A stretch of DNA of 61,457 bases, filler included. It is 6 parts of 6 records of this genome, joined end to end, with 100 filler letters (N's around TTAATTAATTAA, not from the genome) between each part and the next. Parts side by side here need not be neighbours in the genome. Positions count along the whole stretch, not along the records: positions 22,017 to 45,924 come from SRR31156797_29419; 5 more parts are not named here. The stretch is one strand, 5' to 3'. Position 1 is the stretch's first letter, and each line of letters starts with the position of its first letter. Positions 1 through 61,457 of this stretch are shown in pieces. The position numbers and the translations under genes were made by a program. A model generated the notes under the pieces. That model worked only from the letters and a program-made list of their open reading frames with translations, was not told the origin of the DNA and searched no databases.

Positions 1-1
1 A

Positions 2-220
2 ACTTGCCCGGAAGAAGCAATCTATCTGGAAACTTCGGGTGATTATGATCCTGAAATTTTGAGTGACAAATGTACTACTTGTGGTAATTGCTATACAGCA
101 TGTACCGAACAAAATGCCATTGAAAGAACTACTTCATCCGTTCAAATTGACCAGGATAATTGTATGAAATGCAACAAATGTTTCGACATTTGCCAATACA
201 ACGCTGTAATAAATGGCTAA
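2..220 (+). CDS. 4Fe-4S dicluster (polyferredoxin-like) protein, 5'-truncated
   Basis: Manual translation of frame 2: TCPEEAI...KCTTCGNCYTACTE...NCMKCNKCFDICQYNAVING*; two CxxCxxCxxxC motifs plus the tail of a third. Not in the ORF track. Confidence 0.85.
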   Translation, partial: TCPEEAIYLETSGDYDPEILSDKCTTCGNCYTACTEQNAIERTTSSVQIDQDNCMKCNKCFDICQYNAVING

Positions 221-259
221 ACAAAAATCCCTTCGCCAAAACGAAGGGATTTTTGTTTA
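218..259. terminator. Bidirectional intrinsic terminator
   Basis: Perfect 18-bp inverted repeat TAAACAAAAATCCCTTCG-N6-CGAAGGGATTTTTGTTTA between convergent genes. Confidence 0.85.
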
Positions 260-281
260 ATTATATCCTTTTACTGCAGAA

Positions 282-764
282 CTACTGGTTACGGTATTCT
301 GCAATTATCTTTTTCACATCGGTTGGAGCAACACGACCAAACACTTTCTCGCCAACCGTAACTACAGGAGCTAATCCACATGCGCCAACACAACGCAAGC
401 AGTTTATCGAGAATTTACCATCTTCGGTTGACTCGCCAACTTCTACTTTTAACTGGCGTTTAAATTCATTCAAAACCTGCTCGGCACCACGCACATAACA
501 CGCCGTACCCATACAAATCGAAATAGGATTTTCGCCTTTCGGAATCATGGTAAAGAAGCTGTAAAAGGTAACAACTCCATAAACTTTGGCCACCGAACTG
601 TTTAAACCTTTAGCTACCACTTCTTGCACCTCTGCTGGTAAATACCCCAGTTTCCCCTGTACTTTGTGAAGTACATTTATCAATTCGCTTTCTTTATTCT
701 CAAACTCTGCACAGATATCAAGAATGAGTTGTATCGTATTTTCTGCTAATTTAATTTTTGGCAT
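282..764 (-). CDS. hndA: [FeFe]-hydrogenase NuoE-like 2Fe-2S subunit (HndA/HydC)
   Basis: CMGTAC...CVGACGLAP motif; last gene of the hydrogenase operon. Confidence 0.9.
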   Translation of the reverse strand: MPKIKLAENTIQLILDICAEFENKESELINVLHKVQGKLGYLPAEVQEVVAKGLNSSVAKVYGVVTFYSFFTMIPKGENPISICMGTACYVRGAEQVLNEFKRQLKVEVGESTEDGKFSINCLRCVGACGLAPVVTVGEKVFGRVAPTDVKKIIAEYRNQ

Positions 765-813
765 TTTTTTTACTTTTTAAAAGTTAAGCATTAAAAATTC
801 TCACATTCTTTCA

Positions 814-2565
814 CTAGGTCCTGTCGAAATATTTCGTGTGCAATAAATGATGCGCTTTCTCGCTCATCGGTTCCCCAAGGAACTTTTCGTACAACTCTAC
901 GATATATGGATTCTCATGCGACTTACGAATCGTTTTGTTTTTATCCTCAGTATAAATTGCCATTTGACGTTTTTTCAGGATGCTTGCATCACCATGATGG
1001 TATGGCTGACCACCACCACCAATACATCCTCCCGGACAACTCATAATCTCAATCGCATGGAACTCTGATTTTCCGGCTTGGATATCTTCCAATAATTTAC
1101 GAGCATTACCCAAACCATGCGCAATACCAATCTTAATTGGCAAGCCATCAAAATCGATGGTTGCCTGACGTATGCCTTCCATACCACGAAGTTCATCAAA
1201 ATCTACTCGCGGAAGTTCTTTTTTGGTGTGTACCTCATAAGCTGTACGTACTGCAGCCTCAATTACACCACCGGTAGTACCAAAAATTACTGCTGCTCCT
1301 GTTGATTCTCCCAACGGATTATCATAGTCTTCATTTGGCAATACATTAAAATCAATGTTAGATAGCTTGATTAAAGCAGCCAATTCTCGTGTTGTAATTG
1401 CATGATCAACATCCGGATTGTCGTTTGTTTTAAATTCATCGCGGCCACATTCGTATTTCTTAGCCACACAAGGCATAATTGAAACCACCACCAAATCTTC
1501 CCGTTTAATACCCAGCTTATCAGCAAAATATGTTTTGGCAATTGAACCAAACATTTGTTGAGGAGAACGCGCTGTTGAAGGAATTTCCTTCATTTCAGGA
1601 AATTGGTGTTCAAAGAATTTTACCCATGCAGGACAACATGATGTTAGAATTGGAAGTTTGACATCTTTATCTCCCTGAAGGTGTTTTCCCAAACGGTTTA
1701 ATAGCTCTGTTCCTTCTTCCATAATGGTAAGGTCGGCAGCGAAATCGGTATCAAAAACATGATCGAAACCTAAACGACGAAGCGCCGAAACCAATTTGCC
1801 CGTTACCAACGAACCAGCCTCCATGCCAAACTCTTCTCCCAGAGCTGCACGTACTGCCGGTGCAGTTTGTACAATAACTGTTTTCGTCGGATCGGATAGT
1901 GCCCGGATTACCTTACCGGTTTCATCAACTTCGGTTAAAGCTCCGGTAGGACAAACAGCTACACATTGTCCGCAGTAGGTACAAACAGAGTGATCAAGGT
2001 TCATTTCGAATGCCGGTGAAACAACCGATTCGAAACCACGGTTTATGGCAGAAAGCACTCCAACTGTTTGTACTTCGTTACACATGGTTTCGCAGCGGCG
2101 ACACATAATACATTTGTCTACCTCGCGAATAATAGCCGGAGAGGTATCTTCACGGTAAGTTGATTGTTCTCCTTTATAATGAATCTCCCTAATCCCCAGA
2201 TTATGAGCCAGATCCTGCAAGTCGCAGTTCCCCGATTTAGCACAAATTAAACAATCGAATGGGTGATCTGATAAAATCAACTCCATTACAGTGCGACGGG
2301 CATTGATTACACGCATTGAGTGTGTATTTATTTGCATGCCTTCGCTTACATCAGTGCAACAAGCTGGTGCCAGATTACGGCGACCTTCAACTTCAACAAC
2401 ACAAATGCGGCAACCGCCAGGTTTATTTTCAATGTTAAGGTCATCAAGTTTCATGTGGCAAAGTGTTGGAATATGAAAACCAACGCTTGATGCCGCTTCC
2501 AGAATTGTAGTTCCTTTTTTTACTACAACCGGTTTATTATCTATAGTAAGATTAACTGTATCCAT
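814..2565 (-). CDS. hndD: Group A [FeFe]-hydrogenase catalytic subunit (HndD/HydA)
   Basis: H-cluster motifs TSCCPAW, MPCVAKKYE, EIMSCPGGCIGGGGQP; N-terminal 2Fe-2S, His-ligated 4Fe-4S and 2x4Fe-4S domains. Confidence 0.95.
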   Translation of the reverse strand: MDTVNLTIDNKPVVVKKGTTILEAASSVGFHIPTLCHMKLDDLNIENKPGGCRICVVEVEGRRNLAPACCTDVSEGMQINTHSMRVINARRTVMELILSDHPFDCLICAKSGNCDLQDLAHNLGIREIHYKGEQSTYREDTSPAIIREVDKCIMCRRCETMCNEVQTVGVLSAINRGFESVVSPAFEMNLDHSVCTYCGQCVAVCPTGALTEVDETGKVIRALSDPTKTVIVQTAPAVRAALGEEFGMEAGSLVTGKLVSALRRLGFDHVFDTDFAADLTIMEEGTELLNRLGKHLQGDKDVKLPILTSCCPAWVKFFEHQFPEMKEIPSTARSPQQMFGSIAKTYFADKLGIKREDLVVVSIMPCVAKKYECGRDEFKTNDNPDVDHAITTRELAALIKLSNIDFNVLPNEDYDNPLGESTGAAVIFGTTGGVIEAAVRTAYEVHTKKELPRVDFDELRGMEGIRQATIDFDGLPIKIGIAHGLGNARKLLEDIQAGKSEFHAIEIMSCPGGCIGGGGQPYHHGDASILKKRQMAIYTEDKNKTIRKSHENPYIVELYEKFLGEPMSEKAHHLLHTKYFDRT

Positions 2566-2581
2566 AATTTCAAATCTCAGA

Positions 2582-4375
2582 TTAGGTTAGGCTAATAGCA
2601 TGGAACTTACATTTCTCGTAACAAATTCCACATTTAATACACAGGGTTTGATCGATAAAGTGCGGTGCACGACGTTCGCCAGAAATCGCTCCTACCGGGC
2701 AGTTGCGGAAACACAATGTACACCCGGTACATGCATCCTCAATAATATCGTAACGTAATAAAGACTTACATTGACCGGCCGGACATTTTCCATTAACCAC
2801 GTGCGCGTTGTATTCGTCTTCGAAATTTGCAATGGTTGATAAAACCGGATTAGGCGAAGTCTGCCCCAAACCACAAAGTGCTGTATCTTTAATAACCACA
2901 CTCAATTCTTTCAATCTTTCAACATCCTCAACTTCACCTTTTCCTTCGGTAATTTTGTCAAGAATCTCGTACAAACGTTTGTTTCCTACACGGCATGGAG
3001 TACATTTTCCACACGATTCTTCGAGGGTAAAATCCAAATAAAATTTGGCGATTGAAACCATACAGTCATCCTCGTCCATCACAATCATACCGCCTGAACC
3101 CATCATCGAACCTGACGATAACAAGTTATCGTAGTCAATTGGAATATCAAGAGACTCTTTGGTTAAACAGCCACCTGATGGTCCTCCTGTTTGCACGGCT
3201 TTAAATTCTTTCCCGTCTTTGATACCGCCACCAATGTCGTAGATTACTTCTCGCAAAGTTGTACCCATTGGCACCTCTATCAAACCAACATTGTTGATTT
3301 TTCCTGCAAGTGCAAAAACTTTTGTTCCTTTTGATTTTTCGGAACCAATGCCGCTAAACCAATCCGCACCTTTGTTTATTATTACAGGAATATTTGCAAA
3401 AGTTTCAACGTTGTTAACGTTTGTTGGTTTGCCCATATACCCCGACACAGATGGAAAAGGTGGTTTAAATGTTGGTTCTCCACGCAATCCTTCCATCGAA
3501 TGAATTAATGCTGTTTCCTCGCCACAAACAAAAGCTCCGGCACCATAACGCAACTCAATTTTAAAATTGAAGCCCGAACCTAAAATATCATCACCAATCA
3601 GTCCATATTCTTCAGCTTGTTTGATGGCAATTTTTAAGCGCTCAATAGCCAACGGGTATTCAGCACGTATATAAATTAAGCCGTTATCGGCACCAATACA
3701 GTACCCACAAATAGCCATGGCCTCCAATACCGAATGAGGATCACCTTCCAGGATCGAGCGATCCATAAAAGCACCGGGATCACCTTCATCGGCATTACAA
3801 ACTACATATTTTTGCTCGTTTTCAACGTTCTTGGTTATTTCCCATTTCAATCCTGTAGGGAAACCACCTCCACCCCTGCCACGAAGTCCAGAGTCTTTAA
3901 CCTCTTTAATTACTTCTTCAGGAGTTAATTCGCTTAAACATTTCCCCATGGCCTGATAGCCATCGCGGGCAATATACTCATCAATATTCTCAGGATTTAT
4001 AAAACCACAGTTTTTCAAAGCAATTCGTATCTGCTTTTTATAAAAATCCATGCCTTTTGAATCGCTGATTTGTTCGGCAGAAGTAGGATCGGTGTACAGT
4101 AAACGTTCAACCGGGCGTCCTTTCACAATATGTTCCTGAACAATTTCCACAACATCGTCAGGAGTAACCTGAACATAAAAGGTATTGTCGGGAAGTACTT
4201 TTACGATCGGGCCTTTTTCGCAAAAACCAAAACACCCTGTCAGTACAACCTGAACCTCATCCTGCAGGCCAAGTTCTTGCAACAGTTGATCTAATCTATT
4301 CTTTATTTCATCGCTTTCCGATGCCTTGCAACCTGTTCCTCCACAGATTAGCAGATGCATTTTATAGTCAGTCAT
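2582..4375 (-). CDS. hndC: [FeFe]-hydrogenase NuoF-like diaphorase subunit (HndC/HydB)
   Basis: GRGGGGFPTG, NADEGDPGAFMDR, CGEETAL, ESCGKCTPCR and a C-terminal 2x4Fe-4S domain. Confidence 0.93.
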   Translation of the reverse strand: MTDYKMHLLICGGTGCKASESDEIKNRLDQLLQELGLQDEVQVVLTGCFGFCEKGPIVKVLPDNTFYVQVTPDDVVEIVQEHIVKGRPVERLLYTDPTSAEQISDSKGMDFYKKQIRIALKNCGFINPENIDEYIARDGYQAMGKCLSELTPEEVIKEVKDSGLRGRGGGGFPTGLKWEITKNVENEQKYVVCNADEGDPGAFMDRSILEGDPHSVLEAMAICGYCIGADNGLIYIRAEYPLAIERLKIAIKQAEEYGLIGDDILGSGFNFKIELRYGAGAFVCGEETALIHSMEGLRGEPTFKPPFPSVSGYMGKPTNVNNVETFANIPVIINKGADWFSGIGSEKSKGTKVFALAGKINNVGLIEVPMGTTLREVIYDIGGGIKDGKEFKAVQTGGPSGGCLTKESLDIPIDYDNLLSSGSMMGSGGMIVMDEDDCMVSIAKFYLDFTLEESCGKCTPCRVGNKRLYEILDKITEGKGEVEDVERLKELSVVIKDTALCGLGQTSPNPVLSTIANFEDEYNAHVVNGKCPAGQCKSLLRYDIIEDACTGCTLCFRNCPVGAISGERRAPHFIDQTLCIKCGICYEKCKFHAISLT

Positions 4376-4393
4376 AGTTAAAGGTTTAAGGTA

Positions 4394-4789
4394 TTAATCG
4401 TCAATGGTTTTAAAACTTACCGGAATAATTCCATCAACCAATTCGCCACGTTTAATGTAAACATCTATAATCTCACGTGCTTTCTCTTTTTTTACATGTC
4501 CGAAAACCACAGGTTCTTTGTTTGGTAATGTTACTTCAACCGTAGGTTCGGCATAACAATACCCCATACATCCGGTCTGGGTAACCACAGCATCAATTGC
4601 TTCCTGTTCAAGTTCCTCAACAAAATATTTCATGGTTTCTTTTGCACCCGATGCAATACCACAAGTTGCCATTCCAACCTTTATTTGCACCACTTGCTCA
4701 GGGTTGTCGCTGTTTTCCCTAAGTTTGATTTTCGACTGTGCATCTTCTTTCATTTTCCGAAGATCAGCCAAGGATTTAATTTTTGTCAT
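4394..4789 (-). CDS. hndB: Thioredoxin-like 2Fe-2S subunit (HndB/HydD)
   Basis: VGMATCGIASGA...TGCMGYCYAEP; directly upstream of the NuoF-like gene. Confidence 0.88.
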   Translation of the reverse strand: MTKIKSLADLRKMKEDAQSKIKLRENSDNPEQVVQIKVGMATCGIASGAKETMKYFVEELEQEAIDAVVTQTGCMGYCYAEPTVEVTLPNKEPVVFGHVKKEKAREIIDVYIKRGELVDGIIPVSFKTIDD

Positions 4790-4805
4790 ATTGTTTGTTT
4801 GTATA

Positions 4806-5354
4806 TTATTTTATTGCTTTAATTTCTTCCAGGTTATTTCTTATCAAATCAATAATACCGTTTCTTATTTCTTTTTGCTGATACGATACTTCTCCAAGCA
4901 CACCTCTTAGCTCTTCCGAACTTATACTAAACTCTCCCTCGTTGGTTTTATGTTCATATACCAGGTTACCTTCTGTATAACTGAGCAACATCAGGTAATA
5001 ACATTCCCAGATATCACCAAGCGGAGGTCTGTCAATATTAGAAAGCTTAAAGGTTGCCATAAGTTTTGTGCCTTCTTCCAACTTCGAATTTAAAGCGAAA
5101 GTTCCTTCAGAAGCCTCTGCATTTTGTTTTAAAAGGGGTATTCCTAAACCAACTTTTCGGGTTGTTCGCGATGTAAAGAACGGATTTGTTGCCTTTTGAA
5201 CCATTTCGGGGCTCATTCCACAACCATTGTCTCTAATAATCAGAGAACAAAGGTCATTTTTTTTATCTTCTTCAACTATGATTTCAATCAACGTAGCATT
5301 TGCCCTAACCGAGTTCTGGACAATATCCAGTATATGTTCTGAGAGTGTTCTCAT
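4806..5354 (-). CDS. Histidine kinase-like (HATPase_c) ATPase, hydrogenase-associated
   Basis: HILDIVQNS (N box), DNGCGM (G1), NPFFTS (F), GLGIPL (G2); no HisKA or sensor domain. Confidence 0.85.
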   Translation of the reverse strand: MRTLSEHILDIVQNSVRANATLIEIIVEEDKKNDLCSLIIRDNGCGMSPEMVQKATNPFFTSRTTRKVGLGIPLLKQNAEASEGTFALNSKLEEGTKLMATFKLSNIDRPPLGDIWECYYLMLLSYTEGNLVYEHKTNEGEFSISSEELRGVLGEVSYQQKEIRNGIIDLIRNNLEEIKAIK

Positions 5355-6091
5355 ACAACTTCAACAAATCTATTATTCTGCTGATTCAGAGCCATTTTAA
5401 CTTCTGAAAAGCTCAATTTTTCAATATTAAAGGTTGTGAAAGCTGATCCTATTTGGTCTAAAAAATGAGCATCTGAGTTATAAAGTAACGAAATTCTATG
5501 TTCTAAATCATAATGTTTTCGAACATGGTTTTCTGTCGTTCTACCTGTAAATCCCATTGCATCGAATTGCAAATTTTTTGGAATAAAACCAAGATGACTA
5601 AAAAGTCCATTCAAAGGCCGGTTAACATGCGCCGGGATAAAAATTCCACCCAACTCGTATACATATTTCTGTACCGACGATATCCCCTTTTTTATAGCTG
5701 TAGCAAGATAATATGGTACCATCGTTAGAATATTCTCATTTTCATCTACTACCGGCTGATAGCCAAAATGCCCATCTGGGTTCGGAATACGAGTAATATT
5801 TTCCTCTAAATATTTTTGAAACTCCATCAATTCCTCGTCTTTTTCAAAAAAAGCCAGGCAATGCACTTCCTCTTTGGTGGTAACTTCAACTCCTGTTAAT
5901 ACCAGGATCCCTTCTTTTTTTGCCAATTTACGAACAAGTAAGGCATTAAGGGTAGAATTATGATCGGTGATACCAATAATATGCAAACCGGCTGATTTAG
6001 CTTTCTCCACTATCTTTACAGGAGTCATTTCCAAATCAGCACAGGGCGAAAGCACAGTATGAATATGTAAGTCGGCCCTGAACGTTTGCAT
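5351..6091 (-). CDS. PHP-domain phosphoesterase
   Basis: DLHIHT, ITDHN, PAHV and NSDAH metal-binding motifs. Confidence 0.9.
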   Translation of the reverse strand: MQTFRADLHIHTVLSPCADLEMTPVKIVEKAKSAGLHIIGITDHNSTLNALLVRKLAKKEGILVLTGVEVTTKEEVHCLAFFEKDEELMEFQKYLEENITRIPNPDGHFGYQPVVDENENILTMVPYYLATAIKKGISSVQKYVYELGGIFIPAHVNRPLNGLFSHLGFIPKNLQFDAMGFTGRTTENHVRKHYDLEHRISLLYNSDAHFLDQIGSAFTTFNIEKLSFSEVKMALNQQNNRFVEVV

Positions 6092-6095
6092 AGAC

Positions 6096-6266
6096 CTAGT
6101 TTAGTATTGTAAACAATTTCCCGGAGATATAAAAAGTCGACATATCGGTTCCCAATACAGGAATACCTTCTTCGTTGCTATGCTCAATAGTATCTTCGTC
6201 GGGTTCAAAACCTTTTACCAGAATTACTGCGGCCAGGTCTTTTAACGATGCAATTGCCATTACATT
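6096..6266 (-). CDS. DRTGG-domain protein, 5'-truncated
   Basis: Manual translation NVMAIASLKDLAAVILVKGFEPDEDTIEHSNEEGIPVLGTDMSTFYISGKLFTILN*; typical neighbour of these hydrogenase operons. Confidence 0.75.
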   Translation of the reverse strand, partial: NVMAIASLKDLAAVILVKGFEPDEDTIEHSNEEGIPVLGTDMSTFYISGKLFTILN

Positions 6267-6267
6267 C

Positions 6268-6367
6268 NNNNNNNNNNNNNNNNNNNNNNNNNNNNNNNNN
6301 NNNNNNNNNNNTTAATTAATTAANNNNNNNNNNNNNNNNNNNNNNNNNNNNNNNNNNNNNNNNNNNN
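6268..6367. other. Artificial contig spacer
   Basis: N44-TTAATTAATTAA-N44, stops in all six frames. Confidence 0.99.
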
Positions 6368-6935
6368 GCACACGCTCAATATCGGCAGTACGGCTGGCAC
6401 CGGTGATGAATGCGGTGTAGTCACCTTTCATCATGTTGCCTTCCATCCATGATTCGAGATCGTAAGAGTTCTCCACAAGTTTGGACTTGGGCAAAACGGC
6501 TACGTGTACTTCACTGATCATGGTGGCCAGTCTCAATTCTTCACTGGGACAGTTGACTACGATGGTTCCGGTCTCGGCGATGCCGTGGTCGGCATAGGTA
6601 AAAGCGATATCAATACCGCCGAGATGGTTCCGGACGCTGTCTTTAATCATAGTAAAACCATTTTCTTCACACTGCTTTTCCAGCGCAGCGGCTTCTTTCT
6701 TAGCCAGTGCGGGCGCGACGATGGTTTTACCAGTTTTAGTTGCACAGAGTTGCTCAGCCTTGTTGGAGAGATTCTGTTCACAACCGGAAATAAGCATTTT
6801 ACAGGCTTCTTTTTTTCCGCAGAGATCCATTGTGTACTTGTAAGCTTCATCCAGAGAAGAGATCTCTGTCACTACAGCGGACACAAGCTCAGCTTTATCG
6901 GTAAAAAGCTTTACACTTTCAGATTTAGCTGTCAT
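6368..6935 (-). CDS. lutC: Lactate utilization protein, LUD domain (LutC/LldG-like), 3'-truncated
   Basis: GIAETGTIV and FITGASRTADIER motifs; downstream of ackA in the lactate operon. Confidence 0.88.
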
Positions 6936-7109
6936 TTTTCCCCCAAATACGATGGACGATGTTATATAAACATTGTCCGTTAATATTTCCGTAAATTCCG
7001 CCGCATCCCTTCCACAAGACTGGCGGTACAGCCCCTTCCTTTAAGGCTGTTACGGACCGTTTCCTTCAGGCAGTGCTTCTTACATAAAGATGCCTGTCCA
7101 TTCTTCTAA

Positions 7110-7148
7110 CGGGGTGAAGTCTTCCACACTTCACCCCGGTTTTTTTTA
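7110..7148 (+). terminator. Hairpin with T-tract on the + strand, opposite to the operon direction
   Basis: 11-bp stem CGGGGTGAAGT/ACTTCACCCCG followed by GTTTTTTTT. Confidence 0.6.
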
Positions 7149-7159
7149 CAATATATACT

Positions 7160-8350
7160 CTACAGTCCGAGAACTGCTACAGTATCGTTTGCGATTTCGA
7201 GTTCTTCGTTAGTGGCAATGATCGCTACTTTTACAGCACCGTCATCATCACTAATGAAGGAGGGAGTTCTATCCCAATTATCGTTTTTATCTTTGTTGAT
7301 GGTGATGCCGAAGTTTTCGAGGCCGGAGAGGCAATTCTCACGGTAAATTTCGTCGTTTTCACCGATACCTGCGGTGAATACGATGGCATCTACACGGCCC
7401 AGTTCGAATGCGTAGGCACCGATGAACTGACGTACTTTGTGGCAAGCCATGTCCAAAGCGAGTTTAGCTTTTTCGTCGCCTTCTTCGATGCGAGCGTGGA
7501 TGTCACGCAGATCGTTGGAACCGCAGATACCTTTGAGGCCGGACTCGTTGGTAAGAGTAGCAACAACTTCAGCAGCACTCTGCTTGGTTCTTTCAGCGAT
7601 GAAACCTACGATTGCGGGGTCAATGTCACCACAACGGGTTCCCATAATAATACCACCAAGAGGAGTCAGGCCCATGGAAGTGTCGTAGCACTTACCGTTC
7701 TTAACTGCGGAAATGGAAGCTCCGTTACCGAGGTGAACAGTAATAATGTTGGACTCTTCAAGAGGCTTACCCAGGAGTTTAGCAGTTTCACGGGCAACAA
7801 ACTTGTGGGAAGTGCCGTGAGCACCGTATCTTCTGAGGCCCCAGTTTTCGTAGTACTCGTAAGGTACGCCGTACATGTAAGCTTTGGGTTCCATGGTCTG
7901 GTGAAAAGAGGTGTCGAATACGGCAACCTGTCTTACACCGGGAAAGAGTTCCATGGAAGTCTCAATGCCGATAACGTGACCGGGGTTGTGCAGAGGTGCG
8001 AGAGGGATACAATCGCGAATGCCCTGCAGAACTTTATCGTCGATTTCAACAGGCTCGAAGAAGAGCTCGCCACCGTGAACGATGCGGTGACCGATAGCTG
8101 CGATTTCAGCTTTGTCTTTTACAACACCCTTATCTGCATCAGTAAGCAGGTTGATTATTTCAATCATACCTTCCCTGTGAGTGGGGAAAGGCTGTTCGGC
8201 AGTGTATTTTTCACCGGTCTTGTAGCTGATGCTACCCATTTCTTCACCGATACGTTCAACAATACCGGAAGCCAGATCGTCACCGGTGCTCATGTCCAAA
8301 AGCTGGTATTTGATAGAAGAGCTACCAGCGTTAATTACTAAGATTTTCAT
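7160..8350 (-). CDS. ackA: Acetate kinase
   Basis: ILVINAGSSSIKY, GHRIVHGG, APLHNP, FDTSFH, HLGNGAS, FTAGIGEN. Confidence 0.97.
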   Translation of the reverse strand: MKILVINAGSSSIKYQLLDMSTGDDLASGIVERIGEEMGSISYKTGEKYTAEQPFPTHREGMIEIINLLTDADKGVVKDKAEIAAIGHRIVHGGELFFEPVEIDDKVLQGIRDCIPLAPLHNPGHVIGIETSMELFPGVRQVAVFDTSFHQTMEPKAYMYGVPYEYYENWGLRRYGAHGTSHKFVARETAKLLGKPLEESNIITVHLGNGASISAVKNGKCYDTSMGLTPLGGIIMGTRCGDIDPAIVGFIAERTKQSAAEVVATLTNESGLKGICGSNDLRDIHARIEEGDEKAKLALDMACHKVRQFIGAYAFELGRVDAIVFTAGIGENDEIYRENCLSGLENFGITINKDKNDNWDRTPSFISDDDGAVKVAIIATNEELEIANDTVAVLGL

Positions 8351-10467
8351 TAGATTTGTCCTTTTTCGGCTGCTGCCTGAATTGCTGTGATTGCGACAGT
8401 ATTAACAATATCCGGAACAGTGCAGCCTCTAGAGAGGTCGTTCACAGGCTTGTTGAGACCCTGGAGTACAGGGCCGATTGCGACTGACTGTTCGGCGGAG
8501 CGTTGTACAGCTTTATAGGTATTATTGCCAGTGTTAAGATCGGGGAAAATAAAAACAGTTGCCTGACCGGCTACTTCACTGTCAGGGAGCTTAGTCTTCG
8601 CAACGGAAGGATCGATGGCCGCATCGTACTGAATAGGCCCTTCGAGCTTCAGTTCGGGGTTGCGTTCCTTGGCGATTTTGACCGCTTCCTTAACCTTCTC
8701 AACATCAGCACCCTTACCGGACTGGCCGGTGGAGTAAGACATGAGAGCCACGCGGGGTTCAACACCGAATATTTTAGCGGTTTCAGCAGAGTTCAGAGCG
8801 ATCTCAGCAAGCTGTTCCGCATTGGGGTTCGGGTTGACTGCACAGTCACCGAAGACCAGCACCTTATCTTTGAGGCACATCAGGAAGACACTGGATACGA
8901 TAGACGCACTAGGCTTGGTCTTGATGAACTCAAAAGCAGGACGGATAGTCTGGGCAGTGGTGGTTACAGAGCCGGAAACCATGCCGTCAGCATCGCCCTT
9001 CTGAACCATCATGGATGCAAAGTAAGTGGGGTCAAGCATACGGTCGCGTGCATCAGACATACGGATGCCCTTGTGTTCGCGCAACTTGAAGTAGGTTTCG
9101 CAGTAGTCGTCAAACTGAGGTGCGGATTCAGGATCAAGGATACGCACGTCATTCATTTCAAGACCGAGCTGGGAAATCTTACCGGCAACTTCATCAGCCT
9201 TACCGAGCAGGACGATATCAGCAACACCACGACGGGTCAGGATATCAGCTGCACGCAGAACCCTTTCCCCGGTTCCTTCGGGAAGAACGATGGTCTGCTT
9301 GTTGGCTTTAGCCTTCTGAACCAACTTGTACTCAAACATCTTGGGAGTAACTTTGCTGGACTTGCTGGTGATAAGACGATGTCTGAGCTCATCGGTCTTT
9401 ACGCTTGCTTCAAAAGTACCGAGAGCGGAAGCAGTCTTGCGCTGATCATCAGGATCAATTCTTCCGTACAATTCACTCAGCAGCTGGGTAGTGCGATAAG
9501 TGTTGGTGGATACGGAAAGGATAGGAGTGGGAACACCAGTCCAACCTTCGATCAGACGATGTACGGATGCGCTTGGCTGCAGGCCACCGGTGAGCAGGAT
9601 ACCGGAAATATCCGGGAAAGAGCTGGAAAGCCGGGAAGCCAAAGAGCTCAAGATGATATCAGATCGGTCACCGGGAGTGATAATCAAGCTACCGTCTTCA
9701 ATATACTCAAGGAAGTTGCCGATACGCATAGCTGCGATGACATAGTCATCAACAAGAGTATCAAGTCTTCCGTGACCGTACAGCACAGAACCGTCCAGCC
9801 ATTTGCGGACATCGTTCATACTGGGATTGCCCAGACTTTCGTTTTCATCAATACCGTAAACAAGAAGTTCCTGAGTACATCTGGTCTTGCACTTAATACT
9901 GGACAGGATTTCCTTTTTCTCTTCGCCGGTAGCAGTAAGCCTGTTGATAATTGCGGCTACGGTGTCTACGCCCTTGTCTTCGAGTGCATCGATAACAAGC
10001 TGGGTGGATGCGATGATGTCGTCAGCACTCTTCCCTCTTCCGTTTGCAACCAGAAGAACGGGACAGCTGAGGTTAGCTGCGATTTCCGCGTTGATGTCAA
10101 ACTCAAAGTTCTGATCTTTACCCTGAAAGTCGGTTCCTTCACAAAGCACGAAATCATACTTCTCTTCAAGCAGGCTGTACTTGTTGAGAATATTCTCCAG
10201 CAGCAGGGAGTGTTTGCCACTGTTGATAAGTTCCCTTGCTTCCTTCAGAGTGTAGGCATAGGTGTCTTCATAACTGATATCCAGATTGAAATATTCCATG
10301 ATCAGATTAATATCGTGATCACGGGAACCAGTCTGGTTATCATTAATGATGGGTCGGAAGATGGCGACATGCTGCAGGTCTCTCAGCAACAGTTGCATCA
10401 CTCCCAGAGCAATGGCAGATTTACCGCTCTTCTCTTCGGTGGCAGTGATGTAAAGGTTTTTAGACAC
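8350..10467 (-). CDS. pta: Phosphate acetyltransferase (class II, BioD-like and DRTGG N-terminus)
   Basis: TPGDR, FGDCAVNP, QYDAA, FPDLNTGNNTYK, DLSRGC; stop overlaps the ackA start. Confidence 0.97.
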   Translation of the reverse strand: MSKNLYITATEEKSGKSAIALGVMQLLLRDLQHVAIFRPIINDNQTGSRDHDINLIMEYFNLDISYEDTYAYTLKEARELINSGKHSLLLENILNKYSLLEEKYDFVLCEGTDFQGKDQNFEFDINAEIAANLSCPVLLVANGRGKSADDIIASTQLVIDALEDKGVDTVAAIINRLTATGEEKKEILSSIKCKTRCTQELLVYGIDENESLGNPSMNDVRKWLDGSVLYGHGRLDTLVDDYVIAAMRIGNFLEYIEDGSLIITPGDRSDIILSSLASRLSSSFPDISGILLTGGLQPSASVHRLIEGWTGVPTPILSVSTNTYRTTQLLSELYGRIDPDDQRKTASALGTFEASVKTDELRHRLITSKSSKVTPKMFEYKLVQKAKANKQTIVLPEGTGERVLRAADILTRRGVADIVLLGKADEVAGKISQLGLEMNDVRILDPESAPQFDDYCETYFKLREHKGIRMSDARDRMLDPTYFASMMVQKGDADGMVSGSVTTTAQTIRPAFEFIKTKPSASIVSSVFLMCLKDKVLVFGDCAVNPNPNAEQLAEIALNSAETAKIFGVEPRVALMSYSTGQSGKGADVEKVKEAVKIAKERNPELKLEGPIQYDAAIDPSVAKTKLPDSEVAGQATVFIFPDLNTGNNTYKAVQRSAEQSVAIGPVLQGLNKPVNDLSRGCTVPDIVNTVAITAIQAAAEKGQI

Positions 10468-10633
10468 TGGGATTATCTCCTGTGTAAAGCGTGAACGGCT
10501 GGAACCTTCAGAGCCGCATTTGAAGAGTCCACGCTATTTCATTAAGTTAATCTTGGGCCGGATCTGAACTATGACGATCCTACAAACCCGGAAAATTGCT
10601 TCCAGCCAATCCCTATTTGAACTTTTTTTAATG

Positions 10634-10667
10634 AAGTAGTCCAGAATGAAATCATTCTGGACTACTT
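10634..10667. repeat. Perfect 16-bp inverted repeat within the operon
   Basis: AAGTAGTCCAGAATGA-AA-TCATTCTGGACTACTT; no U-tract in the mRNA direction. Confidence 0.75.
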
Positions 10668-10674
10668 TCGTATA

Positions 10675-11970
10675 CTACTTCAAGGAATCGGCATAGATTT
10701 CAAGGACATGCTTCACCTCTACTCCACCACCGGTCTGAGACAGCATGTCACCAAGCTGCATCATACATGCAGGGCAACCGGTTGCTGCAACCTGTGCACC
10801 TGCGTCGCGGACATTTCCTGCCTTGCGCTCACCGATGCTCTTGGAGAGGTCGTAGTGGTAAAGGTTGAAGGAACCACCGCAGCCGCAGCAACGGTTGGCT
10901 TCGTTCATTTCCTTGAATTCGTAGTTATCATTCTGTTTCAGCAAGGTACGGGGCTGTGCGGTAACACCAAGGGATTTAGAGAGGTGACAGGGGTCGTGGT
11001 AGGTGACGACCTTTCCTCCCTTCTTGGTTTCCGCAGGAGCCTTAACGCCCACGATGTCAACGAGGAATGCGTTAATGTCCATAGTCTTAGCTGCGAGATC
11101 CTTAACTTTTTCAATGAAAACGGGATCTTCGTTTTCAATCATCTTGGGCCAGGTTTCATGAAGTGTGGCTGTGCAGGTAGCACAGGGAGTCACCAGATAA
11201 TCAAAAGTTCCATTTTCGAAAGCTTTGATATTCTGCTTCATGAGAGCAACCATGGTATCAGCATCACCGGAGGCCAGTGTGGGGATACCGCAGCATGCCT
11301 GCCCCTTGGGCAGAAAGATTCCAACGCCGTGGTGTTCAAGAATCTTGATTGCCGCGTGACCTACATTAGGGAACATCTTATCCACAACGCAACCGGGGTA
11401 GAAAGCTACCTTAAGGCCGCTCTGTCCGCGGGGAGTATCCAGTTCAGGGTAGTCCTTACGGAAAGGCTTCTTAGCCAGAGGCATGAAGTGACGTTCACCG
11501 AGCAGCGGATTCAGCATGGCACAACTTGCAGCACCGGAAGCCTTATCGGCGATCTTTGCAAACGGGCCCTGAAACTTCGCGCTCATTTCGGTCAAAGTGT
11601 TAAAGAGCTTGGGACGGGTAAGCAGTCCCTTGAAGATCATCTTCTTGGCTGGAGAAAGTCCCTTATAGGAGGTAACGATAACTCGCGCCTTCATGAAGAT
11701 GTCCATAATCTTTACGCCGGAAGGACAATTAGCTGCACAGGAACCGCAAAGCAGGCACCTGTTAAGCTTTTCGTTAACCTGATCAGCGTCTTTGACCATT
11801 TCGTGGGCAAGCTTCTCCAGAAGAGCAATCTTGCCGCGGGTCACGTCTGCTTCCTGCATGGTCTCGGCGAATACCGGGCATACTGCCTGGCACATACCGC
11901 ACTTCATGCAGGCGACCATCTGGTCATCCAACTCCATGAGGTTTTGTGCTAATTGCTTGAGATCTTCCAT
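10675..11970 (-). CDS. D-lactate dehydrogenase Fe-S subunit (GlcF-like, CCG domains)
   Basis: Two CxxCxxCxxxCP motifs and two CCG domains (ACCG, YHDPCHL, RCCGCGG). Confidence 0.9.
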   Translation of the reverse strand: MEDLKQLAQNLMELDDQMVACMKCGMCQAVCPVFAETMQEADVTRGKIALLEKLAHEMVKDADQVNEKLNRCLLCGSCAANCPSGVKIMDIFMKARVIVTSYKGLSPAKKMIFKGLLTRPKLFNTLTEMSAKFQGPFAKIADKASGAASCAMLNPLLGERHFMPLAKKPFRKDYPELDTPRGQSGLKVAFYPGCVVDKMFPNVGHAAIKILEHHGVGIFLPKGQACCGIPTLASGDADTMVALMKQNIKAFENGTFDYLVTPCATCTATLHETWPKMIENEDPVFIEKVKDLAAKTMDINAFLVDIVGVKAPAETKKGGKVVTYHDPCHLSKSLGVTAQPRTLLKQNDNYEFKEMNEANRCCGCGGSFNLYHYDLSKSIGERKAGNVRDAGAQVAATGCPACMMQLGDMLSQTGGGVEVKHVLEIYADSLK

Positions 11971-11971
11971 G

Positions 11972-13357
11972 CTATACGTCTCCGATAATCTTGGTGGGGT
12001 TCAGGATGCCCTTCGGATCGATAGCGCGCTTCATTTTCAGGGAGTACTCAAGGGTAGCCTTGGAAGTTTCTTTTTCCATCCACTTGGATTTTGCCATACC
12101 GATTCCGTGTTCGCCGGAAAGGGTTCCCTTGAGGGAAAGAGCAACATCAAAGATTTCGTTAACTGCTTCTTCAACGCGGTGGAACTCTTCCTTATTGCGG
12201 TTGTCGCAGAGAATGGTGGGGTGCAGGTTACCATCACCGGCGTGACCGAAGGTTCCGATATCGATTTTGTACTTAGCAGCGATCTTTTCCAGACCTTCCA
12301 TCATAGCAGGAATCTGGGAACGGGGAACAGTTGCATCTTCAAGTACGGTAGTCGGTTTCGCACGAGCAAGAGCAGGCAAAGCGTTACGACGAGCAGTCCA
12401 GAGAGCCTCACGCTCTTCAGCGGTTTCTGCCATCTTAACTTCGTTAGCACCGCATTTCTTACAAATGTTGACAACTTTTTCTGCATCTTCGATGACTTCA
12501 GCCTGATGGCCGTCAACTTCGATAAGCAGAATTGCACCAGCATCGGTAGGCAGACCGGCTTTAGTGAAATCTTCCACGTAGCGGATGGTGGAGTTATCGA
12601 GAAATTCGAGGGTACAGGGAACAATGTGATTCGCGATGATAGAAGCAACAGTTTCAGATGCTTTGTGAACATCAGGGAACACAGCCATCATAGCCTTGGA
12701 AGCCTTCGGCGGCGGAACGAGCTTGAGGATGATGTTGGAGAACACACCCAGAGTTCCTTCGGACGCAACCATGAGGCCAGCGAGGTTGTAACCGGTTACA
12801 CACTTAACTGTGCGGGAACCGGATTTAATCAGGTCACCGTTTACATCATAGAAATCCATGCCCATGACGTAATCCTTGGTAACACCGTATTTGAGTCCAC
12901 GGAGTCCGCCTGCGTTCTCGGCAACGTTACCACCGATGGTGGAAACAGCCTGAGAGCCCGGATCCGGGGGATAGAAAAGTCCTTTAGAAGCAACCTGTGC
13001 TGCAAACTGTGCGGTTACAACACCGGGCTCTACTACTGCGTAGAGGTCCTGCTCATTGATTTCGAGGATTTTGTTGAGACCATTGGTCAGGACAACAACA
13101 CCGCCGGGATGGGGAATGGTACCGCCGGAGAGGTTGGTTCCTGCGCCGCGAACGGTCATAGGCAGGCCGTGTTCGTTACAAAGCTTGGTTACGGGACCGA
13201 GCTGTTCGGTAGTGGTAGGTTTTACTACGAGTGATGGTACCTGGGGATCGAGTACCGCGGAATCGTAAGAGTATGCATGGAGGTCAGCCTCTTCGTGCAT
13301 GACGTTTCCAGCACCTACAATCTTTTCAAAGTCTTTGGCTAATTTAGCGTTGGACAT
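11972..13357 (-). CDS. D-lactate dehydrogenase FAD-binding subunit (GlcD-like)
   Basis: RGAGTNLSGG, YPPDPGS, GHAGDGNLH, SGEHGIG; start taken at ATG 13357 (MSNAK). Confidence 0.92.
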   Translation of the reverse strand: MSNAKLAKDFEKIVGAGNVMHEEADLHAYSYDSAVLDPQVPSLVVKPTTTEQLGPVTKLCNEHGLPMTVRGAGTNLSGGTIPHPGGVVVLTNGLNKILEINEQDLYAVVEPGVVTAQFAAQVASKGLFYPPDPGSQAVSTIGGNVAENAGGLRGLKYGVTKDYVMGMDFYDVNGDLIKSGSRTVKCVTGYNLAGLMVASEGTLGVFSNIILKLVPPPKASKAMMAVFPDVHKASETVASIIANHIVPCTLEFLDNSTIRYVEDFTKAGLPTDAGAILLIEVDGHQAEVIEDAEKVVNICKKCGANEVKMAETAEEREALWTARRNALPALARAKPTTVLEDATVPRSQIPAMMEGLEKIAAKYKIDIGTFGHAGDGNLHPTILCDNRNKEEFHRVEEAVNEIFDVALSLKGTLSGEHGIGMAKSKWMEKETSKATLEYSLKMKRAIDPKGILNPTKIIGDV

Positions 13358-13421
13358 GTTTTTTTTGCTCCTGAATCTAAAAAACAATCATTTATATAAA
13401 TCAATCTGGACTAATTAAACT

Positions 13422-13451
13422 CTCAGGACCGGAGCCGTCTCCGGCCCTGAG
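13422..13451. repeat. Intergenic stem-loop downstream of lldP
   Basis: CTCAGGACCGGAG / CTCCGGCCCTGAG imperfect inverted repeat. Confidence 0.55.
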
Positions 13452-13465
13452 GGGACGTTATTTAA

Positions 13466-15178
13466 TTAGAACAGAGTCGGATACATTACGAAGGAAAGTA
13501 CGCAAGCTACGATACCTACAACTGCGCCGTAGAGGAGGAAAGGCCATACGGTACGCTTAAGGATCTGACCTTCCATACCGGAGAGACCGACAACCGCACA
13601 TGCTGCAACGATGTTGTGAATGCAGATCATGTTACCCATTGCGCCACCAACAGCCTGAGCAGATACGATAATCTGACGGGGCAGATCGAGTTTAGCGGCT
13701 ACGCCCCACTGGAATTCAGCGAAGAGCAGATCGGATACAGTGTTGGAACCGGTGATGAAGGAACCGAGACCACCAACAAAGGATGCGAACATGGGCCAGG
13801 TCTGGCCTGCGAGACCGGAGACAGCTTCAGCCAGTGCCAGAGGCATGGACTGGTAGCCGTTGGGGTTCAGTGCTGCGTCAGCGATACCGGAACCGCGGAA
13901 GATGGATACCAGCGCTACGGAGAAGAACAGTGCGATAGTGGGGTTCTTCATTTTAACGATGGCTTCTTTCCATGCGGTAGCAGCTTTATCAGCAGGCATG
14001 CCGTGGATAAAAATGGTCAGTACTGCTACGAGAGCGAAAGGAATGGTACCGGGCAGGTACAAAACTTTGATGGAGTTGTTTACGGATTCAAAACCGAGGA
14101 TATTCTTAAAGGGAATTGCAACACCTGCGAGCATGCCTTTGAGGCCGAGCTCGGGGATACGAGTGATAACGAGGATGAGACCGATAAGAATGTAAGGAGT
14201 CCATGCTTTGAGCTGGCTCATGTGAGCTTTGAATTCACCGGAGTTTTCTGCAGATACGGAACCGGTCCATTCTGCATCCCAAGTAGAGGGGGCGCCGAAG
14301 TCCCAGGTTTTTTCAGGTACGCAGAAACCATTTTTAGCACCGAGTACAGCAATACCGAGACCTACGAGACCACCAAGCAGGGAGGGGAACTCCGGTCCGA
14401 CAAACCATGCGGTGAAGAGGTAAGGAACGGAGAAAGCAGTGGATGCGAAAAGAGAGAATTTCCATGCAGCGAAACCTTCAGACCATTTCTTGTTTTCACC
14501 GAAGAAACGGGTCATGAAACCGAGCATGAAGATAGGCAGGATGTAGATCATGGGAATGTGCATAACAGTTGACCACTGGCCTACAACTGCGTCGAAAGCT
14601 TCCATGGAGTGGAAGTTCAAGCCGGGAACAGCTGCTGCAACAGCCTGGTCAACATAAGATGTCAGGTATTTCATACCGAGAATAACCGGGGTACCAACAG
14701 CACCGAAGGTTACAGGGAAGGAGTTGTATACCAGACACATTACAACTGCACACAGAGGGGGGAACCCGAGGCTGAGGAGCAGCGGAGCTGCCAGAGCTGC
14801 GGGTGTACCGAAACCTGCGGCACCTTCAATAAATGCGGCAAACAGGTAACCTATGATCAAAACCTGTACGCGACGGTCACGGCTGATACCTTGGAAACCG
14901 TACTGAATAGTTTCCATACCGCCTGAGTATTGCAGAGTGTAAAGAATAATGATTGCCCCGAAAACAATGATCAGGACGCCGATAGCGGTAACAAAACCGT
15001 GCAAAGTAAGAGCTGCAACATAAGCAGTGGGCAGGTTCCAGACGGCAATTGCACCTGCAACAGCAGAGAGCCATGCAACGGGCATAGCTTTAGTTGCGGG
15101 CCAGCGCAGGCCAACCATCAGTACCAGTGCCAGTACGATCGGGATGATCGCAACAAGGGCTAAGATTCCTACAGACAT
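13466..15178 (-). CDS. lldP: L-lactate permease
   Basis: [27 protein letters not shown] LctP motifs; polytopic membrane protein. Confidence 0.95.
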
Positions 15179-15358
15179 GTTTCCTCCTTAAGCAGTGAAA
15201 AATCACTTTGTTCTTGCCGCACTCTGACGAAAACACTTTCATCATACCACATAAGCACGGCACAGGTTCAACGTTTTTTGCAAAGTCTGCTGAAATGACT
15301 TCTACCCTGCCCTCCTCTTACTACGATACCTTCCACAATTTCGCAGAGAGAGGGGGTG

Positions 15359-15393
15359 CTGCGGACGGGCCACCTGTGCAGGCCCGTCCGCAG
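15359..15393. repeat. GC-rich stem-loop downstream of por
   Basis: 13-bp perfect stem CTGCGGACGGGCC/GGCCCGTCCGCAG. Confidence 0.65.
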
Positions 15394-15405
15394 GCGCGGG
15401 TGGTG

Positions 15406-16032
<627 letters not shown>

Positions 16033-16033
16033 G

Positions 16034-16133
16034 NNNNNNNNNNNNNNNNNNNNNNNNNNNNNNNNNNNNNNNNNNNNTTAATTAATTAANNNNNNNNNNN
16101 NNNNNNNNNNNNNNNNNNNNNNNNNNNNNNNNN
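16034..16133. other. Artificial contig spacer
   Basis: N44-TTAATTAATTAA-N44. Confidence 0.99.
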
Positions 16134-16134
16134 T

Positions 16135-16401
16135 GAAAAAAGATGTTTTGGAAGAGAAGGTGCAAATACTAAAATCATAAATGAAGATGGAAGTATTGAT
16201 GTTGAAACAAAAGGGGAATATGAAGGTCATAAAGCTATTTACCAAGAGTATGTAGAACTTCCAACTGATAGTGAAGGAAACTCTTACCAAGCTGGCGTTT
16301 TCTATGCTTATGAAGCTTGTGCTTTAGGGTTTAGAAAAGGTGGAAAAATTCTTAACAATATGTCGAAATTTGTAGGTCATTATATAAATAATGATGAATG
16401 A
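16135..16401 (+). CDS. Glutathionylspermidine synthase family protein C-terminus, 5'-truncated
   Basis: Manual translation EKRCFGREGANTKII...AIYQEYVELP...ACALGFRKGGKILNNMSKFVGHY; the FGREGAN and IYQEY motifs fit this ATP-grasp family. Confidence 0.8.
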   Translation, partial: EKRCFGREGANTKIINEDGSIDVETKGEYEGHKAIYQEYVELPTDSEGNSYQAGVFYAYEACALGFRKGGKILNNMSKFVGHYINNDE

Positions 16402-17017
16402 TATAATAAAACAATTTGTTATACTTTGGACAGTAATAGACCCAATAGGTACTATTCCTGTATTTTTAGCAATAACAGCGCAATATGCAAACCAAACTTT
16501 AAATGCAAAATTGGCTATTCGAGCTATTTTTATATCAGCAATAGTTTTATTATTTTTCATTGTATCTGGTGAGATATTGCTTGATTTGATGGATATCCCT
16601 CTTTCTGCTTTTCAAATTGCAGGAGCGATAGTTTTATTTATCTTTGCACTTAGTATGATTTTTGGACAAAGTAAGCCTGAAGAGGAGGTAAATCTAGTAA
16701 AAAGTAGTATTACTCATAGTGCTGTATTTCCTCTTGCAATACCTTCAATAGCCTCACCTGGGGCTATGATGGCTGTTGTCTTACTCACAGATAATAATAG
16801 ATTTTCTATTTTTCATCAGATGATTACCTCTTTGATTATGTTAAGTATTTTAATTATAACTTTAATATTTATGCTTCTTGCTACAAAAATCCAAAAAATA
16901 ATTGGTCTAAGCGGTGCTAGTTTGATTAGTAGAGTTATGGGTTTAATTTTGGCATCAGTTGCGGTAAATGCCTTTTTAACTGGAGTTACAACTTACTTTA
17001 AACTAAATATAGCATAA
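16391..17017 (+). CDS. MarC family membrane protein
   Basis: IDPIGTIPVF, VFPLAIPSIASPG, SRVMGLILA. Confidence 0.92.
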   Translation: MMNDIIKQFVILWTVIDPIGTIPVFLAITAQYANQTLNAKLAIRAIFISAIVLLFFIVSGEILLDLMDIPLSAFQIAGAIVLFIFALSMIFGQSKPEEEVNLVKSSITHSAVFPLAIPSIASPGAMMAVVLLTDNNRFSIFHQMITSLIMLSILIITLIFMLLATKIQKIIGLSGASLISRVMGLILASVAVNAFLTGVTTYFKLNIA

Positions 17018-17106
17018 AGAAGACTTTATATTATATATTTAAATTTTTCTCAAAAATCATAATTTTGTAGTATACTTCGGAAAATATTTTACTACAAGAT
17101 TATGAG

Positions 17107-17760
17107 ATGGCATATAGACATTATTTAGCTATTTTTACAGAGATTAAAGCTAGCAATTTTTTAAAACTACAATCAATTGCACTTTTTATTACAACATATA
17201 TTGATTGGACTTTAATCCCTTTTGTTACAAAACTGGAAGGTACTTATTTACCTGTATTTATGATTAGTTTCTTTATGCTAATTGGTGCTTTAGATGGATT
17301 TATACAACCACTTTTTAAAAATATAAAAATATACAATATCTATTTATTTACTATTATATTGGATATTATTCAAATAGGAAGTTACTTTTTCTTTTCATAT
17401 TCTATTTTATTTTTTACTTATTTAATACTTATAATATTTACAATACAAGCTATAACTTTTGAAATTGCAAGGGTTCATACTGTTGATTTTATGCAAGATG
17501 AAAAGATAGAATTAAAAGACTACTTGATGTTGCGTTCTTTTATGATATCTTTGGCAATTGTTACTGGAAGTTTAAGTGCTATGTTGTTTGATTACTTTAC
17601 AAAAGAATTAAAATATCTATTGATTTACTTATCTTTCATGGGAATTATTGGGATTTTATTTCAATTTAGACTTTATGAGAAGTTTAAAAAAAGAGTTAAT
17701 TTTAATGAAGTCCAAATCCAAAAAGACAAAACTGAACTTTTTGAGAAGTTTAGAACTTAG
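17107..17760 (+). CDS. Hypothetical membrane protein (about 6 TM, half-MFS-like)
   Basis: 217-aa hydrophobic ORF; no family recognised with certainty. Confidence 0.7.
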   Translation: MAYRHYLAIFTEIKASNFLKLQSIALFITTYIDWTLIPFVTKLEGTYLPVFMISFFMLIGALDGFIQPLFKNIKIYNIYLFTIILDIIQIGSYFFFSYSILFFTYLILIIFTIQAITFEIARVHTVDFMQDEKIELKDYLMLRSFMISLAIVTGSLSAMLFDYFTKELKYLLIYLSFMGIIGILFQFRLYEKFKKRVNFNEVQIQKDKTELFEKFRT

Positions 17761-17770
17761 ACTTCATTTT

Positions 17771-18376
17771 TTAGTAATAAAAAGAAAAATATATAAATAT
17801 TACTACAGTTAAGAGACCTAGAGAAGTAAGATAAATTCCCCTTCTTTTAAAGCCATATTTCCCTTTGACTATAAACATAGCAGATATTGCAAAAAAAGCT
17901 AAAACCAAACTGTAAACTAAAGCCAAATAAAACCAAACATTTTCATTGTTTGATAAGTGAGAGTTCATAAATAGTTTTAAATATGGGGGATAATCTTTAT
18001 AGAAAATTATAGACTCACCTGTTTGTTGATTGTATTTTATATCAAACTTTCCAGTTCTACTAAAATGCAAAATATTATTTTGATTATCTACAAACTCTAG
18101 TTTTTTAATATTTTTTTCTACAGCTTTGAAAGTTTCTTTTGTATAAATCTCATCTAGTTTTCCACTCTTTGCTTCAAAAAGTAGTTGCTTTTTAAACTCA
18201 CCTTCTTGGATACCTTTAGAGATAACCGTTGAAAAATTATATTCTATTTTAAACCACCCTAATGCTCTTGCTGAAAGTATAAATCCAGTGATAGAATATA
18301 TTAGCGTTACTCCTATAAAAAAGTACCCAAGGTCTCTATGAAGAGACCTCATGATATTGCTTAATGACTTTTTCAT
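17771..18376 (-). CDS. PepSY-associated TM helix protein
   Basis: RSLHRDLGYFFIG...YSITG; directly downstream of a TonB-dependent receptor. Confidence 0.85.
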   Translation of the reverse strand: MKKSLSNIMRSLHRDLGYFFIGVTLIYSITGFILSARALGWFKIEYNFSTVISKGIQEGEFKKQLLFEAKSGKLDEIYTKETFKAVEKNIKKLEFVDNQNNILHFSRTGKFDIKYNQQTGESIIFYKDYPPYLKLFMNSHLSNNENVWFYLALVYSLVLAFFAISAMFIVKGKYGFKRRGIYLTSLGLLTVVIFIYFSFYY

Positions 18377-18385
18377 AATAGTTTA

Positions 18386-20479
18386 TTAAAAACTTTTTTT
18401 AAAGTTTATAGTAACTTTTCTAGGTTCACCTGAATAGATTTGGTAATCATTTTTTCCATATTCATAATATTTTTTATCTGCTAGATTTTCAATATTTAAT
18501 GATAAACTCCAATCTTTTTCATCATAATGTAAACCTAAATCAAGTCTTGTAAAAGATGGTAACTCTACCCTTGAAGATTCTGATGAACTTGTATAAACTG
18601 AGTCTTTATATGTAAGTCCTGAAGATATACCAAATATACCATTGTAAACTTTTGTTGGGAGATTATATCTTGTAAATACAAAAGCTGTATTCTTTGGTGT
18701 ATTTGCAGGCTTACTTCCTAAAGAACTTCCTGCTATATATTCCGCTTCATTGTATGCATAACCAGCTTTGATTTGCCAGTTATCTGTTGGTAACCATTGC
18801 ACATCAGTTTCAAAACCTTTACTTTCAACTTCACCTGCTAAAACATAATACCCTGAACCACTACTTTCTGCCACATTTTTTTTATTGATTTTATAAAATG
18901 AAATTGTTGTATTTAGCTTTTCATTTATGTTAAACTTTGCTCCAAATTCTATTTGTCTTGACTTCTCTGAGTCTAACCCATCACCTGATGCATCAACTCT
19001 TTCAGCAGTTGTTGGGTCATAACTTTGTCCAACACTTCCATACAACGAAACCAAAGGATTAATACTATAAACAGCACCTAAAGAACCAACAAAATCTGTT
19101 GAAGTTTTTGTATTATCATCAGCACAAGAACCTCTTAGGCAAAAGTAATCAACTTTTGTTCTGTCAACCCTTGCAGATGTTACAAAAACAAGCTTATCTG
19201 TAATATCCATTTTATCTTGTAAATAAACTGCACCACTTAGGTATTCAGTTTTTCTTCTATTTCCTTGATTTGAACTTGCAGTTCCGCCATAAATAGGATT
19301 ATAAATATTTATATTAGAAGAAACATTTCCACCAAAAGCCAATCTATCATAATCTGTATCTCTATATGAAGCAGATAAACCTGTTGTTATATTATGAGAT
19401 ATAGATGAAGTTTTTGTTTTAAAATTTAGATTAGTATCTATAGAGTGCCAATTTCTTTCGTTGTATTGGTGTCTATTTCTTCTAGTAAGTGTTGTGTCTT
19501 CTACATTTGAAGCTTGGTTTACTTTTCTACTCTCATAAAGTTTTTTTTCATCTTCATGAAACACTGAACGCCAAGAGATATTTAGTTTTGAGTCATTTTT
19601 AAAATTGTGTTCAAGATTTAAGTTTATTGCAGTACCTTCATCATTGTCAAAATCTGAATCCTCTTGATACACTGTAGTTATATCTGCAGCAGTTGAGATA
19701 TCATGGTTTGCAACAAATAACCCATCATCTGCACTTCCCTCTTCTTTTCCATACTCTAAGCCCATAAGTAATGAAGTATCATCATTTATATCCCATAGTA
19801 AACTAGGAAAAATATAAAAGTTTTCATTGTTTATATTATCTCTATAAGAATCGATATTTTCACCAACTGCAATAAATCTATAATACAAACCATCTTTTAT
19901 AGTTCCTGTAGCATCTAATGTTGCTGTAAAACCATTGTCTTCTCCTAGCTTAGAACTATTTGACATATATGTTTGATAAGAGGTTTCTATAGTGATTTTA
20001 TTTTCTGATTGTGGTTTTTTTGTTTGGATATTTACAAAACCACCTGCATCCATATTTCCATATAAAACAGAAGCTGGACCTTTTACTATTTCTATTTTTT
20101 CAACATTTGCAGTTGAAGGTGAGCCAAATCTACTTATCAACCCAGGTAAACCATTAACTTGAATATTTTGTAAGCTAATATCAAAACCTCTAACAACAAT
20201 ACCATCTGCTAATTGTCCCGACTTTGAAACACCAGTTGTATAGCCATAAGTATCTTCTATTCTAAGAGCTTGAATATCATCAATTAGTGTTTTATTTATT
20301 GTTGAAGAAGAGTATGGAGTTTCCTTATCGCTAAACTCTCCTTTCATACTTGTAGATGTATACTCTTCAAAATAAGAATCTTGTGCTCCAAAAACTGTAA
20401 CATCATCTAACTCTTGAGATGCATTTGCTAAAGTAAAACATAAAGGGATTGATAATCCCAAAATTAAACCTTTTTTCAT
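18386..20479 (-). CDS. TonB-dependent siderophore receptor
   Basis: Signal peptide, DDVTVFG TonB box, VEKIEIVKGPASVLYG plug motif, NIENLADKKY, C-terminal Phe. Confidence 0.95.
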   Translation of the reverse strand: MKKGLILGLSIPLCFTLANASQELDDVTVFGAQDSYFEEYTSTSMKGEFSDKETPYSSSTINKTLIDDIQALRIEDTYGYTTGVSKSGQLADGIVVRGFDISLQNIQVNGLPGLISRFGSPSTANVEKIEIVKGPASVLYGNMDAGGFVNIQTKKPQSENKITIETSYQTYMSNSSKLGEDNGFTATLDATGTIKDGLYYRFIAVGENIDSYRDNINNENFYIFPSLLWDINDDTSLLMGLEYGKEEGSADDGLFVANHDISTAADITTVYQEDSDFDNDEGTAINLNLEHNFKNDSKLNISWRSVFHEDEKKLYESRKVNQASNVEDTTLTRRNRHQYNERNWHSIDTNLNFKTKTSSISHNITTGLSASYRDTDYDRLAFGGNVSSNINIYNPIYGGTASSNQGNRRKTEYLSGAVYLQDKMDITDKLVFVTSARVDRTKVDYFCLRGSCADDNTKTSTDFVGSLGAVYSINPLVSLYGSVGQSYDPTTAERVDASGDGLDSEKSRQIEFGAKFNINEKLNTTISFYKINKKNVAESSGSGYYVLAGEVESKGFETDVQWLPTDNWQIKAGYAYNEAEYIAGSSLGSKPANTPKNTAFVFTRYNLPTKVYNGIFGISSGLTYKDSVYTSSSESSRVELPSFTRLDLGLHYDEKDWSLSLNIENLADKKYYEYGKNDYQIYSGEPRKVTINFKKSF

Positions 20480-20543
20480 AAATTTCCTTGTGTGTGTTGT
20501 AAAAAAGGTTTGGATTATAGTACTTTATTCTTAAATTAATTTT

Positions 20544-20562
20544 AATAACTGTTATCAATATC
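20544..20562 (-). promoter_or_regulatory. Fur box
   Basis: GATATTGATAACAGTTATT matches 14/19 of GATAATGATAATCATTATC, about 65 bp upstream of the receptor start. Confidence 0.7.
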
Positions 20563-20614
20563 AAATCAAAATAAAGGCCTTATTTTAGGGTTTTATAAGA
20601 AATTCATAACTAAA

Positions 20615-21562
20615 TTATTTAAATGATTTTATATAATTGTATATAGGTTCTAGTTTTTTTTCTTCAAGTATTTCTAGTGATAAATCCATAATAATAAGAT
20701 TTTCGATATTGTATTTTTTTAGCTTTACAAAATCTTTTTGTGTAGTAATTATTGTGTAGTCACTATAACTTTCTTTTATAGTATCCAATTCTTCTTGTGT
20801 AAAGTTATGGTGGTCTTCAAAGGCTTCCATTTTTGTGTTTTTTGGTAAAAATTCTAAAAGTCTTTTTGGTTTTGAAATTGCAGTTAAGAGTAAAAGGTTT
20901 TTAGGAAGTACATTTAAAACCTCTCCATCTCTTACAAAACTTACTACTCTAGCAAAATCAATACCTTCTCTCAACTCTAAATTAGCAAATGAGTATGACA
21001 TTTTTGGTTCTCTGTATCCTCCACTTGGGATACAAAAGATATTTGTAGGTTCAACTTTGGGACGAACCAAAACATCAAACTTATTAATATCATATTTTGA
21101 AAAACCATCATCAAGTATAATAAGTTTACATCCTAACTCTTTTGCTTTTAAAATAGCTTGTTTTCTATCTTCACTTACAATTACAGTTGCATTTGGCAAA
21201 GATTGAGCAAGAAGCATAGCTTCATCTCCACTTACTGATATATCTTCTAAAATTTCACCACTTTTTGAAACAACATAAAGCCCTTTTGATTCTCTTCCAT
21301 ATCCTCTTAATACAACTGCTATATCTTCATACTTTTTAGCTAATTCTATAGTCAGTGGAGTTTTACCACTACCACCTATTATAATATTTCCAATAGATAC
21401 AATAGGTACTCCAAAATCAACAGTTTTAGAACTTGCTCTTTTTAAAGCAATGATTAACATATAAATAAAAGTTAGAGGGAGTAATATAAAAGATATAATT
21501 CTTTGGAAGAAATTAGGGAAGAAGAGATAATCTTCAACCCATAAAAAAAGCTTTTGCTTCAA
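20615..21562 (-). CDS. lpxK: Tetraacyldisaccharide 4'-kinase
   Basis: SIGNIIIGGSGKTP, LRGYGR, GDEAMLLA, ILDDGF, FEDHH, TTQKDFVK. Confidence 0.95.
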   Translation of the reverse strand: MKQKLFLWVEDYLFFPNFFQRIISFILLPLTFIYMLIIALKRASSKTVDFGVPIVSIGNIIIGGSGKTPLTIELAKKYEDIAVVLRGYGRESKGLYVVSKSGEILEDISVSGDEAMLLAQSLPNATVIVSEDRKQAILKAKELGCKLIILDDGFSKYDINKFDVLVRPKVEPTNIFCIPSGGYREPKMSYSFANLELREGIDFARVVSFVRDGEVLNVLPKNLLLLTAISKPKRLLEFLPKNTKMEAFEDHHNFTQEELDTIKESYSDYTIITTQKDFVKLKKYNIENLIIMDLSLEILEEKKLEPIYNYIKSFK

Positions 21563-21565
21563 AAC

Positions 21566-21916
21566 TTATATCCACTCAGAAGCAATCTCGATGATTTGGT
21601 CACAAATATAGTTAACCTCTTCATCTGTTAAACTTGGATACATAGGTATCGACAAGATTTGTTGATATGAAGTAAGTGCTGAACTAAATTGTGTAATTTT
21701 GATTGAGTACTTATTTTTATAATAAGATAAAAGGTGTAAAGGAATATAGTTAAGACCAGTTGCAATACCTTTCTCTTTCAATGCTCTTGCAAAAGCATCT
21801 CTATTTCTAGAGATTTTGATTATAAAGTGTGTAAAAATATGCTCATCTTTATGTGATGGAATAGTTACATGTTTAATTCCTGACAATCTATCTTTATAGA
21901 TTTTTGCAATCTCTTT
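21566..21916 (-). CDS. DegT/DnrJ/EryC1/StrS aminotransferase C-terminus, 5'-truncated
   Basis: RDAFARALKEKGI..NYIPLH...ILSIPMYPSLTDEEV. Confidence 0.88.
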   Translation of the reverse strand, partial: KEIAKIYKDRLSGIKHVTIPSHKDEHIFTHFIIKISRNRDAFARALKEKGIATGLNYIPLHLLSYYKNKYSIKITQFSSALTSYQQILSIPMYPSLTDEEVNYICDQIIEIASEWI

Positions 21917-22016
21917 NNNNNNNNNNNNNNNNNNNNNNNNNNNNNNNNNNNNNNNNNNNNTTAATTAATTAANNNNNNNNNNNNNNNNNNNNNNNNNNNN
22001 NNNNNNNNNNNNNNNN
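21917..22016. other. Artificial contig spacer
   Basis: N44-TTAATTAATTAA-N44. Confidence 0.99.
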
Positions 22017-22048
22017 CCGCCGGAGGCAAAAAATATTAGGAGATAAAC

Positions 22049-22831
22049 ATGACTGATGTAGTAATTATTGGCGCGAAGGGTCGCATGGGCGACACACTTG
22101 TCCGCTGCGTACAGCAGAGCGAAGATCTGAACCTTGCAGCAGTCATGGAACGTTCCGGCTGCGAAGAGGGCCTTGAATCTTTAGGCTGTGTTTGCGGCAC
22201 TGATGCACAGGAAGTGTTGACCAAAGTTCCCGGTGCGGTGGTGGTTGATTTTACTGCCCCTGCTGCGACTTTGAAGCTTCTGGAAATTGCATCTGTTACC
22301 GGCAACCCGGTTGTTATCGGTACCACCGGAATGACTAATGAAGAGATTGCGCAGGTGGAAGAATTCGCTAAGAAAATTCCGGTTTTCCTTGCTCCGAACA
22401 TGAGCGTCGGCGTAAACGTGCTGCTCAAGGTTCTGCCCGAATTGGTGCGTATGCTCGGACCTGCTTACGATATGGAAATGACTGAAATTCATCATAACAA
22501 AAAAGTGGACTCCCCCAGCGGAACCGCGCTCAAGTTGGCTGAATGCATGGCTGAAGCACGTGGTCTTGTTTATGATGAAGTTAAAAAACACTCCCGTGAC
22601 GGCATCATCGGTGTAAGAACCAAGGATGAGCTTGGCGTAATGGCAGTTCGCGGCGGTGATGTTGTGGGCGATCATACAGCATATTTCCTCGGACCTGGTG
22701 AGCGTATTGAAGTTACCCACCGAGCACATTCCCGCGAGACTTTCGCACAGGGCGCACTGCGTGCCGCACGTTGGCTTTCCGAACAGAAGCCCGGTAAGCT
22801 TTACGATATGGCTGACGTGCTGGATGTCTAG
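22049..22831 (+). CDS. dapB: 4-hydroxy-tetrahydrodipicolinate reductase
   Basis: [46 protein letters not shown]. Confidence 0.97.
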
Positions 22832-22886
22832 TAGGCCGGATTGCTGATAAAGCACCATCTGCAAGCTCGCCCGATAGTTAATTTTG

Positions 22887-22918
22887 AAAGGCTGTACCGT
22901 TATGGTGCAGCTTTTTTT
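22887..22918 (+). terminator. Intrinsic terminator after dapB
   Basis: GCTGTACCG-TTA-TGGTGCAGC stem followed by T7. Confidence 0.75.
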
Positions 22919-23019
22919 CATTTGAATACGATCAAAGTCTGATGTTTTTACAGCAGTCCATCCTTAGTATAAAGTCGGCTTAGTCTAACAATATAAAAAA
23001 TCAAATTATCAGGCTTAAT

Positions 23020-24126
23020 ATGTCGTTTTATGTAAGAGCTACAATTACTTATATACTGTTTTATCTGTATATCCGGATCTGGATTTGCAGGCTGCTGGTT
23101 GATAATCCCAAGATTAAGCGCGGGGTGCTGGTCGCTACCGATCTTATGACTCTGGTCATGCCGATCACGGTTTTTTTCCCGGAATATCTGCCGTATCTGC
23201 TCAAGATTTTTATGCAGGGTGCGGGCTACAGTTGGGCGGCGATCATCGCCTGTATGGTCCCGGTGGGGCTTTGTTTTGAGCCGATCCGTTGGGGTATGAA
23301 GATTCTTGGTAACGGTATCAGGGTGCCGAGACTAAAGGTTTTTGGAATACTTTGTCTTATCTCTATTGTGATGACCGTGGGCGGGTATATTAATGCCACC
23401 TCCCCGGTGGTGAAGGAAATTGATTTCGATCTTTCCAAAGGTAGTAAGGAATCTAAAGAATACCGCGTGGTAATGTTTTCCGATCTGCATGCCGGAAAAT
23501 TGATGACCCGTGACCGTGTAAGCGCGGTGGTAAATATGGTTAACTCGTTGAGCCCGGATATTGTTCTCATGGTCGGTGATGTCTTGGATGACCATGACAG
23601 TGAATTGACCGGGGCCGTGGAAGAGTTGTCTCGCATCAAGGCTCCTCTGGGCAAGTACGCAGTGCTGGGGAATCATGAATATTACCTCGGCAACAGCTGG
23701 TCCCGGCGTATGCTGGAAGGGCAGGGCGTAAAGGTACTGGGCGATAGTTCCACTGTGGTTGATGACCACTTTTTGCTGGTTGGGCGTAATGATTTTGCAA
23801 ACCTTCGCGGCGTAGACCTTATCCGCGCTGCATTAAAGAATGTGATTCCGAACGGAAACAAGCTTCCAATCCTTTTAATGGATCACACTCCTCATCAGCT
23901 TGACGAGGCTGAGCGGAACAACGTTGCTTTACAGGTTTCCGGACACACCCATAACGGGCAGTTATTCCCTTTTAATCTGGTAGTGAAGCGTATTTATGAA
24001 GAAGAGTACGGAACGTATCAGAGGGGTGAGACCCACTATTATATCAGTTGCGGTGTCGGAATCTGGGGACCGCCGTTGCGAACTACTGCCAGACCGGAAG
24101 TGGTGTTGATGAAGATTCGAATTTAG
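23020..24126 (+). CDS. Membrane-anchored metallophosphoesterase (YkuE-like)
   Basis: SDLH, VGD, GNHE, SGHTHNGQ, WGPPLR; N-terminal TM helices. Confidence 0.92.
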   Translation: MSFYVRATITYILFYLYIRIWICRLLVDNPKIKRGVLVATDLMTLVMPITVFFPEYLPYLLKIFMQGAGYSWAAIIACMVPVGLCFEPIRWGMKILGNGIRVPRLKVFGILCLISIVMTVGGYINATSPVVKEIDFDLSKGSKESKEYRVVMFSDLHAGKLMTRDRVSAVVNMVNSLSPDIVLMVGDVLDDHDSELTGAVEELSRIKAPLGKYAVLGNHEYYLGNSWSRRMLEGQGVKVLGDSSTVVDDHFLLVGRNDFANLRGVDLIRAALKNVIPNGNKLPILLMDHTPHQLDEAERNNVALQVSGHTHNGQLFPFNLVVKRIYEEEYGTYQRGETHYYISCGVGIWGPPLRTTARPEVVLMKIRI

Positions 24127-24133
24127 ATTGGAT

Positions 24134-24167
24134 AAATCCGGGGAGATGGTAAAATTTCCCCGGATTT
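24134..24167. terminator. Hairpin between convergent genes
   Basis: AAATCCGGGGAGAT / ATTTCCCCGGATTT. Confidence 0.7.
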
Positions 24168-24171
24168 TTGA

Positions 24172-24876
24172 TTATCTGGGAAATGAACCGTTGTTGATAT
24201 CAATGCAGGTGCCGCTGATGTATTCCGGGCAGTCGGTTGCCAGCCAGTGCATAGCGGAAGCGACTTCTTCAGGCTTACCAAAGCGTCCGGTGTAGACCGC
24301 AGCTTTGATAGCGTCCCGGCGGGCTTGGGGGATTGAGTCCAGCATATCTGTCTCAATGGGACCGGGAGCAACCGCATTGATCACGATGCCGTGCGGGCCG
24401 AGGATTTTGGCAAAGCTTTTGGTCATGTTGATAACTCCGGCTTTGGTGATTCCGTACCAGACATCAGGGTGACCGATTTGGCCTGCAATGGATGCGTTAT
24501 TAACAATCCGGCCCTGCTTTTTGTCTTTCATTGATTTGGATACAGCGGTAATCAGTGCCACCGGAGCTTCAATGTTGATCTTGAGGACCTGATCTACGCT
24601 TTTCGCTGTGTATTCGTCATACTGGGTGGCGTACATAACCCCGGCATTGTTAATCAGCACGTCGATTGCAGGCAGGCTATCAATGAAATTCGGAATACCT
24701 GCCACATTTGTAAAGTCGAAGGTTTCCGTCCTTACCTTCGGGTGGTCATTGTATTTGAAGCTTGAGAAATCGCGGGCCGCGACAATTACATTTGCCCCGT
24801 CTGCGATGAACATTTCCGTCAACTCAAGACCGATACCTTTGTTGCCGCCGGTAATCAGAACAGTTTTATTTTCCAT
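24172..24876 (-). CDS. Short-chain dehydrogenase/reductase
   Basis: TGGNKGIG, NNAG, YGITK. Confidence 0.93.
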   Translation of the reverse strand: MENKTVLITGGNKGIGLELTEMFIADGANVIVAARDFSSFKYNDHPKVRTETFDFTNVAGIPNFIDSLPAIDVLINNAGVMYATQYDEYTAKSVDQVLKINIEAPVALITAVSKSMKDKKQGRIVNNASIAGQIGHPDVWYGITKAGVINMTKSFAKILGPHGIVINAVAPGPIETDMLDSIPQARRDAIKAAVYTGRFGKPEEVASAMHWLATDCPEYISGTCIDINNGSFPR

Positions 24877-24960
24877 TATGAATTTCCTTTTGTGTTTTTG
24901 AAGTAATACTTTAAGTTTGGGTGAGTCAGTAAACCCTAAAGGAAGTTGGAAATCAAGGGT

Positions 24961-24996
24961 TCATCCATTTGTCTGATTTTTCCTCCATTTGACTGT
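24961..24996. promoter_or_regulatory. Tandem candidate NarL/LiaR-type operators
   Basis: TCATCCATTTGTCTGA and TCCTCCATTTGACTGT with a 20-bp period in the divergent SDR/kinase promoter region. Confidence 0.5.
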
Positions 24997-25065
24997 GATA
25001 GAAGATAAATTAAGAATTGAATTTCAGGGCCGTACCGAGAGCGGAGTCGGCCGGAGATTAAAGAT

Positions 25066-27129
25066 ATGAAGAATGAAAAATTGAAAGAAATCGGTGAATA
25101 TTTACTGGAAAATCTTGATCTTGCTGCATCGAAATTTGCCGAGTTGATGATAGAGCACCAGCCGCGCTGGTATGCGAGTATGGGGTTGGACGAGTGTAAA
25201 AGGATCGCCGCATACGGCGTGACTATGAACCTCGAATGTTTTACCCGTGGTGATTTTGAGCCTTTGGGAAGTTATTTTAATAGTTGCGCTGAGATAAAGC
25301 TTGATCGTGGTGTGGGTATCCGTGATGTGGTCGAAGGTACTTTGCTCGGTAAACAGGCCTTCATTGCTGCGGGTATGAAATTTTATACCGATCAGGCTGA
25401 TCTACTTGATTTTCTGGCAGAGCTTGAGGATTACTATGTTCAAGTCCTTACTCTGACCACGGACCGATATTCCGGTATGCTCCTTTCACGTTTGAATGCG
25501 GAACATGTGCGCAATAAACTTTTGCTGGAAGCTTCACGGACTGTGACCAGTGCCCTTGACCCGGATGAGGTTTTGAGCAGGCTGGCCGAGGTTCTGGCTG
25601 GCACTGTGGGTGAGGGCTGCTGTACTATTTTTCTGGTCAACCCTGAGACTGGCGGGCTCGCTCCTTGCGCTGGATTCGGTTATGGCTCCAAAGAGTGTCA
25701 GAGTGCTTTACAGGGTTTAAGGCTTTGCCCCTCCGGCAGTACTCTTAGTAGTGTGGATGGCAAGAGCTACGGATTCTGTTCCTCCAACAGGGCTAGCTTA
25801 TCTTTCGCTGATATTCTTCCCGATGCGGTTCGCTCCGGTAGTGCTTCTCTTTTTCATATAACCAACAGTGAGCGTATGGTTGGGGTTGCACTTGTTTCTT
25901 CGGAACTGCCCGGATTTACATTTGATGCTGCTACTACTGAGTTAATCGGCGGTATTCTGAATACTGTTGCTGTTGCCATTGAAAGTGCTGCCGCAGCACG
26001 TCAGACCAAACGCCAGCTTATGGAAAGTGAAAGTCTGCGCCGGGTGGCCAACGTGTTGCTGGAAAGTCCTGAAGGCAAGAACGGGAGTGTTCTTGGCCTT
26101 ATTGCCGATGAAGCCCGGACTATTGTTAACGGTATGGGTAGTGCTTTGATGCTACTTGAGGGCGATTCTTTGCATTGCGTTTGCGGTTCCGGTGCTCCCA
26201 GATGCCCCATGGAGTTTTATTCTGTAGACTCCACCTATTATGGCAGTGCTTTTCTGGCTGGTGAAACCATTATTGTCCGTGATGCTCAGAGCGAAATTCC
26301 TGAAGCTGAGCGTAGTGATGAGCTTCGTACTTTGATAGTTGTTCCTTTGCTGGAAAGGGATAAAAAGCTCGGCTTGCTCATGGTTTCTAACAAGAGTGGC
26401 GGTTTTGATCATGCTGATAAGCGGATTATGGAAATGTTTGCAGCGCAGGCGGTTTTGGCATTGCGTAACAGCCGTATGTTTGAGCAGAGTGAAAAGCTGG
26501 TCGTGCAGGGTGAGCGTCAGCGCTTGGCCCGTGAACTGCATGATTCTGTGACTCAGGCTCTTTACGCCATTACTTTCTGTTCTGATGCTGCTGTACGTTC
26601 CCTTGAATCAGGAAAGGGGGATGCGGCAGTTGAGCAACTCAAGGCTTTGCAGGGTATGGCCCAGCAGGGTATGCGCGACATGCGTTCTTTGATTTTCGAC
26701 CTTCATCCGCCGGAGCTTGAAAGCGAAGGTCTGGTGGGGGCCATTCAAGCCCGTTTGAATTCCGTGGAAATTCGCTCCGGCCTTGGGGCTGATCTTTTTG
26801 TGGAAGGGGATGAAAGGCGTTTACCTCTACGCGTGGAGGAAGAGCTGTTTCGTATTGCAATTGAGGCTTTGAACAACTCCACCAAGCATTCCAAGGCTGA
26901 ATCTGTTACTGTGAAAGTTGATTTTGCTGAGGGAGAGACAATTGTTCAGATAATTGATGACGGTCATGGATTTGATCTCGCTACATTGCCAACGGGCGGT
27001 ATGGGGCTGCGTGGTATTCGTGAACGGTCCGAGCGAATTAATGCCGACCTTGAGATAAGCAGCGAACCCGGGAAGGGGACTGTGCTGACTGTGAAAGTTT
27101 TTGATGTAGAAGGAGGTGGAGGTGAGTGA
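25066..27129 (+). CDS. Cytoplasmic sensor histidine kinase (RsbRD_N-like helical domain, 2 GAF, HisKA_3, HATPase_c)
   Basis: ERQRLARELHDSVTQAL H-box, EALNNSTKHS, DDGHGF, GMGLRGIRER; no TM helix. Confidence 0.9.
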   Translation: MKNEKLKEIGEYLLENLDLAASKFAELMIEHQPRWYASMGLDECKRIAAYGVTMNLECFTRGDFEPLGSYFNSCAEIKLDRGVGIRDVVEGTLLGKQAFIAAGMKFYTDQADLLDFLAELEDYYVQVLTLTTDRYSGMLLSRLNAEHVRNKLLLEASRTVTSALDPDEVLSRLAEVLAGTVGEGCCTIFLVNPETGGLAPCAGFGYGSKECQSALQGLRLCPSGSTLSSVDGKSYGFCSSNRASLSFADILPDAVRSGSASLFHITNSERMVGVALVSSELPGFTFDAATTELIGGILNTVAVAIESAAAARQTKRQLMESESLRRVANVLLESPEGKNGSVLGLIADEARTIVNGMGSALMLLEGDSLHCVCGSGAPRCPMEFYSVDSTYYGSAFLAGETIIVRDAQSEIPEAERSDELRTLIVVPLLERDKKLGLLMVSNKSGGFDHADKRIMEMFAAQAVLALRNSRMFEQSEKLVVQGERQRLARELHDSVTQALYAITFCSDAAVRSLESGKGDAAVEQLKALQGMAQQGMRDMRSLIFDLHPPELESEGLVGAIQARLNSVEIRSGLGADLFVEGDERRLPLRVEEELFRIAIEALNNSTKHSKAESVTVKVDFAEGETIVQIIDDGHGFDLATLPTGGMGLRGIRERSERINADLEISSEPGKGTVLTVKVFDVEGGGGE

Positions 27130-27775
27130 TGTGATTAAGGTTTTATTGGTTGATGACCACGATATAGTCCGTATCGGTGTGCGTAGTTTTCTGGGCAGTT
27201 TTGACGATATAGAGGTTGTCGGCGAGGCTGCCAACGGGCAGGAAGCTGTGGAAATGACCGCTGAACTTTCCCCGGATATTGTCCTTATGGATATGCTCAT
27301 GCCTGTCATGGACGGCATTCAAGCCATCCGTGAAATTCGGGATCGCAAGCTTTCGGGCCGGATAATAGCCCTGACCAGTTTTGCCACAGATGATAAGCTT
27401 TTTCCGGCAATAAAGGCTGGTGCTATGGGCTATCTGCTCAAGGATTCCACCCCGGATGAATTACTGGAAGCCATCCGCCGGGTGCATCGCGGTGAACCTT
27501 CCCTTGCCCCGGATATTGCACGTAAGGTGCTTTCCGAACTTTCTCATCCCGGTGAAGAGTCCGCAACGCCCACACCTGATCCACTTACCCCGCGTGAGCT
27601 GGATACTCTCAAGCTGGTTGCCAAGGGCAAAAGTAATAAGATTATTGCCGAAGAAATGTTTGTTAGTGAAGCTACCGTGCGTACTCATATGACTAGCATT
27701 CTGTCCAAGCTGCATCTGGCTAACCGCGTTGAAGCAACTCTTTATGCTCTGCGTGAGGGTATCGCTTCGCTCTAG
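27122..27775 (+). CDS. NarL/LiaR-family response regulator
   Basis: LVDDH, LMDMLMP, GYLLKD and LuxR HTH (LTPRE...SNKIIA...TVRTHMTSILSKL); overlaps the kinase stop; GTG start approximate. Confidence 0.95.
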   Translation: MSDVIKVLLVDDHDIVRIGVRSFLGSFDDIEVVGEAANGQEAVEMTAELSPDIVLMDMLMPVMDGIQAIREIRDRKLSGRIIALTSFATDDKLFPAIKAGAMGYLLKDSTPDELLEAIRRVHRGEPSLAPDIARKVLSELSHPGEESATPTPDPLTPRELDTLKLVAKGKSNKIIAEEMFVSEATVRTHMTSILSKLHLANRVEATLYALREGIASL

Positions 27776-27787
27776 AAAAGATGTTTG

Positions 27788-27820
27788 TAATCCGGTACGA
27801 AGTTTATTCGTACCGGATTA
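27788..27820. terminator. Hairpin between convergent genes
   Basis: 14-bp perfect stem TAATCCGGTACGAA/TTCGTACCGGATTA. Confidence 0.75.
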
Positions 27821-28615
27821 ATTGGCTTTCAGTACCTTCAGCGTGTATCTTTTTATGATGCGGTCTATCTTTCCACTTTTTGTCATTTTTTGAATAGCCT
27901 CTTCGAACTTAGGTAATATTTTTACATAGTTGCTTTTTTTGCTGATTAGCAAATGGAACGGAATGCATTCTATTGTCCCATTTGTCTGGATGATATCTTG
28001 TTCAAGGTTTTGTTGTTTTATTTCGATCCATGCCGCCATGGGCCATTCGATTACAACGTCTCCTCTTTTATGGAACAGCATTGGCCATACATTTTCAGGG
28101 ATTGAGGCTTCATGTGTTGGTATACCCAGAGGTTGAATGTTGTTTTTGTTCCATCCATTCCCGATATAGGTGATTACTGACAGGTCTGCTTCTTTTATGT
28201 TTTCCGGGATCTTAACCTTGTCTATGAGCTCCTTTTTGTGGTTTCCTTTATAGGTAAATAGCTGGAGATGTTGATGGTAGAATGGTGTTGGATGGGTAAC
28301 GGTATAGTCTGATCTTTCGTCAGTCGGGACAGTCATTATCCCGTCGGCTTTTCCTGTTTTTACGTAGTGCTGGCACCTGACCCATGGATATGATTCCCAC
28401 TTAATGTCCACATTTATACTGTCCATGGCTTCCGATACAATTTCATAAAAAATACCGGACATGGTTCCGTTTTTTTCTGTTTTGAAAAGTGGCCAGAAGT
28501 CATTGTATGTAATGACTATAGGGGGTTCTTGGGCGTGCACTGTGAATGCTGAAATTGTGGTAAGCGCACAGAACAGAAATATAATTTTAAGCACATATTT
28601 AAAATAGATCCTCAT
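27818..28615 (-). CDS. Orphan family 3 periplasmic substrate-binding protein
   Basis: Signal peptide, GIFYEIV, YPWVRC..VKTGKADG, SGKIDRII; start at the ATG with a GGAG RBS. Confidence 0.85.
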   Translation of the reverse strand: MRIYFKYVLKIIFLFCALTTISAFTVHAQEPPIVITYNDFWPLFKTEKNGTMSGIFYEIVSEAMDSINVDIKWESYPWVRCQHYVKTGKADGIMTVPTDERSDYTVTHPTPFYHQHLQLFTYKGNHKKELIDKVKIPENIKEADLSVITYIGNGWNKNNIQPLGIPTHEASIPENVWPMLFHKRGDVVIEWPMAAWIEIKQQNLEQDIIQTNGTIECIPFHLLISKKSNYVKILPKFEEAIQKMTKSGKIDRIIKRYTLKVLKAN

Positions 28616-28770
28616 CTTGTTTCTCCATTTCAATGAAACAATATTAAGTACGTTAACAATCGCAATTATTAATGTCTATATGTGCATGCAGGCGTGTTGT
28701 CACATGCGTTCTGCTGGAACTCTATGGCGCTAAGCGGATAATTTTTGAGGTTTATTTTTATCCGTCATTC

Positions 28771-28790
28771 TCTACGACAAATGTCGTGGA
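28771..28790. promoter_or_regulatory. Palindromic candidate response-regulator binding site
   Basis: TCTACGACA-AA-TGTCGTGGA (arms match 8/9); shares the core CATTTGTC with the 24961 site. Confidence 0.55.
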
Positions 28791-28929
28791 TGTTAAGGCC
28801 GTATGTTCATCTTTACTATGGATGTGTTTTGCTAATACCTTTGGCTATATAATTGGAAATGGATGAGGGCGAGTCTGAAAGCCCTTTTTGGTTAAATGAT
28901 AATTAACTAGCTTATATAAAAGGAATGCT

Positions 28930-29244
28930 ATGTTTTGCGGGGATAGTTTCATTCTGACTGCCCGTTTCAAAGCGCGGCCCGGAAACGAGGCTGAACTGAA
29001 GGAAGTTTTTGAAAGAGGGGTACGCGAATGTTCCGGGCAGGAAGGTCTGCTTATTTACAATTTGCATCAGGACAAAGATGATCCTGCCGTGTTTTTACTT
29101 TATGGGCATTTTAGTTCCGAAGCATCGTATCGTATGCACATGGACAGTGCACCTATCCGCAAGGTGTATGATACGGTTGTCGGTTTTGTTGAAGAAGGCC
29201 CTGAGATTAAGTTCTGGACTATGCTTGAAAAAGTAGGACAGTAG
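28930..29244 (+). CDS. ABM-family (putative quinol) monooxygenase
   Basis: ARFKARPG...EGLLIYNLHQDKDDPAVFLLY...HMDS. Confidence 0.85.
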   Translation: MFCGDSFILTARFKARPGNEAELKEVFERGVRECSGQEGLLIYNLHQDKDDPAVFLLYGHFSSEASYRMHMDSAPIRKVYDTVVGFVEEGPEIKFWTMLEKVGQ

Positions 29245-29313
29245 CTATGCTGGTTATTGCTTCTGTGGGATTTAAGATTGATAAGAAATTTATGGAATAA
29301 TTGGTGATTTTAA

Positions 29314-29805
29314 ATGGGAATTTCTCATACTCTATTTGGCTGCCATGTGGATGGCCGTCCTGATTACCTCCCCCTGGCTGGGGAACCGCGTATTAATAGC
29401 AAGCTTTCTCTTGCCGCTATTGAAATTGAAAAGGGCAGCGAGTTGTACGCCCGGATTATGGAAGAAGACAAGTTTAGTTTGAATTTGTTTTCCGGTAAGG
29501 TCTTAAACTACCTTGGTGTTGCAAATTCACTGTCTGAAAAGAAGAAATGCTATGACGGACGTTGTATCAGTTTTTATGGAAATTTTGATAGCGTACCTAT
29601 GCTGGAGGTCGCTCCTCTTGCCCTTGAATGCAGAATTTATGAAATCATTGATTTGGAAACATCTTCCTTTGTCATGGCCGAGATAACAGGCCGCTGGGTC
29701 AAAGGTGTTTGTTTCAAAAATGATAACTGTCCATCTATTGTTGAAACACAACCGATTCCTTTGTCTGATATGAAAGGGAAGAACACTATTGTTTCGGTTA
29801 TCTGA
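29314..29805 (+). CDS. Flavin reductase/flavoredoxin-like protein, divergent
   Basis: VDGRPDY, FSLNL, VPMLEVAPLALECRI, FVMAEI. Confidence 0.75.
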   Translation: MGISHTLFGCHVDGRPDYLPLAGEPRINSKLSLAAIEIEKGSELYARIMEEDKFSLNLFSGKVLNYLGVANSLSEKKKCYDGRCISFYGNFDSVPMLEVAPLALECRIYEIIDLETSSFVMAEITGRWVKGVCFKNDNCPSIVETQPIPLSDMKGKNTIVSVI

Positions 29806-29834
29806 ATATAACTAATTAAGTCTGTGGGGTAGAC

Positions 29835-30659
29835 ATGTTGAATTTCACGGTAAATGAAGAGCTTTGCATACAATGCGGCCTTTGCGCACAGGACTGTTTT
29901 TATGGACTCATTGAGTTGGATGAGTATCCACGGATTACAGATGAGCACAAATGTTTCCAGTGTCAGCACTGTCTAGCGGTCTGTCCAACAGGTGCTATTT
30001 CCATTCTGGAAAATTCCCCGGAAGATTCAGCCCCGCTTAAGGGCGGTCTTGCGGATGAGGATATGATTGCCACCTTGATCAAGGGGCGTCGCTCGATCCG
30101 GGCTTACAAGCCGGAGTCGTTGGAACCGGAAAGGATTCAAAAGCTTCTTGATGTTGCATGGCATGCTCCCACAGGCGTAAATTCACGTTGCGTGCACGTC
30201 ACTCTTATGGATGATCCTGATTCAGTTAAGAAGTTCCGCGATGAAATATATGACCGTCTTGAGGATGCCCTTGGAAAGGGGATTTCCGAGATTCCGCATG
30301 TGGTGAATCTGTTCAAGTTGGTCTGCCGGCAGATGAAGGAAAATAATATTGATGTGCTTTTCCGCGATGCACCCCACTTTGTAGTAGTTTCCGCTCCGCA
30401 AAGCGCCCCGAGCCGGACAGCAGATATGACGATTTTTCTTTCCTATTTCGAACTCATGGCTCAGTCCATGGGCATCGGCACTCTCTGGAATGGTATACTC
30501 AAGCGCGTAATTGAGTCTATCCTTCCGGACTTGAAAGAACGGCTCGGTATCCCCGAGGATCATGAACTAGGCTACGCCATGCTTTTCGGCAATCCTGCTG
30601 TTAAGTATCAGCGTACTGTCGAACGCGGTGAGGCGCGGGTCAGGCGTGTCGAGTGGTAG
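29835..30659 (+). CDS. Nitroreductase with N-terminal 2x4Fe-4S domain
   Basis: CIQCGLCAQDC, CFQCQHCLAVCP, RRSIRAY, APTGVN, GIGTLW. Confidence 0.93.
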   Translation: MLNFTVNEELCIQCGLCAQDCFYGLIELDEYPRITDEHKCFQCQHCLAVCPTGAISILENSPEDSAPLKGGLADEDMIATLIKGRRSIRAYKPESLEPERIQKLLDVAWHAPTGVNSRCVHVTLMDDPDSVKKFRDEIYDRLEDALGKGISEIPHVVNLFKLVCRQMKENNIDVLFRDAPHFVVVSAPQSAPSRTADMTIFLSYFELMAQSMGIGTLWNGILKRVIESILPDLKERLGIPEDHELGYAMLFGNPAVKYQRTVERGEARVRRVEW

Positions 30660-30681
30660 CAGTTAATATAGATTGGATTTG

Positions 30682-30720
30682 AAAAACCCGGTATTTCGAA
30701 ACGAAATACCGGGCTTTTTT
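30682..30720 (+). terminator. Intrinsic terminator
   Basis: CCCGGTATTTCG-AAA-CGAAATACCGGG followed by a T-tract. Confidence 0.85.
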
Positions 30721-30755
30721 ATTGCCCTCTGGTCCCAAACGCGTACTATGAAGTA

Positions 30756-31484
30756 ATGGAAAACTCCCGCAAATACATACAAGCTGCGCGTTATCTGGGC
30801 ATCGCAATTCTGACTATTCTGGTGTTGCAATCTTGTATAGTTGTTGTGCATGAATTTACGCACAGCACCATGGCCTATCTGTTAGGTGAGATAAAGAGTC
30901 CGCTTGATATCGTCTGGGGTAATCCGATCCTGATGACCGGCTGGGATGAGGGTGTTGATTATACGCATATCTTCGCAGAGGGTCACGACTGGCATGCTGC
31001 GGTTATTGGGTTCAGCCCGCTTGTCATGCATTCCATTGTGACCGGAATCTGTCTGTTTTTGATGAATATGCACAGGCTGCAAAATAAGTGGGTGTATCAT
31101 GTTGTTTACTGGCTGGCTGTGGTCAACCTCATGGAGCTTGTAGCATACATCTATATGCGTGCCTTTGCAGATCATGGAGATGTGGGGCGCTTTAACCAAG
31201 GTATGCATCTCTCCGCTTGGTGGGTGTTTCTGCTAGGGGGAGCATTCGTGACTTGGTTGCTCTGGCAGTTGTTCCGCTACGCCTTGCCGCGACTGCAGAA
31301 GCTTTTTGCTGGGAATAATACCGTATGCGCATGGACCATGCTGGTTCTGACTTCGTTTACTATTTATTTGTGGGGTAGCGGTATTCGTGTGATGGCTTAT
31401 GTGGACGGGCTGCAGAGTTTATTTGGAGTGGCTGGAGTTTTTATACTTATAGCAACCTTGATTGTGTTCAGAGTCCGATCTTGA
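30756..31484 (+). CDS. Membrane protein with HExxH motif (M50-like intramembrane metallopeptidase candidate)
   Basis: VVHEFTH at the end of TM1, a later DHGD motif, several TM helices. Confidence 0.6.
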   Translation: MENSRKYIQAARYLGIAILTILVLQSCIVVVHEFTHSTMAYLLGEIKSPLDIVWGNPILMTGWDEGVDYTHIFAEGHDWHAAVIGFSPLVMHSIVTGICLFLMNMHRLQNKWVYHVVYWLAVVNLMELVAYIYMRAFADHGDVGRFNQGMHLSAWWVFLLGGAFVTWLLWQLFRYALPRLQKLFAGNNTVCAWTMLVLTSFTIYLWGSGIRVMAYVDGLQSLFGVAGVFILIATLIVFRVRS

Positions 31485-31489
31485 ATAAA

Positions 31490-31522
31490 AATCCCCGCCG
31501 TTCGGTTTGAAGGGCGGGGATT
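31490..31522. terminator. Bidirectional terminator
   Basis: AATCCCCGCC...GGCGGGGATT between convergent genes; T-tract on the - strand. Confidence 0.75.
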
Positions 31523-31528
31523 GGTCTT

Positions 31529-32356
31529 TTATTTTAAATTGTTCCAATATTGAATTATGTGTCCACTATTGGGAATATCTTTTATAAGTTGTCCAAGTCG
31601 TATCTTATCGTGCTCATAGCTCTTTTTGTCTGTTTGGTTAGTCTGTGCATATTTACTGCTAGCACAATTTTTTATTTCTGATTCTAGAGCTGATTCATAT
31701 ACTTCCATTCTGTAATAATAAATAAGTAACTTGCATTCTGCTGCATATATTTTTAGGGGGATGGGACTTTCAGGATTACTTAAGACATATTCTAAGTCCT
31801 TTAAGTTTTTGTCAGACAGAATAGGCATTATTCTGTTCAAAGAAACACATTCTTTATCAAAACTTTGAGTACCCTTATGATAGATTGGTTTAGCGTCACC
31901 CAGTGCGACTAAACTTGGTAAAATCTTGAGAATCATCCTGTCGCGATTTGTAAAGTATTTTTCATTTTCTTTTGCATTTCTTAGTACATTGTATGCTTCT
32001 GTGCTGTTTCCCAGTTTCCAGTTTGTCAGTCCTTTCAATATAATATAATTACCATAGAGTTTGTGTTTCTTCAGTTCATTCTGGTCTTCTTCATTAATAG
32101 TTTTCAGGGTTTGTAATGTTTCGAAATATAATAAATTTGATTCATTTTGTAGTCCCACCGGAGCAGCAGACAGAGTTTCCATGCTGATATTGTTTATGCC
32201 GGATAAATGAGCATTCTGGTTATCAAGTTGTGCAGCTTTATTAAATGAATCCTGAGCTGTTCTAAGTTTATTTACTGTTTTGCATCCGCATAATGCAAAA
32301 AGAATCACCATTGCCAGAACAAATGAAAGTTTAAACTGCCTTCTTCTGTTTTCCAT
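31529..32356 (-). CDS. Hypothetical helical lipoprotein
   Basis: RRR + hydrophobic stretch + LCGC lipobox; TPR-like segment ILKGLTNWKLGNSTEAY. Confidence 0.8.
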   Translation of the reverse strand: MENRRRQFKLSFVLAMVILFALCGCKTVNKLRTAQDSFNKAAQLDNQNAHLSGINNISMETLSAAPVGLQNESNLLYFETLQTLKTINEEDQNELKKHKLYGNYIILKGLTNWKLGNSTEAYNVLRNAKENEKYFTNRDRMILKILPSLVALGDAKPIYHKGTQSFDKECVSLNRIMPILSDKNLKDLEYVLSNPESPIPLKIYAAECKLLIYYYRMEVYESALESEIKNCASSKYAQTNQTDKKSYEHDKIRLGQLIKDIPNSGHIIQYWNNLK

Positions 32357-32365
32357 GAGTGACTC

Positions 32366-34186
32366 CTAAGGTAGGGCTTGTAATTGGGTTTTTGCGATTT
32401 TTTTAAGTTCAACAAAATCGACTTTGTTTTTCATTTTTATGTCTTTCATAAAATTGGTCATGACTTTTTCCAATGCCTTAACGGCTTTTGGTGAAGCTTT
32501 AGATTCAGTTAGTTCAGTCATAAGGATGTTTATTACTTTTTGAAGGATTTCATCTCGGCAAATCCGCCATTTTATTGTTTTATCAGAGCTGTTAAATATC
32601 GATGATATGATTGCATCGATCGCGGCAGCTGCAATGATTTTCCCATCTTCATCATAATATTCAAGAAGTTCTTGGCGTAAGGCGATTCCCTTGATTACCT
32701 CTGTGATTATATTTGCTGATGTCTTTGCTGATAAGCTTGCTTTTTGGGCTTTAAGGCAAGTTATCGTTTGGCCCAAAGCCAGGTTCAAGGCGCTTTTGAA
32801 ATATTTATTTTCTCCGGTAATCCATTCGGGGTTAGTTTTGATTTCGTCACATATGGTTTCGACAACTATTAGCATTTCTGCATGGGTGAAATCAGGTCTC
32901 CAGTATGGATAGTCGGGATTGCTGTCTGTGAGAGCTTTTATGGTTGCCTGTGTAGCTATGAATAATATGTTTTCCTGTGGTGAGCGTTGTTCGTTTGGCC
33001 AGAGTAGGTCTAGGTTGTCGCCTGTTTTTTCTAATATGATACTGGCTATTTCCGGTAGCATGCCATCGTTAAACAGAGGCATATTTGTTCCGGCTAGCCC
33101 CCCTGTAATTTCAGAGAATAGTTTGTTGATTTTATCATCTGTATTGGTGATCAGTTTAGGATGTTTACTAATAACAGATAATGCTGTTCTGGTCAGGCGT
33201 TCCGCTCCTGCTTGACTGAAAATAGGTTTGAATTCGATGCTTTCATTGCCGATCATTAAATCAAGAACATCTCCTCCTATTTTTTGAGCCATTTCTTGGC
33301 TGGCTTTTCCTTGTATTCCAAGAAAGCTGCCGGGATCTGAAATAGCGGTGCGGGCTGTTGCATCCAGGATTCCACGAAAGATGAGTTCACCCCATTCCTC
33401 CATTTCCAAACGTTTATTACGTCTTGTGGTTTCGTCAGTATAGTTTTGATTGATCTCTTTGTTACGTTTGGTGACCAACTCAGATACTTTTGTTGCTGAA
33501 TTTCCTATGAGTATATGTACGTTCTTGTTGTTACCGAATACTCCAGAATTTGCGGAAACAGTTTCAAGGGTTGCTGTGAATAATTGTACGGGAAGATTAT
33601 CCAGTACTTCTGTGCTAAAATTAATCTGATCCAATTCGTTGATGAACGAATGGATTAATTTTCCTTCTGAGGTATTTGTATTAAATAGCTGCGGATTTAG
33701 CTGTAGGAAGTCTATACCTACTTCAACTATTGCCCCAGCTACACGTTGTATTGATGATGAAGCTGAGTACCCTTGTTCCCACCCTTCAACAGCGTAGAGG
33801 GCTCCAACACTGATTGTGTCACTGACACCACATTCTTCTCCATTCCAGTAACCTAATTGTGCTTTTGCTCTTGCTGCAAGAGTTTTTAGTTCTTCTTTTT
33901 CAGTTAAGCTGAAATTCTCTAAAGGTTTTTTAAGTTCGGCAACTCTGGACCATGGTTTTGTAGTGCTGCCTTTTTTTTGTTTGACGAATTGAGCCCCTTC
34001 GCAATCATCGTTTTTATAGAAGAAAAGCCAAGCTTTAGTGTTCGTCATTTCAGTAGGCAAATCAGGCAGCGGCAATACTAATTCCCGGTTACGGGTAATA
34101 TCCACATAACTCTTGTATCCGGCCTCCCCGATCTTAATGGAGGCCCGTATGGCGAAGATAATTATTGTTGCGGTATCCATTATCAT
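32366..34186 (-). CDS. Hypothetical 606-aa alpha-helical repeat protein
   Basis: Long ORF coupled to the upstream gene (TAATG); no recognised domain; recurring hxxxxLxxhxx(N/H/D)Pxhh motif. Confidence 0.85.
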   Translation of the reverse strand: MIMDTATIIIFAIRASIKIGEAGYKSYVDITRNRELVLPLPDLPTEMTNTKAWLFFYKNDDCEGAQFVKQKKGSTTKPWSRVAELKKPLENFSLTEKEELKTLAARAKAQLGYWNGEECGVSDTISVGALYAVEGWEQGYSASSSIQRVAGAIVEVGIDFLQLNPQLFNTNTSEGKLIHSFINELDQINFSTEVLDNLPVQLFTATLETVSANSGVFGNNKNVHILIGNSATKVSELVTKRNKEINQNYTDETTRRNKRLEMEEWGELIFRGILDATARTAISDPGSFLGIQGKASQEMAQKIGGDVLDLMIGNESIEFKPIFSQAGAERLTRTALSVISKHPKLITNTDDKINKLFSEITGGLAGTNMPLFNDGMLPEIASIILEKTGDNLDLLWPNEQRSPQENILFIATQATIKALTDSNPDYPYWRPDFTHAEMLIVVETICDEIKTNPEWITGENKYFKSALNLALGQTITCLKAQKASLSAKTSANIITEVIKGIALRQELLEYYDEDGKIIAAAAIDAIISSIFNSSDKTIKWRICRDEILQKVINILMTELTESKASPKAVKALEKVMTNFMKDIKMKNKVDFVELKKIAKTQLQALP

Positions 34187-34788
34187 TATGCATCTCCTTC
34201 GGGTGTGGCTGGTGTTGCTTCTGATTCTCCTTTGAGCTGGAGAATTTCTTCCTTCAAGCGTTTGTTTTCTTTTTTTAAATTATCCTCACCCTGTGCCTCA
34301 AGGAAACGCTTTTCCCGTTGTTTAGGATCACGCAACTTAAGCTTTTCGAAGAGGGTGTTCATGCTGCCGCTTCCTCCGGCCAAGAGCATGGAGGTCAGGA
34401 AAAAATCAATGTTGGCGTTTACAGGGTGATTATTGCCAAAAAGGATGGTGACTAACTTTTGAACTATGTCCAGATCAGCAGATTTACAGAAAATGAAAAG
34501 GGTGACGACGATTATGGGGGTTTTCCAACCTTTGTTGTAGGTGTGTTTGATGAAGAATCGCCAGTCGAAAAGGGTGGTGAATGAGACTTCTATGAAAGTG
34601 GCGAGGATGAAGGTTTTGAATAGTAAGGTAAGGGCTTCGTCATAGATTTGTTGGTCGTTGGCGTTTGATGCCGCTAGAGTTGCATTGTTTGAGGCAAGAG
34701 CTGGAATTGTGCAAAGTAAAATAGCCAGCATTGTGATCCAGAAACTTGGTTTTGAAATTTTTGATATGACTCCCATAAAACCTCCCAT
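34186..34788 (-). CDS. Hypothetical membrane protein, holin-like
   Basis: Signal-like N-terminus, about 3 further TM segments, DLDIV...FLTSMLLAGGSGSMNTLF, charged coiled-coil tail. Confidence 0.7.
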   Translation of the reverse strand: MGGFMGVISKISKPSFWITMLAILLCTIPALASNNATLAASNANDQQIYDEALTLLFKTFILATFIEVSFTTLFDWRFFIKHTYNKGWKTPIIVVTLFIFCKSADLDIVQKLVTILFGNNHPVNANIDFFLTSMLLAGGSGSMNTLFEKLKLRDPKQREKRFLEAQGEDNLKKENKRLKEEILQLKGESEATPATPEGDA

Positions 34789-35058
34789 TTAAATCGCTAA
34801 GTGAGTCTCTATAATCATCTGGTGGTTATTCTTAAAAAACTTTTATTCTATGAGCTGTCAATAGGCTTTCATATGCATTTTAGTGGCATTGTTTAAGTTT
34901 AATAAATGTCATAAATATGGCCAGTTATGTTTAGCTAGTGTCAGACTGGACAGTGTCAAGCTGGGTGAAGACCGTATTTTAACTAAGAATAAAGATAAGC
35001 TTGGATTGGAAGTGAGTTTATATGTTTTTTCAAGTTTAACTTTTGAAAAGAGGTTTTT

Positions 35059-35475
35059 ATGCGGAAAGTGGAATTAATACGTATTGAATCGACTGATGAG
35101 GCCACGCTTGGGGGGCTGTTGGTGGATGGGAAATCCATATGCTGGACACTGGAAGAACCGTGGCGTGGAAACCAAGAAGATATCTCGTGCATACCAGCGG
35201 GCCGATATTCGTTGAAGCTTGAATATTCGCCTTCAAAGAGACGCGAATTGTGGACGGTTAAAGACATTTCGGGCCGATCCTATGTGCGAATCCATAAGGG
35301 GAATACAGTTGATGATACTGAGGGGTGTCCGCTTACAGGAACTAAGCCCGGTTATTTGGACGGGAAGCGGGCAGTACTTGGCAGTCGGGAAGCTTTTAAC
35401 GAGTTTATGAATGCCATGAGTGGAAGTAGAGAGGGAGTGATTGAAATATCGTATTCATCAGTGGGGTTCTGCTAG
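35059..35475 (+). CDS. DUF5675 family protein (YkuD-like putative peptidoglycan peptidase/endolysin)
   Basis: TLEEPW..N...SCIPAGRY...YSP...RIHKGNT..DTEGCPL, with an intact His/Cys pair. Confidence 0.88.
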   Translation: MRKVELIRIESTDEATLGGLLVDGKSICWTLEEPWRGNQEDISCIPAGRYSLKLEYSPSKRRELWTVKDISGRSYVRIHKGNTVDDTEGCPLTGTKPGYLDGKRAVLGSREAFNEFMNAMSGSREGVIEISYSSVGFC

Positions 35476-35588
35476 ACTGTCTTGGTTTAGGAATAATTTT
35501 GCAGTTCTGAGAAAGTTTGCTGCAGTCTAATTTATCTTGATTTACAGCATGGTAAGTAAGAAGATGGTTCGCAAATACAGGGGGAATT

Positions 35589-36482
35589 ATGAATAAAGTT
35601 AAGTGGGGATCTGAAGAGAAAAAACAGTGGCTGGAACAGGCTGTCATTGAAAAGAGTTACCAGCAGGATGTTTTGGATAGAATTTTTGCTTTGCCTGATT
35701 CATACCGCAGAGAAAAGTATGGTCGGCTTTCATATGATCAGGAACGTTATCCGATATATGCACTGCTTTCAAAGGATTGGGGTGAGAGTAAACCCACGGC
35801 TTTGATCACAGCCGGAGTGCATGGGTATGAAATCGGGGGCATATATGCAGCTCTTGAATTCTTGGAGACAACAGCTTTGGAGTACGCGGATAAGTTTAAT
35901 CTTGTAGTTGTCCCGTGTGTCAGTCCTTGGGGATATGAGACCAATAATCGTTGGAATCCATATACCGTTGATCCTAACAGGTCTTTTTGCGGTGAGAATA
36001 AAGCTGAAGAGTCTACGTTGCTGAAACAGTTTGTGACAACGATTCCCGGTGATATAGCAGTGCATATTGATTTACATGAAACAACTGATCGAGACAAAAC
36101 TGTTTTTCGCCCCGCACTTGCTGCAAGAGACGGAGTTGAGTGCGCTGTCGAAGGTATACCGCAGGGTTTTTATCTTGTTGCTGATGAGGGTAGACCTGAG
36201 CTTCCTTTTCAGGAAGCGGTTATACGTTCGGTGGAAGCGGTTACTCCCATTGCAGATAAGGATGGGGAGGGCAATATTCTCGGTAAACCTGCAATTGCCC
36301 ACGGAGTTATTTATTACCCTATGCGTGAGTTAGGGTTAAGTGGAACCCTGACAAATGCACGTTTTCACACAACCACTGAAATATATCCTGACGGTGACTG
36401 GATGACTCCCAAATCAAGTGTTGAGGGACAGATCGCTGCCATCAGGGGCGGGTTGGATTACGTAATAGAGTATTTGGGATAG
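35589..36482 (+). CDS. M14 family metallocarboxypeptidase (AstE/MpaA-like)
   Basis: GVHGYE, DPNRSF, IDLHET, TTTEIYPD. Confidence 0.88.
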   Translation: MNKVKWGSEEKKQWLEQAVIEKSYQQDVLDRIFALPDSYRREKYGRLSYDQERYPIYALLSKDWGESKPTALITAGVHGYEIGGIYAALEFLETTALEYADKFNLVVVPCVSPWGYETNNRWNPYTVDPNRSFCGENKAEESTLLKQFVTTIPGDIAVHIDLHETTDRDKTVFRPALAARDGVECAVEGIPQGFYLVADEGRPELPFQEAVIRSVEAVTPIADKDGEGNILGKPAIAHGVIYYPMRELGLSGTLTNARFHTTTEIYPDGDWMTPKSSVEGQIAAIRGGLDYVIEYLG

Positions 36483-36509
36483 TGGGAATAAAACGATTTA
36501 TCTAAAAAA

Positions 36510-36544
36510 AATCCCCTTGTCATATTGATTACGACAAGGGGATT
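36510..36544. terminator. Bidirectional terminator
   Basis: AATCCCCTTGTC...GACAAGGGGATT between convergent genes. Confidence 0.75.
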
Positions 36545-36550
36545 AATTTG

Positions 36551-37570
36551 TTACAGGGGGCGTTCCTTCAAACCCAGCACTTCCTGAATTTTAGGTTCTG
36601 ATAAATTTTCTTTGGTGATTAGATACACATTGGTCAAGGTTTCAGCTGGTATCTTTTTCTCTCTGGCAGCCATTGCTGCCTGAGTCACAGCAATTCTTCC
36701 TATCTCATACGGGTCCTGCGCTATACCTGCGGCGATTTTTCCTTCCTTAATGTCCTGAATCATTAGCGGGTCAGGGTTGAACGCAACAAAGCTAAGACTG
36801 TCAAGTTTGTTTATCTCTCTTAATGTCTTAAGTAATATTTCGCTGCTGCTTTCATTGAAGCCGACAACGGCATTGATATTTTTTTTCTTGTTTGGATTAT
36901 CGTTACCATACATGGCTAAGCGAATTTTGGAGGAGCCTTTTTTTGGGTCCTCACCTACATAAATGGCTCTACTAATTTTAAGCCTTGAGTCAGATTTCTT
37001 CAGTTGGTCCTTGAAACCATTAATCCTGCTATTTACTGGGGAGTTGCCTTTGATAAACATACCCAGAACCACTGTTCCTGAATCTTTTAGTTCTTTTTGC
37101 AGGAACTCAGCAGCCAGCTTTCCACCCTCGAAGTTTTTTGAATGCACGTATCCTGTTTTTGCATTGCCGAATACTTTTGAGACCATTTGAATGATGGGAA
37201 TTCCTTTGCGCATGGCTTTTTTTATGGATTTCTTCATTCTCAGGCTATGTACTGGAGAAATTACTACCGCATCTATTTTGTGTTCTATGCACCAATCAAC
37301 TTTAAGTTTTTGTTCCTTAAAGTCTCCAAGTCCTGCGGGGCTGAGCCAATAAATTTTGATATTACCGTCATCGGTAGCGGCTTTAACTACGCCTCTTTTC
37401 AATAGGTGCCAGAAGTCCAGATCTCCACGTTCCGGGATTACCGCAATGTTGAGTTTTTTGGGCACGAGAGAATCAGTGGCTTTTGCCGGCTGCGTTACGA
37501 GCAGGGCTGTGAAAAGTAAAATGAATATAGTGATGAATTTGATTCGAGGCATGAAGTTGTGCTGTTTCAT
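36551..37570 (-). CDS. Orphan sugar-binding periplasmic protein (RbsB-like)
   Basis: Signal peptide, DFWHLLKRG, IDAVVISP, NFEGGKLAA, RINGF, QDPYEIG. Confidence 0.88.
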   Translation of the reverse strand: MKQHNFMPRIKFITIFILLFTALLVTQPAKATDSLVPKKLNIAVIPERGDLDFWHLLKRGVVKAATDDGNIKIYWLSPAGLGDFKEQKLKVDWCIEHKIDAVVISPVHSLRMKKSIKKAMRKGIPIIQMVSKVFGNAKTGYVHSKNFEGGKLAAEFLQKELKDSGTVVLGMFIKGNSPVNSRINGFKDQLKKSDSRLKISRAIYVGEDPKKGSSKIRLAMYGNDNPNKKKNINAVVGFNESSSEILLKTLREINKLDSLSFVAFNPDPLMIQDIKEGKIAAGIAQDPYEIGRIAVTQAAMAAREKKIPAETLTNVYLITKENLSEPKIQEVLGLKERPL

Positions 37571-37811
37571 CCGATCTCCTTAAATAACTGACGGGTTTAG
37601 TTTTTACGAAATGAGTGTAACTCTAAGGAATTCTTCAATCAAGGGTAGATAATGTTAATTATGTTTGTGAGCAAAAAAAACTACTATTTCTTTTTGTCTG
37701 GTAAAAGATTATATAAGGATATCCGCTATAGTGGGTATCATGCAGGGGGGCTACTTTTGGTATTAAGTTTTGGGGGAAACAGGGCTGGTGGAGGTTTTGA
37801 AGGTGCAAAGC

Positions 37812-38558
37812 ATGAAATATCAGGCGATTTGGATCGTTGTAGCTTTTTCAATAATGGTTCCATATTTTGCAAAAGACAGTGTTGCTGAGAACTACCGTGT
37901 TATGCGCTATATCGAATCTTTTCCGCCATACTATTTCCCGTCGGGCAGTCCTCAGACGGGCATTGTAAAAGATATTTTTGCTGCACTTTCTAAGGAAACC
38001 GGAGATACATTTGAGTTTGTTCGGCTTCCATATAAGCGTGCCTTATACCAGTTTGTGACAGGCAAAGTTGATATAGAACCCATGGCCAATCCTGCATGGA
38101 GGAGTCATTCTTCTTTGCCGGGACATTACAGCATACCATTTGGTGTATCAGAGCAGATTGTTTTGTTTAACGCTAAATATGCACAACCAGACCTTTTGCC
38201 GCAAGGTTTGGTGGGTAAGACGGTAGGAACTGTTACGGGCTACACATATCCTGTATTCGGTCCATATTTTGCGGATGGACGGATAAAGGAATATCGACTC
38301 AAAAGTGAAAATAAGCTTATCCAGATGCTGATCGCTGATCGTTTGCATCAGGCAATTATGAATAAAGATTTTGCTCTATATAGAATTAAGACTGAGCAAC
38401 TTAAAGATCAATTGATCGTAAGTAGGCCGTGTAATTCAGTTCCTATGATGATTCGTGTTCACCCCAGCAGGAGAGACGCACTCCCCAAGTTCAATGCAGC
38501 TATCAAGAAGCTTTTGGATGATGGCACTATCGGAAGAATATATGGGCGATATCGGTAG
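37812..38558 (+). CDS. Orphan family 3 periplasmic substrate-binding protein
   Basis: FPPYYF, GIVKDI, LPYKRA, GTVTGYTY, DGTIGRIY; start at ATG 37812. Confidence 0.85.
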   Translation: MKYQAIWIVVAFSIMVPYFAKDSVAENYRVMRYIESFPPYYFPSGSPQTGIVKDIFAALSKETGDTFEFVRLPYKRALYQFVTGKVDIEPMANPAWRSHSSLPGHYSIPFGVSEQIVLFNAKYAQPDLLPQGLVGKTVGTVTGYTYPVFGPYFADGRIKEYRLKSENKLIQMLIADRLHQAIMNKDFALYRIKTEQLKDQLIVSRPCNSVPMMIRVHPSRRDALPKFNAAIKKLLDDGTIGRIYGRYR

Positions 38559-38563
38559 GGCTA

Positions 38564-38836
38564 TTACTTTTCTATCCAGCCCCGAGTCCTCATGCATTTA
38601 TCAAATTCTTTGGTTCTGCTGTAATTAGCAGAAAATATGGCTCTGTTAGTTGTATTGGTTCGCGAGCGGTCTTGATTTCCGATTTGAAGCTTTTCAGTTG
38701 TCCTCTTTTCACATTCTTTTCTATCTTTTTTGAATTCTGCTTTAGCGACAGCCGGATCAGGGTAGTTGTCGTTATGCCAAGAGGAGCAACCTCCTAGAAT
38801 TATTAGTAGTGCTGTAAGGGTGGCAATTTTTTTCAT
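38564..38836 (-). CDS. Small hypothetical lipoprotein
   Basis: MKK...LGGC lipobox; DRKEC...FDKCMRTRGW. Confidence 0.8.
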   Translation of the reverse strand: MKKIATLTALLIILGGCSSWHNDNYPDPAVAKAEFKKDRKECEKRTTEKLQIGNQDRSRTNTTNRAIFSANYSRTKEFDKCMRTRGWIEK

Positions 38837-38865
38837 ATTAAATCTCCGTTAGAATAGTAGGCAGA

Positions 38866-39495
38866 TTAGTTACCGGAAGGAGTAAAGCGTTTTGTTAGAA
38901 AATTGCTGAGACCCTGATTTACGCCCTGACCGCATTTAGCAAAGGGGCAGCCAAGTTCGTAAGGAACTTCGATTGGGTCAGGAGAGCCGGAGTATATAAC
39001 TGTCTCTGTTTGTCCTTTGCTTTCTTTCACAAGCAATTCCACAACCAGAAAACATGTGTTCGGTCCGCTCTTAGCGCGTTCAATTTGGGGGGACCAAGTA
39101 TTCACGACCACAGGATATCTACGAAATGAAGGCCCATAGGACAGAGAGTCGCTAAACCCGACTTGTTGCTGTGCGCCATGAGCGGCTACTTTTGGGGAAA
39201 TTGAACCCACACGTGCTTCAATCAGGTAATCAACTTCACCGTTAGGCTGATATTTATAGCCCATCCCGGCTAATGTTTGAATCATGTTTTGCGCAATAGG
39301 AAGCGATCCGGTTTCGACCCGTTCCGGGCTGCCGCTTTTTTTCAACTGGAAGAGAACTACACGCACATTAAACGATCCAAGAGCAGGATTGAAAGCAGAT
39401 AAAGGTGTTGGTGGGGTAATGCTACGAGTTGAGCATCCGCCCATGCAGAGGATAGAAAATATTACAATTGAAATGAGAAGCAGCTTTTTACACAT
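38866..39495 (-). CDS. Hypothetical lipoprotein (DUF4136-like)
   Basis: Start moved to MCKKLL (39495), giving a lipoprotein signal ending MGGC; QTLAGMGYKY...VDYLI pattern. Confidence 0.7.
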   Translation of the reverse strand: MCKKLLLISIVIFSILCMGGCSTRSITPPTPLSAFNPALGSFNVRVVLFQLKKSGSPERVETGSLPIAQNMIQTLAGMGYKYQPNGEVDYLIEARVGSISPKVAAHGAQQQVGFSDSLSYGPSFRRYPVVVNTWSPQIERAKSGPNTCFLVVELLVKESKGQTETVIYSGSPDPIEVPYELGCPFAKCGQGVNQGLSNFLTKRFTPSGN

Positions 39496-39580
39496 AATGA
39501 TCCTATGGAGATTGGGTTTTAATTGGAAAGATCCCTTTATGGGGTCTGTTATTAAGGCAAATTTGTCAATGGGAACTTTA

Positions 39581-41485
39581 TTACGGGCAAAGACCATCTG
39601 CGCGTGCTGCCTTGATTAACTTGCAATTGTCCATTTTACAGGCCCGGTGGGCGTCCTTGCAGCCTAGCTCCTTTTGGCCTGATAGAAGATAGCTCAAACC
39701 ACGGCGATGGTAAGCGTCTACATAGTCGGGATTAATTTCAATTGCTCTGTTAAAATCTTGAATTGCTTTTTGATACTGATCGAGATTGGAGTAAGCTATT
39801 CCCCGGTTATAGAAAGCCTTTGTGTATTCAGGGTTGATTTCAATAGCCTGACTGTACCCTTCAATTGCACGTTGGTACTGTCCTAGTACAGCATATACAT
39901 GGCCACGATTATGATGCGCCTTTGCATAGTCAGGGTCCAGCATGATGGCTTTAGTAAAATTGTCTATCGCCTTTTGATATAAACCCATATTGAAGTGGAC
40001 TAGACCTAGATTATAATAAGCGTGAGTGTACTTGGGATCAATTTCAAGAATGCGATGATAATCATCCAAGGCTTTTCGGTACTCCCCGATATTAAGATAT
40101 ACACTACCGCGGTTGCTATAGGCGACGGTATCTTTAGGATTAATTTCTAAAGCCCGGTTGTAATCATCTATTGCGCGCTGCGGTTGGCCTAGATAATCAT
40201 ATTCAAGGCCGCGATTGGTAAAAGACTTATAATCGTTTGGATCAAGCTGAATGGCTCGGTTATAGTCAGCAATGGCTTGTTCATGCTGTCGGATATCTGA
40301 ATAAACTTTTGCCCGATTATAGTACGCGTTACGATTTTCAGGGTTCAATTTGATAGATTTGTCGTAGTTCTCGATGGCTTGTTGATGTTGTCCTATTCTG
40401 GCATAAATCAGCCCGCGATTTGTATATGATTCGGGATCATCTGGATCAAGCTTTATAGCACTATTTAAGTCTTTTAGCCCCATGTCTAATTGCCCAAGGC
40501 TGACATAGTTGGTGCCTCGGTTATAATACGCTGCAGCATAGTCAGGATCGAGTTCAATTGCCCGGCTGAGATCTTCAGCAGCACGCTGGAACTGTTTCAG
40601 TCCATTATATGCAACTCCACGATTTGTGTATGCTACGGGATTTTCGGGGTCCAGTTCAATAGCCTGACTGAAATACGCAATAGCAACATACGGATTGGAA
40701 TATTTGCCATCTTCCCATAACGCTGAGGCTTTTAAAATCCAACCCTCAGCCTCCAATGCCTTTCCTGCCTTGGCAAAATCCTGCTTTATGGTTTGTTCTT
40801 CTTCTGGGTGTTTCCTTAGTTTGCTGTTTGTCTTTTTCAGCTCTTCAATCCTTGCCAGCAGGCTTTGGTTTTGTTCCTGAACTTTTTCGTACTTTTTTAA
40901 AAGTTCACGGTCAGAAAGTACTTTCTTAACCCGCTCATCAAGGACGGAAGGATCAACCACGATTTTTACTACCGCTTCCATGCAGAAGACATTGCCGTCC
41001 ATAAATTGCCGTTCGCTGATTACTTCGGTCTTAAGCACTCCAACAGCCAGTGCCATAATTTCATTCTGTGCAAGACGTCCTTCCTTAACCAAAGTCATGG
41101 TTTCAAGGTAGGTTCCGGCTTCTTCCAGAGCATCACGTTTGGCCCGGGCGACAGCAAATTTTCGTGCTTCATCTGGTGAAATCTGTCCCGTTACATGCTG
41201 GCGCACGGTCTTTTCTACGACGGATTTAGTGCTGCTGAGATATACTGGTTCGTTAGCCTTTTGAGTCTTTGATTCAACTGCTGTGCCAGCTGCTGTTTGG
41301 GGTTGTTCACTGACGTCCGAGGATTCGTGACTTGTGTCTAGAGCCTTTTGTTGTGCGCCAGGGGGGGCAACCTGTTTTATTGTGGATGGTTTATTTTTTT
41401 CAGTCTGATGCTGGGCAGCACATCCCAAGAATAAAGATAGGACAAATATCAATAGCACCGATCGCAACATTAATTTCATGGTCAC
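39581..41485 (-). CDS. TPR-repeat lipoprotein
   Basis: FLGC lipobox; about ten 34-aa repeats AYxNRGxxYxxLGQYxxAIxDYxRAIELxP. Confidence 0.93.
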   Translation of the reverse strand: MTMKLMLRSVLLIFVLSLFLGCAAQHQTEKNKPSTIKQVAPPGAQQKALDTSHESSDVSEQPQTAAGTAVESKTQKANEPVYLSSTKSVVEKTVRQHVTGQISPDEARKFAVARAKRDALEEAGTYLETMTLVKEGRLAQNEIMALAVGVLKTEVISERQFMDGNVFCMEAVVKIVVDPSVLDERVKKVLSDRELLKKYEKVQEQNQSLLARIEELKKTNSKLRKHPEEEQTIKQDFAKAGKALEAEGWILKASALWEDGKYSNPYVAIAYFSQAIELDPENPVAYTNRGVAYNGLKQFQRAAEDLSRAIELDPDYAAAYYNRGTNYVSLGQLDMGLKDLNSAIKLDPDDPESYTNRGLIYARIGQHQQAIENYDKSIKLNPENRNAYYNRAKVYSDIRQHEQAIADYNRAIQLDPNDYKSFTNRGLEYDYLGQPQRAIDDYNRALEINPKDTVAYSNRGSVYLNIGEYRKALDDYHRILEIDPKYTHAYYNLGLVHFNMGLYQKAIDNFTKAIMLDPDYAKAHHNRGHVYAVLGQYQRAIEGYSQAIEINPEYTKAFYNRGIAYSNLDQYQKAIQDFNRAIEINPDYVDAYHRRGLSYLLSGQKELGCKDAHRACKMDNCKLIKAARADGLCP

Positions 41486-41583
41486 ATCCTCCGGTAATCC
41501 GCCGTATAAATAATACTCGCTATTCTAATAATAGATAAGTGTAGGACAAATGGCAAAATGAAACTAAAAAATAGGCTTGTTTG

Positions 41584-43416
41584 TTACAGATAAATCATTG
41601 GCAGAACAATTGATAATGTAATCCACATGATGATCACCAGCGGGGTGCCAACCTTTAAGAAATCCGAAAATGAATATTCACCCGCGTTCATTACCAATAG
41701 ATTGGTCTTGTAGGCCATGGGAGTGGCAAAGCTCATGTTGGCCCCGAACAGGACCGCCAATACGAACGGTTCAGGTTGTAAATTTAACTGCTGGGCAATG
41801 GACAGGGCTATGGGAGTGCCGATTACTGCTGTTGCATTATTGGAAATAATATTGGTGAAAACGGCCATCAGCAACATAAGTCCACTGATGATCAAGGCTG
41901 CCGGAGCTTCTCCATTTAATGACACGAATAATTTGCCCAGAAAGTCTGCGCCGCCGGTTATAAGCATGGCCTTGCCGAGGGCCAGACTGGTCACGACAAT
42001 CAGAATTACCTGCACGTTCAGTGCTCTTGTGGCGTCTCTCCAGGTTATGCATCCGGTCAGGATCATGAAAAGTGCTCCGCACGGTGCACTTATGGCTATG
42101 GGCAGTATTCCGAAAGCGGCGGTCAGTATTATTCCCAGCATGATGCTCATTGCAAGGTGGGCTTTCTGGGAATACGGAAGATCCATAGTGGAATCCAGAA
42201 CCAGTACTTTCGTATTCTTTTTGAGTTCTGATATTTTTTGCCTTGGTCCCTGAATCAACAGAATGTCGCCCAGTTCCAGCTTTATATCACTGATCTTGTC
42301 CAGATAGCGTTTGAGCTTTTTGCCGGAGCGGTGAATGGCCAGTGGCGTCATTCCGGTACGCTCTGCAAAATGATATTTTTTCAATGTCGTCCCGTTCAAC
42401 GGTGAACCTTGATAGATTACGATTTCTGCAATCTGCTGGTCAGACGCTTCAAAGGGGTGCTCGGCATCAAAGGGAACGACTGATCCTACAGGATACAACG
42501 TGCCGTGCAGGATTTTTTCAAACTCTTTCAGTTGGTCCGGGGTATCATTAATGACCAGATGATCCCCGGACTGTAGGATGGCCCCCGGATGCAGGTAAAT
42601 CGGTTTTCCCTCGCCACGTTCAATGGCGGAGACCACCATGGCGTTGTCGGTCAGTTTAAATACTTTTGAAAGGGGACTTCCTTCCAGAGGGCTGCCTTCA
42701 GTAACCTCCAAGTGGGCGGTAAACATGCGCGGAGAACTGTCAGTCAGGGTGATCTCTATTTGTGGGATGATGCGCGGTGCGATCAACCAAAGATATAAAA
42801 TTCCGATGCTTCCGGCGATGATTGCCGGTAATACGAAATCAAACATTTCTATGCGTTTAAGTCCCATATCCGCCGCGACCGAAACAACGAGCAGGTTGGT
42901 CGAGGTCCCGATGGTAGTGGCTGTTCCGCCAAGCAGGGTGGAAAAGCCCATAGGCATGAGTACTGATGATGCCGGAGCACCAGTTTTCAAGGATACACTT
43001 ATGAGTACCGGCAACAGTAGAACCACTACGGGAACATTGTTGATAAAGGCGCTGATGAATGCCCCTATCAGTAGAGTCAGTAAAAATGAAATGGAAGGGC
43101 TTTTCTTCCAAGCCCGGGCCAGCAGGCGACCCATTGGGTCCAGCGATCCTGTGCGCAAAATTCCCTGTCCGGCAATCATGAGCGCGCATACCGCAATCAG
43201 GGCTTCATTACCGAAGCCGTAAAAGAAATTGACGGCGTCGAAGGTTTCCCCTTCCAATTTATAAGGGAAAAATTGAAATCCAACGGTCAGGATTAAAAAA
43301 ATGAGCAGACTTGATGTTTCAAGCGGAATTTTCTTTTTGCTGAACAGCAGTAATGCAACAGCCGTCAAGGCCAGAACAGCCAGCGCGTGAAGGTTTGGGA
43401 GTGGAGGTAAGGTCAT
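41584..43416 (-). CDS. SLC13/DASS permease with two TrkA-C domains (candidate anion transporter)
   Basis: SAFINNVP, TTIGTSTNL, TNIISNNAT, FATPMAYKTN. Confidence 0.9.
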   Translation of the reverse strand: MTLPPLPNLHALAVLALTAVALLLFSKKKIPLETSSLLIFLILTVGFQFFPYKLEGETFDAVNFFYGFGNEALIAVCALMIAGQGILRTGSLDPMGRLLARAWKKSPSISFLLTLLIGAFISAFINNVPVVVLLLPVLISVSLKTGAPASSVLMPMGFSTLLGGTATTIGTSTNLLVVSVAADMGLKRIEMFDFVLPAIIAGSIGILYLWLIAPRIIPQIEITLTDSSPRMFTAHLEVTEGSPLEGSPLSKVFKLTDNAMVVSAIERGEGKPIYLHPGAILQSGDHLVINDTPDQLKEFEKILHGTLYPVGSVVPFDAEHPFEASDQQIAEIVIYQGSPLNGTTLKKYHFAERTGMTPLAIHRSGKKLKRYLDKISDIKLELGDILLIQGPRQKISELKKNTKVLVLDSTMDLPYSQKAHLAMSIMLGIILTAAFGILPIAISAPCGALFMILTGCITWRDATRALNVQVILIVVTSLALGKAMLITGGADFLGKLFVSLNGEAPAALIISGLMLLMAVFTNIISNNATAVIGTPIALSIAQQLNLQPEPFVLAVLFGANMSFATPMAYKTNLLVMNAGEYSFSDFLKVGTPLVIIMWITLSIVLPMIYL

Positions 43417-43520
43417 GGAAATTCTCCATTAGCAGGATGAATATGGTTCACATGGTTATATTATAGTAATGGAAAATTGTGGGGGTGGATAGGGGGAGGG
43501 GAAATGGGTATGCGGAATAG

Positions 43521-44270
43521 CACATCCGATTTTTCTTTTAAAATTGAAAGCACATGGGCTTGAATGGATCTGTCCAGAGATGCCGCCGGTTCATCCGCAA
43601 TAATCAGTGACGGGTTCAAACATAGTGTCCGCGCAATGGCGTGCGTTGACGCTGTCCCCCGGAAAGCTCGTGCGGATATCGGCTGAGAAGGTCAGATGTC
43701 AGCTTGCCTGTTCCAAGGGAGCTTTGAAGCAGTTTCTCGCGGTTTTCATTTAGTTGTTTTTCCTGAATCAGATTCTCCAACCACGGCCAGACATTTTCTT
43801 TTATCCAGAGAGAAAGAGATATATTCCAGTGCCATAATTCTGATCTTGCGTATTAGGTCTGTGGTGAAAATCTTATCAATTCCTTCTGCTTGCAGTTCTT
43901 GTCTATTCATGCGGAGCAACCGTAAGCATGGGAAGTCCTTTGCTCATTATGGTTCCCCATTCCGGAGCGGGAGGCTGAATTCTCAGTCCCAGAAAGCCCA
44001 GCCGGGCTTGAATGTGTTGGCAGAGAAGTCGTCTGCGTTCAGGTTGAAATCCGGGTCCGGGACAAAGAGAAGGCCGCGGCTTACGATAGTCATTCCAAAG
44101 TCGCCTGAATCACGCATTTTCTTAGCAAGATCGACCTGAACAACCACCAGTTCAACTTTGATACCAAGCTTTTTGAGCTGGCTTTAGATCACTTCAGCTG
44201 TTGGGGGCAGGGTCGCTCTTTCCGGGTAGGTTACCAGCTTGAAGGCAAAATGACATAGTTCATTACTCAT
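43521..44270 (-). pseudogene. Collapsed Nik/Dpp-type ABC transporter operon remnant
   Basis: Fragments in order: binding protein (TAEVI*SQLKKLGIKVEL), permease C (FLGLRIQPPAPEWG), ATPase N-terminus (VVGESDSGKTTK*), ATPase C-terminus (RYPHELSGGQRQR, frameshift, AIART..IIADEPAASLD). Confidence 0.85.
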
Positions 44271-44387
44271 TGCCCTTACGATAAATAAAATCTACATTCA
44301 CCACATTCAGTGCGAGTTGAGTTCTGGCTCGGTAGAATGATTAAGAAAAGGCGATAATGTGAATAATAAAGAAAAAAAGGTGTTCTT

Positions 44388-45419
44388 ATGAGTATTTTTA
44401 AAAGACTTAATAAACTTGTTCCGACTAGTGGCAAGGTGTTGGCTTTCTTTATTCCCTTGTTACTGTGGGGATTTTGGTGGGCCTATTCGGGCCTTGGTTA
44501 TATGTTTTCTGTTACTCAGTGGCCTGAAATATCCTCCTCTGTTCGTTCGGAGATTGTAGCAGTTAAGGCTGATCCTGCTTTTAATAATCCAAATGCTTCT
44601 GAGTCGAACAAGAAAAAGCTTGAAACTTTGAAGGGCAGGGTACTTGCGTTGGCAATTGTGTCCCGCTTGGAGACCGAGCTGGCTGATGGGTGGACCCCTC
44701 AGTATCTGTTTGTGAATCCAAAATCTCATTTCGATAATGCGGTCAATCGCAAGCTTGGAGTTCTTACTGCGACAACTCTTTTGCAGAAGTTTTTCTCCAC
44801 TACCATGGCAAAGTATGGCTCTATGGACCCTGAAAATAAGTGGATGCAAGAAGCTCGTGAGCGAGATTTTACTTATGGTCCTCGGATATGGGGTTTCTTC
44901 GAGAGGTCTTCTAATTCAGCGTATGAAGATGGCGTGGCTAACGTTCACAAATATGCTGATAAGCTGATTGGTATGAAGGTGACCAACAAGAAAAAGGACG
45001 ATGCTCGTGCTATTGTCAATATTAAGGCCAGTGAGATCTATGATATGTTGTCCTTCATCCTTTCCAAAGACTTTATTGACGTTCCACTAGGTTGGCTCTC
45101 CGCACCTGGAGGGACTCTGACGTGGGCTGAGCTGGATGATCGCGTGTACTTCGCACAAGGCATGACGTTGGTTCTGCGTGATGTAATTACTGTGTTGAAA
45201 GAACTGTATCCTGAGAAAATCACTAATGTGGACAAGGGTGGAACTCAGAACCTTGAAGAGGCTATGGTGGCCATGAACAAGATCTGCACCTTCAGTCCTG
45301 CGGTTGTCTTGCGAGGCAAAGAAGATTCCATGTTCGCTGACCACCGAGGAAAGATGGCTCGCTATATGTTCACAGTGAGAGAACGACTGCTCGACGTGGC
45401 GGAAACTATCCGAAGATAA
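44388..45419 (+). CDS. DUF2333 family protein
   Basis: N-terminal TM; GWTP, FDNAVN..LGV, LDDRVYFAQG, SMFADHR..MARY. Confidence 0.75.
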   Translation: MSIFKRLNKLVPTSGKVLAFFIPLLLWGFWWAYSGLGYMFSVTQWPEISSSVRSEIVAVKADPAFNNPNASESNKKKLETLKGRVLALAIVSRLETELADGWTPQYLFVNPKSHFDNAVNRKLGVLTATTLLQKFFSTTMAKYGSMDPENKWMQEARERDFTYGPRIWGFFERSSNSAYEDGVANVHKYADKLIGMKVTNKKKDDARAIVNIKASEIYDMLSFILSKDFIDVPLGWLSAPGGTLTWAELDDRVYFAQGMTLVLRDVITVLKELYPEKITNVDKGGTQNLEEAMVAMNKICTFSPAVVLRGKEDSMFADHRGKMARYMFTVRERLLDVAETIRR

Positions 45420-45448
45420 AGAACGTATTCGTCCTAGAATATTATTTA

Positions 45449-45489
45449 AATAAAGGGTTTACATTAAAATATAATGTAAGCCCTTTATT
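45449..45489. terminator. 18-bp inverted repeat downstream of DUF2333
   Basis: AATAAAGGGTTTACATTA-N5-TAATGTAAGCCCTTTATT with one G-T pair. Confidence 0.65.
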
Positions 45490-45499
45490 GTTTCCCCGT

Positions 45500-45900
45500 T
45501 TGGACTTTTTGGTCCATGAGGTCAGTCCTTTGTGTTTTTCACCCATTGTATATCTAGAAAGATCAGTAAATTTGTCTGCTATTTCTTTGGAAATATTCAT
45601 TTTGTCTACATGGATTCTTTTATTCCTGTTTAAGCTGCTCATTAATCTTTAATTGCTTTTCCAGTTCCTCAAATAAAGGATTAACTTTTCTTTCCGCTTT
45701 GACGGATTGACTGTTAGCAGCCTTTAGCCGTTCATTTAGCTGCTCAATAGTTTATTAATTTCGGCTTTTAAAGTCTTTTTGCGGCTTCAGGGGTTCATAA
45801 TCTTCTGGACAAGAGTTGAGTTAATCTTTCCAATTTGTTTTGCAAATCCCGGCAACTTTGCAGGTAGTGAGTAAGCTCATCCGTACTCACACAGAACCAC
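45500..45900 (-). pseudogene. Degraded coiled-coil protein remnant
   Basis: Interrupted frames such as EINKTIEQLNERLKAANSQSVKAERKVNPLFEELEKQLKINEQLKQE*. Confidence 0.35.
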
Positions 45901-45924
45901 GGATGTCAACGGGGTTAAGCGAAC

Positions 45925-46024
45925 NNNNNNNNNNNNNNNNNNNNNNNNNNNNNNNNNNNNNNNNNNNNTTAATTAATTAANNNNNNNNNNNNNNNNNNNN
46001 NNNNNNNNNNNNNNNNNNNNNNNN
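45925..46024. other. Artificial contig spacer
   Basis: N44-TTAATTAATTAA-N44. Confidence 0.99.
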
Positions 46025-46026
46025 GG

Positions 46027-46758
46027 ATGGAAAGATCACTCCTCGACAGAATAGTTATCGTGCTCTGCCGTCCCGAAGGCAGCATGAACATAGGCGCCGT
46101 ATGCAGGGCCATGGAGAACATGGGCCTCTCCCGCCTGGCCCTGGTGGGGGACCTCAGCGGCATTGACGACGAGAAGGTCCGCATGATGGCCATTCACGCT
46201 TTACCCATTTACCGGGAGGCCCGCCGCTACGAGCGTCTCGAGGATGCAGTGGGAAGCACCGTCTTAGCCGCGGGGATTACCCGGAGGCGGGGAAAAAACC
46301 GAAAGAGGGTGTCCTGGCTGCCCGAAGAGTTCGCCCGGCGGGCGGCGGAGACGGCGGAAGGGGATGTCTCCCTGGTATTCGGCAATGAACAGAACGGCCT
46401 GAACGATGAGGAACTGGCCGCCTGCAGCGAGGCCTGCCATATCCCCAGCCATCCGGAGAACCCTTCCCTGAACCTGTCGCACGCAGTACAGATAATGGCC
46501 TACTCCCTTTACAGAGAGGCGGCGGGGGAACGGGTCGGACGCTGTTCTCCGGTTCCCCTGGACAGGATAAACAGCCTGACCGAAACCGTCGACGCCGGGC
46601 TGAAGGCGGCTGGGTACTATGACAAGCCAGACCGTTTCCGCACCAGCCAGTTCTTTCGCGATATCTTCGCCAGGGCCCGTCTTACCAAGCGCGAGGCAGA
46701 CCATCTCGAAAAGGTCTTCCAGAGATTCCGCATCCGCCTCGGGGAGAGCAAGGAGTGA
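46027..46758 (+). CDS. SPOUT RNA methyltransferase, TrmJ/LasT family
   Basis: NIGAVCRAMENMG, LVFGNEQNGL, SLNLSHAV. Confidence 0.9.
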   Translation: MERSLLDRIVIVLCRPEGSMNIGAVCRAMENMGLSRLALVGDLSGIDDEKVRMMAIHALPIYREARRYERLEDAVGSTVLAAGITRRRGKNRKRVSWLPEEFARRAAETAEGDVSLVFGNEQNGLNDEELAACSEACHIPSHPENPSLNLSHAVQIMAYSLYREAAGERVGRCSPVPLDRINSLTETVDAGLKAAGYYDKPDRFRTSQFFRDIFARARLTKREADHLEKVFQRFRIRLGESKE

Positions 46759-47690
46759 GGAGGGACGGAAAGGCCCTTCTCTGCGCCCTGACGGCGGTGC
46801 TCCTCTGGTCTACCGTAGCCTCTGCCTTCAAGATCGCCCTGAGGCATCTCAGTCCCCTGGACATGCTGATCCTCGCCTGCCTCTGGTCGACCCTGGCCCT
46901 GGGAGCCGTTCTTCTTAAGACGGAGCCTTCCGCGTTCCGGATCACCCCAGGACAGTGGGGGTACTATCTATTAGGGGCGGTGCTCAATCCCGCGGCCTAC
47001 TATCTGGTTCTCTTCGAGAGCTACGACCTTCTTCCGGCCCAGGTAGCCCAGCCCCTGAACTATACCTGGCCCCTTATGCTGGTGATCCTGTCGATCCCCC
47101 TTCTGGGAAAGAAGCCCCGGGCCATGGATATGTTTTCCCTCCTGATCTGCTTCGGGGGAGTGATCCTGATCAGCCGCGGCGGGAACGGCGAAGGGAGCGG
47201 CGCTTATGACCGCAGGGGAATGGGACTGGCCCTGCTCAGCGCCGTCCTCTGGGCGGGATCATGGCTGAGCGCCCAGAGGAGGAAGGAACGGGAGGAGAAG
47301 CGTCTGTTCTGGAACTTCCTGCTGGCCCTTCCCCCGCTCCTGCTGCTGAAGCCCTTCGTCTCTCCGGGCCTTCCCGCATGGAGTCCGGCGGCCCTGCTTT
47401 CCACAATCTGGATAGGTCTGTTCGAGATGGGAATCACCTTTCTGTTCTGGGGCTACGCCCTGAAGCTGAGCTCCCATCCCGCAAGGATAGGCTCCCTTGC
47501 CTACCTCTCCCCCTTCCTCTCCCTTATATGGATATCCCTGATCCTTCAGGAAAGGATTGCTACCGCGACCATCGCCGGACTGGCGGTTATCGTGGGGGGA
47601 ATCCTGCTGAAGGGGATCAGAAGATCCGGAAACGACTCGGGCCGCCGTTCCGGGGGAAAGATCAGCTCTCGGAAGGAAGAAGCGCCTTGA
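46755..47690 (+). CDS. DMT/EamA family transporter
   Basis: LLWSTVASAFK, QVAQPLNYTWP, FEMGITF; about 10 TM. Confidence 0.92.
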   Translation: MRRDGKALLCALTAVLLWSTVASAFKIALRHLSPLDMLILACLWSTLALGAVLLKTEPSAFRITPGQWGYYLLGAVLNPAAYYLVLFESYDLLPAQVAQPLNYTWPLMLVILSIPLLGKKPRAMDMFSLLICFGGVILISRGGNGEGSGAYDRRGMGLALLSAVLWAGSWLSAQRRKEREEKRLFWNFLLALPPLLLLKPFVSPGLPAWSPAALLSTIWIGLFEMGITFLFWGYALKLSSHPARIGSLAYLSPFLSLIWISLILQERIATATIAGLAVIVGGILLKGIRRSGNDSGRRSGGKISSRKEEAP

Positions 47691-49320
47691 TATCTTCAGG
47701 AATCTGAGCCGGGTTATACCCGCTTTCCCTGATCTTGCCGTCCCGGCACTGAAGGATGGTCTTACTGGCCCCCCTCTGCTGGGGAGTGAAATCCAGCAGA
47801 CCGAAACTCACCTTGCTGCCCAGATAGATCATATCCTCGGCCAGAACGAAGCTCGCCTCATCGGGATTCAGCTCCCGGCGCATATGGTGGACGTCCTTAA
47901 GCTTTTCTGCCGTCTTCAGCTCCGCCTCCTGCACGCTCGCGGCCGCCTGATCCCTCTGCCTGTAGGTCAGGCTGGTCGCATCGTCCTGGGAGCATAGCTT
48001 CTCGAAGTGATGCAGCTGCTTGTCCAGGTTGTCCTGTTGTTCCCTCAGCTGCGCCAGCTCCCTGAGGATAGTGTGAAAGGCATCCAGCTTCTCAGGCTCT
48101 ACCCCGACCACCACGCTGGTCTTCGCCTCGTAGAGGCTTCCGATCTTCCTGCACTTCACCCAGTTCCGCACAACCGTCAGCCCGCCCACGATCTCGCAGC
48201 GTCCTCCTTCCAGGAGCAGATCGCCCCCCACCTTTACGGTGCTGTTCAACAGGGCTCCCGATACGAATACGGAGCCCCGGGCATCTACGAAGCTGCTCTC
48301 TATGAATCGGGCGTACAGCTCGCCCCCCGTTTCCAGGTGCCCTTCCTTATCGCCGTTGATACCGGATTGAAGGATCAGGTTTCGTCCGGCGACGATCCGG
48401 ACCCTCCCCACGCTCTTGCCTATCTGGATGTCTCCGCTGGCCCTGATCTCAAAACCGTCGGCCACATGGCCCTTGACGATGACAGAACCGTCGAAATTGA
48501 GGTTCCCCGTTTCGTAGTCCACATTGTTGACCGTTACCACTGACTCCACGACGACGGCGCCCCGGTCGATCCGGACGTTTCCGCTTTCCAGAGCGAAGAT
48601 CCCGTTCCCCCGGACCTCGCAGCCCGAACCGGCGTTCAGGCTCTCTCCATCGCCGGCCGGTCTGGCCTGGACGACCTGATCGTAGAGATCCTTTCCGTCC
48701 TGAGCTTCCACGGGGGGATCGAGGACCGCCAGCTCGCAGCCCTCTTCTTTAAAATCGATGAAATTGAGTTCTTTAAGATCGATCCGACCGAAGGGGAGCT
48801 CCCGGAAGGGTTTCCCCCTATCCGTATTGAAAAGGTATCTGACCTTCCCGCCCCGGCCGTGAACGGGCTGACGCCCCTCGGCTATGGGAAACCACCGGTT
48901 ATAGCGTTCCCGTTCTATACAGTCCGTAATGGCATCCCTTTTGATTCCGAATCGAAGCTCATGCCTGTCCAGCGCCGCGTTGAACTGTTCGACCGTCACA
49001 CGCCCGCCCCCCGTCCGGGGAGGCTCCACAAAGGCCTCCGCGCTCATCCTGTCTTCGTTGACCCTGATCTGTATGGCCGGGGCCAGATGCCCCCCGGCCG
49101 GCCATTCGACGAGGATCTCCGCCCTCCCGTCGGCCCTCTCGATGATCTCTTCCAGCATCATCATGCGGACCAGGGGAATACCCAGGATCTTCATCCTGTT
49201 CAGTATGTCTTCGGCATATACCTTCTGATCGCTCTGATCACAGGGATAGACCTCAAGAACGGCATAACCGTCGCGGTAGTACAGGCTGAATCGTTTATCC
49301 GAATCGTGTTGGGCTGTCAT
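47662..49320 (-). CDS. FapA/DUF342 family protein
   Basis: GRIDLKELNFI, VDYETGNLNFDGSVIVKGHV..GFEIRASGDI, beta-helix region and coiled coil. Confidence 0.9.
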   Translation of the reverse strand: MTAQHDSDKRFSLYYRDGYAVLEVYPCDQSDQKVYAEDILNRMKILGIPLVRMMMLEEIIERADGRAEILVEWPAGGHLAPAIQIRVNEDRMSAEAFVEPPRTGGGRVTVEQFNAALDRHELRFGIKRDAITDCIERERYNRWFPIAEGRQPVHGRGGKVRYLFNTDRGKPFRELPFGRIDLKELNFIDFKEEGCELAVLDPPVEAQDGKDLYDQVVQARPAGDGESLNAGSGCEVRGNGIFALESGNVRIDRGAVVVESVVTVNNVDYETGNLNFDGSVIVKGHVADGFEIRASGDIQIGKSVGRVRIVAGRNLILQSGINGDKEGHLETGGELYARFIESSFVDARGSVFVSGALLNSTVKVGGDLLLEGGRCEIVGGLTVVRNWVKCRKIGSLYEAKTSVVVGVEPEKLDAFHTILRELAQLREQQDNLDKQLHHFEKLCSQDDATSLTYRQRDQAAASVQEAELKTAEKLKDVHHMRRELNPDEASFVLAEDMIYLGSKVSFGLLDFTPQQRGASKTILQCRDGKIRESGYNPAQIPEDIKALLPSES

Positions 49321-49324
49321 GAAA

Positions 49325-52174
49325 TCATCTTAACCGAGGGGCCGAACGCCCGCAAGGGGGGGAGGCTTCCTCTGATTGCCTGAGCCAGCGTTCCATATCT
49401 TCCGGACCAAGGGGGCGGCTGTAGAGGTAGCCCTGGTGATGCCGGCAGTTCTGATCCAGCATCCACCGCTCCTGCTCGGCCGTCTCGATCCCTTCGGCGA
49501 TGACCTCCAGCGACAGCTCCCGTGCCACCTCCATAATCAGGGAGACCACCCGCTTCAGCTTTTCGTCCACCAGCACTCCGTCGGTCATTCCCTTGTCGAT
49601 CTTCAGGGCGTCGATGGGCAGGCGGCTCAGATAGGCCAGGGAGGAGTATCCGGTTCCGAAGTCGTCCATGGCGATTCTGAATCCCAGAGATTTGAGGGTC
49701 GAAATCATCTCCAGCATCCTGTCCGCCGAAAGCATGATGGCCGTTTCCGTCAGTTCCACCTGAATGTTACCGGGAGGGACGCCGTACCTGCGGCATAGCC
49801 CGGACAGCCTCTCGGGCAGGCGTTGCTCTCTGAACTGAAGGGGAGAGAAGTTGATGCTTATGTAGTGGAAATCAAGCCCCATTTCCAATAGGCGCCCGGC
49901 CTGCCTGACCGCGCTGTTCATGATCCACTCGCCCAGGGGATGGATCAGGCCCGTGTCCTCCGCCGCCATGATATACTCGGCAGGAGAGATCCGGCTCCCC
50001 TCTTCCAGCCTCAAAAGGGCTTCAAAACCGGGAGGATCCCCATCCCTTCGCTCGACAATGGGCTGATAGACCATGGAGAGCTTGTCGGTCTGCAGGCCGT
50101 TGGACAGGGACCTTGTCATGCTGAAGACTTTTTTCGAATCGCCCGAGAAACTCTCGAGGTAAAAAACGAGGCTGTTCTTCCCCTGTGCTTTGGCACGGTC
50201 CAGAGCCATCTCGGCCCGGTGAAGCAGGATCTGAATGTCTGCGGACTCGGAGAGACGTTCCACCTCGGCTCCCAGGGAGATCGTAAAAAAGAATTCGTCG
50301 CCGGCTTTCAGAAACAGGCCGCTGTTAAGGGCCTCTCCCAGAAGCTCAACGTCTCTTCTCATAGCGCCAGCGTTCTCATAACCGCTGAACAGAAGTACCA
50401 GATCGTCCGAGTTAATATGAAAGAGACCGGCGTCCAGACCGAGGCCCAATAGGATCTCTTTGATCCTCAGACACAAAACCTTCATGATCTTGTGTCCCTG
50501 CTCGTATCCGAAGGCCGTATAGACCCTGCCCAGGTCGTCAAGGTTCAGCAGAACCACTCCGATCAGGCTGCCACGGCTGAAGGCGGCCCCCGTTTCGTAA
50601 AGGGACTGGAGGTTGGGATACCCCGATATGGCATTCGTATAGGCAAGGGATTCGATCATGTGACGTCTCCTGTTGGCCTGGGAGATATCGGCGATGATGC
50701 CGATCATGCGGTGATGCTCTCCCCAGCGCTCCACATATCCCTTGAGCAGGATCCAGCGCTCCTCCTCTTTATCGGTCCTGAGGCGCAGCTCCAGTTCCAC
50801 CTCACCCTGGACATCTGAACGGATCAGGCTCCTGGCGCGGTCCTTCATCTTTACAATGCTCTCGGGACAGAGAAGCCTGTAGGACCAGATCTCCAGCTCC
50901 CGTCCCGTCCTCTTTCCGGGATCGCAACCGAATACGGAGACGCAGTTCTTTGAAAACGAGAGGAAGTGGGCGGAGGGACGCCACTCCATGATGATATCCC
51001 TGGAAGCGTCAATGGCCAGGCGGTATCGGCTCTCGTAAAGCTCCACCTCCGATTTCTCGGACAGAAGAGACCTTACCAGCTGATCCACAGAGCCTTTCAG
51101 AGTGTTCAGTTCCCGGGTTTCCCCGCTGCTGAGCCTGTGATCCCAGCATCCCGATGAGATAAGGCGGATGTCCTCCACCATCAGGGCGATGGGTCTGGTC
51201 AGGGACAGGGTTAGCCGGGAGATGAGAATCAGGGTCAGCAGGGTCAGCAGCAGGATCTGAGCCAGGAACAGGACAATGCCCTGCTTCAGTCTGGACCAGA
51301 AAGAGTCAAGAGAGTAGCTGATGCAGACAAAGTACTCGATGAAGGTCATGGGATTCTTCACGTTATCCAGAGAGAAGTTGAAGTAGTTCTTCACGACCCC
51401 TTCTCTCAAAAGCCACTCCTCTCTCTGATCGTCTCCCGCCTCCTTCATATCCCTCCTTATCACGGCGAGGGGAGACTCTTCATTGTCAAACTCTTTGAAC
51501 TCCAGAATCTCTATGGAGAGGTTCTGGTTCCCCAGATCTCCGAATTTTTCAGCCAGGTAGGAGGAGTTTATGGGACGGAAGAGCCTGTCGTCTGCGGGCA
51601 TCGCGGCTCCCAGCTCCAGAATGAATCTCCTGTCCGGACTGGGAACGTAGCCGTACTTCCTGTACATGTCCGATCTGATCTCGCGCGAGATATTGTCTAT
51701 GACCATATCCCCTCCCTCCCGCAGCAGGGCAAGGCGGCGGGCAAACAGGGGAGTCGTCTCACGAAAATCCAGGCCCACATCCTGTTCGTAACTGGAGTAT
51801 ATAACCCTTTCCCGATCATCGATGACATAGAGGTCCCAGATAGCCCCCCATCGGCCCTTGAGGGATTCCAGATCCATGGCGCCGGGATCATGGCCGGCCC
51901 TCTCGTATTCATCCCTGAACTGGAACAGATACTCTTCCATCGTCCGGGAGAACATAAAGTCGTAGAGTACGTTTATATCTTCCAGAAGAGAAAAGTTGAT
52001 ACCTACGACCTCGTTGATGACATGCCGGATCTCTTCATACTGCTTGTAGGAATTGAAGACGAAGATGCCGCTGGTGATAAGGAAAAAGACGCTATTCATC
52101 AACAGTATGAGAGGCAGAAAGCTTTTCAGGTATTTACGATGAAGGGTTGTGTCATTCTTTACAGCCATATTCAC
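49325..52174 (-). CDS. Membrane sensor with HAMP, PAS, degenerate GGDEF and EAL domains (c-di-GMP phosphodiesterase)
   Basis: 2 TM; NSDDL in place of GGDEF; intact EAL, ELTET, DDFGTGYSS, EGIET. Confidence 0.9.
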   Translation of the reverse strand: MNMAVKNDTTLHRKYLKSFLPLILLMNSVFFLITSGIFVFNSYKQYEEIRHVINEVVGINFSLLEDINVLYDFMFSRTMEEYLFQFRDEYERAGHDPGAMDLESLKGRWGAIWDLYVIDDRERVIYSSYEQDVGLDFRETTPLFARRLALLREGGDMVIDNISREIRSDMYRKYGYVPSPDRRFILELGAAMPADDRLFRPINSSYLAEKFGDLGNQNLSIEILEFKEFDNEESPLAVIRRDMKEAGDDQREEWLLREGVVKNYFNFSLDNVKNPMTFIEYFVCISYSLDSFWSRLKQGIVLFLAQILLLTLLTLILISRLTLSLTRPIALMVEDIRLISSGCWDHRLSSGETRELNTLKGSVDQLVRSLLSEKSEVELYESRYRLAIDASRDIIMEWRPSAHFLSFSKNCVSVFGCDPGKRTGRELEIWSYRLLCPESIVKMKDRARSLIRSDVQGEVELELRLRTDKEEERWILLKGYVERWGEHHRMIGIIADISQANRRRHMIESLAYTNAISGYPNLQSLYETGAAFSRGSLIGVVLLNLDDLGRVYTAFGYEQGHKIMKVLCLRIKEILLGLGLDAGLFHINSDDLVLLFSGYENAGAMRRDVELLGEALNSGLFLKAGDEFFFTISLGAEVERLSESADIQILLHRAEMALDRAKAQGKNSLVFYLESFSGDSKKVFSMTRSLSNGLQTDKLSMVYQPIVERRDGDPPGFEALLRLEEGSRISPAEYIMAAEDTGLIHPLGEWIMNSAVRQAGRLLEMGLDFHYISINFSPLQFREQRLPERLSGLCRRYGVPPGNIQVELTETAIMLSADRMLEMISTLKSLGFRIAMDDFGTGYSSLAYLSRLPIDALKIDKGMTDGVLVDEKLKRVVSLIMEVARELSLEVIAEGIETAEQERWMLDQNCRHHQGYLYSRPLGPEDMERWLRQSEEASPPCGRSAPRLR

Positions 52175-52219
52175 TCTTTGTGGTCAGATCATAGCAGAGA
52201 ACAATTATTTTTGAAAGTT

Positions 52220-52255
52220 AAAAAAAAAACCCCTCGCCGGATCACGGGAGGGGTT
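52220..52255 (-). terminator. Intrinsic terminator after the TRAP permease
   Basis: Minus strand AACCCCTCCCG-TGATC-CGGCGAGGGG followed by T10. Confidence 0.75.
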
Positions 52256-52276
52256 CCTGCTCCTAAATCGGAACTG

Positions 52277-54349
52277 TCAGGCGGAGACTCTTCCGACCCG
52301 GAAGCGCTGGAAGAGATAGACCAGTGCGACGATGACGATTCCGATACCGGTCATCATGACCTTGGAGGCGTCTCCCATCCCGATCCATCCTCCCACGAGC
52401 TGGGGACGCAGAAGGGTCAGGGCCCCGAGCCCCAGCAGGATGCCTTCGAACCATTTGTTCTTCGCAAAGAAATAGCCCTGGGTCAGAGCCGCGAAAGCGA
52501 ACATGGCCAAAAGAGCCGTAACGAATATCCAAACGGCATATCCCACGCTGTCTACCCCGATCAGGAGCAGCTCTGTATTGAAGATAAACATAAAGGGCAG
52601 AATCGCCGTTCTGATATCGTATGTGAACCCCTGGACCCCCGTCTTGATGGGATCGGATTTGGCGATGGCAGACGCGGCGAAGGCCGCCAGCCCCACGGGA
52701 GGGGTATCGTCCGCCAGGATCCCGAAGAAGAAAACGAAGAGGTGGGCCGCGATCAGGGGAACCGCGATACCGCTCTTCTCTCCCAGTGTCAGGATAACGG
52801 GGGCCGTCAGCGAGGCCATGACGATGTAGTTAGCCGTGGTGGGCAGCCCCATTCCCAGGATAAGGCTGGCGATGGCCGTGATGATCAGGATCAGGATGAA
52901 GTTCCCCCCCGAAAGGACCTCGATCACCTCGGTGATGATGCCTCCCAGTCCCAGGGTGACGACGCCCACGATGATGCCGGCAGCCGCGACGGCCACGCCG
53001 ATACCCATCATGTTCTTTCCCCCTGCCACAAGGGAGGTTCCGATCTGCCAGGCCGCGTGCTTCACGCCCTTCATGAGCGGCTCATTCTTCTTCCTCGCCC
53101 TATAGATGTTCTGAAGAAAGATCAGGACGGAAAGGGCCAGGATGGCGCGGAAAGCCGCCAGAGCGGGAGAGTGGCGGAAGACGACCAGTTCCACAATCAG
53201 GAAGACAAGGGGTATCAGGAAGTGGATGCCGCCGACAAAGGTCTTCCAGAACCGGGGCAGTTCTTCCTTAGAGATCCCCTCAAGCCCCAGCTTAGAGGCC
53301 TCCAGATGGGTGATGTACATCAGGGCGATGTAGGAGACCACGGCCGGGATAAAGGCGGCCCGGATAACCGCCACGTATTCCAGATTACAGTATTCGGCGA
53401 TGATAAAGGCGGCCGCTCCCATAATGGGGGGCATCAGCTGGCCGTTGGTGGAACAGGCCACTTCTACGGCCCCCGCCTTGTGAGCCGGATAGCCCACGCT
53501 CTTCATCAGGGGTATGGTGAATGTTCCGGTGGTTACGGTATTGGCGATGCTGGAGCCGGAAACCATACCGGTCAGACCGCTGGCCAGCACCGCCGCCTTG
53601 GCGGGTCCGCCCTTGAAGCGTCCCAGCAGGCTGAAGGCCAGATCGACGAAGTACTTGCCCGCTCCCGCCTTGTCCAGCATGGCTCCGAAGAGGACGAAGA
53701 GGAAGACGATGGTGGCGGAGACGTCCAGAGGAACCCCGTAGACCCCTTCGGTGGCCAGGGTGATCTGCCCGATGAAACGCTTGATGGAAACGCCCTTGAA
53801 GGCCAGAACCGCCGGCATGTAGGGTCCGAAAAAGCTGTAGAGGATGAAGATGATGGCCACGATGGGCAACGCGGGTCCCAGCGCTCTGCGGGCGGCTTCC
53901 AGAAGGAGAACCACAAGGGCGAAACCGACGATGACATCCCGGGGAAGGGGCGCGCCCTGGCGGCCGCTGATCCCCACGTAATCGATGGCGATGTAGAGGG
54001 CCAGGAAGGTCGCCGCGAGGGCCACTATGATATCGACCGCCGAGAAGCGGTCGTTGTTGGCGAAGTAGTTCAGAATACGGTTTTTCTTCGGCTTTTTAAA
54101 TAGGGGATGGCTCAGGAACACGAGACCGATGGCAAAGCCCAGGTGAATGGCCCGGACGATAGTGCTCTCGAGCAGGATAAAGGAAGAAATGGCCAGCTGA
54201 AACAGAGACCAGCAGGCAGCGATCACGGGAATCACCCAACGGCCGGGGCCGGATTCGATATTACGGGTCCCCCCTTCCGCTTCGTCTACGATCCTCTGAG
54301 CCTTGTCAAGGTCCGCATCGCTTGGTTGATTCTCAAGTTCTTTTAACAT
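52277..54349 (-). CDS. TAXI-TRAP transporter fused 4TM/12TM permease
   Basis: GGPAKAAV, SGSSIANTVTTG, GQLMPPIMGAAAF, GMGLPTTANY, ADDTPPV. Confidence 0.95.
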   Translation of the reverse strand: MLKELENQPSDADLDKAQRIVDEAEGGTRNIESGPGRWVIPVIAACWSLFQLAISSFILLESTIVRAIHLGFAIGLVFLSHPLFKKPKKNRILNYFANNDRFSAVDIIVALAATFLALYIAIDYVGISGRQGAPLPRDVIVGFALVVLLLEAARRALGPALPIVAIIFILYSFFGPYMPAVLAFKGVSIKRFIGQITLATEGVYGVPLDVSATIVFLFVLFGAMLDKAGAGKYFVDLAFSLLGRFKGGPAKAAVLASGLTGMVSGSSIANTVTTGTFTIPLMKSVGYPAHKAGAVEVACSTNGQLMPPIMGAAAFIIAEYCNLEYVAVIRAAFIPAVVSYIALMYITHLEASKLGLEGISKEELPRFWKTFVGGIHFLIPLVFLIVELVVFRHSPALAAFRAILALSVLIFLQNIYRARKKNEPLMKGVKHAAWQIGTSLVAGGKNMMGIGVAVAAAGIIVGVVTLGLGGIITEVIEVLSGGNFILILIITAIASLILGMGLPTTANYIVMASLTAPVILTLGEKSGIAVPLIAAHLFVFFFGILADDTPPVGLAAFAASAIAKSDPIKTGVQGFTYDIRTAILPFMFIFNTELLLIGVDSVGYAVWIFVTALLAMFAFAALTQGYFFAKNKWFEGILLGLGALTLLRPQLVGGWIGMGDASKVMMTGIGIVIVALVYLFQRFRVGRVSA

Positions 54350-54473
54350 AGAAAAACAGGCTCCTTAAAAATTTAATCCCCCCCGGAAGGAGGGAGAGCT
54401 TCCGGCGCATCCGCGCCGGAACAGATACATTGATTGATCCCGGAAAGAAGAACCTCCGGGAAAAGATCATTTC

Positions 54474-54989
54474 TTATTTCAGACCAACTTCCTTGAAGTA
54501 CTTCATGGCACCGTCATGGATGGGCGCGGAAAGTCCGGTCAGCATGCTCTCGGCCGTGAGAATGGCGAAGGCGGGGTGCAGTCCCTTGAAGGTATCCAGG
54601 TTCTCGAAAACCTCTTTGGTCACGGCGTAAACCACATCGTCGGGAACGTCGGAGGAGGTACAGAGGGTAGCCTTCACGCCGAAGGTGGCGGCATCGGCGG
54701 TGTTGGTGGCGTTGGGGTACTCTTTCACGGGGATGAAAGACTTGGCGTAGTAGGGGTTGGAAGCGATCAGATCGTCAACCTTTGTGATCTCTACGAAGTG
54801 GGCCTTTCTCTTACCGGAGGTGGCTTCCTTGAAGGAGCCGTTGGGGTGACCTACGGTATAGAAGTAGGCGTCGATTCTTCCGTCCTGCAGCATCTTGGCG
54901 GCCTCGGCGGGCTTCAGACCTTCGGCCTTGATGTCCTTCTCCCAGTCCATGCCGTAGGCTTCGAGGATATCCATGGCGTTTCCTCTCTG
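54474..54989 (-). CDS. TAXI-family TRAP solute-binding protein, 5'-truncated
   Basis: LQDGRIDAYFYTVGHP, VYAVTKEVFENL, PIHDGAMKYFKEVGL. Confidence 0.93.
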   Translation of the reverse strand, partial: QRGNAMDILEAYGMDWEKDIKAEGLKPAEAAKMLQDGRIDAYFYTVGHPNGSFKEATSGKRKAHFVEITKVDDLIASNPYYAKSFIPVKEYPNATNTADAATFGVKATLCTSSDVPDDVVYAVTKEVFENLDTFKGLHPAFAILTAESMLTGLSAPIHDGAMKYFKEVGLK

Positions 54990-55089
54990 NNNNNNNNNNN
55001 NNNNNNNNNNNNNNNNNNNNNNNNNNNNNNNNNTTAATTAATTAANNNNNNNNNNNNNNNNNNNNNNNNNNNNNNNNNNNNNNNNNNNN
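54990..55089. other. Artificial contig spacer
   Basis: N44-TTAATTAATTAA-N44. Confidence 0.99.
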
Positions 55090-55090
55090 A

Positions 55091-55651
55091 ACTCCACTTT
55101 CACGTTTAAATGCCGCCGACGGAATGGCAACACCGCTGGCTCAACAGGAATATGAAAAAATGTACGGCGTTTTAGGGGGTAAGCCCGTTCATGCAACACT
55201 GGCCATGCATTGGGCCAGATTAATTGAGTTGCTTTATTCGGCAGAACGAATGTACGAACTGGTTACCGATAAAGAAATTACCGGAACAGAAATAAGAACA
55301 CCAATTAAAAATATTGTTGGCGAAGGAGTTGGCATTGTAGAAGCACAACGTGGAACACTAACTCACCATTATTTTACCAATGAAAAGGGCATTGTTACCA
55401 AAGCCAATATAATTGTAGGTACAACCAACAACAATGCTGCCATTTGCATGTCGTTAAAAAAAGCTGCACAAGGGCTCATAAAAAAAGGAGTTGAGGTTAC
55501 TGACGGAATTCTGAATATGATAGAAATGGCGTTTCGTGCTTACGATCCTTGTTTTTCGTGCGCCACCCATAGTTTGCCCGGAGAAATGCCAATGATTGTT
55601 AACATCCGGGAAAAAGATGGAACGCTCATTCGTTCGGTGCAACGGAAATAA
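55091..55651 (+). CDS. Group 3 (MvhA-like) [NiFe]-hydrogenase large subunit C-terminus, 5'-truncated
   Basis: HWARLIE, EAQRGTLTHHY, L2 motif RAYDPCFSCATH and a cleavable C-terminal extension. Confidence 0.92.
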   Translation, partial: TPLSRLNAADGMATPLAQQEYEKMYGVLGGKPVHATLAMHWARLIELLYSAERMYELVTDKEITGTEIRTPIKNIVGEGVGIVEAQRGTLTHHYFTNEKGIVTKANIIVGTTNNNAAICMSLKKAAQGLIKKGVEVTDGILNMIEMAFRAYDPCFSCATHSLPGEMPMIVNIREKDGTLIRSVQRK

Positions 55652-55672
55652 GGACAGCCCGTAAAAGAAAAT

Positions 55673-56194
55673 ATGGACAGAAATAAAAATAACACTTTGG
55701 TTCTGGGAATAGGCAATGATATTTTAACCGACGATGCCATTGGACCTACCTTGTGCGATTTCCTGAAAGAGAAATTTAGTGATTCTGTAATCGATTTCGA
55801 AAAATTGAATGTGGGAGGACTTGAGGTTCTGGAATTTATTCAAGGCTACCGGAAAGTTATTTTTATTGATGCCATAAAAACTGCCAACAGAAATATAGGA
55901 GAGGTGAACCTTTATACACCTGAAAATTTTAAAGAAACTCTTCACCTTTCCAATTTACACGATACTAACTTTATAACCGCACTTGAACTGGGAAGATCGC
56001 TTCATTTTAAGATCCCTCCTGAAATGTACATCATTACAGTGGAAATTAAAGAAGATATGGTTTTTTCAGAATACTTTACAGAGGAGCTAGCCTTGAGATT
56101 CAACGAAATAAAAAACGAGGTTGTTGAAATAATTCATGAGCTGGTTCCGGAAATTAAAACCAAAAAAACAGTGATAAAAAGTGAGCATCTTTAA
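55673..56194 (+). CDS. Hydrogenase maturation protease
   Basis: VLGIGNDILTDDAIG, IFIDAI, SNLHD. Confidence 0.92.
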   Translation: MDRNKNNTLVLGIGNDILTDDAIGPTLCDFLKEKFSDSVIDFEKLNVGGLEVLEFIQGYRKVIFIDAIKTANRNIGEVNLYTPENFKETLHLSNLHDTNFITALELGRSLHFKIPPEMYIITVEIKEDMVFSEYFTEELALRFNEIKNEVVEIIHELVPEIKTKKTVIKSEHL

Positions 56195-56654
56195 CAAAAA
56201 GGGAATGTTGGTTTTTCCAAATCCGAAGAAACATAAAAAAATCTGTCAAGAAGAAAAATTGTTGGTTTTTACTGAGTGTTACTGCCCAAACGGACATAAC
56301 CTGGTTAACGAGAATGTTCGGTTTGATGAATTCGATGGGATTTATTTTAAGATTGAAAGAGAAAATGAACAAGGATACGTGGCATTAAGTCCTGTTTATG
56401 GTTGCCATTCCAGAATCTCTAATGGAATAACATTAAAAGAAAACCAGCTGTATAATTTGTGCTGTCCTCAATGTGGAATCTCATTTCCTGCATTCTCTGA
56501 ATGCCATTGCGGAGGCAATATTTTAACCCTTTTTCTTGACAAAGAAGCAAACTACGACTCTTTTATTGGAGTGTGTAATCGTGTTGGATGCACCAACTCT
56601 CATATTCAAATTGGTGAAGAACTTATTACTTCGGCCAGACTAGAATCAATGTAA
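56181..56654 (+). CDS. Cys-rich hypothetical protein
   Basis: CYCPNGH, CCPQC, CHCGG, VCNRVGC; overlaps the protease gene. Confidence 0.8.
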   Translation: MSIFNKKGMLVFPNPKKHKKICQEEKLLVFTECYCPNGHNLVNENVRFDEFDGIYFKIERENEQGYVALSPVYGCHSRISNGITLKENQLYNLCCPQCGISFPAFSECHCGGNILTLFLDKEANYDSFIGVCNRVGCTNSHIQIGEELITSARLESM

Positions 56655-56688
56655 GATATGGTTATCATCCGGAAAGAAAGACATAAAA

Positions 56689-57867
56689 ATGAAACATCTT
56701 TTACAAATTGTTTTGCTGGTAACGTGGACAATTGTTTTGCCGGCACAAATTCCCGATCCGGAGTGGTACCGGCAATCGGGTGTTAGAGGATGCGATTTTT
56801 TTGCAGATGTTATTGAAGACTACAACAAAGGATACACCGTTCTTGGAGGTCAAGACTCACCTAACAATTCATTTGATTTTTGGATTTTAAGATTTTCTCC
56901 AGATGGTGAAATTCTTTGGACTAAAACTTTCGGAACAACGCTCACCGACATTCCTAAAAGAATTACACAACTAAGCAACAAAACCTATATTTTACTGGGA
57001 ACCTCACAAACTGAAGACAAGAAAAACAAAGTTTTACTAATTGGAATAGATGGAAACGGAATGGAACTTTGGCAAAAAACGTTAAGTAATGAATACCTGG
57101 CTGCCGAGGACCTGATCTCGCTGGAAAATGGCAGGTTTGCAGTGGTTGGAGCCAAAGGAAGTGAACCGGAAAATCCAAAACTCTGGATGGCTGTATTCAA
57201 CAGCAAGGCAGAGCTCATCTTTGAAAAAACCTATTACGAACAAATGAATGGCTGTGCCCGGTCGATAAAAAAACTTCCATTGGGAGGATTTGTAGCTGCA
57301 GCACAAATTAATGAAGCTGGAAAAAAGGACTGCGATATTATGGTATTTCAAACGGATGATAAGGGAACAGCTGAATGGTATTCGCATATAAAAACGCCGG
57401 GGCAGAAAGTTTGGCCCGCATGTATTTGTTGTTCTCCCGACAGTTGTTTTATGGTAGTTGGCTGGCAAGGAAAATGTTTTGGTGATATCAACATTGACGA
57501 ACCGGTTTTTGATTTCGACCTGGTTATAAATAAGATTAATCGCCAGGGAAAAATAGAATGGACAAAAAGTATCGACCGGGAAGGTTCTGAAGGTGGCAAT
57601 GCACTTACTTTTCAGCCGGATGAAACTTTTATCGTTGCCGGAATGAAAATGACCTCGTTTCTTGGAAAGGTAGGTCCCTGGTTACTAAACATTGATTTGG
57701 AAGGAAAAGAGCAATATGAAAAGCTGCTCAAACTTAAATTTCAAAACGATCAGGCTTCACGAATAATCAACTCTTCCGACGGAGGTTTTGTAATTGTTGG
57801 CCCGGGAATCCAGGAAGTAAGTAATTCTCGCAGTGATGGATGGATAATAAAATATGCTGGGATATAA
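56689..57867 (+). CDS. Secreted beta-propeller-like repeat protein
   Basis: Signal peptide; repeats of type DxWhhKhDxxGxxxWxKThG...xxxGGFhhhG. Confidence 0.8.
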   Translation: MKHLLQIVLLVTWTIVLPAQIPDPEWYRQSGVRGCDFFADVIEDYNKGYTVLGGQDSPNNSFDFWILRFSPDGEILWTKTFGTTLTDIPKRITQLSNKTYILLGTSQTEDKKNKVLLIGIDGNGMELWQKTLSNEYLAAEDLISLENGRFAVVGAKGSEPENPKLWMAVFNSKAELIFEKTYYEQMNGCARSIKKLPLGGFVAAAQINEAGKKDCDIMVFQTDDKGTAEWYSHIKTPGQKVWPACICCSPDSCFMVVGWQGKCFGDINIDEPVFDFDLVINKINRQGKIEWTKSIDREGSEGGNALTFQPDETFIVAGMKMTSFLGKVGPWLLNIDLEGKEQYEKLLKLKFQNDQASRIINSSDGGFVIVGPGIQEVSNSRSDGWIIKYAGI

Positions 57868-57919
57868 AGATCAAGCTATACAACAGAAATAGAATTATTT
57901 AACTAAAAATTACAAAGTC

Positions 57920-58351
57920 ATGAAAATCGAAGAATTTATCCTGTTTGCTAAAAAAAATCCAGTTTGTTTTTTAGCAACAACCGACGGCAACCAACCCCAT
58001 GTTCGCGCTGTTCTTTTGTTTTTTGCCGATAAATCCGGATTTTATTTCGGAACCTTATCGCCAAAAGAAATGTCGAAACAAATGCATAAAAATCCAAAAG
58101 TTGAAATCTGCTTCTACAACAATCCGCGCGATTTTGCACAAGCTAAACAAATGCGTTTAAGAGGAGAAGCGGAATTTGTAAATGACCATGAAATGAAACA
58201 TAAACTGCATGAGGAAAGACTTTTCTTTGATGACATAACAGGTCATAATCTTGAATCGATTAGTGAGGTTTTTAAGGTAACCGGCGATATTCATTTTTGG
58301 TCAATCTCTGATGTGATGAACGAAACCCATTTAGAGCACCTGAATTTATAG
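57920..58351 (+). CDS. Pyridoxamine 5'-phosphate oxidase-like FMN-binding protein
   Basis: FLATTDGNQPHVR, KQMHKNPKVEICF, QMRLRGEA. Confidence 0.88.
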   Translation: MKIEEFILFAKKNPVCFLATTDGNQPHVRAVLLFFADKSGFYFGTLSPKEMSKQMHKNPKVEICFYNNPRDFAQAKQMRLRGEAEFVNDHEMKHKLHEERLFFDDITGHNLESISEVFKVTGDIHFWSISDVMNETHLEHLNL

Positions 58352-58372
58352 CATTAAAAAGCCAACTGAGGC

Positions 58373-59080
58373 TTAGTATTTTTCTCCTTCATGGTCAAGC
58401 ATCGGAACAAAACGAACTGGCAAAACATTCTTTTGATGAATTTTACCTCTCTTTTTCTGAAGAAGAATAAGCCGTTGTATCCGACCTTTTCCAACCGGTA
58501 TAATCATTCGTCCTCCTTCAGCCAGTTGCTCTTTTAATGGATTTGGGATATGGCTGGGTGAACAGGTTACGATTATGGCATCAAACGGAGCTTTCTCAGG
58601 CCAGCCTTCGTAACCATCTCCGGTTCTGCAATAAATATTATCGTAGCCGAGCTTATCAAACACTTCCTCCGAGTTTTTTGTCAATAACTGAAAAATATCG
58701 ATAGTAAAAACCGAATCGCAGATTTGAGCCAGAATTGCCGCTTGATAACCCGATCCTGTTCCAATCTCCAAAACCCGGTCAGAGGCCTGAAGCTCGAGAG
58801 CTTCAGTCATAAATGCGACAATATAAGGTTGCGATATAGTTTGACCTTCTTCTATGGGTAATGGCGAATCGGCATAAGAATATTTTTGGTACTCTGGTAG
58901 AACAAACTCGTGGCGGGGTACAGTTCGCATTGCTTTTAAAACATTCTTATCGGTAACTCCGCGCTCCAGAATTTGTCGGGTAACCATAGTGTTTCGTTGT
59001 TCTTTATAAGGATCTGATTGCGCCAAAGTATAGATTGGAAATGATAATAAAAACAACAACAATATTTCTTTTTTAGCCAT
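58373..59080 (-). CDS. pcm: Protein-L-isoaspartate O-methyltransferase
   Basis: VPRHEFV, GQTISQPY, VLEIGTGSGYQAA, APFDAII, VRFVPM. Confidence 0.95.
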   Translation of the reverse strand: MAKKEILLLFLLSFPIYTLAQSDPYKEQRNTMVTRQILERGVTDKNVLKAMRTVPRHEFVLPEYQKYSYADSPLPIEEGQTISQPYIVAFMTEALELQASDRVLEIGTGSGYQAAILAQICDSVFTIDIFQLLTKNSEEVFDKLGYDNIYCRTGDGYEGWPEKAPFDAIIVTCSPSHIPNPLKEQLAEGGRMIIPVGKGRIQRLILLQKKRGKIHQKNVLPVRFVPMLDHEGEKY

Positions 59081-59119
59081 ACTTTTTTAACGAAATGAGT
59101 ACAGCAAAGTTGCAGGTTC

Positions 59120-60529
59120 TTATTGTGGTGTTAATCGTATAACCGTTCCGGGTTTATTCAGCACCACGTATATAGACCCATCCGGTCCGGTGGAAACATC
59201 GCGTACACGTCCCTGCCCTTTTACAATAACCTCTTCGTGAACCACACGGTCCTCTTCAATCTGAAGCAAGCGAACTTCTTCGTATTTTAAAGCACCAACC
59301 ATCAATTTATTTTTCCATTTTTTAAACAGGTCACCCCGGTAAAAATCCAGTCCACAAACAGCAATAGAAGGTTTCCAGTAAAAATTTGGCTGTTCCATTC
59401 CAGGCTTATGTGTTTCTTCGGTAATGATAGTTCCGTTGTAATTTTTCCCGTAGGTAATGGTTTCCCATCCATAATTTTTCCCACTTTCAATTTGGTTTAA
59501 CTCATCACCACCCATTGGGCCATGTTCAGTTGTCCATAACTCTCCGGTTTCGGGATGAATCGCCATTCCTTGAATATTTCGGTTTCCCAAAGAGAATAAC
59601 GAAGGTATAGCACCTTTTTCATGAACAAATGGATTGTCCGCAGGGATACTTCCATCCTTATTAATGCGGTGAACTTTCCCGTTCGGTCGCTTAAAATCCT
59701 GCGCCTGATAACCGGCTCCCCGGTCACCAATGGCAAAGTACAAATAGCCAGAAGGGTCGAAAACAATCCGACAACCATAATGATGCCGTGTTGTGCGATA
59801 AGTCTCATGCGGTGCTTCAAACAACACTTCCTGATCTATCCAGGTATTTTCTTTGATTTTCCCCCGTATAATTCGGGTCATGGCCGGTGGTCGTTTACCG
59901 CCTTCAACATCCTCCAGCACATGACTATAAGCCAGATAAATCCAACCATTCTTTTCAAAATCCGGATCAACAGCTACGTCCAATAATCCACCCTGCCCCT
60001 GGTGTAATACCTTTGGTGTATTTTTAACTGATTCAACACTCAATTTTCCATTTTTTACCATGCGAAGTCTTCCCGGACGTTCTGTAATTAAAGCTGTGTT
60101 ATTATCTAAAAAATCAATGGCCCAAGGTATTTCCAGACCCTCTGCAAAAACCTCAACATCAATCAAATAATCAAGCGTTTCCAATTGTTCAGCAATGGGC
60201 GGTTTTTCAGCTCCTGCTTTCTTTTCTGCTTCACGAATATATTCCCTTAAAAAACGGATATCCTGATCTTTTAAAATTGCGTGAAATGAGGGCATTCCCA
60301 AATGAGGAATCCCAAACTTTATATTTCTGAAAACATAACCATCTTCGGCACCAAATTGCCAGATCCCGTCAACCAAACTTGCAGCATTACCTCCGGTTAA
60401 ATTCGCTCCATGACAAGTAGCACAGTATTGCCCGTATAATTGAGCCCCATTCTGTGCTCCAATTTTTAAATTAACAATCAGAAAAAAAATAAAAATCAAA
60501 CTACCGAGAAATAATTTAGTTGGTTTCAT
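59120..60529 (-). CDS. Soluble PQQ-type sugar dehydrogenase (YliI-like) with N-terminal cytochrome c
   Basis: Signal peptide, CATCH heme motif, GQGGLLDV, GNRNIQG, EHGPMGGDELN, GKNYGW, GRVRDV. Confidence 0.92.
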   Translation of the reverse strand: MKPTKLFLGSLIFIFFLIVNLKIGAQNGAQLYGQYCATCHGANLTGGNAASLVDGIWQFGAEDGYVFRNIKFGIPHLGMPSFHAILKDQDIRFLREYIREAEKKAGAEKPPIAEQLETLDYLIDVEVFAEGLEIPWAIDFLDNNTALITERPGRLRMVKNGKLSVESVKNTPKVLHQGQGGLLDVAVDPDFEKNGWIYLAYSHVLEDVEGGKRPPAMTRIIRGKIKENTWIDQEVLFEAPHETYRTTRHHYGCRIVFDPSGYLYFAIGDRGAGYQAQDFKRPNGKVHRINKDGSIPADNPFVHEKGAIPSLFSLGNRNIQGMAIHPETGELWTTEHGPMGGDELNQIESGKNYGWETITYGKNYNGTIITEETHKPGMEQPNFYWKPSIAVCGLDFYRGDLFKKWKNKLMVGALKYEEVRLLQIEEDRVVHEEVIVKGQGRVRDVSTGPDGSIYVVLNKPGTVIRLTPQ

Positions 60530-60809
60530 TTTTATGGATTTAGCTTTAATTCAATAAGATAAGCAATTTATCGCAAAATTGTTCAATCAGAATCTTCCTT
60601 ATTCTGAATTGTTTCTTTGTTTCTATTAAGTTTTCCAAGTTTCGTTCGTAGAGACTGTATAAAACTCGTTTCTAGAATTTTATATAGGGTATTTTTGTTC
60701 CAGATAAGACAGGTTTGATGCGAATAGCCTTAGCTATTTAAAAAACTAACAAAATATGGTGCAAAAAGACACATAAAAAACTGAAGGATGAAATTTAAAC
60801 AGTCTCTTA

Positions 60810-60851
60810 AACCTGTAAAATATATTCAACAACCTGTAAAAAGTATACAGC
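60810..60851 (+). promoter_or_regulatory. Tandem 21-bp direct repeat, AraC-type operator candidate
   Basis: AACCTGTAAAATATATTCAAC / AACCTGTAAAAAGTATACAGC (17/21 identical), 60 bp upstream of the SDR start. Confidence 0.55.
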
Positions 60852-60911
60852 CGTTAATCAATACATAACTATTTTTGTTTCAACAATATAAAAAACAATA
60901 AACACGAAAGA

Positions 60912-61457
60912 ATGAAAAACGTAGCATTAATAACCGGAGCCTCAACTGGAATTGGCAAGGAACTTTCACATATTCATGCTGAAAAAGGTGGCGATTTGGT
61001 AATTGTAGCCCGAAGCAAAGACAAACTGGAAGCTTTAAAATCCGAGTTAGAAGATAAATATGGTGTTAGAGTAGAAGTGATTGCCAAAGACCTGGGAGCT
61101 ACTAAAGCTCCTAAAGAGATTTACGATGAAGTAAAAAAGAAGAATATTAAGATTGACATATTAGTAAATAATGCCGGTTTTGGTGCGCTTGGAAGGTTTA
61201 ACGAATTGGATTATGATCGTCAAATCCAGATGATTAACCTGAATGTAACTTCGCTTACAGCACTAACCCGTTTGTTTATGCCCGATTTTGTAAGTCGCAA
61301 CTCTGGAATGATCTTGAATAATTCATCAACAGCCAGTTTAATGCCTGGCCCGCTTCAAGCTGTTTATTTTGCAACCAAAGCCTATGTGCGTTCGTTTAGC
61401 AACGCCCTTGCTGAAGAATTGCATGACACAAACATTACTGTAACCAACCTGATGCCT
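60912..61457 (+). CDS. Short-chain dehydrogenase/reductase, 3'-truncated
   Basis: Manual translation MKNVALITGASTGIG...LVNNAGFG...NNSS...YFATK; runs off the window end. Confidence 0.92.
   Translation, partial: MKNVALITGASTGIGKELSHIHAEKGGDLVIVARSKDKLEALKSELEDKYGVRVEVIAKDLGATKAPKEIYDEVKKKNIKIDILVNNAGFGALGRFNELDYDRQIQMINLNVTSLTALTRLFMPDFVSRNSGMILNNSSTASLMPGPLQAVYFATKAYVRSFSNALAEELHDTNITVTNLMP

Follow-up and report, generated by a model that had tools for sequence, protein, structure and literature searches.

A rare gene pair encoding a repeat-built helical protein and a lipoprotein, found beside envelope-lytic enzymes in several lineages

Results

The window, the 61,457-nucleotide stretch of DNA analysed here, contains a 23.9-kb contig (22017-45924, with N runs at both ends) on which three minus-strand genes lie divergent from a DUF5675 gene. 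They encode a membrane protein (mem200), a large helical protein (big606) and a lipoprotein (lipo275) (Table 1). Read directly in the sequence, the stop of mem200 and the start of big606 overlap as TAATG at 34186, and a 9-nt spacer (32357-32365, GAGTCACTC) separates big606 from lipo275, with an AGGAG spanning the stop codon. The genes are AT-rich, with a GC fraction of 0.389 over 31529-34788 compared with 0.462 over 25066-31484 and 0.432 over 35059-41485. On the 3' side of the lipo275 stop codon lies a hairpin, CCCCGCC-13 nt-GGCGGGG, with T-runs on both strands, that also terminates the convergent gene; a terminator consensus scan overlooked it, its loop being longer than the scan's 8-nt limit. 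A scan of 22 larger ORFs of the contig, taken from either side of ~43.4-44.4 kb, found no match to capsid, terminase or integrase families. The initial annotation of this DNA had described three coupled, AT-richer genes divergent from DUF5675, closed by a terminator on a phage-free contig, and our re-reading of the ORFs, the hairpin and the phage-family scan agree with it.

Table 1. Features of the cassette and its immediate flanks
Feature	Position	Strand	Basis
242-aa membrane protein, resident, other side of insertion	30756..31484	+	ORF, synteny
Terminator-like hairpin, bidirectional, backbone feature	31493..31519	.	Sequence; equivalent at L052 empty site
Inserted cassette, ~3.4 kb, approximate extent	31520..34947	.	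Alignment to L052 empty site, synteny
lipo275, 275-aa lipoprotein	31529..32356	-	ORF call, alignment with invariant G24-C25
big606, 606-aa signal-less all-alpha protein	32366..34186	-	ORF call, profile search, AF2 model
mem200, 200-aa membrane protein	34186..34788	-	ORF call, hydropathy
DUF5675 (C82/YkuD-like) protein, 138 aa, signal-less, resident	35059..35475	+	Pfam, synteny
M14/AstE-AspA-like metallopeptidase, resident	35589..36482	+	Pfam; co-directional with DUF5675

The flanks of the operon are syntenic chromosomal genes in ten relatives. All six relatives without the operon share the order nitroreductase-(242-aa membrane gene)-DUF5675-(M14)-periplasmic-binding protein, with DUF5675 at the same chromosomal site; the 242-aa membrane gene adjoins DUF5675 in the operon-less L052, L053 and L056, and an M14-like gene comes after DUF5675 in L051, L052, L001 and L035. 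The operon sits between the 242-aa membrane gene and DUF5675 in the window, L001 and L037, and between the nitroreductase gene and DUF5675 in L035, where the 242-aa membrane gene is absent. When the window is aligned to the empty site of L052, homology on the left stops at ~31517 and homology on the right begins at 34948; between them lie the three genes and, upstream of mem200, ~160 nt that came with the cassette (34789-34947). L052 has an equivalent hairpin after the same gene at its empty site and the hairpin is therefore part of the backbone rather than cassette-borne. The operon is thus an insertion of ~3.4 kb, best explained as a horizontally acquired cassette in a variable spot between the 242-aa membrane gene and DUF5675.

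The DUF5675 assignment is secure at the family level: the ORF matches PF18925 over 113 of 114 profile positions (127.7 bits, cut-off 26.7, E 2.4e-37) and also phrog_1501 (E 1.2e-28), carries H79-x10-C90 and has no N-terminal hydrophobic stretch. A preprint describes DUF5675 as structurally C82/YkuD-like (10.64898/2026.04.11.717860). The domain is present in 23 of 26 genus genomes, compared with 5 of 26 for the big606 family. In L037 two unrelated genes part the cassette from DUF5675, and among five further genomes that bear big606 and lipo275 homologs, three (G163, G718, G002) have no DUF5675 and two (G232, G600) have it unlinked, far from those genes. We conclude that DUF5675 is a bystander, a resident chromosomal gene outside the cassette. 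The initial annotation had joined it to the other three genes in a four-gene system and had itself named its presence at this site in operon-less relatives as evidence against that proposal, which is what all six relatives display. The window's most suggestive neighbour is a cautionary example, adjacent only because the cassette landed beside it.

Close homologs of big606 number 17, and profile searches extended the family to 764 representatives (50% clustering) at E<=1e-3, of which 340 remain at E<=1e-30. The family has no match in Pfam, NCBIfam, PHROG or PADLOC, and big606 no significant fold or sequence match in the PDB or BFVD. An AF2 model built from 105 sequences (pLDDT 87.7, pTM 0.69) is made up entirely of helices. 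The protein begins with a conserved helix and an LPLP motif, followed by an N-domain, a single repeat unit of ~255 aa and a cap at the C-terminus; the conserved helix is strictly N-terminal and moderately hydrophobic. The family is conserved end to end, its members range from 600 to 1640 aa in lengths quantized by the ~255-aa repeat, and homologs vary in repeat number only, with no polymorphic toxin-like variable end.

In 26 of 34 loci the gene immediately downstream of the big606 homolog encodes a homolog of lipo275; the remaining 8 stop inside or just after the big gene. It is found in four of five further loci, and the fifth holds an unmatched 266-aa lipoprotein at that place. The lipoprotein linkage raised in the initial annotation is accordingly present wherever downstream DNA suffices, with that one unmatched case. 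The invariant core is a pair, of which big606 is one half and lipo275 the other. The lipoprotein has a signal peptide, a lipobox (LCGC) whose G24-C25 is invariant in the family alignment (A4), and a conserved LRxAQxxFNxAA motif after the cysteine. It is probably TPR-like, as judged from a match to TPR_8 at 13.3 bits (cut-off 25.7) and from language-model neighbours in TPR clusters (scores 0.91-0.93, fewer than 170 shared features); a profile search of the PDB returned only E-values of at least 0.1. This 275-aa protein with TPR-like leads matches no PHROG spanin.

Hydropathy analysis of mem200 reveals a signal-like N-terminal segment (15-33), two further, strongly hydrophobic segments (52-70 and 91-109) and, over the last ~54 aa, a charged tail that resembles a coiled coil. 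The protein matches no family in Pfam (E<=1), PHROG (E<=0.1), NCBIfam or PADLOC, and no holin family. Its topology fits a holin and is not specific to holins, and its 200 aa exceed the 10-15 kDa reported for the components of a lysis cassette (PMC10847048). Only five homologs were found, all Maridesulfovibrio-labelled or unlabelled. Among the loci compared, mem200 lies upstream of the pair in L001, L035, L037, L036 and L034 only, in three contexts. In L004 and L005, mem200 has decayed to a remnant beside an intact pair. A second membrane protein family (A5) adjoins the pair in L002, L065 and L066 and is unrelated to mem200 by hhalign (probability 0.2). mem200 is a lineage-specific accessory, found only in a Maridesulfovibrio-centred subclade; this holin-like protein of the initial annotation has three hydrophobic segments and a charged tail, but neither a family match nor constancy beside the pair.

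The pair is distributed sporadically. It was found in 5 of 26 genus genomes, 6 of 401 class genomes and 4 of 401 in a phylum sample, with the class and phylum samples corresponding to ~1% of genomes, and in 4 of 83 and 3 of 201 in further samples. Searches of phage, viral-contig and plasmid collections turned up no copy. Its variable contexts include VapBC, SLOG-SLATT and TPR-S/patatin conflict genes and transposases, and L021, L061 and L009 are loci among such conflict systems. When five proteins of the window were compared with PADLOC-DB v2, the only hit was a sub-threshold one of lipo275 to PDC-M10B (14 bits, E 0.011, 36 residues), and 18 divergent family members and their neighbours gave no match to 5027 PADLOC models at E<=0.01. 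Family, fold and PADLOC searches found a known relative for none of the three cassette proteins.

In distant relatives the pair keeps lytic and lipolytic company. Directly downstream, on the same strand and at gaps of 21-162 nt, lie genes for PG_binding_1 plus GH46-like (L036), SH3 plus M15_4 plus GH19 (L061), VanY plus PG_binding_1 plus GH19 (L062), NlpC/P60 plus SH3 plus GH19 (L063) and Lipase_3 (L060) proteins; a divergent Lipase_3 gene stands beside the pair in L038 and a patatin protein is encoded upstream of it in L021. Signal-less endolysin-like hydrolases are found beside the pair in four loci and class-3 lipases in two, outside recognisable prophages. None of these enzymes begins with a hydrophobic stretch (hydropathy over 12 residues peaks at <=0.95, versus 2.5-3.4 for controls), and for the one in L062 the matches include 1384 phage records with genes labelled endolysin or lysin A. 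G600 has no Lipase_3 match other than the one beside the pair, and in G195 the one beside the pair is the stronger of two; G718, G854 and G815 each have a single GH19 match, again beside the pair. The L036 enzyme occurs once in G163, and a search of four other cassette-bearing genomes did not find it. That single-copy enzymes are located next to the pair argues that the adjacency is non-random.

All three loci with GH19 belong to a single order, which leaves about two independent lineages behind the hydrolase link, with two more for Lipase_3. In about a third of the 18 contexts the pair has no lytic enzyme and no membrane partner beside it; L022 is one example, and a soil clade in which the pair follows Opp permease genes is another. 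In L064 a convergent NamZ gene is all there is, and the window cassette encodes no enzyme. Within the neighbourhoods sampled, from ~40 of the 764 family clusters, the data support linkage of the core pair to enzymes that attack the envelope. The wall hydrolases that the initial annotation expected near homologs of the 606-aa protein do recur, together with lipases, but not as DUF5675 in a four-gene system.

Discussion

The anatomy of the cassette, its insertion, the conservation of the pair, the recurrence of enzyme neighbours that are often single-copy, and the lack of any known family are observed. The varied lytic and membrane company of the pair in other lineages leads us to infer, tentatively and at somewhat less than an even chance, a mobile envelope-breaching module for controlled lysis and release or for abortive defence. 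The pair would be its constant part and the swappable, envelope-damaging partner would be an endolysin-like hydrolase, a class-3 lipase, a patatin or a membrane protein, in the window mem200. We envision that big606 is held at the inner face of the membrane by its N-terminal helix or by the cytoplasmic tail of mem200, that lipo275 works in the outer layers, and that the module would end in damage to the envelope. big606 is signal-less yet its partner is exported, which counts against the module wherever no membrane partner is encoded nearby to connect the two.

It is conceivable, although we regard this as doubtful, that the pair is the core of an undescribed, phage-independent and envelope-crossing machine that deploys signal-less endolysin-like hydrolases, lipases or pore-forming membrane proteins to lyse the cell in a controlled way, to release proteins or as abortive defence, with big606 as a cytoplasmic scaffold or length-setter, and that it represents a lysis or secretion family spread across several phyla. 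If so, it would constitute a new type of lysis, secretion or suicide system beside the holin-endolysin-spanin cassettes and would explain how some signal-less lytic enzymes are used outside prophages. The family merits attention because it is large and wholly unannotated, has a strict two-gene core, and offers a testable association with hydrolases and lipases.

A reading in which mem200 is the holin, DUF5675 the wall enzyme, lipo275 the outer-layer component and the 606-aa protein an exported cargo, in a type-10-like secretion or lysis system, draws on the adjacency of all four genes, on a signal-less DUF5675 with a C82/YkuD-like fold and on the segments and tail of mem200. There is also an anecdotal complementarity, in that G163 has no DUF5675 and a cassette-borne wall hydrolase, and the closest clade has no cassette hydrolase and lies beside DUF5675. 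We nevertheless consider this reading highly improbable: DUF5675 occupies its site without the operon, is far more widespread than the big606 family, and is displaced, unlinked or missing in other pair-bearing genomes; mem200 matches no holin family and decays beside an intact pair. The invariant element is big606, unlike the enzyme or the membrane protein, and it therefore fits machinery better than the cargo that the initial annotation took it to be. Chance deserves more weight, although we judge it quite unlikely that enzymes and membrane proteins merely share variable islands with a pair that has some other function. The toxin-antitoxin, SLOG-SLATT, TPR-S/patatin and transposase genes in those contexts speak for it, as does the DUF5675 adjacency, which is demonstrably due to chance; against it, single-copy Lipase_3 or GH19 genes lie immediately beside the pair in five genomes, and the enzymes of L036 and L060-L063 follow it closely on the same strand.

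TPR lipoprotein adaptors of wall hydrolases are known, and the pair could instead be a scaffold for envelope maintenance or remodelling that organises or regulates wall- or lipid-modifying enzymes with no killing or export. The TPR-like leads of lipo275 are consistent with this, as are recycling or modifying neighbours (NamZ, polysaccharide deacetylase, M14 peptidases), a PLD/cardiolipin-synthase-like gene beside L036 and housekeeping genes in several flanks. A rare, sporadic, AT-rich and inserted pair is, however, unusual for maintenance, and its hydrolase neighbours, being signal-less, endolysin-like and multi-headed, are not of the exported housekeeping type; we think this explanation unlikely. 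Wall hydrolases without a signal, class-3 lipases and patatins are typical classes of antibacterial effector, and the matching immunity protein is often a lipoprotein whose gene comes just before that of the effector. The neighbouring enzymes belong to these classes, the lipoprotein lies directly upstream of the enzyme in five loci and the distribution is island-like, all of which would suit an interbacterial weapon island with the enzymes or the 606-aa protein as effectors and the lipoprotein as immunity protein. Yet one lipoprotein family accompanies unrelated enzymes (M15, NlpC/P60, GH46-like, Lipase_3) and enzyme-free loci, and it therefore tracks the 606-aa protein and not the enzyme. With big606 changing in repeat number rather than at a toxin-like end, and no secretion-apparatus genes seen in the scanned flanks, a weapon island appears decidedly improbable.

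The envelope-breaching module that we favor can be set beside three kinds of known system. Conflict and defence systems join a constant core to swappable effectors, and the module resembles those of the TPR-S/patatin and SLOG-SLATT kinds in being rare, sporadic, island-like and AT-rich and in setting a constant core beside variable membrane-, lipid- and wall-damaging partners. It differs from them in matching no PADLOC model above threshold, in having no NTPase, nuclease or nucleotide-signalling domain, and in its conserved lipoprotein, which would be unusual there. In colicin-type release a lysis lipoprotein activates a phospholipase and so helps to free a signal-less helical protein; here too a signal-less helical protein of ~600 aa is encoded beside a lipoprotein, with lipases linked in some relatives. 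In contrast to colicins, the lipoprotein is ~5 times larger, there is no immunity gene, toxin domain or plasmid copy, and the helical protein is conserved throughout rather than modular with a killing domain.

Type 10 secretion systems or phage-derived lysis cassettes of holin, endolysin and spanins lie outside prophages in Yersinia entomophaga and Serratia marcescens, the Yersinia components measuring 10-15 kDa, according to one study (PMC10847048). No component of the module is homologous to a known holin, spanin or endolysin of those systems; its lipoprotein is ~250 aa and TPR-like, compared with the small Yersinia components as given there, and the cassette has no i-spanin-like gene. Lysis cassettes have nothing that corresponds to the invariant helical protein of 600-1640 aa; in the module the membrane protein and enzyme are optional, lipases can replace the hydrolase, and the only wall enzyme near the cassette in the window is the resident DUF5675, with a hydrolase present in L036, L061, L062 and L063. 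The module nonetheless shares with the Type 10 and other non-phage lysis cassettes a location outside prophages, an inner-membrane protein that is small, multi-pass and charged in its tail (mem200) together with an outer-layer lipoprotein, a signal-less endolysin-like hydrolase (M15/VanY, NlpC/P60, GH19) in its relatives only, and the logic of one component per envelope layer.

Results

A compact cassette on one contig

Three coupled genes, encoding a 200-aa membrane protein (mem200), a 606-aa helical protein and a 275-aa lipoprotein, lie together in the window (Table). The first two ORFs overlap at TAATG; 9 nt separate the second and third, with AGGAG spanning the stop codon. GC content is 0.389 across the three genes versus 0.462 and 0.432 in the flanks. 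The initial annotation had described three coupled ORFs, AT-richer than the upstream genes and divergent from a DUF5675 gene, on a contig with no capsid, terminase or integrase gene; ORF calls, GC content and the Pfam match bear out the former, and no phage family was detected among the 22 scanned ORFs of contig 22017-45924. Neighbors on this contig include a GAF histidine kinase with its response regulator, DapB, a nitroreductase-ferredoxin, binding proteins, a TPR protein and a CitMHS transporter. The window comprises at least six joined contigs, with paired N runs at 6268-6367, 16034-16133, 21917-22016, 45925-46024 and 54990-55089 across which GC jumps abruptly (0.24-0.60), and since contigs of such different composition are joined, only 22017-45924 belongs with the finding. 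A consensus scan missed the hairpin past the lipoprotein gene because its loop is 13 nt.

Separately, a gene for a 634-aa protein containing ~10 TPR repeats has two small genes downstream of it, whose lipoprotein-like products (90 and 243 aa) match no Pfam family; the 243-aa gene overlaps the 3' end of the TPR gene. Both small genes are kept in the related loci L001, L037, L052 and L056.

Table. Features of the window and of related loci (L numbers)
Feature	Location	Strand	Remarks
mem200 ORF, 200 aa	34788..34186	-	ORF call
606-aa protein ORF	34186..32366	-	ORF call
Lipoprotein ORF, 275 aa	32356..31529	-	ORF call
7-bp GC hairpin, T-runs on both strands	31493-31519	both	9 bases past lipoprotein stop
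DUF5675 ORF, 138 aa	35059..35475	+	divergent from cassette; Pfam E 2.4e-37; H79-x10-C90 motif; no signal-like N-terminus
DUF5675 and M14/AstE-AspA-like genes	35059-36482		
90- and 243-aa lipoprotein-like genes, 634-aa protein	38564-41485	-	
Two unrelated genes, 368 and 359 aa	L037, 6041-8229		DUF5675 side
Other DNA, ~2.2 kb	L054, 10100-12270		between DUF5675 and upstream neighbor
mem200 remnant	L005, 8330-9244		upstream of intact pair
mem200 remnant	L004, 7170-8086		upstream of intact pair
Second membrane-protein family	L002, 12684-14126		adjoins pair
Second membrane-protein family	L065, 9684-10781		adjoins pair
Second membrane-protein family	L066, 6884-7930		adjoins pair
606-aa homolog with in-frame TAA	L038, 8600-10402		possibly pseudogene
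PG_binding_1 + GH46-like	L036		downstream of pair, same strand, 21-nt gap
SH3 + M15_4 + GH19	L061		downstream of pair, same strand
VanY + 2x PG_binding_1 + GH19	L062		downstream of pair, same strand
NlpC/P60 + SH3 + GH19, then S8 protease	L063		downstream of pair, same strand
Lipase_3	L060		downstream of pair, same strand
Lipase_3	L038		upstream of pair, divergent
pYEATS-TPR-S-patatin protein	L021		upstream of pair
SLOG (LSDAT_prok) + SLATT_1 gene pair; ORF with DUF772 and terminase gpA fragment	L061 (genome G718), 6201-7634, 81-866		near pair
Pair between pYEATS-TPR-S-patatin and second TPR-S proteins	L021, 6801-9764, 12816-14786, 17240-21022		

The cassette is an insertion beside a resident DUF5675 gene

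DUF5675 is a pre-existing resident neighbor, next to which the operon was inserted. In six same-genus relatives a 66-87% identical DUF5675 is present, but the 606-aa protein has no homolog; in 6/6 of these operon-less genomes the gene occupies the same chromosomal place and strand. This is the very result that the initial annotation had named as refuting its reading, and we remove DUF5675 from the system. The gene order at L052, where the site is empty, is kinase, regulator, ABM, flavin reductase, nitroreductase, 242-aa membrane protein, DUF5675, M14-like enzyme and binding protein. In the window, L001 and L037 the operon falls precisely between DUF5675 and the 242-aa membrane gene; in L035, which has no such membrane gene, it falls between nitroreductase and DUF5675. 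Alignment of the L052 empty site to the window places the cassette borders at ~31520 and ~34947, so that it brought along ~160 nt of upstream sequence. The terminator hairpin is a property of the resident convergent gene and not of the cassette.

The stretch separating DUF5675 from the gene upstream of it is a variable insertion hot spot, which holds two further genes besides the cassette in L037 and other DNA in L054. Across the genus, DUF5675 is present in 23 of 26 genomes and the 606-aa family in 5. DUF5675 had no match in the cassette-bearing genomes G163, G718 and G002; G232 has two copies more than 100 kb from its cassette, and the copy in G600 is on another contig.

An M14/AstE-AspA-like metallopeptidase gene follows DUF5675 on the same strand in the window, L051, L052, L001 and L035. 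The two may constitute a resident, cassette-independent pair of signal-less peptidoglycan-peptide enzymes. DUF5675 is C82-like according to 10.64898/2026.04.11.717860.

The helical protein and the lipoprotein form a conserved pair

A word-indexed search yielded 17 homologs of the 606-aa protein; searching 1.84 billion representatives with a profile gave 764 family representatives at E≤1e-3, of which 340 pass E≤1e-30. The helical protein and the lipoprotein are a strictly conserved pair. Among 34 non-redundant loci, taken from genome and metagenome scans and genome records, a lipoprotein homolog lies directly downstream of the big gene in 26, and the other 8 stop inside or just past the big gene. 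Four of five further loci also have the lipoprotein homolog; at the corresponding position the fifth encodes a lipoprotein of 266 aa that remained unmatched. The lipobox Gly-Cys and an LRxAQxxFNxAA motif are kept in the lipoprotein alignment.

Scans of the three cassette proteins against Pfam, PHROGs, NCBIfam and PADLOC gave no match above noise, and none of 17 family members tested contains a Pfam domain. Sequence profile searches of the PDB matched neither core protein, and the ESM Atlas returned nothing usable for the 606-aa protein and weak TPR leads only for the lipoprotein. An AF2 model of the 606-aa protein built with 18 sequences was poor (pLDDT 56.5), and a run with 105 sequences, all-helical with pLDDT 87.7 and pTM 0.69, was used instead. 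With this model, neither Foldseek against the PDB nor BFVD gave a match at E≤1e-3 (tape-measure rows in BFVD had TM ~0.1); the best VIA-align wide score, to designed helical repeats and prenyltransferase fragments, was Z 8.8, within the range that VIA-align calls common for helical proteins.

The extreme N-terminus is the most conserved part of the 606-aa family: a helix that leads into L-x-L-P-L-P and in every case begins no more than ~10 residues from the start. The helix is moderately hydrophobic (mean hydropathy 1.55 over residues 1-19, Eisenberg <H> 0.41, moment 0.36), and no short proteins consisting of the N-terminal domain alone were found. Longer members contain 2-5 copies of a ~255-aa helical unit (profile positions ~295-550), such that family lengths are quantized by 1-5 copies at ~600, 855, 1115, 1385 and 1637 aa; 46 of 147 new proteins among the 150 family matches listed exceed 800 aa. 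The helical protein has no signal peptide or other export signal, yet its constant partner is a lipoprotein. When the 606-aa protein and the mature lipoprotein were modeled as a complex, with alignments unused, the score was 0.00, which bears neither way on binding.

In genome G195, the 606-aa homolog of L038 contains one in-frame TAA and lies divergent from the Lipase_3 gene.

Variable membrane and enzyme neighbors

The N-terminal segment of mem200 is signal-like; two further segments are strongly hydrophobic, and the protein ends in a charged tail of 54 residues. Only five homologs were detectable, and it adjoins the pair only in L001, L035, L037, L036 and L034. In L004 and L005 the reading frame survives only in the cytoplasmic tail (LFSKLKIRDP...), with many stops in the membrane part. 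No holin or spanin family in Pfam or PHROGs matched mem200 or the lipoprotein. The "holin-like" protein of the initial annotation is optional. A second membrane-protein family (348-480 aa), with terminal hydrophobic segments, a long central helical part and a conserved C-terminal G-x-PFW-x-D-x-x-K-x-LT segment, adjoins the pair at three other loci and matched neither Pfam nor PADLOC. Kinship between the two families, suggested by motif likeness by eye, was rejected (hhalign probability 0.2).

Grouped by flanks, the loci fall into ~18 contexts, with context obtained for ~40 of the 764 clusters. In other lineages a signal-less lytic enzyme recurs as a fourth gene, often single-copy. Every tabulated enzyme neighbor lacks an N-terminal hydrophobic stretch. 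The GH19 neighbor is the sole match in each of G718, G854 and G815; the Lipase_3 neighbor has no other match beside it in G600, and in G195 it is the better of the two matches. G163 carries a single copy of the L036 enzyme, which a search of four other cassette-bearing genomes did not find. Similarity to endolysins or lysin A links the L062 enzyme to 1384 phage records, and the L036 enzyme resembles peptidoglycan-binding proteins in 7 Thermus phage records. The adjacency of enzyme and pair is beyond chance; L061-L063 come from one order, so the hydrolase link represents about two independent lineages. L034 has mem200 only, with tRNA synthetase genes downstream. A 448-aa ORF there (6278-7624) runs antisense to a histidyl-tRNA synthetase-like gene and was dropped for that reason.

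Distribution

The pair occurs rarely and patchily. It was found in 6/401 genomes of a class sample, 4/401 of a phylum sample, and 4/83, 3/201 and 1/21 genomes in the orders of G718, G002 and G600, respectively. Queries of phage, plasmid and viral-contig collections with the window protein and a distant member gave no match.

Discussion

Altogether our results describe a mobile three-gene cassette in which the membrane protein is optional. We envision, tentatively and as something possible rather than probable, that the pair serves as the fixed core of an envelope-breaching module, to which a swappable partner contributes the damage. That partner would be either a membrane protein or an enzyme, whether endolysin-like hydrolase or lipase, and the output could be controlled lysis or release, or abortive defence. 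The idea of a phage-free lysis or export system with one component per envelope layer thereby survives in spirit with a changed cast: DUF5675 is out, the "holin" is optional and the 606-aa protein, initially taken for a cargo, is read as core machinery. We consider the original four-part system of holin-like protein, DUF5675 wall enzyme, lipoprotein and cargo unlikely: all four genes adjoin, but DUF5675 occupies the same place in the operon-less relatives.

Less likely, the pair could serve as a non-lytic envelope scaffold or belong to an effector-immunity island, or its neighbors could be coincidental within islands. Two soil clades, with Opp permease genes or with a polysaccharide deacetylase with or without VapBC, have neither enzyme nor membrane partner, and the same is true of L022, with a sugar ABC operon, and L064, with a convergent NamZ gene. 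Against the scaffold stand the pair's sporadic occurrence in an AT-rich insertion and the signal-less, endolysin-like character of the linked hydrolases; against an effector-immunity island, the single lipoprotein family that goes with chemically unrelated enzymes; and against coincidence, the single-copy Lipase_3 or GH19 genes that adjoin the pair. Conflict-type genes lie near the pair at several loci. L061 has a SLOG and SLATT_1 gene pair and an ORF joining a DUF772 transposase domain to a phage terminase gpA fragment. The pYEATS-TPR-S-patatin protein of L021 ends in membrane segments, and with IS transposases and a DUF4062-TPR giant close by, the locus has a conflict-island context; L009 has a cyclase-STAND gene and a patatin near the pair. 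Such conflict-type surroundings occur at some loci, whereas housekeeping genes surround others, and PADLOC found no match among 18 divergent members or neighbors. We favor the envelope-breaching module, with the reserve stated.

A description of this pair was not found in the open-access literature searched, and the papers found there on Desulfovibrio, holins and spanins, judged by titles and abstract openings, were not relevant. Because no component belongs to any described family, we rate the cassette, on sequence comparison, as probably outside known kinds. It is nevertheless reminiscent of type 10 secretion systems, which PMC10847048 presents as holin/endolysin/spanin clusters outside phages with components of 10-15 kDa. 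The window cassette shares their non-phage location but differs in having no endolysin, and mem200 and the lipoprotein may or may not be counterparts of their holin and spanins; therefore it may work like a type 10 cassette while not being a member.
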